From: Trichlorobacter lovleyi SZ
Lineage (GTDB): Bacteria; Desulfobacterota; Desulfuromonadia; Geobacterales; Pseudopelobacteraceae
Reading direction: 5' to 3'
Assembly (NCBI RefSeq): GCF_000020385.1
Contig: NC_010814.1
Location: forward strand, 3,780,001-3,812,000
Length of the DNA stretch: 32,000 bases
Part shown: piece after piece, positions 1 to 32,000 of the stretch
Numbering within the stretch: position 1 is the stretch's first letter
Layout: every line of letters starts with the position of its first letter
Translations under genes and position numbers: made by a program
Notes under the pieces: model-generated
What the model saw: only the letters and a program-made list of their open reading frames with translations
Database searches by the model: none
Told to the model about the DNA's origin: nothing

Positions 1-1
1 G

Positions 2-214
2 CTGGTCAAGCAGAGCATCCCGCGCCAAAGCCTTGCAGAATTTCCTCAGTATGCGGTCAGGCGGACCGTAAAGGCAAAGGAAGGTAAGCTGGCTAAAGAG
101 CAGGCCAAACCAAAGAAGACAGAAGTTAAAGCTGCAACCCCCAAGCGGAAGAAGGTGGTGCCGGAGCGTCCTGCCCCCAAGACCGGCCGCCGGGGACAGC
201 GGTCAGGCAGATAA
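2..214 (+). CDS. 3' end of an upstream gene (partial); Lys/Arg-rich C-terminal tail, product unknown
   Basis: Frame 2 is open from the window edge to TAA at 212-214 (..KAKEGKLAKEQAKPKKTEVKAATPKRKKVVPERPAPKTGRRGQRSGR*). No recognisable domain in the 70 visible residues. Confidence 0.3.
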   Translation: MVKQSIPRQSLAEFPQYAVRRTVKAKEGKLAKEQAKPKKTEVKAATPKRKKVVPERPAPKTGRRGQRSGR

Positions 215-405
215 AAGGATCAACCTCTGCAGATACTCCAGCCGGGGAGCAGCTGTTCAGACAGCGCTGCAGCAGCGATCACTTTTTGCTCAAACGGAAA
301 AAACAGCCCCCGGCCTGCCCCTGCTGGATCTAACTGCTTGCGTAATCAAAAAATTGTGGTACCTCTATATGCCTCACAGCAGCCCGGCATACCCAGGCTG
401 TATGT

Positions 406-3400
406 ATGGTGAATCACAACTCCGAGCATGACAGGTTTGGTATGGCAGATACCGGCAACGTCCCCCGTTTTCCCCGATCAGCGGTTCCCGCCCCCCACCC
501 CCAAAGCGGTTTCTGTTACCGGTACATCCCTTTCCTGGTGCTTCTGGTAACGCTCTTCCTCTCGTACCAGACCTGGAAAAACACCCGGCTGCTGACTCAG
601 CAGGAACTGCAGTTAAACTTCGATCACCACACCAAAGCGGCCTATGACAACATCATACGGCGAATGGCCGCCTATGAGCAGGTATTGCGCGGTGTACAAG
701 GCTTTTTTGAAGCATCCCGCTCGGTGAGCAAACATGAATTTGCCATGTATATAACCACGTTGCGTCTTGAAGAAAGTTATCCGGGCATTCAGGGGATCGG
801 CTTTGCGCCACAGCTCCGGCATGACCGGAAGGCCGCCCATATCGCAGCCATGCGAGCTGAAGGGTTCCATTCCTATACCCTCTGGCCGGTCGGTACCCGC
901 CGGCAATATGCGCCGGTCATTTATCTTGAGCCGACCAACGAACGGAACCGGAAGGTCTTCGGGTACGATCTGCTGTCTGAATCCTCCCGGCGAGAGGCAC
1001 TCGAACGGGCGCGTGACAACGGAACCGCCGCCCTGACCGCCAAACTGCAACTGGTGCAGGAGGGCAGCCGGAACCCCCAGCCCGGCTGCATCATGTACCT
1101 GCCTGTCTACCGGCACGGGTCGGCACACAGATCGATTGAACAACGGCGTGCTGAGCTGGCGGGATGGGTCTCGGCGCCTTTCCGGATGAATGATCTGATG
1201 GTTGGTATTCTTGGCCCACAGAACGATACGCTTGATATTGAGATTTATGACGGCAACGAGATTTCGGACAAGGCCTTGCTGTACGATAATGACACCGCCC
1301 GCCATACCAGCGGCCCGGCCCCCCGTTTTCAATCCCGGCGCTCAATCGAGATTGGCGGACGTCAATGGACCATGATTACCAGCTCCATGCCCGGCTTTGA
1401 AAAAACGGTCCATAAGCGTGAACTGACGCTGGTTGCCGTAGCGAGTATCGGAGGCAGTCTCCTGCTCAGCCTGATTACCTGGTTGCTGGTATCAGCCCGC
1501 AGCAATGCACTCAGGGCAGCCTACAATGCACGCTTAACCGCCCACGCCCTTCAAGAGGCAGAGAAACTGGCTCAAATCGGCCATTTTGACTATGATCCCC
1601 GCAGCGATAAGACTTACTGGTCAGAAGGGCTGGAGCGTATCTGGGGGCTTGAGCCGGGCAATCATTATCGTCAGTTCAAAGAATTTCTTGCAACCGTACA
1701 CCCTGACGACCTGCAGATCATCCTTGACTCTGATGCCGACAAAAGCTGGCATGAAACCAACAATGAGTACCGCATCATCCGCGCTGACGGAGAAATCAGG
1801 CACATCTATTCCTACGGGTACCGGGAATCTGCCCCGGACGGCACCATCACCCGCGTTTTCGGTATCAATCAGGATATCACCGAGCGCAAACGGGCTGAAG
1901 AAGCGATCATCCGTTCACGGGATTACTATCTCCAACTGCTTGAAAACTTTCCGTCACTGATCTGGCGGGCCGGACTTGACGGCAAATGCGATTATTTCAA
2001 TCGCACCTGGCTTGCCTTTACCGGTCGCAGCATGGCCCAGGAACTGGGCTACGGCTGGGCTGAAGGGGTCCATGCCGATGACCTGCCGGCCTGCCTGAGT
2101 ACCTATTACGCGGCATTTGAAAGCCGCCGGTCTTTCACCATGGAGTACCGGCTGCGCCACCATGACGGCTCATACCACTGGATCGTTGACCATGGCAGTC
2201 CCCACCTTGACGCAGAGGGCTGTTTTATCGGCTATATCGGCAGTTGCTATGACATTAATGCCCAGAAAAATGCCGAGCTGGCCCTCAAGGAGACCCATGA
2301 GCAACTGGAGCAACGGGTGGCTGAACGGACGGCCGCCCTGACTGAAGCAAATCAACAGCTTCTGGAGAGCAGGACGCTGCTGAAAAACACCCAGCAGCAG
2401 GCCCGGCTCGGCAGTTGGTCCTGGGACATTGCCAGTGACCGGATGACCTGGTCAGACGAGCTCTACGCCATTTTCGGATGGAGCCGGGATCTGGCTGCTC
2501 CCGGCTATCACCAGCACGGCATGCTGTTTACTCCCCACAGTTACGCCTGTTTAGACAACGCGTTTGCCCGTGTACTTGCAACTGGCGAGGCCGGCATACT
2601 TGATCTGGAGCTTGAGATTGTTCGTACAGACGGCATCCACCGCTTCTGCCTGCTGCACGGCGAGGCCGTGCAGGATGATACCGGTGCGATCGTGCAACTG
2701 CGCGGCTCCCTGCAGGACATCACTGAGCGCAAGCAACTTGAAGAGCAGCTGTTTGAGGCACGCAAGCTGGAATCAATCGGCCAGATAGCCGCCGGTGTCG
2801 CCCATGAGGTCAGAACACCATTAAATGCAATCCTTTCGATTACTGAGGCCCTGTTTCATCAGCCGCAGATAGGGCATAACCCTGAGTATGATCAGTTTCT
2901 GCACCATATCCGGACTCAGGTCAACCGGCTCTCTCTGTTGATGAACGACCTCCTGGCGCTGGGCAAGCCGATCCCCGCTTCAAGCCTGCACCCTGTCCCG
3001 CTGAGTGAACTCTGCCGCGACACGATCTCGATCTGGCAGCAATCGGCCACAGGAACGGCCCGCCCGGTTGACTTCCAGAGCCATATTTCCGGCACTGCAA
3101 CCGTACTGGTAGACGGTATCAAACTCCAGCAGGCACTGTTTAACCTTCTTGAGAACGCCTCCCAGCACAGCCCTGCCCGGTCCGCCATCACGGTGGCACT
3201 GACCACCGTCCCCAGCCGCGAAATGGCCTGCATCAGAATATCCGATGCCGGCAACGGTATTCCACTCGGGCAGCTTGACAAGGTATTTGAACCGTTCTAT
3301 TCCAACCGGAAGGGTGGAACCGGCCTTGGCCTGGCTCTTGTCAAACACTTTATTGAAAACATGGGTGGCACGGTACGCCTCTGGAATAATGACCCGCCAC

Positions 3401-3453
3401 CGGGCTGCTCGGCTGAAGTCTGCGTCCCCTTACGCGATGGAGATAGTGCATGA
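406..3453 (+). CDS. CHASE-domain / triple-PAS sensor histidine kinase
   Basis: 1015-aa ORF. Two TM segments (FCYRYIPFLVLLVTLFLSY; LTLVAVASIGGSLLLSLITWLLV) bracket a ~280-aa CHASE-like periplasmic domain (GIQGIGFAP, PVIYLEP, FGYDL). Three PAS-like blocks follow, then H-box AAGVAHEVRTPLNAI, N-box LFNLLENASQHS and G-boxes DAGNGIP / GGTGLGLALV. The start could also be ATG 442. Confidence 0.9.
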   Translation: MVNHNSEHDRFGMADTGNVPRFPRSAVPAPHPQSGFCYRYIPFLVLLVTLFLSYQTWKNTRLLTQQELQLNFDHHTKAAYDNIIRRMAAYEQVLRGVQGFFEASRSVSKHEFAMYITTLRLEESYPGIQGIGFAPQLRHDRKAAHIAAMRAEGFHSYTLWPVGTRRQYAPVIYLEPTNERNRKVFGYDLLSESSRREALERARDNGTAALTAKLQLVQEGSRNPQPGCIMYLPVYRHGSAHRSIEQRRAELAGWVSAPFRMNDLMVGILGPQNDTLDIEIYDGNEISDKALLYDNDTARHTSGPAPRFQSRRSIEIGGRQWTMITSSMPGFEKTVHKRELTLVAVASIGGSLLLSLITWLLVSARSNALRAAYNARLTAHALQEAEKLAQIGHFDYDPRSDKTYWSEGLERIWGLEPGNHYRQFKEFLATVHPDDLQIILDSDADKSWHETNNEYRIIRADGEIRHIYSYGYRESAPDGTITRVFGINQDITERKRAEEAIIRSRDYYLQLLENFPSLIWRAGLDGKCDYFNRTWLAFTGRSMAQELGYGWAEGVHADDLPACLSTYYAAFESRRSFTMEYRLRHHDGSYHWIVDHGSPHLDAEGCFIGYIGSCYDINAQKNAELALKETHEQLEQRVAERTAALTEANQQLLESRTLLKNTQQQARLGSWSWDIASDRMTWSDELYAIFGWSRDLAAPGYHQHGMLFTPHSYACLDNAFARVLATGEAGILDLELEIVRTDGIHRFCLLHGEAVQDDTGAIVQLRGSLQDITERKQLEEQLFEARKLESIGQIAAGVAHEVRTPLNAILSITEALFHQPQIGHNPEYDQFLHHIRTQVNRLSLLMNDLLALGKPIPASSLHPVPLSELCRDTISIWQQSATGTARPVDFQSHISGTATVLVDGIKLQQALFNLLENASQHSPARSAITVALTTVPSREMACIRISDAGNGIPLGQLDKVFEPFYSNRKGGTGLGLALVKHFIENMGGTVRLWNNDPPPGCSAEVCVPLRDGDSA

Positions 3454-4772
3454 AGACACATATTTTGTTGGTGGAGGACGATGTTGCAAGCCGGTTCGGC
3501 TTTATCCATTTTTTCTCTCGCGAAGGCTACGCCATCACTGAGGCAACCGGCATCGCAGAGGCAACAGAGGCGATCGCCGGTCAACGTTTTGATGCCGTTA
3601 TTCTGGACAACAACCTGCCGGACGGAAACGGCATAGATTTTATCAGTACCGTACGGACCTATGACGGAACGGTTCCCATCATCATTATTACCGGCACAGC
3701 GGATATCCCCCTTGCGGTTGAGGCGATGCAACGCGGCGCAGACAATTTTCTGACCAAACCGGTAGACAACGCAGGTCTTTCGGCTTTTTTGAAAAAGACT
3801 CTTGAGATCGGCGTCTTGAAGAGACGTGTGGTTGCGCGCCAACGGCTTGAGAAGCAGGAGGAGATGTTCTGGGGGAACAGCGCTGCCATGCGCCAGGCCT
3901 TTGATCTGGCACGAATTGCAGCCGAGAGCGACAGCCCTGTACTGCTGACGGGTGAGACCGGCACCGGAAAAGGGATGATCGCCAAATGGATTCACCGTAA
4001 CAGCAGCCGGTCAGACAATGAATTCGTTGAAGTCAACTGTTCCTGCCTGCGGGGGGAGCTGCTGGCACGTGAAATTTTTGGAAACGCCCGGGGGGCTTTT
4101 ACCTCGGCCGATCAGGATCGCAAGGGCCTGCTTGATATAGCGGACCGGGGCACCCTGTTTCTGGACGAAATCGGTGATATGGGACTGGAAGTCCAGGCCC
4201 AGTTTCTCAAGGTGCTTGAGGAAAAGACCTATCGCCGCCTTGGGGATGTGAAGCTGCTACGAAGTAATTTCAGGCTGATCTGTGCCACCAACCGGGAAAT
4301 TGCAAATCTGCTCAAAAAAGGGTTGTTCCGGCAGGACCTACTCTTCCGGATCAACCTCATTACTATCGCAATCCCCCCCTTAAGACAACGCATGGAAGAT
4401 CTCCCAGCCATTATCGCAGCAATACTGCGCTCTCTGGGAAGAGACGACACCAGCGTCGGCCCGGAGATCATGGCCCTGCTACGCGGCTACACCTGGCCCG
4501 GCAATTTCCGCGAACTGCATAATGTCCTGGAACGCGCACATCTTCTGGCCCGCGGCGGCTCCCTGCTCCCTGCCTATTTCTTCGGACTGAACGGAGCCGC
4601 TGCCCCTCTTCCAGCTTCTGCTGCACCGGTCCCTCGCGCCCTGAAACCGCTTGATATGCAGCAGATTCAGCAGGCTCTGGATGAGGCTGATGGCTGTGTC
4701 GAAAAGGCGGCTGCACTGCTGAATGTCTCTCGGGCAACCCTCTATCGCAGGCTCAAGCAGAACGGAGAATAG
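3450..4772 (+). CDS. sigma-54-dependent response regulator (NtrC family: REC-AAA+-Fis HTH)
   Basis: REC (LLVEDD, ILDNNLPDGNG), Walker A GETGTGKG, GAFTSA loop, Walker B TLFLDEIGD, C-terminal HTH LLNVSRATLYRRLK. ATGA start/stop overlap with the upstream kinase. Confidence 0.93.
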   Translation: MKTHILLVEDDVASRFGFIHFFSREGYAITEATGIAEATEAIAGQRFDAVILDNNLPDGNGIDFISTVRTYDGTVPIIIITGTADIPLAVEAMQRGADNFLTKPVDNAGLSAFLKKTLEIGVLKRRVVARQRLEKQEEMFWGNSAAMRQAFDLARIAAESDSPVLLTGETGTGKGMIAKWIHRNSSRSDNEFVEVNCSCLRGELLAREIFGNARGAFTSADQDRKGLLDIADRGTLFLDEIGDMGLEVQAQFLKVLEEKTYRRLGDVKLLRSNFRLICATNREIANLLKKGLFRQDLLFRINLITIAIPPLRQRMEDLPAIIAAILRSLGRDDTSVGPEIMALLRGYTWPGNFRELHNVLERAHLLARGGSLLPAYFFGLNGAAAPLPASAAPVPRALKPLDMQQIQQALDEADGCVEKAAALLNVSRATLYRRLKQNGE

Positions 4773-4828
4773 GGCAGCCCGCGGCAGCATGCCGTTTCAA
4801 ACCAACAAGGCCGTTTCAGTCTCATCTC

Positions 4829-4863
4829 AGCGTCTCACCACCCTGCCGGCCGCGTGAGACGCT
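4829..4863 (+). promoter_or_regulatory. perfect 10-bp inverted repeat AGCGTCTCAC-N15-GTGAGACGCT (candidate activator binding site, or T-less terminator hairpin)
   Basis: Arms 4829-4838 and 4854-4863 are exact reverse complements. It lies ~55 nt after the regulator stop and ~50-85 nt upstream of the -24 element at 4913. A direct repeat GCCGTTTCA occurs twice just upstream (about 4790-4818). Confidence 0.4.
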
Positions 4864-4912
4864 ACACCGGGAAGATACTGTTATCACTCACAGTTGTCCT
4901 TCAAAGACATTA

Positions 4913-4927
4913 TGGCACTGATTTTGT
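4913..4927 (+). promoter_or_regulatory. candidate sigma-54 (-24/-12) promoter, TGGCAC-N5-TTGT
   Basis: TGGCACtgattTTGT has a perfect -24 element and correct spacing, but -12 reads GT instead of the conserved GC. It sits ~215 nt upstream of the hybrid kinase start. Confidence 0.3.
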
Positions 4928-5144
4928 AACACCGCCACAGATTGTAACCACCCCAGCCTCCGGCCAGCAGACGTCAGTCACGCTGGCAACTCCGATTCCA
5001 GTGCAGGGATGCCATCAAGGCGGCGAAACAGCCGGCGATGCAGGTGTAGACGCCGTACACCGAGAAGCCGAAGACACGCCAACACAGAAATAACCTTGCA
5101 CCGGAGCCGGCATAACACGGCAGGGAAATTCAGGATGATTCGAC

Positions 5145-8100
5145 ATGGTTCATATTCGGCGTGCTGTCACGACAACAATTGTACTGCTATTCCTGATCTG
5201 TCTGCAGATTGCGGCCTCTGCAGAGGAGCGCGAGGTAACGATCGGGGCCCTGGCCAACAATGGCCGGGAGGCCGCACTCGAACAATGGCGGCAACATGCC
5301 GGATACCTTGCGGATAAACTGCCGAACTACCGTTTCAAAATTATTCCCCTTGATTTCGATGCCCTCTACCCGGCGGTTCGTAAAGGCCTTGTCGACTTTG
5401 TGATCGTCAACACCGGCCAATATGTGGAGCTGGAGGCGGATGCAGGCATCAAACGGATTGCAACGCTCAGTAGCCGCGGCCCTGCCGGCAACTATACCGT
5501 CTTTGGCGGGGTACTGATTACCCGCAATACCCGCACCGACCCGGCAAGACTGGCTGATCTGCGCGGCAAAAAACTGCTCGTGCCGGATACCACGTCATTT
5601 GGCGGCTGGCTGATGCAGCGGAGGGAGCTGAAAGCTGCGGGAATCGAGCAGTCAGAGCTGGTGCTTGAGTCTACCGGCTCCCACGAGGGTGTGGTACGGG
5701 CACTGTTGGAGGGAAAGGCCGACGCCGGAGCAGTACGGACCGGTGTCCTGGAACGGATGGCCGAGGAAGGGACGCTTGACCTCAACGCGATCAGGGTCAT
5801 CAACGAGCTGCAGACTCCCGACTTCCCTTTCAGACACAGCACCAGGCTCTATCCTGAATGGTCATTTTCAAAGCTGCACCATACCAGCGAGCAGTTATCC
5901 CGACAGGTGGCCATTGCACTGCTCAGCCTCCCGGAACAGAGCGCCGCCGCCGAGTCGGCCAACATCGGCGGCTGGACCATTGCTGCAGATTATGCCGCCG
6001 CCCATGAGCTCTACCGGGAACTCAAGCTGGGACCGTATCGCGGGGCAGGCAGGTTCAACCTTACGGATGTCCTCCACAAATACCGGTTGCTTGCACTCTT
6101 GGCACTACTGATTATCTGCCTGCTTGTCCTGGCTACCGTGCTGGTTGTGCGGGCAAACCGGCGCCTGACCCATACGCTGCAGGAACTTGAGCTGCAACGG
6201 AAAACCACCGACTGGGCGCTGGATAACCTGAATGAGCAGACCGTGCAACTGGAGCAGACCAATGAAGAGCTTCAGACCATAAATGAGCAGCTCCTCACCA
6301 CCAACAATGAGCGGGGTCTGCTGCTTGAGGCCCTGCGGTCAAGCGAAGATCAGCTGCGTGCGATCCTGGACTCCACCGCTGAGGCGATCTACGGCACCAA
6401 CCTGCAAGGCATCTGCACCTTCTGCAATGCGGCCTGCCTGCGCATGCTGGGCTATGACGATCCAGCGCAGTTGATCGGTAAAAACATGCACCACCAGATT
6501 CACCATAGCCACCGCGATGGGTCGGCCTTTCCCGAGGAGGAATGCCGCATCTCGCAATCCTTCAAGGAAGGGCAGGGAATACACGTCGATGACGAGGTCT
6601 TCTGGCGGCGTGACGGCAGCTGTTTTCCGGTTGAATACTGGTCCTACCCACAGTATCAGGACGGCCGGATCGTCGGCACGGTGGCAACCTTCATGGATAT
6701 CACCGAACGGATCAAATCCCATTCGAGTCTGCTGATGTTGTCACGGGCCGTTGAAAACAGTCCGGCGATCGTGGTAATCACCGATCATGCCGGTTCAATC
6801 GAATACGTTAACTCAAAATTTGTCGAGATCACCGGATTTGCGGCTGAAGATGCACTTGGTCATAACCCGCGGATTCTGAATGCCGGTGTGCAGTCCAAGG
6901 AATTTTACCGGCAGATGTGGGACACCATCAATGCCGGGCAGGAGTGGCGGGGAGAGTTCTGCAACCGCAAGAAAAACGGTGAAATGCACTGGGAACATGC
7001 CTCCATATCGCCGATCCGTGATGATCATGGACGCATTACCCATTTTGTTGCGGTCAAGGAAGATATTACGGAAAGCAGGCGTATTGCCGATGAACTGCGG
7101 CGCGCCAAGGAAGAGGCTGAGGCCGGCAACCGTTCCAAGTCGGAGTTTCTGGCCAATATGAGCCATGAGATTCGTACCCCGCTCAACGCCATCATCGGCT
7201 TTAACACCCTGGCGCTGGAAACCCAGCTTACGGCCCAGCAGCATGACTATCTGTCGCGGGTCAATTTTGCCGCCACGTCATTGCTGCGGATTATCAACGA
7301 AATACTCGATTTTTCAAAGATTGAGGCGGGCAAGCTGGAATTTGAACATGCGGTGTTCAACCCTCGCGAGGTGTTGCAGAACATCATCAATCTCTTTCAG
7401 CAGCAGGCCGCGCACAAGGGGCTGTCACTCGAACTGCACTGTTCCGACAACCTGCCTGCAGAGCTTGTGGGCGACTCGGTCCGGCTGGGGCAGGTGCTGG
7501 TCAACCTGGTGGGCAATGCCGTCAAGTTCACTGAACAGGGGGCGGTCTCTCTATACGCATCGCCCACGGAATACGGCTGTGAGAATGTCACGCTGGAATT
7601 CTCTGTCCGTGACACCGGTATCGGGCTTGCCCCGGACAAACTCACCAAACTGTTTCAGCCCTTCACGCAAGCCGACGGATCGATTACGCGCAAATTTGGC
7701 GGCACCGGTCTGGGACTGTCGATCTCCAAGCGGATTGTTGAGCTGACCGGAGGTCATATCTGGGCAGAGAGCGAGCCCGGTTACGGCTCTGTCTTCTCCT
7801 TCAACATGCCCTTCAGCTTCCCGGCAGCCGGCTCAGCCGCTGCCCGGCAGTGCAGCGCCACGCAGCAACCTGCTGAACTCCCTGCACTGCTGCCGTACCA
7901 GGCACCACCACAAAGGCTGACTGTGCGCCCCGGTGCCGCAGACGAGCTCGCAGGTCTCCGTATCCTGCTGGTGGAAGACAACGAGATGAACCGGACCCTG
8001 GCGGTTGAGTTGTTACGGCGCAGGGGCGCGCAGATAGACAGCGCGGTCAACGGCTGTGAAGCGCTGGCCAGGATACTGCACGAAGCGGCCCCCTACGACA

Positions 8101-9008
8101 TCGTATTAATGGACCTGCAGATGCCGGGCATGGATGGCTATGAAGCCACCAGAAAGATCCGGGCCGACCTGCGCTTCAGCGCACTTCCGATAATCGCCGT
8201 CACTGCGCATGCCATGGTCGAAGAAAGAGACCGGTGCCGGGAGGTCGGCATGAACGGCTACCTGACCAAACCGTTGAACGTCCCGGAAATGATCAATCTG
8301 ATCAGGGAGACAACCAACCGGGGCAGCCTGCCAGTCAATCCGGCGCCTGCAGCGTGCGAGACAGACTGCTCACCGGACATTCCGGGCCTTGACGTGACCG
8401 GCGCCCTTGAGCGGATCGATGATGACCTGCCCCTGTATCTCTGGTTACTGCGTACCTTTGTTGAAAAACATGGCAGTGCGGCGGCAGAGATCGCGGCAGC
8501 CTGTGCACACGGCAACACGGTGGCTGCCAAACGCCGTGCCCATACCGTCCGGGGGGCAGCAGGTGCGATCGGCGCCGATCTGCTGCTGGAGCAGGCCGGA
8601 GAGCTGGAAGAGCTGCTGGGTAGCGAGACCGGGCAGGAGGGCATGCTGGAACAGATCGCCGCATTTGAATCGACATTACGGGCACTGACGCAGCAGCTGC
8701 GACGCTTCCTCAAGCTGCCGGATATAGACGGTGACGCCCCGGCCGCCACAGAACGTGAACTGGTGCAGGCACATGAGGTGATCTCCCGCCTGAGAGATTA
8801 CCTGCGCAACCAGGATGGCCATGCGGTCCGCTACCTGCAGGAATCCTGCGCAGTGCTGACCGCAGTATCCGCCACAGAACTGAAACGCCTGCAACAGCAG
8901 CTTGCCAGCTATGACTATGATGCCGCCCTCGAACAGTTGCGGACCATCTCGCTACGGCTCGGCATCAGCACGGAACAGCTGGGACACCAACAGGACGGGG
9001 CATGCTGA
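5145..9008 (+). CDS. hybrid sensor histidine kinase (PhnD-like periplasmic domain, 2 PAS, HisKA, HATPase, REC, Hpt)
   Basis: 1287-aa ORF with a signal-like N terminus and a phosphonate-binding-protein-like periplasmic domain ([38 protein letters not shown]). [23 protein letters not shown], coiled coil, two PAS, H-box [22 protein letters not shown] / DTGIG / [12 protein letters not shown] ([21 protein letters not shown]), Hpt ([13 protein letters not shown]). Confidence 0.9.
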
Positions 9009-10093
9009 TGTTCCCAAAGGAGCACCCCGCCTATACCGTTCTCCTGGTTGACGATAATCCGGAAAATATCCGTCTGCTGGATGAGGCGCTGCGCGATGAG
9101 TACACCATCAAGGTTGCCACCCGCGGTGAAAAGGCACTGGAGATTGCCCGCAGCATGCCGGTCGACATTATCCTGCTCGACATCATGATGCCCGGCATGA
9201 ACGGCTTTGATACCTGCCGCCGGCTCAAGGCGGACCCCGCCACCCGGGGGATTCCGGTCATTTTTGTCTCCGCACGGGGTGAGGTCGAGGATGAATCCGT
9301 AGGTTTTGCCTGCGGTGGCGTTGACTACATCACCAAGCCGGTCCGTTTTCCTGTGGTGCGTGCCCGGCTCAGGACTCACCTGGCGCTCTACAGCCAGGAG
9401 CGCACGCTTGAACAGCTGGTCCGGCAGCGCACCACTGAACTGGCAGAGAGCCGCATGGAAATCCTGCAATGTCTGGGACGGGCAGCGGAGTATCGCGACA
9501 ATGAGACCGGCAGGCATGTCATCAGGATGAGCCACTACTGCTACATCATCGCCAAGGCCTATGGTGTCTCCGATGACGAGGCCAACCTGCTCCGCACTGT
9601 CTCACCAATGCATGATATCGGCAAGATCGGCATCCCTGACAGCGTGTTGTTGAAGCAGGCCCGCCTCAATGTGGATGACCGTGCCATTATTCAGCAGCAT
9701 TGCGCCATCGGGCACAACATTCTCGGCACCCATCCGTCACCGCTCTTGCGCTCCGCTGCCATGGTTGCCCTTACGCACCATGAGCGCTGGGACGGCAATG
9801 GCTACCCGAACCGGCTGCACGGCGAAGACATCCCGCTCTTCAGCCGGATCCTTGCCATAGCCGATGTCTTTGACGCCCTCACCAGTTGCCGCCCTTACAA
9901 GCAGGCCTGGCCGCTGGCAGATGCCGTCGAAGAGATACAGCGCTGCAGCGGCAGCCACTTTGAGCCTGCAGTTGTCGAGGCCTTTTTAAGGAGCCTGCCT
10001 GCCATTGAGGCCATTCATACGCAATATGCCGACTCCGGCGAGCCGGCTTCCAGCAGCTCAACCACTTACCAACCGGTTGATAGCACCGAATAA
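9002..10093 (+). CDS. response regulator with HD-GYP domain (probable c-di-GMP phosphodiesterase, RpfG-like)
   Basis: REC (VLLVDDNPENI, LLDIMMPGMNG) followed by HD-GYP signatures HDIGKIGIP and HHERWDGNGYP. It overlaps the kinase stop (ATG 9002, or ATG 9008 in a TGATG overlap). Confidence 0.9.
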   Translation: MLMFPKEHPAYTVLLVDDNPENIRLLDEALRDEYTIKVATRGEKALEIARSMPVDIILLDIMMPGMNGFDTCRRLKADPATRGIPVIFVSARGEVEDESVGFACGGVDYITKPVRFPVVRARLRTHLALYSQERTLEQLVRQRTTELAESRMEILQCLGRAAEYRDNETGRHVIRMSHYCYIIAKAYGVSDDEANLLRTVSPMHDIGKIGIPDSVLLKQARLNVDDRAIIQQHCAIGHNILGTHPSPLLRSAAMVALTHHERWDGNGYPNRLHGEDIPLFSRILAIADVFDALTSCRPYKQAWPLADAVEEIQRCSGSHFEPAVVEAFLRSLPAIEAIHTQYADSGEPASSSSTTYQPVDSTE

Positions 10094-10112
10094 TTCCAGA
10101 CAGGAGAACACC

Positions 10113-11225
10113 ATGTCCCTCACCACCGCAGACCTCGACCAGCCCGTTGAAATCAGCAATGACATTTTCTGGGTCGGTTCCGGCAGCAAGGCCTTCCTCA
10201 GCAGAAACTGTTACCTGCGTATCTTCAAAGGTGGCGGCAATGTCGCCAACATGCTGATCGATCCGGGGCCGGCCAGCGATCTTGACGACCTGATCACCAA
10301 GGTGACCAAGGTTCTGGGAGACATCACCAAGGTGAACCTGATCTTCATCAATCACCAGGACCCCGACGTTGTCGGTAATGTCCCCTATCTGGGCAAGATC
10401 AATCCGCGCCTCACGGTTCTGGCCTCTGAAGACACCTGGCGGCTGGTCAGCCTGAACAGCCCCAAGGTCGGTTTCAAAGCGATTGAGCGCTTCAAAAATC
10501 TCAGGATCTCGCTGAATACGCAACAGTACCACCGGCTCCAGTTCATCCCGACCCCCTTCTGCCACTTCAGAGGGGCTTGCATGCTGTACGATCTGGAATC
10601 ACGGATACTCTTTACCGGAGATTTCATGGGCGGTATTGCTGCCACCGGACTTGAGGCGACCGAGGCCAACTGGGCCGGCATTAAGGCCTTTCATCAGCTG
10701 TACATGCCCAGTAATGAAGCGATCCGCAAGGCTGTCCAGAAGATCAGGGAGCTTGATCCGCCGCCGCTGATGCTTGCCCCTCAGCATGGCGGCATTATTC
10801 AAGGGGCCCTGATTGATGAATTTCTCAGCCGGATGGAAGAACTGCCGGTGGGACTTGATATCATTTCATCGCTGGAGGGTAAGTTTTCACTGTTGATCGC
10901 CTCTCTGAACGAGATTATCGGCACCTTTAAAGAGATCAGCGATGAACAGACAGCCCGCCGGGTACTGGCCTATTTTGAACCCGACGGCAGTTATCCTGCG
11001 CTGGTCGCCATGTCCCAGGACGGCACCGTCACCGACATCAAGGGTGATCCGCTGGAGGTGGTTGAGGCCCTGATCAAGGTATTTTTGCGGCATGTCGATG
11101 CTGAGCAGCAGAATATCCTCAAGGCAAAGATCTCACGCAGTCTGCTTGAGCATAACCTGCCCCCCTTCGACCTCTTGCTGGCCCAGGATGATGTTGCAAG
11201 CGACATCCTGCTGGAAGATCTCTGA
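10113..11225 (+). CDS. metallo-beta-lactamase-fold, flavodiiron/ODP-like di-metal protein with a non-flavodoxin C-terminal extension
   Basis: ATG 10113 is preceded by CAGGAGA; the ORF-track start 10005 overlaps the upstream gene. Block order matches the di-iron domain of flavodiiron proteins: [21 protein letters not shown] (HxExDH position), PFCHFRG, FTGDFMG, APQHGGI. About 120 C-terminal residues have no motif I recognise. Confidence 0.7.
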
Positions 11226-11278
11226 TAGAAACGGCAGGCCCTGCGACGGCAACACCATTAGCTTTCCGGGAGGATACA

Positions 11279-13255
11279 GTGCTGAAAAACATCAATATCG
11301 TCAATAGAGTACTGTTGATTGGCACGATCATGAGCGCATTGGTGCTGGTCTGCGCCCTTGCCTATTATCTGACGGTTCGGGACAACACCGGGCGGCTCAC
11401 GACGTTGCACGCCGTCCATGTGATCACGGCAATGAATCTGGGCGAAATCTACGCACAGGGGCTGCAGACGGAACAGGCGGTCAGGAATATCGTTATCAAT
11501 CCGCAGGACGAGAAGGCCGCACGGAACTTTGCCAGGGCACTGGAAGAGTTTGACCGGCTCTATACGAAGACGCTTGCTGCTGCCAAAGGCGGAGATTACG
11601 GTACAAGGCTCGAACAGGCCCGCCCGATGTGGGACAAAGGGGTTGTGTTGAAGAAGGAGATCAGCTCCCTGGCCCGGGCCGGTAATCGTGACGCCGCCTT
11701 TCACCTGCTGGTGGATGAAGAGACACCGGTATGGCGCAGCTTCAAAGACGCGATCCTGCAGCTGCAAAAAGAGGCGCAAAAAACGCTGCAACTTGAGGCC
11801 GCTGCGATCAACAGCCATATGGAGAGGACGTTCCGGCTCAACATGGCGATCTTTGTCCTGACCGTCGTCGTAACCATCACCCTGCTGCTGCTATTGGCAA
11901 AGAGTCTCAGGCGGCGGCTGGGCTACATCACCGAACGTCTGAAAGATATCACCACCGGTGAGGGTGATCTGACCAAGCGGATTGAGATGGACAGCAGTGA
12001 TGAGCTGGGGATAATGGCCGGCTATTTCAATCAGGCCTGGGACAAACTGGACCATATGATCGCCCAGGTGGTGGAACACGCCACCCTGGTAGGGACCTAT
12101 GCCGGACAGCTGGCCATCGAGTCGCAACGGATCGTGCGCAGCTCCCGTGAGATCGCCGTTCAGTCATCTGCTGTAGCAACTGCAAGCGAAGAGATGTCGG
12201 CCACCTCAAACGACATTGCCCGCAACTGCTCCATGGCAGCCGAAAGCTCCAGTCTTACCAGCAGGGTTGCCAGCAGCGGCCAGGGAGTGGTGCAGCAGAC
12301 CATCAACCGAATGGGCTCCCTGAAACAGGAGGTGCAATCGTCGGCAACGGTCATTGCCCAGCTTGGCGCCAGCTCGGAAAGGATCGGCCAGATTGCCGGT
12401 ACCATTCAGGATATTGCCGACCAGACCAATCTGCTGGCTCTGAATGCTGCCATTGAGGCGGCCCGGGCCGGAGAACAGGGACGCGGCTTTGCCGTGGTGG
12501 CCGACGAGGTCCGTGCCCTGGCAGAGCGAACCGCCAGGGCCACCCGCGAGATCGGCGAAATGATCGCCTCAATCCAGTGCGAGACCGGCCAGGCAGTTGC
12601 AGCGATGCAACGTTCGGTTGCGGAGGTGGACCAGGGCGTCCATGAAGCCAATGAATCGGGCACGGCGCTGGGGCGGATCATCGGCCAGGTTGATAACGTT
12701 GCCATGCAGGTCAGCCAGATCGCCACTGCTGCCGAAGAGCAGACCGCCACCACGGTTGAGATCGTCGGCAATATCGGCAGGATCTCTGAGTCGGTCGACA
12801 CCTTTGACCGGGCTGCCGCCTCGGTAAACAGCAAGGTACAGCAACTGCTTGACCTGGCTGAACTGCTCAAGCAATCCACCGCAGCCTTCAAGGTAGACAC
12901 CCAGCCGATGCTGATCCTGGATACGGCCAAGTCCGATCATGTACTGTTCGTCAACCGGATTGAGCGCTGCCTGGAGGGCAAGGAGAACATTCAACCCGAC
13001 GCGCTGTCCGACCACACCTCCTGCCGCTTTGGTAAATGGTACTTCAGCGCCGGCAAGGAGTTGTGCTCCCGCGCCCCCAGCTTCCAAACCATCAACGCCC
13101 CCCATGAGCGGATCCACCGCCTGGCCAAACAGGCTGTCGCATTACGCAATGCCGGTGACCTTGCCCAGGCCGAGCAGGTCATGCAGGAGATTGAAGACAT
13201 CTCCGGCGAGATCGTGCAACTGCTGGACAACGTCAAAAACGAGTGCCGTCACTGA
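11279..13255 (+). CDS. methyl-accepting chemotaxis protein (periplasmic helical sensor, HAMP, MA domain) with C-terminal CZB zinc-binding domain
   Basis: GTG start 5 nt after GGAGGA. Two TM segments, HAMP, MCP signalling hairpin ([40 protein letters not shown]). The C terminus fits the published CZB motif: HVLF-x24-CRFGKW-x21-HERIH. Confidence 0.9.
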
Positions 13256-13298
13256 CCATGCAGTACCAGCACCCCTGCCCTCAACCCTGACCAGCATC

Positions 13299-13341
13299 CG
13301 TAACCACCGCGAAGCCCGCAACGGGCTATCCGGTGGTTACG
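13299..13341 (+). terminator. compound hairpin after the chemoreceptor gene (no clear T tract)
   Basis: CGTAACCACCG (13299-13309) pairs with CGGTGGTTACG (13331-13341). An inner stem AGCCCG-caa-CGGGCT lies between them. It starts 44 nt after the stop codon. Confidence 0.4.
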
Positions 13342-13420
13342 CCTCCTTCCTGCAGAGCACCCGATTTACCATTGAATTTTCGAGATTTTACGCTAGACTT
13401 GTCCCTTCACAGGAGGTCAC

Positions 13421-15175
13421 GTGCTGCGTCCAGCCACCCTTTGCATAGCCCTGTTTTTCTGCCTGTTGCTACCATTCAGCGCCTTAGCCAGGCCGATCAT
13501 CGTCGGCGGTGACCGGGACTATCCCCCCTACGAATTTCTCGATCCAAACGGAAAACCGGCCGGTTACAATGTGGAGCTGACCAGGGCGATAGCCGAGGTG
13601 ATGGGACTGCAGGTGGAGTTCCGGCTGGGGGGCTGGTCCGAGCAGCTGCGGGATCTGAAGGAGGGCCGGATCGATCTGCTGCAGGGGATCTCCTGGTCGG
13701 AGCAGCGGGCCGCCCAGATTGACTTCATCCCGCCCCACACCGTTGTCAACCACGCCATCTTTGCCCGCAGGGAATCGCCGGTGGTCAGTTCTCTGGCCGA
13801 GTTGAAGGGCAAAAAGGTCACCCTGCACCGTGACGGGATCATGCATGAACAGCTAAGCCGTCTGGGCTACGGCCCGGATCTGGTGCCCACCTCCACCCCG
13901 GCCGATGCCCTGCGGCTGCTGGCCGCAGGCGGCTGCGACTATGCGGTGGTCGCCATCGTGCCGGGCATGTACATCATCCGCGAATACAAGCTGACCAACC
14001 TGGTGCCGGTGGCCCGCAGCATTGCCGCACAGAAATACGGCCATGCCGTGCGCAAGGGCAACGGCGAACTGCAGGCCAAACTGACCGAAGGGCTGGCAAT
14101 CCTGAAAAAGACCGGCCAGTACGACGAAATCCACACCAGATGGCTGGGGGTGCTGGAGCCGGAGGGCCTGGCCATTGCCAAGGCGATCAGGCTGGCAGCC
14201 CTGGTCGTGGTGCCGCTCTTGCTGGTACTGGGGGGGATGGCGTTCTGGTCCCGCTCACTGCATCAACAGGTGGCCTTGCGGACCGCCGACCTGACCCGTG
14301 AGATTGCCGAGCGGACCACTGCCGAGCAGGAGCTGCGCCGTAATCAGCAGCAGCTGGTGCAGGCCGACAAGATGGCAGCCCTGGGGGTGCTGGTCTCCGG
14401 GGTCGCCCATGAGATCAACAACCCGAACGGCCTGATCCTGCTGAACATGCCGATCCTGAAAGATGTCTGCGCTGATGCCCTGGAGCTGCTGGAACAGCAC
14501 TGCCCGGATCAGGATCAGATCCGGCTGGGTGGGCTGCCGTACCGGCGCATCCGGCAGGAACTGCCCCAAATGCTGGATGAGATGCAGGACGGTGCGCGGC
14601 GGATCAAGCGGATTGTGGAAGACCTGAAGGACTTTGCCCGCCAGGATGATGCCGCCCTGATGGAGCCGCTGAACCTGAACCATGTCGTTCAGGCTGCGGT
14701 ACGGCTGGTGGAGCGTTCATTACGCACGGCAACCAACCGCTTTGAGGCTGAATATGCCGAGCCGTTGCCGCTGGTACAGGGTAACAGCCAACGGATTGAG
14801 CAGATACTGGTCAACCTGCTGCTAAACGCCTGCCAGGCACTCACCGACCAGAATCGTGGCATTTTTCTACGCACCTTTATCGATCATGCAACCAATAGTG
14901 TCGGCGTTTCAGTCCGGGACGAGGGCTGCGGCATCGCCCCGGAGCATCTGGACCGCCTGACCGACCCGTTCTTTACCACCAAGCGGGAGAGCGGCGGCAC
15001 CGGCCTGGGGCTGTCGGTCTCAGCCGGAATCGTCAAGGAGCATGGCGGCAGCCTGCAGTTTTCCTCACCACCCGGCCAGGGCACCACCGTTACCCTGCTG
15101 CTGCCGATCCATACGGAGGCACCCCATCATGTCTGGAACCCTGTTTCCCGCCTTTGGTATCCTGCTGGTGGATGA
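13421..15175 (+). CDS. sensor histidine kinase with periplasmic family-3 solute-binding (amino-acid-binding-like) domain, DctB/NtrB-type H-box
   Basis: GTG start after AGGAGG. Signal/TM, SBP_bac_3-like domain (IIVGGDRDYPPYEF, GYNVEL, GRIDLL), TM AIRLAALVVVPLLLVLGGMAFW, H-box SGVAHEINNP, N-box [26 protein letters not shown]. The 3' end overlaps the next gene by 47 nt. Confidence 0.88.
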   Translation: MLRPATLCIALFFCLLLPFSALARPIIVGGDRDYPPYEFLDPNGKPAGYNVELTRAIAEVMGLQVEFRLGGWSEQLRDLKEGRIDLLQGISWSEQRAAQIDFIPPHTVVNHAIFARRESPVVSSLAELKGKKVTLHRDGIMHEQLSRLGYGPDLVPTSTPADALRLLAAGGCDYAVVAIVPGMYIIREYKLTNLVPVARSIAAQKYGHAVRKGNGELQAKLTEGLAILKKTGQYDEIHTRWLGVLEPEGLAIAKAIRLAALVVVPLLLVLGGMAFWSRSLHQQVALRTADLTREIAERTTAEQELRRNQQQLVQADKMAALGVLVSGVAHEINNPNGLILLNMPILKDVCADALELLEQHCPDQDQIRLGGLPYRRIRQELPQMLDEMQDGARRIKRIVEDLKDFARQDDAALMEPLNLNHVVQAAVRLVERSLRTATNRFEAEYAEPLPLVQGNSQRIEQILVNLLLNACQALTDQNRGIFLRTFIDHATNSVGVSVRDEGCGIAPEHLDRLTDPFFTTKRESGGTGLGLSVSAGIVKEHGGSLQFSSPPGQGTTVTLLLPIHTEAPHHVWNPVSRLWYPAGG

Positions 15176-16535
15176 TGAACCGGCCTGGCTGCGCTCCGTC
15201 TCCCTGACCCTGGAACGCTCCGCCGGCATCACCAACATCCGCAGCTGCTCCGACAGCCGTCAGGTAATGGAGACCCTTGCCGGGGGAGATTTCGGGCTGG
15301 TACTGCTGGACCTGACCATGCCGCACCTCTCCGGCGAAGAGCTGCTGACCCTGATTGCCGAACAGTACCCCGAAATCACCTGCATCGTGATCAGCGGCCT
15401 GAATCAGGTGGCAACCGCGGTCAACTGCATCAAAAAAGGGGCCTTTGACTACTTTGTCAAGACCGTGGAAGAGGATCGGCTGGTGGGAGGGGTACTGCGG
15501 GCGATCAGGATGCTGGAGCTGGAGCGGGAAAACCGGGAGATGCACAGCCGTCTGCTGAGTGGCGGCCTGCGCAGACCGGAGCTGTTCAGCCCGTTTGTGA
15601 CTGCCGACCCGGCCATGCTGACCCAGTTCGCCTATATCGAAGCGGTGGCCAAAAGCCCTCAGCCCCTTTTGATTACAGGCGAAAGCGGCACCGGCAAGGA
15701 ACTTCTGGCACGAGCCGCCCATGGTGCATCCGGCTGCAAAGGGCCGCTGGTGGCGGTCAATGTGGCCGGCCTGGATGACACGGTCTTCAGCGACACCCTC
15801 TTTGGCCACCAGCGCGGCGCCTACACCGGTGCCGACCAGCCCCGCAAGGGGATGATCGAAGAGGCAGCCGACGGCACCCTGTTTCTGGACGAAATCGGCG
15901 ACCTGGGCATCGCCTCACAGGTCAAGCTGCTGCGGCTGCTGCAGGAAGGGGAGTACTACCCGCTGGGCAGCGACCGGCCCAAACGGCTGCGGGCCAGGGT
16001 GATCGTGGCCACCCATGCCGACCTGGCGGCCAAAGAGGCCTCCGGCCAGTTCCGGCGTGACCTCTACTACCGCCTGAAGACCCATCAGGTGCGGATACCC
16101 GCCCTGCGGGACCGGCGCTGCGATATCCCGCTGCTGCTGGAACACTTTCTGGCTGAGGCGGCCCGGGCCCTGGGCAAGAAAAAGCCCACCGCCCCGCGGG
16201 AACTGTCCCAGCTGCTGGCCACCTACTCATTTCCCGGCAACGTGCGGGAGCTGAAGGCGCTGGTCTACGATGCAGTCAGCCTACATGGCAGCGGCGTACT
16301 CTCCATGGAGCGCTTTATAAGCGCCATCGGCCCCCGGTCCGCTGCAACGGCAGCCCCCTCCCCGGAGCGACGCAATCCGTTTCTTTGCTGCGAACGGCTG
16401 CCCACCTTCAGTGAGGCGGCTGAACTGCTGGTCAGCGAGGCGATGCAGCGCAGCAACGGCAACCAGACCATTGCCGCCCGCCTGCTGGGGATTTCGCAGC
16501 CGGCCCTGTCAAAACGTTTGAAACAGCGGGATTGA
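15129..16535 (+). CDS. sigma-54-dependent response regulator (NtrC/DctD family)
   Basis: ATG 15129 after ACGGAGG; the ORF-track start 15042 lies inside the kinase. REC (ILLVDDEP, LLDLTMPHLSG), Walker A GESGTGKE, GAYTGA, GTLFLDEIGD, FPGNVRELK, HTH LLGISQPALSKRLK. Confidence 0.92.
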   Translation: MSGTLFPAFGILLVDDEPAWLRSVSLTLERSAGITNIRSCSDSRQVMETLAGGDFGLVLLDLTMPHLSGEELLTLIAEQYPEITCIVISGLNQVATAVNCIKKGAFDYFVKTVEEDRLVGGVLRAIRMLELERENREMHSRLLSGGLRRPELFSPFVTADPAMLTQFAYIEAVAKSPQPLLITGESGTGKELLARAAHGASGCKGPLVAVNVAGLDDTVFSDTLFGHQRGAYTGADQPRKGMIEEAADGTLFLDEIGDLGIASQVKLLRLLQEGEYYPLGSDRPKRLRARVIVATHADLAAKEASGQFRRDLYYRLKTHQVRIPALRDRRCDIPLLLEHFLAEAARALGKKKPTAPRELSQLLATYSFPGNVRELKALVYDAVSLHGSGVLSMERFISAIGPRSAATAAPSPERRNPFLCCERLPTFSEAAELLVSEAMQRSNGNQTIAARLLGISQPALSKRLKQRD

Positions 16536-16561
16536 CAAGAGCAGAACAAGGGGCAGCCTAT

Positions 16562-17323
16562 ATGGAAAAACTGATTATTGCATTTCTGCTGATGAGCTTG
16601 ACCGTTCCGGCCTGGGCTGCTGAAAAGAAATCTCCTCAAACGATAACCGCTATTGAATATGCGTCTCCCGAACAATCTGTCTGGACGACTCGCACCTATA
16701 CTAACGGTGAACCGGCCAATCCGTTGCTGCGCGTGGCAGAGATACTATTTTCAAAAGCTGGCATCCCTTGGCGCAGCCACAGTTATCCAGCTGCCAGGAT
16801 GTTCAAAAGCTTGCAGGACGGCACGGCACAGTTTTCAATGTTGGTTAAAGCTCCGGCCTTACAGGAGTGTTGCTTACTAAGCCACAAGCCCGTAACTGTT
16901 CTGCAAATCCGGGCATATCATCTTGACGGCACGGCACCGATTAAAAATCTCAACGATTTGACAGGCAAGAACATCATTACCATCCTTGGTTACAGCTACG
17001 GTAGCCTGTCCAGATTCTTGGACGACAAACGTAATCGTATCAATAAAAACGTCGTGCAGACCCATGCTGCGGCATTCAAAATGCTGGCGTTGCGACGCGC
17101 CGATTATGTGATTGATTATGTTGGACCGGCTTCCGAAGTTCTCGTCACCGCGCCCATACCGGATATCCGCTGGGAAGTCCTGTCGCGACAGGATGTACAC
17201 CTGATACTTGCCAAGAATTATCCCGACGCTCCTAAAGTAATGGCCCGCCTGGAGGCTATTGCCGCCACAATCGATATTGAAAGGATTCTTTGGGAAGCTC
17301 AACAAAGGAATATGAATCCATGA
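16562..17323 (+). CDS. periplasmic family-3 solute-binding-protein-like protein (orphan, no permease nearby)
   Basis: ATG 16562 after AAGGGG. Signal peptide MEKLIIAFLLMSLTVPAWA. Length and layout fit a type-3 binding protein. Visibly less GC-rich than its neighbours. Confidence 0.75.
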   Translation: MEKLIIAFLLMSLTVPAWAAEKKSPQTITAIEYASPEQSVWTTRTYTNGEPANPLLRVAEILFSKAGIPWRSHSYPAARMFKSLQDGTAQFSMLVKAPALQECCLLSHKPVTVLQIRAYHLDGTAPIKNLNDLTGKNIITILGYSYGSLSRFLDDKRNRINKNVVQTHAAAFKMLALRRADYVIDYVGPASEVLVTAPIPDIRWEVLSRQDVHLILAKNYPDAPKVMARLEAIAATIDIERILWEAQQRNMNP

Positions 17324-17760
17324 GCCGTATCCAGGCCGAGCAACTGGCCCTGGCCCATTCAGAGTCCGGTCTGCATTGCGCCGAATCTGTGGCCTCAGCC
17401 ATCACAAAACTGTTTTGCCCCGACCAGGCCGGGATCGTCTGCCGGATGGCAACCGGCTTTGGCGGCGGTCTGGCCGGTTCCCGCCAGGAGGCCTGCGGTG
17501 CATTGACCGGCGGCGTGCTTGCCATCGGTCTGCTCTGTGGCAGGACTACGCCGGAACAGGACCGGGAGACGGCCTACCGGATCAGCACCGCCTACCGGGA
17601 GCGGTTCATGGCACGCTTCGGCGCCAGCATCTGCCAGACCCTGCGGGACGGTTTCACCACTGACGATACCAGAACCGCCTGCCGTTCCCTGACTGCCGAA
17701 GCAGCAGGGATGCTGTATGATCTCTTGCAGGAGCATGGCTATGCGGTGAACCGCTTTTGA
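17320..17760 (+). CDS. C_GCAxxG_C_C family (putative redox-active) protein
   Basis: ATGA overlap with the upstream stop. Family signature Cys pattern: LHCAESV, GFGGG, ACGALTGG, plus two further Cys (SICQ, TACR). Confidence 0.8.
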   Translation: MSRIQAEQLALAHSESGLHCAESVASAITKLFCPDQAGIVCRMATGFGGGLAGSRQEACGALTGGVLAIGLLCGRTTPEQDRETAYRISTAYRERFMARFGASICQTLRDGFTTDDTRTACRSLTAEAAGMLYDLLQEHGYAVNRF

Positions 17761-17772
17761 TACGTTAGCTTG

Positions 17773-18056
17773 CTATTCCGGTTCCAGTTCAAGGGAGACG
17801 GCAAAACGGCGAGCAATCCGGCGATGCAACGGCACATGCAGTACATCAGGGAGCCGCAGACCGGCCAGCAGAGCTTGCGCCTTGCAATGGCATCGGTATT
17901 AAAGTCCGGTCATCTGCTCCAGTTGTTCAGGGTAGCGGCCCCGTCGATCGTGCCGGTCAGAAAACCTTTGCCCAGCGGGCTGTAGGCCACCGGACCGATC
18001 CCCAGCGCTTCCAGCACCGCCAGCAGTTGGCCGAAAACAAGCCGCGCCTCAGCCAT
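17773..18056 (-). pseudogene. aldo/keto reductase remnant (N-terminally truncated, frameshifted)
   Basis: The minus-strand translation gives ..LLAVLEALGIGPVAYSPLGKGFLTG.., the classic AKR motif, then a stop. A second frame continues AKR-like (..AQALLAGLRLPDVLHVPL..AVSLELEPE*). There is no sequence for the first ~190 residues. Confidence 0.5.
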
Positions 18057-18188
18057 TGCATGCCATCAAAAACGCGCTACATTATCTTCATAAAGCAGCA
18101 ACTTCAGATGGTATCCGACTGGGCAGACCGAGAACCGGCTTTCAAATAACGTGCAGCAACCTTGAAGCATGCGGCAAAGGAGAGGGAT

Positions 18189-19193
18189 ATGCGTGTTCAT
18201 ACCGGCATAATCATTGGTTGGCTGGCCCTTGCCCTGTCCAGTCAGCCGGCACAACCGCTGGCTGCGGCTGAATTTGAATTTCTGCCCGATCATCCTGGTG
18301 GCTTCAGTGCCACGGCAACCGTCAGCAATGTGCCGGTCAGGAAACTCAGCAAGGCCGATGCCGCAGCCTTTAAGAAAAAGCTGGAACAGCTGCGCAACCT
18401 GCTGGCCAAACAACCGGCGCTGCAGGCCCCCAAAGGGGTGGAGATCATCGGCTACTTCAGGCCGCTTGATGAATTCCCCACGGCCCAGAACCTGCCGGTA
18501 CCCGGCTTCGGCTACCTCAGGTTCCACTTCTATCACCGCGCCAAAAACGGCAAACCGGTCAGGATCTGTTGCACCACCGATGAGATCCATGCCTCAATCA
18601 ATGATCCTGACCAGAGCTTTGAGGTCTATGGCAGCAGGGAGTTTGCCACCAAGACCTTTTATGAACCCGACCTGGTGGGGCAGGTGGATGGTTTTCCACT
18701 CTACCGGACCGCCGGCGGGGATGAACTGCTGGTATTCAACCGTGGCACGGCACGGCCCTGGCTCCCGGTTACCCGGGAGGAGTACGTCACGGCCTGGCTG
18801 ACGTTCTGGCAGAAACAGGTACAGGAATCCGTACCGCAGGACACGATCACCCCGGAGATTGTCAGGCGCCACCAGCAGGCCCTGGCACAGATGAAGCCGG
18901 AGGAACGGACCATGCAGGCCCGTTCGCTGACCTGGGATGTCTATGAACCGACCCTGGCCCCGGTTGGCAGCGCTGAAGGCAGGCCCCTGGTACGGGTCAA
19001 CCCGGACTGGTTTGACCCCGGCCTGCCGCGCAGTGCCATACAGCTGCTGGTGCTCAGGTTCAGCACAACCGGCCTGATGGACCCGATCCAGCCCGGACCG
19101 TCGAAAACCGGCAATGTCAGTGCCTACCGGGTCTGGCAGGTGTTGCACAGCTCAAACTGGAAAGAGGTCAGCACTGTTTTGACCACCAGGTAA
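18189..19193 (+). CDS. secreted hypothetical protein (no recognisable domain)
   Basis: ATG 18189 after AAGGAGAGGG. Signal peptide MRVHTGIIIGWLALALSSQPAQPLAAA. 334 aa, GC3-rich. Ends 19 nt before the frnE-like start. Confidence 0.75.
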   Translation: MRVHTGIIIGWLALALSSQPAQPLAAAEFEFLPDHPGGFSATATVSNVPVRKLSKADAAAFKKKLEQLRNLLAKQPALQAPKGVEIIGYFRPLDEFPTAQNLPVPGFGYLRFHFYHRAKNGKPVRICCTTDEIHASINDPDQSFEVYGSREFATKTFYEPDLVGQVDGFPLYRTAGGDELLVFNRGTARPWLPVTREEYVTAWLTFWQKQVQESVPQDTITPEIVRRHQQALAQMKPEERTMQARSLTWDVYEPTLAPVGSAEGRPLVRVNPDWFDPGLPRSAIQLLVLRFSTTGLMDPIQPGPSKTGNVSAYRVWQVLHSSNWKEVSTVLTTR

Positions 19194-19212
19194 ACTGCAG
19201 GGGGAGAACACC

Positions 19213-19821
19213 ATGGATAACGGCCCCACCATAGTAGAGGTCTTTTTCGATTACATCTGACCCTGGTGCTACCTCGGTACCGTGCGTACCGAACGCCTGC
19301 AACGGGAACACGGCGTGCAACTGCGCTGGAGCGCCTTCCCGCTCCACCCCGAAACCCCGCTGGAAGGAAGGGAGCTTGCCGAGCTCTTTGCCGGACGGGA
19401 GGCCATGATCCGCGACATGCAGGCCCGGTTGCTGCAGGTTGCCGCGATCGAGGGGGTGCCGCTGATAGAACGAAGCCGCACCTACAACAGTCGGCTGGCC
19501 CAGGAGCTGGGCAAATGGGCAGAGGCGCAGGGACACGGCAATCAGTTCCACCAGGCAGTCTACCGGGCCTTTTTCGTAGACGGGGTCAACATTGCGCTGG
19601 TTGATGAATTGGTGCGGATCTCCACAGCCGTTGGCCTGCCAGCGGATCAGACCCGGACGGTGCTGGAAGAGCGGAGTTATGCCGCGTCAGTGGATGCCGA
19701 CTGGCAGCGGGCCATGGAACTGCACATTACCGCCGTGCCGACGCACCTCTGCGGAGACAGGCGCCTGAGCGGTTTCGCAGCCTATGAAGATTTTGAGCGC
19801 CTGATCAGAAAGAATCCATAA
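19213..19821 (+). CDS. DsbA/FrnE-family thiol-disulfide oxidoreductase with in-frame TGA at the first active-site Cys position (candidate selenoprotein, U-P-W-C)
   Basis: ATG 19213 follows GGGGAG. It reads MDNGPTIVEVFFDYI-TGA(19258-19260)-PWCYLGTVRTERL.. in the same frame as ORF-track 19282..19821. FrnE homologues carry F/SD..CPWCY at exactly this place. A hairpin lies 13 nt downstream of the TGA. Confidence 0.65.
19265..19297 (+). promoter_or_regulatory. SECIS-like stem-loop immediately downstream of the in-frame TGA
   Basis: Upper stem UCGGUAC (19274-19280) pairs with GUACCGA (19286-19292); the loop CGUGC contains GU. A possible lower stem pairs GGUG (19265-19268) with CGCC (19294-19297). 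Confidence 0.45.
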
Positions 19822-19874
19822 ACTCTTGTGCAGAACAATCAAGGCGGCCGGTTGGCCGCCTTTTTGATTAAAGT
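19746..19874 (+). repeat. direct repeat copy 1 (functional 3' end of frnE-like gene plus terminator)
   Basis: Hand alignment with 21112-21240 gives 18 differences in ~122 positions. Encodes ..LCGDRRLSGFAAYEDFERLIRKNP*. Confidence 0.8.
19843..19865 (+). terminator. rho-independent terminator of the frnE-like gene
   Basis: GGCGGCC-ggtt-GGCCGCC followed by TTTTT, 22 nt after the stop codon. Confidence 0.75.
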
Positions 19875-19906
19875 GCGGGAAGCGTCCGTACGCCAGCTTT
19901 CCTAAA

Positions 19907-20030
19907 GGGTATTTCAGGGTATATTTATGGGTAACGCCGCCCCGCAATGTGAATCAAGACAGGGGTATCTGGAACAACATGGCTCCGGTAAGGGGACGTG
20001 GTATTCGGTGGGGAGATAAGCTGGTGGTAT
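19907..20030 (+). repeat. cluster of six GGGTAT/GGTAT short direct repeats upstream of and within the 5' end of the HTH gene
   Basis: GGGTAT at 19907, 19917 and 19963; GGGTAA at 19929; GGTAT at 20000 and 20026. The first three are 10-12 nt apart. Confidence 0.3.
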
Positions 20031-20528
20031 AACAAAGGCGGCCGACTGGCCGCTGGGAGGCAGCCAAAATACAAACTCATAGCGCGTCAACAGCTCGACA
20101 AAACGCTGTCTGACTATGCCGTCATAAAACAGAATGCACCGCCGGTGAAAGGCTGGATACGTGCCATCCGTGAAGCACTCGGCATGTCCGGCAAACAGCT
20201 GGCAAACCGCCTGAAGGTCAGTCAGCCGCGCATCCCCAGGCTGGAACAGGATGAGCTGTCAGGCGTTGTCTCACTGAAAACCATGCGGCAAGCTGCCGAG
20301 GCAATGGATTGCGTGTTCGTCTACGCCATTGTTCCCCGCACCACGTTAGAGGAATCCGTCCGGGCGCAGGCTCGCAAGGTTGCCGAAGCCAGAGCGCAAA
20401 GGGTATCGCACTCCATGCTGCTCGAAGCGCAAAATCTGTCAGACAAGGAGCAACACGCCTCACTTGATGCTGCCGTTGATGAACTCGTGCGGGAGATGCC
20501 CAGGGAGCTCTGGGAAAGCACGCCATGA
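19998..20528 (+). CDS. XRE-type HTH protein, mobile mystery protein A-like (putative antitoxin/regulator of the Fic protein)
   Basis: ..GWIRAIREALGMSGKQLANRLKVSQPRIPRLEQDE.. is an HTH. There is an ATGA overlap with the Fic gene. The start is uncertain: GTG 19998 has an RBS-like AGGGGA only 1 nt away, and a terminator-like hairpin copy lies inside the first 20 codons. Confidence 0.7.
   Translation: MVFGGEISWWYNKGGRLAAGRQPKYKLIARQQLDKTLSDYAVIKQNAPPVKGWIRAIREALGMSGKQLANRLKVSQPRIPRLEQDELSGVVSLKTMRQAAEAMDCVFVYAIVPRTTLEESVRAQARKVAEARAQRVSHSMLLEAQNLSDKEQHASLDAAVDELVREMPRELWESTP
20037..20053 (+). repeat. third copy of the terminator hairpin (GGCGGCC-gact-GGCCGC), without T tract
   Basis: The 23-mer aacaaaggcggccgactggccgc (20031-20053) differs at 1 position from 21204-21226 and at 4 positions from 19837-19859. 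Confidence 0.6.
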
Positions 20529-21109
20529 ACTTTGAGTATCCAGATGGGGCAACACCGCTTGACGCAGATGAAGCGCAAGGTCTGCTGCTTTCCCACATCA
20601 CCAGCCGGGGAGAACTGGACCGCTGGGAGCAGGAAAACATCAGCGAGGCCGAGGCATGGGCATTTCGCCGCAAGCCGAAAGATATCCTCACCATCGACTT
20701 TCTCAAGCGAATGCACAAAAGGATGTTTGGCACTGTCTGGCGCTGGGCAGGAGAAAGACGCACCAGCGGAAAGAATATCGGCGTTGATGTATGGCAGATA
20801 GACACCGGCTTGCAGAATCTCTGTGCCGACTGCGCCATCTGGATTGCATACGGCACCTATCCACCGGATGAGATAGCAGCACGCTTTCATCACCGGCTTA
20901 CCGCAATCCACCCCTTTCCCAACGGCAACGGACGCCATGCCCGGCTGATGACCGATATTCTGCTGGTGCATCTCTTGGGGCAGCCGCGTTTTAGCTGGGG
21001 AAGCGGCAATCTGGTTAATGCCGGTGACTGCCGGCAACAGTATATCAATGCACTCCGTGCCGCCGACCGGCTCGATTACAGCCTGTTGCTGGCGTTTGTA
21101 CGCTCATGA
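20525..21109 (+). CDS. Fic-domain protein, mobile mystery protein B-like
   Basis: Fic motif HPFPNGNGRHAR (HxFxxGNGRxxR, with Asn where AMPylating Fic proteins usually have Asp/Glu). 194 aa, translationally coupled to the HTH gene. Confidence 0.88.
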   Translation: MNFEYPDGATPLDADEAQGLLLSHITSRGELDRWEQENISEAEAWAFRRKPKDILTIDFLKRMHKRMFGTVWRWAGERRTSGKNIGVDVWQIDTGLQNLCADCAIWIAYGTYPPDEIAARFHHRLTAIHPFPNGNGRHARLMTDILLVHLLGQPRFSWGSGNLVNAGDCRQQYINALRAADRLDYSLLLAFVRS

Positions 21110-21111
21110 TT

Positions 21112-21240
21112 CCCTGTGCGGAGGCAGGCGCCTGAGCGGCTTCGGGGCCTATGAAGACTTTGCGCGTCTGATCGGGAAGAATGGGTAAGCTCTTGTGCAG
21201 AACAACAAAGGCGGCCGATTGGCCGCCTTTTGAATTCAAG
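21112..21240 (+). repeat. direct repeat copy 2 (orphan frnE 3' fragment plus terminator)
   Basis: Starts 2 nt after the Fic stop codon. Keeps an open tail LCGGRRLSGFGAYEDFARLIGKNG*, the stop codon and the hairpin. Confidence 0.8.
21210..21231. terminator. rho-independent terminator (copy 2), positioned to serve convergent genes
   Basis: GGCGGCC-gatt-GGCCGCC-TTTT. The minus-strand 280-aa gene stops at 21248, 17 nt away. Confidence 0.65.
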
Positions 21241-21247
21241 AAAGCTG

Positions 21248-22090
21248 CTACCGAAATTCTAGGAGTGCTGGAGATTTTTTAGAAATATTAAACCAGACAT
21301 TCGGCGTGTTAATGATCCATTTTAGTGTAAAGCCGCAATGAATGGCAGCTGCTATGAAAGCGCCATTACTAACATAATCGTCTTCCACACCTTTCAAGGT
21401 TGCCCACCGCTTAACGCGACGCTTCAACGTATAACTGTCCATAGATCTGTTGAGTGTTTTTATTTTGTTGCATCCCTTCAGCCACTCGCAACACAGTCTG
21501 AACTGTTCTAGTCCTGTGGCCTCAAGTTCTGAACGCAGGTTAAGGTACTCTTGCCGGTTTTCCTCTGCGGTCTTTTGCCAATCTGCGGTGAATCGTATGC
21601 CGTTGTGCGTCAGATAGGGTTCTTTGGATATTGCAGCAAGGAAGTCCTCATGTGATGGGATTGATAATACGAACGCAGGAGAGAAATTATCAGTGTCGCG
21701 TATTGTCCTACTGAGGCCTTCTTGCTGTGACGATGCCCTGACTGGGTCATCCTCTTCTTTGGTACTTAAGGGTGTATAGTTTGCTGCGGCGGTAGGGAGT
21801 ACCTGCTGCTTTTTCGCTGCAGCGAGAAGTGCATCCCAACACTTGAAGCCAAGAGTCTGTGCCACCTGATTGTAGGCATGCCCCAAAGGCAGTTTGTTTC
21901 CTAAAGGCTGTTCAAGCCGGTACTTTTTTACGGCTGTCTTGATCTGGTCGACAGCGGCCAAAGAGTCAGGTTTGGGGAGAGATACAACGTCGATCTTGGA
22001 TGCAATGCTTTCCGGTTTACTGATGAACGTTTCTGATACGGACTTCAGTGCTCCGCTGTCTGCGGCAGAATAGATGGTCTTCTTTGGCAT
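21248..22090 (-). CDS. hypothetical protein, 280 aa, no recognisable domain; lies in an AT-rich islet
   Basis: ATG 22090 lies 8 nt after GGAGGA; the ORF-track TTG 22114 is less likely. Long clean ORF in a region visibly more AT-rich than the rest of the window. Confidence 0.7.
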   Translation of the reverse strand: MPKKTIYSAADSGALKSVSETFISKPESIASKIDVVSLPKPDSLAAVDQIKTAVKKYRLEQPLGNKLPLGHAYNQVAQTLGFKCWDALLAAAKKQQVLPTAAANYTPLSTKEEDDPVRASSQQEGLSRTIRDTDNFSPAFVLSIPSHEDFLAAISKEPYLTHNGIRFTADWQKTAEENRQEYLNLRSELEATGLEQFRLCCEWLKGCNKIKTLNRSMDSYTLKRRVKRWATLKGVEDDYVSNGAFIAAAIHCGFTLKWIINTPNVWFNISKKSPALLEFR

Positions 22091-22391
22091 ATCCAAGTTC
22101 CTCCATGAGCGCAATTAAGTACGCCATTAGCTGCGGAGAAACACCCTATGTAAAGTGTGGACTTTCGCGAGGTGTTTTCCAATTCGAATAAGAACCATTT
22201 TTCGTCAGTTGTCTGCGTTACTGACAGTTCTCATCCCAATCGGAAAATCTGGGGGTGAGATGAACCGCTTTACCATTCGTCATTGACGCGCAGACGGCGG
22301 GCGGGTTCAGCCTGATGCGTAAGGTTATTGTAAAAAATGTTGGGCGTCAAGGGAGTTGTCAGTCATGTAAACAATCTGCAAATTCAAAAGG

Positions 22392-22432
22392 AAAAGGGCT
22401 GTCAACTTTTGCAAAAAGCTGACAGCCCTTTT
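22392..22432 (-). terminator. 13-bp perfect hairpin flanked by A/T runs (bidirectional-type terminator), downstream of the flavodoxin remnant
   Basis: AAAAGGGCTGTCA (22392-22404) pairs with TGACAGCCCTTTT (22420-22432). It lies 30 nt after the minus-strand TAA at 22463-22465. Confidence 0.55.
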
Positions 22433-22462
22433 CCCCCTTCCTGCAACTATCGCCTCTTTTGC

Positions 22463-22672
22463 TTACGTAATCAATCCAAGCTTCCTCAGCCAATTCGACA
22501 CGTTATTGTCCGTCGTGCTAACCGTCCCGCCGATTATCGCCAGACACGGACAAGACCTTTGCCGTCGGACAAAGCCTTTTGATATCCCGCTCGCTGCGTC
22601 CCAAACCGCTCCCCTCATGGGTGCAGTAGGGCACGATGGTCTTGCCCGAGAAATCGCAGGACTCCAAAACGC
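22463..22672 (-). pseudogene. flavodoxin-family gene remnant (C-terminal ~70 residues only, one frameshift)
   Basis: Minus-strand frames read ..VLESCDFSGKTIVPYCTHEGSGLGRSERDIKRLCPTAKVL.. and then, after a frame change, ..LAIIGGTVSTTDNNVSNWLRKLGLIT*. This resembles the short flavodoxin-like proteins (FLESYDFSGKTIIPFCTHGGSG..DIKKLCP..GLAI.G....V..WL). The N-terminal half is absent. Confidence 0.5.
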
Positions 22673-22690
22673 AAGGGGTTGTCCTTTGTT

Positions 22691-23878
22691 TCAAAAAGCC
22701 ATCCGCATGATCTGCAGGGCCTCATCCTTGCCAAGCAGGGCCAGGCAGCCCAGCTTGCCGTTTTCGACCGCCTTGGCTGCCATACCATCCAGGTCTTCCT
22801 GCTTGACCCCGGCCTCACGCAGGTTTAGCGGCATTTTGATGGTGGCATAGAACGCCTCCAACGCCTTGATACCTGCCTCTGCTGCCTTGGCATCGTCCTC
22901 TTCACGGATCTCCATGACATTGCGGGCAAACCTAGCAAAGACCGGCAGATGCTGCGGAGCCGCCTGCATGGTGTAGCGCATCCAGGCCGGCGTCAGCAGC
23001 GCCAAGGTAACGCCGTGGGTCATGTCGTACTGGCTGGAAAGTTCATGCCCCATGCCGTGTAGCGGGAAGGCGAAGCCCGGCTTGCCGAGCAGAAACTGGA
23101 ACCCGGCCAGGGCCATGGAACTGGCCCACATGATGTTGGCACGGGCATCATAGTCCTGCGGATTGGCCAGCAGCTTGGGGGCCTCCTCCAGCACCACCTT
23201 CATAACCCCTTCGTTCATCCGGTCCTGCACCTTGGCAGCAACATCGGGGGTGAAGTACTGCTCCATCAGGTGGCAGAGGATATCCGCCACACCGGCCATG
23301 GTGTGATGTTCCGGCACCGTATAGGTGTACTCCGGGTCCAGGATGGAGAAGCGGGGATTGACCAGCGGGTGCAGCAGCACCTTTTTCTTGTGATCCTCAC
23401 CCACCGTGATGACCGCACCCATATCCAGCTCGGAGCCGGTACCGGCCATGGTCAGAATGGTTGCCAACGGAGCGGCTGCAATGATTCTGGATGAGAGGCC
23501 GGATGCATCGACAAACAGGTCATTGACCGGACCAGCATACATCACCCCGGCGGCAATGGCCTTGCAGGCATCCAGGGTGGAACCGCCCCCCACGGCCAGA
23601 ATGAAATCACAGTTATTGTCACGATAGAGCTTGATCCCTTGCTCAACACTTTCAATCCGTGGATTGGGCTGGATGCCGCTCAGTTCCACATAGGCAAGGC
23701 CTGCTGTGTTGAGCTGTTCAAGAATGGTGTCATAGATGCCGTTCTGCTTGATGCTGCCGCCGCCATAGGTCAGCAGCACCTTGGAGCCACCCTCTGCTTT
23801 GATGGTCTGGCCGAGAACCTTGATCTGCCCCTTGCCGAAGTAGGCGGTGGTGGGAATGCTGAAAATGAAGTTGCGCAT
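22691..23878 (-). CDS. iron-containing (group III) alcohol dehydrogenase, BdhA/YqhD-like
   Basis: ATG 23878 after AGGAGA. MRNFIFSIPTTAYFGKG.., LLTYGGGSIK, ILAVGGGSTLD, GTGSE and His-rich metal-site blocks (HLMEQY, HGMGHELS) are collinear with E. coli YqhD and clostridial butanol dehydrogenases. Confidence 0.92.
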   Translation of the reverse strand: MRNFIFSIPTTAYFGKGQIKVLGQTIKAEGGSKVLLTYGGGSIKQNGIYDTILEQLNTAGLAYVELSGIQPNPRIESVEQGIKLYRDNNCDFILAVGGGSTLDACKAIAAGVMYAGPVNDLFVDASGLSSRIIAAAPLATILTMAGTGSELDMGAVITVGEDHKKKVLLHPLVNPRFSILDPEYTYTVPEHHTMAGVADILCHLMEQYFTPDVAAKVQDRMNEGVMKVVLEEAPKLLANPQDYDARANIMWASSMALAGFQFLLGKPGFAFPLHGMGHELSSQYDMTHGVTLALLTPAWMRYTMQAAPQHLPVFARFARNVMEIREEDDAKAAEAGIKALEAFYATIKMPLNLREAGVKQEDLDGMAAKAVENGKLGCLALLGKDEALQIMRMAF

Positions 23879-24034
23879 GTCTGTTCTCCTGTACGGATGT
23901 GATGATCGCATCCTACACCCCGAAGAAAAATGGCGATAGACCGATCCTGTCGATTTATTGCCTGATTCTCTTGATCATGAAAATGGCGTTGTAACGCAGG
24001 AAGCGGTTGGGTAGTATGCAATCAGGAGGTGCTT

Positions 24035-24979
24035 ATGGAAAATCCTGCTGTTTACGACGATTCTGATGTTGTTCGTCTGGCTGGAGCCATTGAAGAACTG
24101 AACAGGAGTATTGCCCGATGGACCGAACAGGGCGAAATGCATACAACTGTCATCCCGGGGCTGGCGCTGTTCCGGCGGACCGAGCCGACCGAACCGGTCA
24201 GCGGTATCTATGAACCGGGCGTCTGCCTGATTGCCCAGGGGGCCAAACGGGTCATGCTGGGTGATGACAGGTACCGCTATGACGCACAGCATTATCTGAT
24301 CACCTCGGTACATCTGCCGACCATTGTGCAGGTTATCGAGGCAAGCCCTGAAAAACCGTATCTTGGGCTGAGGCTGACATTCGATCTGCGCGAGGTTTCG
24401 CAGTTGATGGTGGACAGCAACCTGCCGCAGCCACGGCCCCAGCAGTCGAGCCGCGGTATGGCAACCGGCCAGGTGACCCTGCAGCTGGTTAACGCCTTTA
24501 TCCGTCTGATTGACCTGCTGGCAGATGAAAAGGATATCCCGATCCTGGCGCCGGTCATCCAGCGCGAAATCATCTACCGGTTACTGGTGGGAGACCAGGG
24601 GGAGCGGCTACGCCAGATCGCCACGGCAGGCAGCCAGAGCCAGCAGATTGCCAAGGCGATCGGCTGGTTGCAGAGCAACTATTCCCAGTCGATCAGCATG
24701 GATCAGCTTGCTGCTCAGACCAACATGAGTACGTCGACATTCCATCATCACTTCCGATCGCTGACCGCCCTGAGCCCGCTGCAGTATCAGAAACAGCTGC
24801 GGCTGCAGGAGGCCAGACGCCTGATGCTGGCAGAACGGATGGATGCCGCCAATGCCGCTTTTCAGGTGGGCTATGAAAGCCCTTCCCAGTTCAACCGTGA
24901 GTACAGCCGCATGTTTGGCGCACCGCCGCTGCGGGATATCACCAGCTTGCGCCAGCTGGCTGCCGACGGGAGGGGCTAG
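24035..24979 (+). CDS. AraC-family transcriptional regulator (AraC_N-type sensing domain + HTH), divergent from the dehydrogenase
   Basis: ATG 24035 lies 5 nt after AGGAGG. The C-terminal AraC HTH reads SISMDQLAAQTNMSTSTFHHHFRSLTALSPLQYQKQLRLQEARRLM..GYESPSQFNREYSRMFGAPP. Confidence 0.9.
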   Translation: MENPAVYDDSDVVRLAGAIEELNRSIARWTEQGEMHTTVIPGLALFRRTEPTEPVSGIYEPGVCLIAQGAKRVMLGDDRYRYDAQHYLITSVHLPTIVQVIEASPEKPYLGLRLTFDLREVSQLMVDSNLPQPRPQQSSRGMATGQVTLQLVNAFIRLIDLLADEKDIPILAPVIQREIIYRLLVGDQGERLRQIATAGSQSQQIAKAIGWLQSNYSQSISMDQLAAQTNMSTSTFHHHFRSLTALSPLQYQKQLRLQEARRLMLAERMDAANAAFQVGYESPSQFNREYSRMFGAPPLRDITSLRQLAADGRG

Positions 24980-25051
24980 CAGCCCCCCGGCAGTACCGGC
25001 ACCGCGCAACACTGCAAGACAACGCGCTGTATACGCGCCACACCGCCATCA

Positions 25052-25067
25052 TGGCCCCCTCCTTGCT
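25052..25067 (+). promoter_or_regulatory. candidate sigma-54 promoter TGGCCC-N5-TTGCT
   Basis: GG-N10-GC spacing is correct and -12 TTGCT matches the consensus; -24 has one mismatch (TGGCCC vs TGGCAC). It lies 88 nt upstream of ATG 25155. Confidence 0.35.
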
Positions 25068-25154
25068 TCACCAGACTACAGCCGCTATCTGCCTGTCCAG
25101 CACCGGCGGTGTCATGCAGCGCACCCTTTCACACCCTGAGGAAACTATCGTTTT

Positions 25155-27728
25155 ATGCCGGTATGTTATGAGGATCTTGCCGCAGTCCGGATCTTTGCCG
25201 GGCTGTCACCCCACCAGCTGGAGCGTATCAGCCAGCGGCTGCAGGAATGTGTCTTTTTGTCCGGCATGGTCATTTTGTCCAGAAATGCCCCACCGGAAAA
25301 GCTGTACCTGATCCTGGAGGGACGGGTCAGGGTCGAACTGCAGGACGGCAACGGCCAGATCTTTAATGTAACCGAGCTGGGCAGGGGTGAGATCATCGGT
25401 GAGCGGGCGATCCTGACCGGAGAAGCACGCACTGCCGATGTGCGGGCCATCAGCGAGGTACGGGCCGTCAGCCTGGGCCGCAGCGATTTTGAAGAGCTGC
25501 TCCATGAAACCCCGCAGATCTACGCCAATCTCTGCCGCATCCTGGCCTATCAGCTGGGCAGCTGGGCCCAACGCCATCAACGGGAGGAGCGGGAGCACCG
25601 CGATGCGATCACCAATGTCATCGGCTGGCAACTGCTGCCCGAGTTCGGCGCCTTTCCCGGCAACTCCTCCAACGTGCGAGCCCTCAACGCGCGGCTTGAA
25701 CAGCTGGGGCGCCAACGCAACCATGTGCTGATTACCGGTGAGCCGGGCACCTGGAAGGATCTGGCAGCACGCCTGATCCACTTTCATGCCGATGCGTCCT
25801 GTCCGGTGCTGTTTCTCGATTGCGCCACACCGCCGCCGGTGATCGGCAGCGAGCAGCGCGGCGCCATTGCGGTTAAGGATGCCCTGCTGCTTGAAATTGC
25901 CCAGGAGGCGGCCCTGTTCGGCCATGTCCCGGACGGAGCGGTCTATGCCCGGCGGATACGGCGCGGCATGCTGGAGCTTGCCGCCGGGGGAGATCTGATC
26001 CTGCGTAACGTGGACTGCCTGACTCCGGCGGTGCAGGAGCTGCTGGCCCAGTTCATGGCAAGCGGCCAGTTCAAACGGCGCGGTGAGCAGCGCCTGCGCA
26101 GCGCCGAGGTCAGGATCATCGCCACCAGCAGCGAGCCGCTGGCTGAACAGGCTGCGGCCGGCAGTTTCCATGGAGGGCTGTACCGCCGGCTGGCAACGGA
26201 GCGCTTGGAGATGGCGCCGCTGCGTGAGCGCAAGAAGGATATCCCGCTGATCGCCCGCAGCCTGCTGTCCAGCCTCAACGCCAAGCACCACAAGCAGGTG
26301 CGGCGGATCTCCCAGGATGCCCTGAACCGCCTGGTGGACCACGATTGGCCGCTTAACGGCAGCGAGCTGTACCAGGTCATGAGCCGCGCCGTGGTGGTCT
26401 GCAACGCCGACGAGATCCAGGCGGAACATATCTTTCTGCAGGGGCAGTCCTTCGGCGGCCGCTTCAACCTGCTCTCGCTGCCGTCGGTGGAACGGCTGGC
26501 CCGTCGCCCTGATTTCCCCCGTCTGCTGCGCTGGACGACCGTGCCGCTGTTTCTGCTGGTGACGGGCTACACCCTGGCCGGTCCCCGCACCGGCAATGCC
26601 GCCAATCTGGCGGTCTGGACCCTCTGGTGGCCGGCCCTGCTTGCCACCGCCTTTCTGGTGGCGCGGGGCTGGTGCAGCTACTGTCCGCTGGAGGCGATCG
26701 GCGAGTTTGTCGGCGTCAAGACGCGGGTCACCCATGAACCGATGCAGTGGCTGAAAAAGTGGGGTGCGGCGATCAGCCTGGCCGGGATGATCTTGATACT
26801 GCTGGTAGAACAGGCCACCGGCATGTTTTCCCATGCCCTGGCCACCGGCATCCTGCTGGCCGGGCTGCTGGCTGCCACGGCCATGGCCGACCTGATCATC
26901 GGCCGGCGGGGCTGGTGCAAGTTTCTCTGTCCGCTGGGCCGGATCGTCAGCCTGGTGTCACGGATTTCCCTGCTTGAGATGCACAGCAACCGCACGGTCT
27001 GCGTCAGCCGCTGCCGGGTTGACGACTGCGTCAAGGAACGGGGCTGCCCGATGGGGTTGCACCCCACCGGCATCGATAACTCCGACCATTGCGTACTCTG
27101 CCTCAACTGTGTACGCAGCTGCCCGCACCACTCCATGCAGCTCGACCTGCGCAATCCGGCCTGGGGCCTGCTCAACCGCTCCCGCCACGGTTTTTATGAA
27201 GCCCTGTTCAGCGTGGCGCTCTGTGGTACGATTGCCGCGGCCAAAGGGACTCCGCTCCTGATGGGACGGGCCAAGGAGGTCTTTCCTTCCACCGTCTGGA
27301 GCGGGCCTGAATCTGCCCTGGCCGTGGGGATGGTGCTGCTGTATTGCCTGGCGGCGATGGCCTGCTCAGGGACGGCACCCGCGCTGCGCCGGCGGCAGGC
27401 CTTTACGGTCTATGGCCTGGCCTACCTGCCGCTGGCGATCACCGGCCTGTTCATGATCTACTTCCGCGCCCTGGTTGAGGGGGGAGCGCAGCTGATACCG
27501 CTGCTCTTGACCGCCTTCGGCCTGATTCAGCTGACCGATCCGGCCCGGCTCACCCCGGAACTGGGCACCCTGCGTCTGTTGATCTATCCCGGCATCCTCG
27601 CCGGGATGACCTTCTCGCTGGTTGCCCTGGCCAGCCTGCAACGGCAGCACAATCTGGGCGGACCCGGCCTGCTGGGCCACCGCCTGCTGCTGCTGCTGAC
27701 CACTGGCGTCTTCCTCGTCATTCTTTAA
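25155..27728 (+). CDS. fusion protein: cNMP-binding domain + degenerate sigma-54-activator-type AAA+ domain + NapH-like multi-TM 4Fe-4S polyferredoxin domain
   Basis: 857-aa ORF. N terminus is Crp-type cNMP-binding (LYLILEGRVRV, GEIIGERAILTGEARTADVRA). The middle is collinear with bEBP AAA+ (VLITGEPGTWKD, ALFGH, VRIIATS, LYRRL, PLRERKKDIPLIA, WPLNGSEL). The C terminus has about 8 or more TM segments with RGWCSYCPLE, RRGWCKFLCPLGRI, CVSRCRVDDCVKERGCP and CVLCLNCVRSCP. Confidence 0.85.
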   Translation: MPVCYEDLAAVRIFAGLSPHQLERISQRLQECVFLSGMVILSRNAPPEKLYLILEGRVRVELQDGNGQIFNVTELGRGEIIGERAILTGEARTADVRAISEVRAVSLGRSDFEELLHETPQIYANLCRILAYQLGSWAQRHQREEREHRDAITNVIGWQLLPEFGAFPGNSSNVRALNARLEQLGRQRNHVLITGEPGTWKDLAARLIHFHADASCPVLFLDCATPPPVIGSEQRGAIAVKDALLLEIAQEAALFGHVPDGAVYARRIRRGMLELAAGGDLILRNVDCLTPAVQELLAQFMASGQFKRRGEQRLRSAEVRIIATSSEPLAEQAAAGSFHGGLYRRLATERLEMAPLRERKKDIPLIARSLLSSLNAKHHKQVRRISQDALNRLVDHDWPLNGSELYQVMSRAVVVCNADEIQAEHIFLQGQSFGGRFNLLSLPSVERLARRPDFPRLLRWTTVPLFLLVTGYTLAGPRTGNAANLAVWTLWWPALLATAFLVARGWCSYCPLEAIGEFVGVKTRVTHEPMQWLKKWGAAISLAGMILILLVEQATGMFSHALATGILLAGLLAATAMADLIIGRRGWCKFLCPLGRIVSLVSRISLLEMHSNRTVCVSRCRVDDCVKERGCPMGLHPTGIDNSDHCVLCLNCVRSCPHHSMQLDLRNPAWGLLNRSRHGFYEALFSVALCGTIAAAKGTPLLMGRAKEVFPSTVWSGPESALAVGMVLLYCLAAMACSGTAPALRRRQAFTVYGLAYLPLAITGLFMIYFRALVEGGAQLIPLLLTAFGLIQLTDPARLTPELGTLRLLIYPGILAGMTFSLVALASLQRQHNLGGPGLLGHRLLLLLTTGVFLVIL

Positions 27729-27785
27729 GATAACGCTTTGAGATAACGTGGTATTTTTCGCCGGCCCCCTCTGCTTGTCCGTCCC

Positions 27786-27805
27786 GCCATAACCCTGGTT
27801 ATGGC
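27786..27805 (+). promoter_or_regulatory. palindrome GCCATAACC-ct-GGTTATGGC (candidate upstream activator site 1)
   Basis: Perfect 9-bp arms, centre ~175 nt upstream of the -24 element at 27970. Confidence 0.4.
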
Positions 27806-27875
27806 TATAACGTCCGTCATTACGGGCTATCCAATCGATATCACGTAGATAAACTGCATCCAGGCGATTCCGGCC

Positions 27876-27889
27876 ATAACCTGGGTTAT
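27876..27889 (+). promoter_or_regulatory. palindrome ATAACC-tg-GGTTAT (candidate upstream activator site 2)
   Basis: Same half-site as 27786-27805 (shared GCCATAACC..GGTTAT), centre ~88 nt upstream of -24. Additional ATAACG half-sites occur at about 27731, 27744 and 27807. Confidence 0.4.
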
Positions 27890-27968
27890 ACCCCCCGGGC
27901 ATTCAAAGCCAGACCAACATCGCGAAATTATCAATCAATATCAGCACCTTATTCAAACAAATCAGCAT

Positions 27969-27984
27969 TGGCACTGTTGCTGCT
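27969..27984 (+). promoter_or_regulatory. sigma-54 promoter TGGCAC-N5-CTGCT upstream of dcuB
   Basis: TGGCACtgttgCTGCT has a perfect -24 element, GG-N10-GC spacing and one mismatch in -12 (CTGC vs TTGC). An AT-rich tract (27920-27965, TATCAATCAATAT) lies between it and the palindromes. ATG is 62 nt downstream. Confidence 0.6.
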
Positions 27985-28045
27985 CCTGTCAGGGCAAAAG
28001 CTTCTTTCGCAACCCATGACAAACGTCATCTACAGGAGGTGTACC

Positions 28046-29374
28046 ATGTTAATGTTCTGGATCCAATTCGTGCTGGTACTTGGGGCAGTTTTGATCGGTA
28101 TCCGCCGGGGCGGTGTCTCCCTCGGCCTGATCGGTGGTCTGGGGGTCTCACTGCTGGTGCTGGGCTTCCGCAGTGCGCCGTCCGAGCCGCCCATTGCGGT
28201 GATGCTGATCATCCTGGCGGTGGTGACCGCCTCGGCCACCCTGCAGGTGGCAGGCGGGCTTGACTACCTGGTGCAGCTGACCGAGCGGATGCTGCGCGCC
28301 CATCCCAAGTACGTCACCATCCTTGCCCCGCTCTCAACCTTTTTACTGACCGTCTGCTGCGGTACCGGCCATGCCGTCTATGCCCTGCTGCCGGTTATCT
28401 CCGACGTGGCGCTCAAGACCGGTATCCGTCCGGAACGTCCCATGGCCATCTCCAGTGTGGCCTCACAGATGGGTATTACCGCCAGTCCGGTTGCAGCCGC
28501 CGTGACCTTCTTTCTCGGCTTTGCCGCCAAGGCCGGCTATCCGGTCACCCTGGTGGATATCATCATGGTCACCATGCCGGCCGGTGTGCTGGGTGTGCTG
28601 GCAGCTGCCGCCTGGAGCTTCAACCGCGGTAAAGACCTGGATAAAGACCAGGAATTTCAGGCCCGCCTGGAAGATCCCGACTTCCGTAACACCCTGAACG
28701 CCAACGTCACGACGCTGGACCAGAAGATCTCCACCACGGCCAAACTGTCAGTGCTGCTGTTCTTTGCCGGGGTCGGTTCCATCATCCTCCTGGCCAGTTT
28801 CCCGGAACTGCTCCCCCTTGACCACAAAGGCAAGGCAGTGGCCATGACCACGGTGGTGCAGTTTGTCATGCTGGCCTTTGGCGCCTTCATCATGTTCGCC
28901 GGTAACGTCAAGGCCAAGGATATCGCCCACTCCAGCGTCTTCACCGCCGGTATGATCGCCGTGGTCTCCATCTTCGGTATCGCCTGGATGAGCGACACCT
29001 TTATCTCCGCCAACAAGGGTTATCTGATCGAGACCATCGGTACCATGGTCAAGACAGCCCCCTGGACCTTTGCCATCGCCACCTTCTGTATCTCGGCCTT
29101 TGTCAAGAGTCAGGCCGCCACCCTGGCCATTACCCTGCCGCTGGGTCTGGCCCTGGGCCTGCCGGTGCCCCTGCTGCTGGGCCTGATGCCGGCCAGCTAC
29201 GCCTACTTCTTCTTTGCCTTCTACCCCAGCGACCTGGCTGCCATCAATATGGATCGTACCGGCACCACCAGAATCGGCAAGTACCTGTTAAACCACAGCT
29301 TCATGATCCCCGGCCTGATCGGTGTCAGCACCTCAACCGTCATAGCCTACATCATCTCACGCTTCATGTTCTAG
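28046..29374 (+). CDS. dcuB: anaerobic C4-dicarboxylate transporter, DcuB type
   Basis: ATG 28046 after AGGAGG. Collinear with E. coli DcuB along its whole length: GGLGV, CGTGH.VY.LLPVI.DVALK.GIRPERPMA, RGKDLDKDQEFQ, YPSDLAAI..DRTGTTRIGKYLLNHSFMIPGLIGVS. Confidence 0.93.
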   Translation: MLMFWIQFVLVLGAVLIGIRRGGVSLGLIGGLGVSLLVLGFRSAPSEPPIAVMLIILAVVTASATLQVAGGLDYLVQLTERMLRAHPKYVTILAPLSTFLLTVCCGTGHAVYALLPVISDVALKTGIRPERPMAISSVASQMGITASPVAAAVTFFLGFAAKAGYPVTLVDIIMVTMPAGVLGVLAAAAWSFNRGKDLDKDQEFQARLEDPDFRNTLNANVTTLDQKISTTAKLSVLLFFAGVGSIILLASFPELLPLDHKGKAVAMTTVVQFVMLAFGAFIMFAGNVKAKDIAHSSVFTAGMIAVVSIFGIAWMSDTFISANKGYLIETIGTMVKTAPWTFAIATFCISAFVKSQAATLAITLPLGLALGLPVPLLLGLMPASYAYFFFAFYPSDLAAINMDRTGTTRIGKYLLNHSFMIPGLIGVSTSTVIAYIISRFMF

Positions 29375-29506
29375 CAGATACCCCGGTTGACAACCGGAGA
29401 AACAGGGATAGCATTTCAGTACACAACCATCAGGCGGTCTGACCGGAATCCGGCCGGACCGCCCTCGTATCGTGTCGTGCATCGCCACCAAGAGAGGAGA
29501 ACAACC

Positions 29507-31276
29507 ATGAAACAGATGTTTGGACGGATCATCATGCTGCTGGGGCTGGCGGTCCTGTTGCTGCCCGCCGGTGCACTCCGGGCCGCTGAAGGGAAAACCG
29601 CGTTGGCGGAACTGCACAAGGCCAAACAGATCGGCTGTGCCGACTGCCACGGCACCGCCAAAAAGATCACCGTTGACGACAGCGAAAAAGGTATCAACCA
29701 GAGCTGTGTCGGCTGCCACGGCGACCTGGAGGCCGTGGGTGCCAAGGCCAAGGGGCCGATCAATCCCCACAAATCCCACCTGGGCCAGCCCAACTGCACC
29801 GCCTGTCACAGCGGTCACAGCCGTTCTCAGGCCTACTGCCTGAAGTGCCACAGCTACGATATGCCGATTCCGGGCGGTGCAGCCGCAGCAGTGCCGCTGA
29901 AACTGAAGAAGTCCGCCAGGAAGGCTGAAAGCACCGATGTTGTCGTGATCGGGGCCGGTGCTGCCGGTATGACCGCCGCCATTACGGCCCATGACGCCGG
30001 AGCCAAGGTAATTCTGCTGGAAAAACAGCCGATCACCGGCGGCAACAGCATGCTGGCCGCAGGTGGTATGAACGCTGCCGAGACCAAATTTCAGAATACT
30101 AAAGGGATCAAGGACTCGGTTGAACTGATGTATCAGGACACCATGAAGGGCGGCAAGAATATGGGCGATCCGGCTCTGGTCAGAATCCTTGCCCAGAACT
30201 CGTCCGGCTCGGTTGACTGGTTGACCTCCATCGGCGCCGATATCAGTGATGTCGGCCGGATGGGTGGTGCCAGCGTCAACCGGACCCACCGCCCCACCGG
30301 CGGCCACGCCGTGGGTGCCCATATCGCCAATGTGCTGCGTAAAAACGCTGCTGATCGCAAGATTGATATCCGCGTCAACAGCAAAGTGGTCAAGATCATT
30401 GAAGACAAGCAGGGCCGGGTAACCGGCGTTGTCGTGGAAGGCAAACACAGCGGCAGCTACACCATCAAGGCCAAGGCAGTGGTGCTGACCGCCGGTGGAT
30501 TCTCCGCCAACCCTGAAAAAGTGGCCTTCTACCGCCCTGAATTCAAGGGGATGACCACCTCCAACCAGCCCGGCGCCACCGGTGACGGCCTGGAACTGGG
30601 TGAAAAGGCAGGCGCTGAGTTGAAGGATATGAAGGAGATCCAGATCCACCCCACCGTGGCTGCCGGCAGCCGGATCCTGATTACCGAGGCGGTGCGCGGT
30701 AACGGCGCCATCCTGGTCAACCATGAGGGCAAGCGTTTTGTGAACGAACTGACCACCCGCGACAAGGCCTCCGCAGCTATCCTGCAACAGACCGGCAAGT
30801 CGGCCTATCTGGTCTTTGATGAAGGTGTACGCAAGAGCCTGAAGCAGATTGACGGCTACTTCCACCTGGAACTGGTCAAGGAGGGGGCAACCATCAAGGA
30901 TCTGGCAGCAGCCCTGAAGATGCCGGCCGCGACCCTTGAGGCCACCATCGATACCTACAACAAGGCGGTGGATGCGAAAAATGACAGCGAGTTCAAACGG
31001 CCAGACATGCCGCGTGCCCTGCGGACCGCCAAGTACTACGCCATTGAGATCAAACCGGGCGTGCATTACACCATGGGCGGCCTGAAGATCAACACCGACA
31101 CCCAGGTAATCGCCAAGGACGGCAAGCCGATTGCCGGCTTCTATGCTGCCGGTGAAGTGACCGGCGGGGTGCATGGCGCCAACCGTCTGGGGGGCAACTC
31201 CATCTCCGAGACCATCACCTTTGGCCGGATTGCCGGAGCCAACGCCGCCAAGCTGGTACAACCTGCAACAAAGTAG
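29507..31276 (+). CDS. periplasmic tetrahaem flavocytochrome c, fumarate reductase (Fcc3/FccA) family
   Basis: ATG 29507 after GAGAGGAGA. Signal peptide, then four CxxCH motifs (CADCH, CVGCH, CTACH, CLKCH). FAD fold VVVIGAGAAGMTAA. Fcc3 catalytic-residue blocks are present: IHPT, ITEAVRGNGAILVN, HYTMGG, GANRLGGNS. Confidence 0.9.
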   Translation: MKQMFGRIIMLLGLAVLLLPAGALRAAEGKTALAELHKAKQIGCADCHGTAKKITVDDSEKGINQSCVGCHGDLEAVGAKAKGPINPHKSHLGQPNCTACHSGHSRSQAYCLKCHSYDMPIPGGAAAAVPLKLKKSARKAESTDVVVIGAGAAGMTAAITAHDAGAKVILLEKQPITGGNSMLAAGGMNAAETKFQNTKGIKDSVELMYQDTMKGGKNMGDPALVRILAQNSSGSVDWLTSIGADISDVGRMGGASVNRTHRPTGGHAVGAHIANVLRKNAADRKIDIRVNSKVVKIIEDKQGRVTGVVVEGKHSGSYTIKAKAVVLTAGGFSANPEKVAFYRPEFKGMTTSNQPGATGDGLELGEKAGAELKDMKEIQIHPTVAAGSRILITEAVRGNGAILVNHEGKRFVNELTTRDKASAAILQQTGKSAYLVFDEGVRKSLKQIDGYFHLELVKEGATIKDLAAALKMPAATLEATIDTYNKAVDAKNDSEFKRPDMPRALRTAKYYAIEIKPGVHYTMGGLKINTDTQVIAKDGKPIAGFYAAGEVTGGVHGANRLGGNSISETITFGRIAGANAAKLVQPATK

Positions 31277-31284
31277 TCCAGACA

Positions 31285-31322
31285 GACCGGTGCGGGGCGG
31301 GCCATCCGTCCCGCGCCCGGTC
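31285..31322 (+). terminator. GC-rich hairpin after the flavocytochrome gene (no T tract)
   Basis: GACCGG-t-GCGGG .. CCCGC-g-CCGGTC: 11 bp with one mismatch. It starts 9 nt after the stop. Confidence 0.3.
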
Positions 31323-31341
31323 ATCCTCAGGAGCGGTGACG

Positions 31342-32000
31342 ATGGATCGGACAGCCTGCCATGCCCTGCTTGCCAACCGCAATGTGCGCCTCTATCTGGG
31401 GGGGCAGCTGGTATCGCTGTCCGGCACCTGGATGCAGTCGGTGGCCCAGGGCTGGCTGGTCTACCAGCTGACCGGCTCCGCCTTCTGGCTGGCCCTGACC
31501 GCCGTGGCCCTGACCGCGCCGGTTTGCCTGCTCTCCCTGCTGGGTGGAGCGCTTGCCGATCGCCATGACCGCCGCAGACTGTTGATCGCCACCCAGTTGT
31601 TATCACTGATACCGGCGCTATTATTGGGATTTTTGACCCGAAGCGGCCACGTCACACCGGCCCTGATCGTGGCCCTGGCTCTGCTGCTGGGGATGATCAA
31701 CGCCTTCGATCTGCCGGCCCGTCAGGTTTTCTGGGGACGGCTTGTCCCGGCGGAGCTGCTGCTGGGTGCACTTTCGCTGAATGCGGTTGTCTTTAACGCG
31801 ACCCGGGTGGTGGGACCGGTGCTGGCAGGCGGTATCATTGCCGCCTGGGGCACTGCCAGCTGTTTCTACCTGAACGCCGCCAGCTTTCTGATCGGCAGTG
31901 CCAGTCTGCTGGCCATGGGGCCGCAGGCCGGCAGCCTGTCGTACCGTTCCGCCAAGCCCACCACCAGCCTGCTGGCGGAGCTGCAGGAGGGCTTACGCTT
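31342..32000 (+). CDS. MFS transporter (EntS/DUF894-like family), 5' part; continues beyond the window
   Basis: ATG 31342 after AGGAG. Open to the window end. Reads MDRTACHALLANRNVRLYLGGQLVSLSGTWMQSVAQGWLVYQLTGS..LGGALADRHDRRRLL.., typical of this MFS subfamily. Not in the ORF track because it has no stop in the window. Confidence 0.85.
   Translation, partial: MDRTACHALLANRNVRLYLGGQLVSLSGTWMQSVAQGWLVYQLTGSAFWLALTAVALTAPVCLLSLLGGALADRHDRRRLLIATQLLSLIPALLLGFLTRSGHVTPALIVALALLLGMINAFDLPARQVFWGRLVPAELLLGALSLNAVVFNATRVVGPVLAGGIIAAWGTASCFYLNAASFLIGSASLLAMGPQAGSLSYRSAKPTTSLLAELQEGLR

Follow-up and report, generated by a model that had tools for sequence, protein, structure and literature searches.

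Here we report that positions 19213-19821 of a 32-kb stretch of Trichlorobacter lovleyi SZ DNA (hereafter the window, meaning the whole stretch that was analysed) very probably form a selenocysteine (Sec)-encoding gene, in which the UGA at codon 16 is read as Sec. As judged by sequence comparison, the product is a cytoplasmic DsbA/FrnE-type thiol:disulfide oxidoreductase of 202 residues, and the gene is a mis-annotated member of the known DsbA-like UxxC selenoprotein family (COG2761/PF01323). A candidate selenoprotein missed by ORF calling had been proposed at this position in a first-pass annotation made from the window alone, and the proposal is supported by alignment with Cys homologues, by the conservation of the TGA codon and by a covarying hairpin downstream of it.

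The predicted selenoprotein coding sequence (19213..19821; this and all other features described here lie on the plus strand) was obtained by translation and consists of 202 codons including Sec16, with ATG 19213 as start codon and TAA 19819-19821 as stop codon. Direct reading of the DNA locates a Shine-Dalgarno-like GGGGGAG at 19200..19206, 6 nt 5' of the ATG and downstream of the stop codon of the preceding gene (TAA 19191-19193); similar purine-rich sites are also found 5' of the ATG in the orthologues. The frame that opens at ATG 19213 comprises 15 codons (MDNGPTIVEVFFDYI), followed by TGA 19258-19260 and then, still in frame, by CCC TGG TGC (P-W-C), and it continues after the TGA as PWCYLGTVRTERLQ... 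in the same frame and with no break until the TAA. This arrangement of a start codon with a ribosome-binding site, an in-frame TGA and a subsequent PWCYLG had been described in the first-pass annotation, and direct reading confirmed it. An intrinsic-terminator-like hairpin of 9 bp, 7 of them GC, and a T run after it were read directly at 19841..19870, 20 nt 3' of the stop codon.

The mechanical ORF list contains solely a GTG-started ORF of 179 aa at this locus (19282..19821). Its translation coincides exactly with the T. lovleyi SZ entry ACD97234.1 / UniRef100_B3E2X4, annotated as 'DSBA oxidoreductase' (3.92-Mb chromosome). In assembly GCA_047291845.1, the same ORF is present with identical neighbours on a contig of 99.8 kb. 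The layout of ATG, TGA and hairpin recurs in a second T. lovleyi strain (CP058409.1), where the annotation likewise gives a 'DsbA family protein' of 179 aa. The 179-aa ACD97234.1 in GenBank is a gene-caller truncation. Neither strand beta-1 nor any part of the CxxC redox motif is included in the annotated product, and the ORF list and the domain alignment bear out the initial remark that the ORF track offers only a GTG-started ORF without the active site.

With Cys modelled at residue 16, the protein matched the Pfam DSBA family PF01323 (E = 3e-31; 109.2 bits against a cut-off of 25.6) over profile positions 2-190 of 191, and a complete DSBA domain was obtained only when the TGA was read through. 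The nearest solved structure is FrnE of Deinococcus radiodurans (5cnw/5cp1; E = 2.3e-20; query residues 8-190), a DsbA-like disulfide oxidoreductase/isomerase of the cytoplasm, and further structure matches were found to Streptomyces SCO1869 and 2-hydroxychromene-2-carboxylate isomerase; the matches to these three structures suggest a thioredoxin fold with an inserted helical domain. The U-P-W-C motif is aligned with the CPWC of FrnE, with the TGA codon opposite FrnE Cys22, and the CPWC motifs of at least 10 full-length relatives are also aligned on it. The alignment with FrnE, together with the orthologue codons, marks the TGA (19258..19260) as the predicted codon for Sec16, position 1 of the U-P-W-C redox motif. 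The TGC at 19267..19269, invariant across all loci, encodes Cys19, the predicted resolving cysteine of UxxC. Towards the C-terminus, V175 and P176 are invariant in the protein alignment (A1) and lie opposite the G-V-P of FrnE; the CCG at 19738..19740 thus encodes Pro176, the predicted cis-proline of the thioredoxin-fold active-site loop (T-A-V-P). The Pfam match and the FrnE alignment agree with the early reading of the upstream frame as a FrnE/DsbA N-terminal beta-strand followed by a C-P-W-C motif.

Residue 7 is the first of strand beta-1 (VEVFFDY), and there is no N-terminal hydrophobic leader and no signal peptide, so the 202-aa protein is predicted to be cytoplasmic like FrnE. FrnE shares the CPWC spacing, the cis-Pro loop and the lack of a signal peptide with the protein of the window. 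The two differ in the active site, which has Cys in FrnE and, as predicted, Sec in the window protein, and in length (260 aa in FrnE, 202 aa in the window protein); the alignment does not extend past FrnE residue 207 (of 260), leaving the C-terminal region of FrnE without a counterpart, and the aligned sequences are clearly divergent. The C-terminal tail of FrnE carries a second cysteine pair. Among the NCBIfam models, none reached its cut-off (best, NF041057 with 24.7 bits against a cut-off of 190), and the absence of such a model would explain the repeated automated truncation.

A large protein collection yielded 3,795 relatives (E <= 1e-10). Among the best 120 of these, about 90 clusters were called at ~179 aa, lack the catalytic site and start at the codon right after the 5' arm of the hairpin, while ~30 were called at 198-207 aa, one of them at 256 aa. 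The full-length Cys homologues can be aligned from residue 1. Aligned full-length relatives (VEVFFDYICPWCYLG / VEVFFDYICPWCYLGTVRT) match the upstream frame of the window residue for residue, with Cys at the position of the TGA, and the eight residues 5' of the TGA (VEVFFDYI) and the nine after it (PWCYLGTVR) are identical in full-length Cys homologues. An alignment with COG2761/FrnE homologues had been suggested as a check, and these homologues place Cys exactly at the TGA codon.

The second suggested check concerned the codon used by close relatives. A DNA scan covering one genome per bacterial species returned 575 confirmed relatives, and the best 80 loci were used. The homologous codon is TGA in 77 of these 80 loci and in the window, i.e., in 78 of 81 sequences, and the reading frames contain no other stops or frameshifts. 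A match at the TGA by chance is therefore not tenable, given that the flanking residues are identical to those of the Cys homologues and that the same TGA recurs in the 78 sequences. TGT was found at the homologous codon in two metagenome-assembled genomes (MAGs) labelled Burkholderiales, and locus L036, which is ended by a contig edge, also has TGA. Among the hosts are Geobacter argillaceus, with two paralogues, as well as Pelotalea chapellei, Pelovirga terrestris and numerous MAGs; the host groups are Geobacterales, Desulfuromonadales, Desulfobacterales, Syntrophales and SAR324, and the MAG labels are Geobacteraceae, Desulfuromonadales, Desulfobacterales, Syntrophales, SAR324, Burkholderiales and Acidobacteriota. 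The proteins of these hosts are 50-86% identical to that of the window. The PWC motif is present in every locus, and columns T10 and G11 of the nucleotide alignment (A2) are invariant. One apparent exception, a Trp at the Sec position of a JGI gene (P0119), was dismissed as an artefact of translating TGA as W; the DNA of this gene has TGA at the same codon.

In all 78 complete loci, an in-frame ATG is located 6-15 codons 5' of the TGA and the upstream frame is intact. The ten codons 5' of the TGA have a mean entropy of 1.36 bits at third positions, compared with 0.73 bits at first and 0.48 bits at second positions; because third positions vary most, selection acts on these upstream codons as protein-coding sequence, in the frame of the domain. 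The conservation of the TGA and this upstream coding signature were taken to exclude both a pseudogene and an independent 179-aa gene. A pseudogene would have arisen by a nonsense mutation from TGC or TGT to TGA in a DsbA-like gene, which is a single base change and could have started from Cys-form relatives that do exist. We nevertheless regard this origin as exceedingly improbable, since the TGA is kept, with no further lesions, in the 78 sequences, which span about 50-96% protein identity, purifying selection acts on both sides of it, a covarying hairpin follows downstream, and the divergence of the orthologues excludes that they are contaminants of one sequence.

An independent 179-aa gene would mean that the TGA is a true stop, that translation begins at GTG 19282 and that the 15 upstream codons are an unrelated leader or untranslated. 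Such a gene is the output of every gene caller, and a GTG is able to start translation; still, we consider it very unlikely. Its product would be devoid of beta-1 and the CxxC site, and the 15 upstream codons correspond by homology to the N-terminus of the Cys forms and vary in the manner of coding sequence. The GTG itself (19282..19284) has no Shine-Dalgarno sequence and lies inside the loop of the conserved hairpin; its codon is GGG, GGT, GGA or GTC in 16 of 79 orthologues and encodes Val in the full-length Cys forms. Orthologue codons and Cys forms are thus consistent with Val24 of a longer, Sec-containing protein as the identity of this codon.

The hairpin, a predicted bacterial SECIS core within the coding sequence, spans 19274..19292 and consists of a 7-bp stem (19274-19280/19286-19292) with the 5' arm UCGGUAC (19274-19280), the loop CGUGC (19281-19285) and the 3' arm GUACCGA (19286-19292). 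It begins 13 nt past the TGA, its loop begins 20 nt past the UGA, and the hairpin alone has a folding energy of -8.7 kcal/mol; a 7-bp stem at this distance with GU in a 5-nt loop is exactly what had been described initially. When the single sequence was folded (19255-19320), it was not more stable than its shuffles (z = +0.61), and since this fold is not significant alone, the support for the hairpin is comparative.

For the comparison, 60 nt from the TGA were aligned without gaps for 79 Sec-form genes (column numbers refer to this alignment). The RNAalifold consensus of the 79 orthologues is exactly the 7-bp hairpin. In the upper helix, 96.9% of cells are paired and six of the seven pairs have compensatory changes, a covariation that is partly confounded by coding constraints and shared ancestry, and that answers the question of hairpin conservation raised by the first-pass annotation. 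Pair 19/33 is G-C in 37, A-U in 36 and G-U in 6 of the 79 orthologues and broken in none, with the G-C and A-U states distributed largely clade-wise. Neither the observed pairing nor the covariation was matched by any of 500 shuffles, and sliding the 3' arm by 1-3 columns brought pairing down to 26-47%. Column 33 is a third position at which the change is synonymous (ACC/ACU), yet it varies in step with a first-position change (GGU to AGU/AUU) located 14 nt 5' of it, and this co-change points to selection on the RNA. The loop occurs in the variants CGUGC, CGGGC, GGUGC, AGGUC, GGUCA and GGGAC, and in all 79 sequences the second loop base is G and the third is U or G.

Published bSECIS criteria (PMC13188914) call for a loop of 3-9 nt, an upper stem of 4-16 bp, a G at loop position 1 or 2 (with G or U as the usual next base), a UGA-to-loop distance of 16-37 nt and a minimum free energy (MFE) of at most -7.5 kcal/mol. 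With a loop of 5 nt, 7 bp, G2-U3, a distance of 20 nt and -8.7 kcal/mol, the hairpin in the window lies within the model on all four criteria, in keeping with the earlier statement that it is placed like a bacterial SECIS element. Like the bSECIS elements of the Escherichia coli fdhF/fdnG type and the bSECISearch consensus, it is an intra-ORF stem-loop that comes immediately after the UGA and carries G followed by U in a small apical loop, and its spacing and stability are within the model limits. In contrast to the fdhF/fdnG type, it is supported for the 7-bp upper stem only, and conservation does not extend to a longer lower helix that would reach the UGA. The 4-bp lower stem that had been considered possible does occur in the MFE fold, yet it is only 76.9% paired among the 79 sequences and has few compensatory changes. 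An extended lower stem (columns 5-12 with 42-49) was rejected as a conserved structure, as pairs 5/49 and 8/46 are often broken (8/46 in 44 of 79 sequences). A search of Rfam at gathering thresholds gave no match within the window, a result that is uninformative because, to our knowledge, Rfam holds no bacterial SECIS family.

The Cys forms served as controls (n = 8; six metagenome genes and the two TGT loci from the genome scan). At the DNA level, all eight have TGC or TGT at the Sec codon. A perfect stem is present in 62 of 79 Sec forms but in only one of eight Cys forms (Fisher p = 4e-4, uncorrected for phylogeny), and several of the breaks in Cys forms affect pairs 18/34 or 23/29, both of which are paired in all 79 Sec forms. 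Because LGTVRT is unchanged in most Cys forms, the protein sequence by itself does not account for the hairpin. The perfect hairpin is retained in the Cys form L092, and in L090 (TGT) the hairpin sequence is the same as the stretch shown for its near-identical Sec twin L013 (TGA), which suggests that these two hairpin-bearing Cys forms are recent conversions.

The same data bear on the idea that the UGA is read through without Sec, for instance by near-cognate insertion of Trp or Cys or through codon reassignment, the hairpin being a general stimulator of read-through. Although the TGA of one orthologue has been rendered as Trp by JGI, there is little to recommend such decoding, and we assign it a very low probability. 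The position is that of the catalytic Cys of CxxC, which would be functional only as Cys or Sec; the genetic code is standard, with other genes in the window ending in TGA (e.g., 17758-17760 and 20526-20528); and the hairpin fits the constraints of SelB-type bSECIS elements. The organism is, moreover, a documented Sec user: G. lovleyi SZ is included in Table S2 of the Sec-utilising organisms compiled by Peng et al. (2016, PMC5029168), with a strain total of 12 selenoproteins, and other Geobacter genomes encode SelD and FdhA selenoproteins together with the Sec insertion machinery (Zhang et al. 2006, PMC1794560).

Neither tRNA genes nor sel genes were found within the 32-kb window, and ARAGORN detected no tRNA-Sec in the window or in the 88 fetched loci. 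None of the neighbours in the window recurs beside the orthologues outside T. lovleyi-like contigs; with the second T. lovleyi strain, the locus shares only a 334-aa unknown protein upstream and Fe-ADH/AraC downstream. The gene context therefore gives no functional clue, as the neighbours are not conserved beyond T. lovleyi. A neighbouring gene belongs to the C_GCAxxG_C_C '(seleno)protein' family; it is a Cys form and has no in-frame TGA. A window-wide scan for other long frames interrupted by TGA gave no further candidates, with heavy noise in this GC-rich DNA.

Our account of SelB binding, Sec insertion, redox chemistry and physiological substrate is a predicted one. The mRNA hairpin at 19274-19292 would act as a bacterial SECIS element within the coding sequence, its apical part binding SelB-GTP-Sec-tRNA(Sec), so that Sec would be delivered as UGA 19258 enters the A site. 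Translation would then continue past Sec through P-W-C into the remaining DSBA domain. In the folded protein, Sec16 would replace the exposed nucleophilic N-terminal Cys of CxxC at the start of helix 1, and in thiol-disulfide exchange it may cycle between the selenolate/thiol state and a selenenylsulfide with Cys19.

The remark in the first-pass annotation that DsbA-like selenoproteins have been predicted in selenoproteome surveys holds: they are well documented in deltaproteobacteria and other bacteria. A DsbA-like selenoprotein with a predicted SECIS element was described from Sargasso Sea data (Zhang, Fomenko & Gladyshev 2005, PMC1088965). The hosts reported in 2006 were Anaeromyxobacter dehalogenans, Desulfovibrio desulfuricans and Desulfotomaculum reducens, and the family was not listed for the three Geobacter genomes of that year (Zhang et al., PMC1794560). 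The D. desulfuricans gene was given in 2007 as 'Dde_1263 + upstream'. 'DsbA 1' (pfam01323, UxxC) was found in GOS data in 2008 (Zhang & Gladyshev, PMC2398784), the DsbA-like family was reported for 41 organisms in 2016 (Peng et al., PMC5029168), and a 2026 review refers to 'DsbA-like protein form 1' and states that nearly all such selenoprotein families are known from bioinformatics only (PMC13188914). The gene in the window shares with this family the PF01323 domain, Sec as the first residue of UxxC, widespread Cys homologues, an in-frame UGA with a bSECIS downstream whose small loop has a conserved G, and the occurrence in anaerobic deltaproteobacteria; there is no substantive difference. 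From its COG and Pfam assignments and its motif, we infer that it belongs to the same subfamily as the published DsbA-like representatives (NIP15863.1, AACY01178397). In the literature, we found no paper that explicitly names a DsbA-like gene of Geobacter or Trichlorobacter.

Taken jointly, the observations allow a wider reading, to which we give an even chance, namely that Sec is the default in a FrnE-like clade in which switches from Sec to Cys occurred repeatedly and were followed by decay of the SECIS element, and in which the SECIS element shapes the protein. The clade in question comprises Geobacterales, Desulfuromonadales and related Thermodesulfobacteriota, with Sec in 77 of the 80 best species-level genomes. 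Examples of Sec-to-Cys change are the twins L013 (TGA) and L090 (TGT) and the broken stem in seven of eight Cys forms, and residues 22-26 vary together with the stem (G-T..R-T, S-T..R-T/I and I-T..R-I/V). The clade is truncated throughout to ~179 aa in GenBank and JGI and lacks an NCBIfam selenoprotein model, and for these reasons it is probably under-counted in selenoproteome surveys.

This study describes no new mechanism and no new kind of protein, and its result will not surprise a specialist. Its chief value is the correction of an annotation, as the public record of T. lovleyi SZ lacks the catalytic site and takes the Sec codon as a stop. For selenium biology, it adds a deeply conserved and well-sampled Sec/Cys pair, with 79 Sec orthologues that have covarying SECIS elements and with matched Cys forms. 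Such a data set may be useful for benchmarking bSECIS models and in studies of Sec-to-Cys conversion.

The DsbA/FrnE-like selenoprotein gene is adjoined on its 5' side, across a gap of 19 nt, by a plus-strand gene for a 334-aa protein (window 18189-19193); in the second T. lovleyi strain, too, it precedes the selenoprotein gene. The protein had no match in Pfam or NCBIfam; the two genes are probably co-transcribed. Two long minus-strand ORFs of 184 and 174 aa (window 18066-18590 and 18594-19148), separated solely by one TGA (18594-18596), run antisense to the 334-aa gene and are probably antisense noise of GC-rich DNA. Two genes before the selenoprotein gene is a plus-strand C_GCAxxG_C_C family gene (window 17320-17760; NCBIfam TIGR01909, 67 bits). 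The family carries the label '(seleno)protein' in NCBIfam; the gene in the window is the Cys form and contains no in-frame TGA.

Between the selenoprotein gene and the Fe-ADH gene, the window encodes an HTH_3 protein (19998-20528), a Fic/DOC protein whose gene overlaps the former (20525-21109), and, on the minus strand, a 288-aa protein with no assigned function (21248-22114). T. lovleyi strain CP058409.1 lacks all three genes at the corresponding place (window 19998-22114 versus positions 10540-10618 of its locus, L089), and there the Fe-ADH gene directly follows the selenoprotein gene. From this sequence comparison, window 19998-22114 appears to be a Fic toxin/antitoxin-like module whose insertion is specific to the strain. 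Elsewhere in the window, a plus-strand gene (25155-27728) encodes an 857-aa protein in which a sigma-54 AAA+ activator module is accompanied by a cyclic-nucleotide-binding domain and, in the C-terminal region, by a 4Fe-4S (Fer4_5) match; for an enhancer-binding protein, such an architecture is unusual.

Among the related loci, Geobacter argillaceus ATCC BAA-1139 has two paralogous copies of the selenoprotein gene on two scaffolds (L011 and L016), both with the TGA and the SECIS-type hairpin. Loci L013 (TGA, position 4028) and L090 (TGT) are near-identical Sec/Cys twins, which differ by a single base in this codon, have almost identical N-terminal protein sequences and agree in the hairpin across the stretch shown; the pair suggests a very recent Sec/Cys switch. 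One subfamily occurs in MAGs labelled Burkholderiales both in Sec versions (L038, L052; TGA) and in Cys versions that have lost the hairpin (L059, L070; TGT). A further TGA locus, L067, is similar in sequence and stems from an 'uncultured bacterium' without a Burkholderiales label. Locus L036 is labelled Fibrobacteres, yet its sequence looks Geobacter-type.

In the JGI gene call for the orthologue P0119 (L088, positions 203-826), the in-frame TGA was rendered as Trp (FFDYIWPWC). The underlying DNA contains the TGA and the standard hairpin, and the Trp is an annotation artefact, which could mislead alignments.

What the first reader, a model, noticed from the sequence alone, without database searches (positions are those of the whole stretch)
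25155..27728. 857-aa fusion of cNMP-binding, catalytically degenerate sigma-54-activator AAA+ and NapH-like membrane polyferredoxin, with no DNA-binding domain
The central ~260 residues are collinear with bacterial enhancer-binding-protein AAA+ domains, but each functional signature is altered. Walker A reads GEPGTWKD (Trp replaces the second-last Gly of GxxGxGK). The GAFTGA sigma-54 contact loop reads GAVYAR. Walker B GTLFLDEIG reads GDLILRNVD, so the acidic pair is lost. No Fis-type HTH follows the AAA+ domain. The chain instead continues into a multi-TM domain with two RxWCxxxCP motifs and two ferredoxin-type Cys clusters (CVSRCRVDDCVKERGCP; CVLCLNCVRSCP), as in NapH/MauN/NosR-type quinol-linked Fe-S membrane proteins. 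A Crp-type cNMP-binding domain sits at the N terminus. I know of no characterised protein with this architecture. It sits between a candidate sigma-54 promoter (25052) and the sigma-54-type dcuB promoter (27969). It could therefore be a membrane- or redox-tethered modulator of sigma-54-dependent respiration genes rather than an activator, for example by forming mixed rings with or sequestering a true bEBP.
Basis: partly seen in the sequence, partly recalled or inferred. Interest (0 to 1): 0.8.

Follow-up and report, generated by a model that had tools for sequence, protein, structure and literature searches.

The report
cNMP-sensing pseudo-AAA+ membrane polyferredoxin
This is a real, widely conserved but unstudied membrane protein in which a cyclic-nucleotide sensor and a disabled copy of a sigma-54 activator motor are fused to an iron-sulfur membrane module; it is almost certainly not the transcription activator that databases call it.

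Summary
The 857-aa ORF at 25155-27728 (+) is real. It is 100% identical to Trichlorobacter lovleyi WP_012471558 / UniProt B3E2Y0. Its domains are cNMP_binding, a bEBP-type AAA+ domain with lid, and a roughly 10-TM NapH-superfamily polyferredoxin. There is no HTH. Walker A GExGTWKD and Walker B ILRN[IV]D are near-invariant in 116 orthologues, and dN/dS is 0.2. So this is neither decay nor an assembly fusion.

The family is large, about 327 clusters at 50% identity. It spans Desulfobacterota, anammox Planctomycetota, Chloroflexota, Armatimonadota and cyanobacteria. Family-wide, the Walker B acidic pair, the arginine fingers and GAFTGA are lost, while all 12 cysteines are invariant. N-terminal inputs vary (cNMP, GAF, REC, FHA). 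Some members sit beside adenylate/guanylate cyclases. Cyanobacterial members exist although cyanobacteria lack sigma-54.

The best reading is a second-messenger-gated membrane Fe-S redox protein that uses a hydrolysis-dead bEBP module as its signal-transducing scaffold. No paper or solved structure covers this family.

The parts
25029..25034 (+). GTATAC palindrome, one of two conserved islands in the otherwise diverged upstream region; possible regulator site
   Evidence: Alignment of the upstream regions of the window, L093 (82% orthologue) and L005 (73% orthologue).
25052..25067 (+). Candidate sigma-54 (-24/-12) promoter TGGCCC-N5-TTGCT, 103 nt upstream of the ATG
   Evidence: Conserved in position and sequence in L093 (TGGCCT-N5-TTGCT) and L005 (TGGCCC-N5-TTGCT). 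Absent upstream of more distant orthologues.
25155..27728 (+). Complete CDS, 857 aa, identical to T. lovleyi ACD97240.1 / WP_012471558.1 / UniProt B3E2Y0
25254..25505 (+). Cyclic-nucleotide-binding (CAP/PKA-type) domain, residues 34-117. The phosphate-binding cassette G82-E83...R92-T93-A94 is intact (nt 25398-25436).
   Evidence: Pfam PF00027, 68 bits against a cutoff of 27.5. PDB matches to Crp, PKA-R and MloK1 CNB domains. G82, E83, R92 and A94 are invariant in 52 homologues down to 37% identity.
25575..25649 (+). Linker, residues 141-165. Highly conserved (81% identity, dN/dS 0.13) but modelled with low confidence; presumed signal-transmitting element between the CNB and AAA+ domains.
25659..26201 (+). 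bEBP-type AAA+ alpha/beta subdomain (Sigma54_activat), residues 169-349, catalytically degenerate
   Evidence: Pfam PF00158, E 3.9e-22. PDB phmmer 1.8e-27 to NtrC4. Foldseek TM 0.84-0.92, rmsd 2-3 A, to NtrC1, LuxO, FlrC and FleQ.
25737..25760 (+). Degenerate Walker A, G195-E-P-G-T-W200-K201-D202. Trp replaces the Gly that precedes the Lys.
   Evidence: W is invariant in 116 orthologues. Across 127 diverse representatives this position is G 87, E 27, W 4.
25842..25889 (+). Family-typical insertion (about residues 230-245) between beta2 and the helix preceding L1
   Evidence: Modelled with low confidence at residues 231-241.
25935..25952 (+). L1-loop position, G261-A-V-Y-A-R266, in place of GAFTGA
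   Evidence: Variable among orthologues (GAVYAR, STLSAR, STIYAR...). Never GAFTGA in 126 diverse family members.
25992..26015 (+). Degenerate Walker B, D280-L-I-L-R284-N285-V-D287. Arg-Asn replaces Asp-Glu.
   Evidence: RN is invariant in orthologues. Family-wide the pair is [E/R/K/H][N/H].
26223..26435 (+). AAA+ lid, residues 357-427. Among the most constrained parts of the protein (dN/dS 0.026), although the sensor II Arg is Ser403.
   Evidence: Pfam PF25601.
26517..26954 (+). Four predicted TM helices (about residues 460-478, 484-504, 533-551, 563-583). RGWC507SYC510P follows TM2 and RRGWC588KFLC592P follows TM4. Glu552 at the end of TM3 is near-invariant.
   Evidence: Hydropathy, AF2 helices, Pfam Fer4_5 x2. 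The Cys residues and E552 are near-invariant in 127 representatives.
27000..27122 (+). Two ferredoxin-type Cys clusters (C616/620/625/631-P and C646/649/652/656-P), predicted to face the cytoplasm
   Evidence: NCBIfam NapH/MauN partial match to residues 105-224 of the C-terminal fragment. All eight Cys are near-invariant. dN/dS 0.024.
27192..27725 (+). C-terminal bundle of about 5-6 TM helices (residues ~680-857) that NapH lacks; conserved G-x-AYLPLA motif around residues 754-761
   Evidence: Also present in the stand-alone Deinococcus homologue.

Best explanation
The gene encodes a membrane-anchored, signal-gated iron-sulfur redox protein. It is not a transcription activator.

Shown here:
- A Crp/PKA-type cNMP-binding domain with an intact phosphate-binding cassette.
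- A bEBP-derived AAA+ module that keeps its fold. It has lost the Walker A glycine, the Walker B Asp-Glu, one arginine finger, the sensor II arginine and the GAFTGA sigma-54 contact.
- A roughly 10-TM NapH-superfamily polyferredoxin whose 12 cysteines are invariant.
- All parts are under purifying selection in a large, phylogenetically wide family.

Inferred:
- cAMP or cGMP binding at the N terminus changes the packing or oligomeric state of the hydrolysis-dead AAA+ module. Regulatory domains do this in true bEBPs.
- That change is passed through the highly constrained lid to the cytoplasm-facing Fe-S domain.
- This switches electron transfer between the membrane quinone pool and a cytoplasmic acceptor or donor on or off. 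The acceptor could be a metal ion or a thiol/sulfur compound, by analogy with CcoG.
- In the Geobacter-type clade the Trp in the P-loop probably makes the module nucleotide-independent. In more distant members with an intact P-loop and a dead Walker B, ATP binding without hydrolysis may act as a co-signal.
- In Trichlorobacter the gene is probably transcribed from its own sigma-54 promoter, next to a sigma-54-type dcuB-flavocytochrome c operon. That concerns when the gene is made, not how the protein works.
For: Architecture and homology.

Motif loss against PDB bEBPs and the window's own bEBPs.

The degenerate state is conserved, so it is not decay:
- W200 and R284-N285 are near-invariant in 116 orthologues of 52-100% identity.
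- dN/dS is 0.20 overall, 0.18 for the AAA+ domain, 0.026 for the lid and 0.024 for the Fe-S region.

Family breadth and features:
- 327 clusters at 50% identity with E<1e-30.
- Walker B, the arginine fingers, sensor II and GAFTGA are lost family-wide, while 12 Cys and E552 are near-invariant.

Input-output logic:
- N-terminal modules vary (cNMP; cNMP+GAF; HisKA+REC; FHA+cNMP) on a constant AAA+-polyferredoxin core.
- The membrane module also exists as a stand-alone protein.

cNMP as a genuine input:
- The PBC Glu and Arg-Thr are intact and conserved.
- A CHASE2-adenylate/guanylate cyclase gene lies directly upstream in Scalindua (3-nt gap) and Brocadiaceae.
- A cyclase, phosphodiesterase-like genes and a cNMP-kinase lie nearby in a Syntrophobacteraceae genome.

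Independence from sigma-54:
- Full-length members occur on cyanobacterial plasmids.
Against: - No experiment exists on any family member.
- The substrate or partner of the Fe-S module is unknown, and gene neighbourhoods are mostly unconserved.
- The direction of signal flow is inferred only from domain order and input variability. The alternatives are that the Fe-S module is the output or that it is a second sensor.
- Loss of nucleotide binding by the Gly-to-Trp change is inferred from general P-loop knowledge and was not tested.
- The PBC arginine is kept in only 48 of 127 distant representatives, so cNMP may not be the ligand everywhere.
- The full-length model has pTM 0.57, so inter-domain contacts are not established.
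- The membrane domain scores far below the curated cutoffs of NapH, NosR and CcoG and has no structural relative in the PDB. Functional transfer from those proteins is therefore weak.
Confidence: 0.5

Rival explanations
1. The protein is a membrane- or redox-tethered negative modulator of the sigma-54 system. Its dead AAA+ module joins or sequesters a true bEBP (a poisoned mixed ring) or sigma-54. Fumarate-respiration genes such as dcuB-fcc would then respond to quinone-pool redox state and cNMP.
For: - In T. lovleyi and its closest relative (L093, 82% identity) the gene lies between an SBP-histidine kinase/NtrC-type bEBP pair and a dcuB-flavocytochrome c operon that carries a conserved sigma-54-type promoter.
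- The gene has a conserved sigma-54-type promoter of its own.
- The AAA+ fold and lid are well preserved, so a bEBP-like ring interface is conceivable.
- A subunit lacking its arginine finger and Walker B would be an effective poison.
Against: - The synteny is confined to the genus. Eight other Desulfuromonadales/Desulfobacterota loci show unrelated neighbours.
- The family occurs in cyanobacteria, which lack sigma-54 and bEBPs.
- The L1 loop that would touch sigma-54 is variable and never GAFTGA.
- The invariant, strongly constrained parts are the Fe-S cysteines and the lid, not the sigma-54-facing surface.
- No interaction data exist.
Confidence: 0.15
2. The protein is a dual sensor without catalytic turnover. 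The Fe-S membrane module reads the redox state of the quinone pool, or O2/NO, and the CNB domain reads cNMP. The pseudo-AAA+ module is the output: it recruits or releases an unidentified cytoplasmic partner unrelated to sigma-54.
For: - Fe-S clusters are common redox/O2/NO sensors (general knowledge).
- NosR and NirI, in the same superfamily, were first described as regulators (the NCBIfam name is 'transcriptional regulator NosR').
- No periplasmic domain and no conserved redox partner gene were found.
- The conserved but low-confidence linker and the highly constrained lid could be partner-binding surfaces.
Against: - The variable N-terminal input domains suggest the N terminus is the sensing end and the constant C-terminal module is the effector.
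- The membrane module exists alone in Deinococcus, which implies it works autonomously.
- No conserved partner gene is seen.
Confidence: 0.2
3. The protein is a Pycsar/CBASS-like anti-phage effector: a cNMP-binding domain coupled to a membrane-damaging TM domain, triggered by a cyclase.
For: - PADLOC gives domain-level matches of the CNB domain to Pycsar effector and cyclase models.
- Cyclase genes and an Apyc1-like metallo-beta-lactamase lie near some members.
Against: - The PADLOC matches cover only the generic CNB or bEBP domains.
- There is no cyclase next to the gene in the window or in most loci.
- The 12 invariant Fe-S/CxxxCP cysteines and the vertical, taxonomy-tracking conservation in Geobacterales fit a housekeeping redox protein, not a mobile defence gene.
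Confidence: 0.03
4. The gene is a decaying bEBP, or an assembly or frameshift artefact that fuses two genes.
For: None beyond the degenerate motifs themselves.
Against: - An identical protein occurs in 28 database members, including a 3.9-Mb complete genome.
- More than 116 full-length orthologues of the same length share the same degenerate motifs.
- dN/dS is 0.2.
- The AF2 model is confident across all domains.
Confidence: 0.01

Closest known systems
Bacterial enhancer-binding proteins (NtrC1, NtrC4, ZraR, PspF, FleQ, LuxO)
   Same: The central AAA+ domain and lid are homologous (phmmer 1e-27 to 1e-15; Foldseek TM 0.84-0.92). The overall order of N-terminal sensor, AAA+ module and C-terminal output is the same.
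   Different: The Walker A Gly is Trp. The Walker B DE is RN. GAFTGA is GAVYAR. The first arginine finger is His and the sensor II Arg is Ser. There is a 19-residue insertion. There is no HTH. The C-terminal output is an integral-membrane polyferredoxin.
GAFTGA-less bEBP homologues that work without sigma-54 (TyrR, DhaR, HupR, VpsR)
   Same: They are bEBP-derived AAA+ domains that no longer contact sigma-54 (PMC3162934).
   Different: Those proteins keep a DNA-binding domain and act as sigma-70-type transcription factors, and most still bind ATP. This protein has no DNA-binding domain and is membrane-embedded.
NapH / MauN quinol-dehydrogenase-type membrane ferredoxins
   Same: They share Fer4_5-type Cys-x(2-3)-Cys-Pro motifs after TM helices, followed by two ferredoxin-type Cys clusters that are predicted to face the cytoplasm. 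NapH/MauN is the best NCBIfam match for the C-terminal part (TIGR02163, E 1.6e-11).
   Different: The score is 44 bits against a cutoff of 213, and only TM4 to the Fe-S region aligns. This protein has about 6 extra C-terminal TM helices, no nap or mau genes nearby, a first Cys cluster with the unusual spacing C-x3-C-x4-C-x5-CP, and a large cytoplasmic regulatory N terminus.
CcoG/FixG (cupric reductase) and YccM
   Same: They belong to the same Fer4_5 superfamily: membrane proteins with two [4Fe-4S] clusters and Cys motifs at the cytoplasmic face. They show that such modules can be stand-alone reductases (PMC7558416).
   Different: The NCBIfam score is 15.8 bits against a cutoff of 316.7. There is no FixG_C Ig-like domain and no ccoNOQP/ccoHIS context.
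NosR / NirI / RdhC-PceC
   Same: They share a C-terminal polytopic domain with CxxxCP motifs and two Fe-S clusters, and they have historically been linked to regulation.
   Different: This protein has no periplasmic FMN-binding domain. The NCBIfam NosR score is 24.7 bits against a cutoff of 1000. There are no nos, nir or rdh genes adjacent.
cNMP-gated membrane proteins (e.g. the MloK1 channel; Pycsar CNB-TM effectors)
   Same: A CNB domain is fused to a membrane effector, so a second messenger controls a membrane activity directly. The CNB domain matches MloK1 at E 8e-10.
   Different: Here a pseudo-AAA+ module lies between sensor and membrane part, and the membrane part is an Fe-S redox module, not a channel or pore.

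Membership tests
Sigma-54 activator (bEBP) | AAA+ domain homologous to Pfam Sigma54_activat with a bEBP-type lid | tested here: met
   PF00158 79 bits (cutoff 20.2) and PF25601 59.8 bits. Foldseek TM 0.84-0.92 to NtrC1, LuxO and FlrC.
Sigma-54 activator (bEBP) | Walker A GxxxxGK[ST] competent for ATP binding | tested here: not met
   The motif is GEPGTWKD; the Gly before the Lys is Trp. This is invariant in 116 orthologues. The effect on binding is inferred.
Sigma-54 activator (bEBP) | Walker B hhhhDE for Mg2+ coordination and hydrolysis | tested here: not met
   LILRN replaces LFLDE. The pair is lost across the whole family.
Sigma-54 activator (bEBP) | GAFTGA L1 loop that contacts sigma-54 | tested here: not met
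   The loop is GAVYAR. It is variable among orthologues and never GAFTGA in the family.
Sigma-54 activator (bEBP) | Arginine fingers and sensor II arginine | tested here: not met
   The first finger is His339. The second Arg is kept here but is Leu or Ala in most of the family. The sensor II Arg is Ser403.
Sigma-54 activator (bEBP) | C-terminal Fis-type HTH enhancer-binding domain (usual, not universal) | tested here: not met
   There is no HTH_8 hit. Residues 440-857 are a membrane domain. The window's true bEBPs do have HTH_8.
Sigma-54 activator (bEBP) | ATP-dependent activation of sigma-54 holoenzyme | not testable with these tools
   This needs in vitro transcription and ATPase assays.
NapH/MauN family | Score above the curated NCBIfam cutoff (TIGR02163 / NF007013) | tested here: not met
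   44.2 bits against 213, and 38.6 bits against 234.
NapH/MauN family | Two Cys-x3-Cys-Pro motifs after TM helices plus two 4Fe-4S Cys motifs | tested here: met
   C507xxC510P, C588xxxC592P, C616/620/625/631P and C646/649/652/656P. All are near-invariant. The first motif has x2 and the first cluster has atypical spacing.
NapH/MauN family | Four-TM protein encoded with napG/napC/napA or mau genes | tested here: not met
   The protein has about 10 TM helices. No nap or mau genes were found in the window ORFs scanned.
CcoG/FixG cupric reductase | TIGR02745 above cutoff, FixG_C Ig-like domain, ccoGHIS context | tested here: not met
   15.8 bits against 316.7. No FixG_C hit. No cco genes nearby.
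NosR/NirI | Periplasmic FMN-binding domain and NF046105 above cutoff | tested here: not met
   24.7 bits against 1000. No FMN_bind hit. Periplasmic loops are short.
Cyclic-nucleotide-binding (CAP_ED) domain proteins | PF00027 above the gathering score, with the phosphate-binding-cassette Gly-Glu ... Arg-[ST]-Ala | tested here: met
   68.1 bits against 27.5. G82-E83 and R92-T93-A94 are present. G82, E83, R92 and A94 are invariant in 52 homologues.
Cyclic-nucleotide-binding (CAP_ED) domain proteins | Actual binding of cAMP or cGMP | not testable with these tools
   There is only contextual support: cyclase genes lie adjacent in three lineages.
Pycsar effector | CNB-effector gene paired with a PycC cyclase in a defence locus | tested here: not met
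   PADLOC gives only domain-level hits. There is no cyclase in the window near the gene.

The most novel reading that the evidence does not exclude
This family would be a previously unrecognised class of second-messenger-gated membrane redox proteins. The bEBP AAA+ ring has been exapted, with loss of hydrolysis and, in Geobacter-type members, probably of nucleotide binding. It would serve as a ligand-controlled assembly switch that turns a quinone-linked Fe-S reductase on or off. cAMP/cGMP, or phosphorylation, GAF ligands and FHA-bound phosphothreonine in other members, would then control membrane electron flow post-translationally in anaerobes, anammox bacteria and cyanobacteria.
Probability: 0.35. 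Interest if true: 0.8.

Novelty: new variant of a known kind. Interest (0 to 1): 0.62.

Why it matters
- Genome annotation pipelines label hundreds of these proteins "sigma 54-interacting transcriptional regulator". That label is almost certainly wrong, and it inflates bEBP counts in Geobacter, anammox and other genomes.
- If the proposed mechanism holds, this would be an example of a transcription-activator motor domain re-used as a non-catalytic signalling scaffold on a membrane enzyme.
- It would also be a rare case of direct cyclic-nucleotide control of respiratory or metal-related electron transfer in bacteria.
- In Geobacter and Trichlorobacter, which matter for metal reduction and dechlorination, it offers a testable link between cNMP signalling, the sigma-54 regulon and fumarate respiration.
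- The membrane module has no solved structural relative, so it is also a structural-biology target for the NapH/NosR/CcoG superfamily.

Tried and rejected
1. **Assembly or frameshift fusion, or a decaying gene.** Rejected because identical and orthologous full-length proteins exist in complete genomes, the motifs are conserved and dN/dS is 0.2.

2. **A conserved dcuB/flavocytochrome neighbourhood.** Found only in the closest relative, L093. Absent in L001, L003-L006, L089-L091 and L094.

3. **A conserved small partner gene.** The 127-aa and 410-aa neighbours are not homologous across loci and are absent from the window.

4. **A cysteine-synthase link.**
   - cysK is adjacent in L003, L007 and L008.
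   - The two cyanobacterial proteins are 73% identical and plasmid-borne, so they probably represent one transferred cassette.
   - With only two independent cases, I kept this as a lead.

5. **The genome-contig scan.**
   - It keyed on the generic CNB phosphate-binding cassette, so it mostly returned unrelated CNB proteins. Only L009-L014 and L017 are family members.
   - The apparent "residues 4-432" hits in Acidobacteria (L018-L027) are artefacts. In the locus I inspected (L018) they come from two adjacent genes, an MscS-like channel with a CNB domain followed by a normal NtrC-type bEBP.

6. **First attempt at search for related loci.** It failed with the 50-sequence alignment because no stretch was conserved enough.

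7. **Search with the C-terminal domain alone.** It returned mainly fragments of the same family and few stand-alone relatives.

8. **Foldseek of the membrane-domain model against the PDB.** It gave no hit with E<0.001, so there was no structural lead.

9. **The Deinococcus upstream 308-aa protein.** It is not a hidden AAA+ domain.

10. **Defence-system reading.** PADLOC matched only generic domains.

11. **Literature.** Five searches by architecture or organism terms and one by accession numbers found nothing on this family.

Full report
**1. Observation**

The window contains an 857-codon ORF at 25155-27728 on the + strand. Pfam finds cNMP_binding (residues 34-117), Sigma54_activat (169-349), AAA_lid_14 (357-427), two Fer4_5 stretches and a weak Fer4 hit. 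It finds no HTH_8. NCBIfam matches many bEBP equivalogs, but only over residues ~110-433 and far below every curated cutoff.

- Walker A is GEPGTWKD, against GESGTGKE.
- The L1 loop is GAVYAR, against GAFTSA/GAYTGA.
- Walker B is LILRNVD, against LFLDEIG.

The first arginine finger is His. The sensor II Arg is Ser. A 19-residue insertion follows beta2.

The C-terminal 420 residues contain about ten hydrophobic helices. They carry C507xxC510P, C588xxxC592P and two ferredoxin-type Cys groups.

**2. Real gene, not decay or artefact**

The protein is 100% identical to T. lovleyi ACD97240.1 / WP_012471558.1 / UniProt B3E2Y0. Its cluster has 28 members, including a 3.9-Mb genome.

At least 116 full-length orthologues (52-82% identity) exist in Geomonas, Citrifermentans, Oryzomonas, Geoanaerobacter, Desulfuromonas and others. 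They share the same length and domain set. In them Walker A GExGTWKD and Walker B ILRN[IV]D are near-invariant, whereas the L1 and arginine-finger segments vary.

Against the 82% orthologue (L093), dN/dS is 0.20 overall, 0.18 for the AAA+ domain, 0.026 for the lid and 0.024 for the Fe-S region.

AF2 models are confident for each domain. The C-terminal model has pLDDT 84 and pTM 0.85. The full-length model has pLDDT 82 and pTM 0.57. The AAA+ part superposes on NtrC1, LuxO, FlrC and FleQ with target-normalised TM 0.84-0.92.

**3. The wider family**

An exhaustive HMMER scan finds 327 clusters at 50% identity with E<1e-30. Most are 800-940 aa and match end to end.

Named members come from several phyla:
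- Syntrophobacteraceae, Dehalococcoidia, Ca. Scalindua and Brocadiaceae, Armatimonadota, Desulfobacterales.
- Two cyanobacterial plasmids.

Across 127 diverse representatives:
- The 12 cysteines and Glu552 are near-invariant.
- The Walker B pair is [E/R/K/H][N/H].
- Both arginine fingers and the sensor II Arg are mostly lost.
- GAFTGA never occurs; relics such as GAFSFA do.
- The Walker A Gly is kept in 87, replaced by Glu in 27 and by Trp in 4. The Lys is kept in 101.

So loss of hydrolysis looks ancestral to the family, and loss of the P-loop glycine is a later event. The Trp version is specific to the Desulfuromonadales clade.

Longer members replace or extend the N terminus with cNMP+GAF, HisKA+REC or FHA+cNMP, while the AAA+-polyferredoxin core stays constant. 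A stand-alone version of the membrane module exists in Deinococcus ficus.

**4. The membrane module**

On its own it matches NapH/MauN best. TIGR02163 gives 44 bits against a cutoff of 213. NapH gives 38.6 against 234, NosR 24.7 against 1000 and CcoG 15.8 against 316.7. Only the TM4-CxxxCP-Fe-S segment aligns. Foldseek finds no solved structure with E<0.001.

It is therefore a distant relative within the Fer4_5 (NapH/NosR/CcoG) superfamily and not a member of any characterised family.

The AAA+ domain must be cytoplasmic, and loop charges follow the positive-inside pattern. From this I infer that both Cys-Pro motifs and both clusters face the cytoplasm. I recall the same arrangement being reported for NapH. 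Periplasmic loops are short, so there is no periplasmic redox domain.

**5. Context**

Neighbourhoods of Desulfuromonadales orthologues are unrelated to each other, and the same holds for a ~40% clade. No conserved small partner exists.

The dcuB-flavocytochrome c neighbourhood is kept only in the closest relative, L093. There the gene directly follows an SBP-histidine kinase and NtrC-type bEBP pair. In the window an ~8.6-kb block separates them.

Three recurring themes appear elsewhere:
- A CHASE2-adenylate/guanylate cyclase gene lies immediately upstream in two anammox genomes, and there is a cNMP-rich neighbourhood in a Syntrophobacteraceae genome. This supports cNMP as a true input.
- cysK is adjacent in the two cyanobacterial plasmids and in one Desulfuromonadales MAG. 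The two plasmid copies are 73% identical and probably represent one event.
- The Deinococcus stand-alone gene follows a His-rich protein and lies near DUF305 and DUF3105 genes.

[quoted passage not shown] The family's core function therefore cannot require sigma-54.

**6. Promoters**

The site at 25052 (TGGCCC-N5-TTGCT) and a GTATAC palindrome at 25029-25034 are the only conserved islands in an alignment of the upstream regions of the window, L093 and L005. The dcuB site at 27969 is conserved in L093.

The number of such matches in the window is at chance level. The evidence therefore lies in position and conservation, not in count. The gene is thus probably sigma-54-transcribed in Trichlorobacter. 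More distant orthologues lack the site.

**7. Interpretation**

Shown:
- A conserved tripartite protein with an intact CNB domain.
- A structurally intact but catalytically stripped bEBP AAA+ module.
- An invariant Fe-S membrane module.

Inferred: signal flows from the N terminus to the C terminus. The basis is the bEBP domain logic of input, AAA+ and output, the variable inputs on a constant core, and the autonomous existence of the membrane module. cNMP binding would alter the packing or oligomerisation of the pseudo-AAA+ module. Through the strongly constrained lid, that change would gate electron transfer between the quinone pool and a cytoplasmic acceptor. CcoG, a cupric reductase with two [4Fe-4S] clusters, is a precedent for enzymatic activity in this superfamily (PMC7558416). 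The substrate remains unknown.

Rivals:
- The Fe-S module is a redox sensor and the AAA+ module is a protein-binding output.
- A Pycsar-like effector, which is unlikely.
- Decay or artefact, which is refuted.

**8. Novelty**

Six literature searches, five by architecture or organism terms and one by accession numbers, found nothing on this family. Databases name it "sigma 54-interacting transcriptional regulator", "cyclic nucleotide-binding protein" or even "histidine kinase".

All the domains are known kinds. What is new is the combination, the conserved pseudo-ATPase state and the membrane output. I rate it a new variant of known kinds, of solid but not extreme interest, pending any experiment.

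Noticed in passing
window 25029-25067: Upstream of the gene, a GTATAC palindrome and a sigma-54-type -24/-12 element are the only conserved islands in an alignment with two orthologous loci (L093, L005). This suggests the gene is itself sigma-54-dependent in Trichlorobacter. The palindrome lies only ~18 nt upstream of the -24 element, which is unusually close for an enhancer.
   Followed up: partly
window 27969-28050: The mechanical dcuB ORF starts at TTG 27968, on top of the sigma-54-like site TGGCAC-N5-CTGCT. The real start is more likely ATG 28047, preceded by AGGAGG. The promoter-like site is conserved upstream of dcuB in L093 (8780).
   Followed up: partly
window 16500-25000 compared with L093 5832-6001: In the 82% orthologous locus the NtrC-type bEBP is directly followed by the family gene. 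In the window about 8.6 kb lies between them: two proteins without Pfam hits, a 288-aa ORF, a Fe-alcohol dehydrogenase and an AraC_N-type regulator. This block includes the window's lowest-GC stretch (21-23 kb, GC 0.50-0.53), so it may be an insertion.
   Followed up: partly
window 4913-4928: A third sigma-54-like site (TGGCAC-N5-TTGTA) lies in the intergenic region upstream of the 1287-aa hybrid histidine kinase (5145-9008), directly after the NtrC-type regulator at 3450-4772.
   Followed up: no
L007 5740-9377; L008 5413-9104; L003 5588-10568: Cyanobacterial plasmid homologues (Pseudanabaena and Aulosira, 73% identical to each other) are each followed within 6-18 nt by cysK. A Desulfuromonadales MAG orthologue sits between sulfite reductase plus cysteine synthase and Rrf2 plus a sulfate ABC transporter. 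This may point to a sulfur/cysteine link for part of the family.
   Followed up: partly
L011 49-4893; L014 2294-7573; L091 3404-13266: In two anammox genomes a CHASE2-adenylate/guanylate cyclase gene lies immediately upstream of the family member (3-nt gap in Scalindua). A Syntrophobacteraceae locus carries a cyclase, an Apyc1-like metallo-beta-lactamase, a metallophosphoesterase and a CNB-Ser/Thr kinase around it.
   Followed up: partly
L018 5086-7844 (L019-L027 gave the same kind of hit but were not inspected): In the one Acidobacteria locus inspected (L018), a mechanosensitive-channel-like protein with a C-terminal CNB domain is followed, with a 4-nt overlap, by a canonical REC-sigma54-HTH bEBP. 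This gene pair mimicked a fused hit in the tblastn screen.
   Followed up: no
L092 6042-8323: The stand-alone membrane polyferredoxin of Deinococcus ficus overlaps by 4 nt with an upstream His/Asp/Pro-rich 308-aa protein that has no Pfam hit. It lies near DUF305 and DUF3105 genes. This hints at a metal-related role like that of CcoG.
   Followed up: partly
window 25206-26834 (- strand): A 542-aa antisense ORF overlaps the gene. It lies in 62-66% GC DNA and was not examined further. It is most likely a GC-rich artefact and not a gene.
   Followed up: no
residues 141-165 and 357-427 of the protein (window 25575-25649 and 26223-26435): The CNB-AAA+ linker is 81% conserved yet modelled with pLDDT below 50. 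The AAA+ lid is as constrained as the Fe-S region (dN/dS 0.026 against 0.024), even though its sensor II arginine is lost. Both may be inter-domain or inter-subunit contact surfaces.
   Followed up: partly
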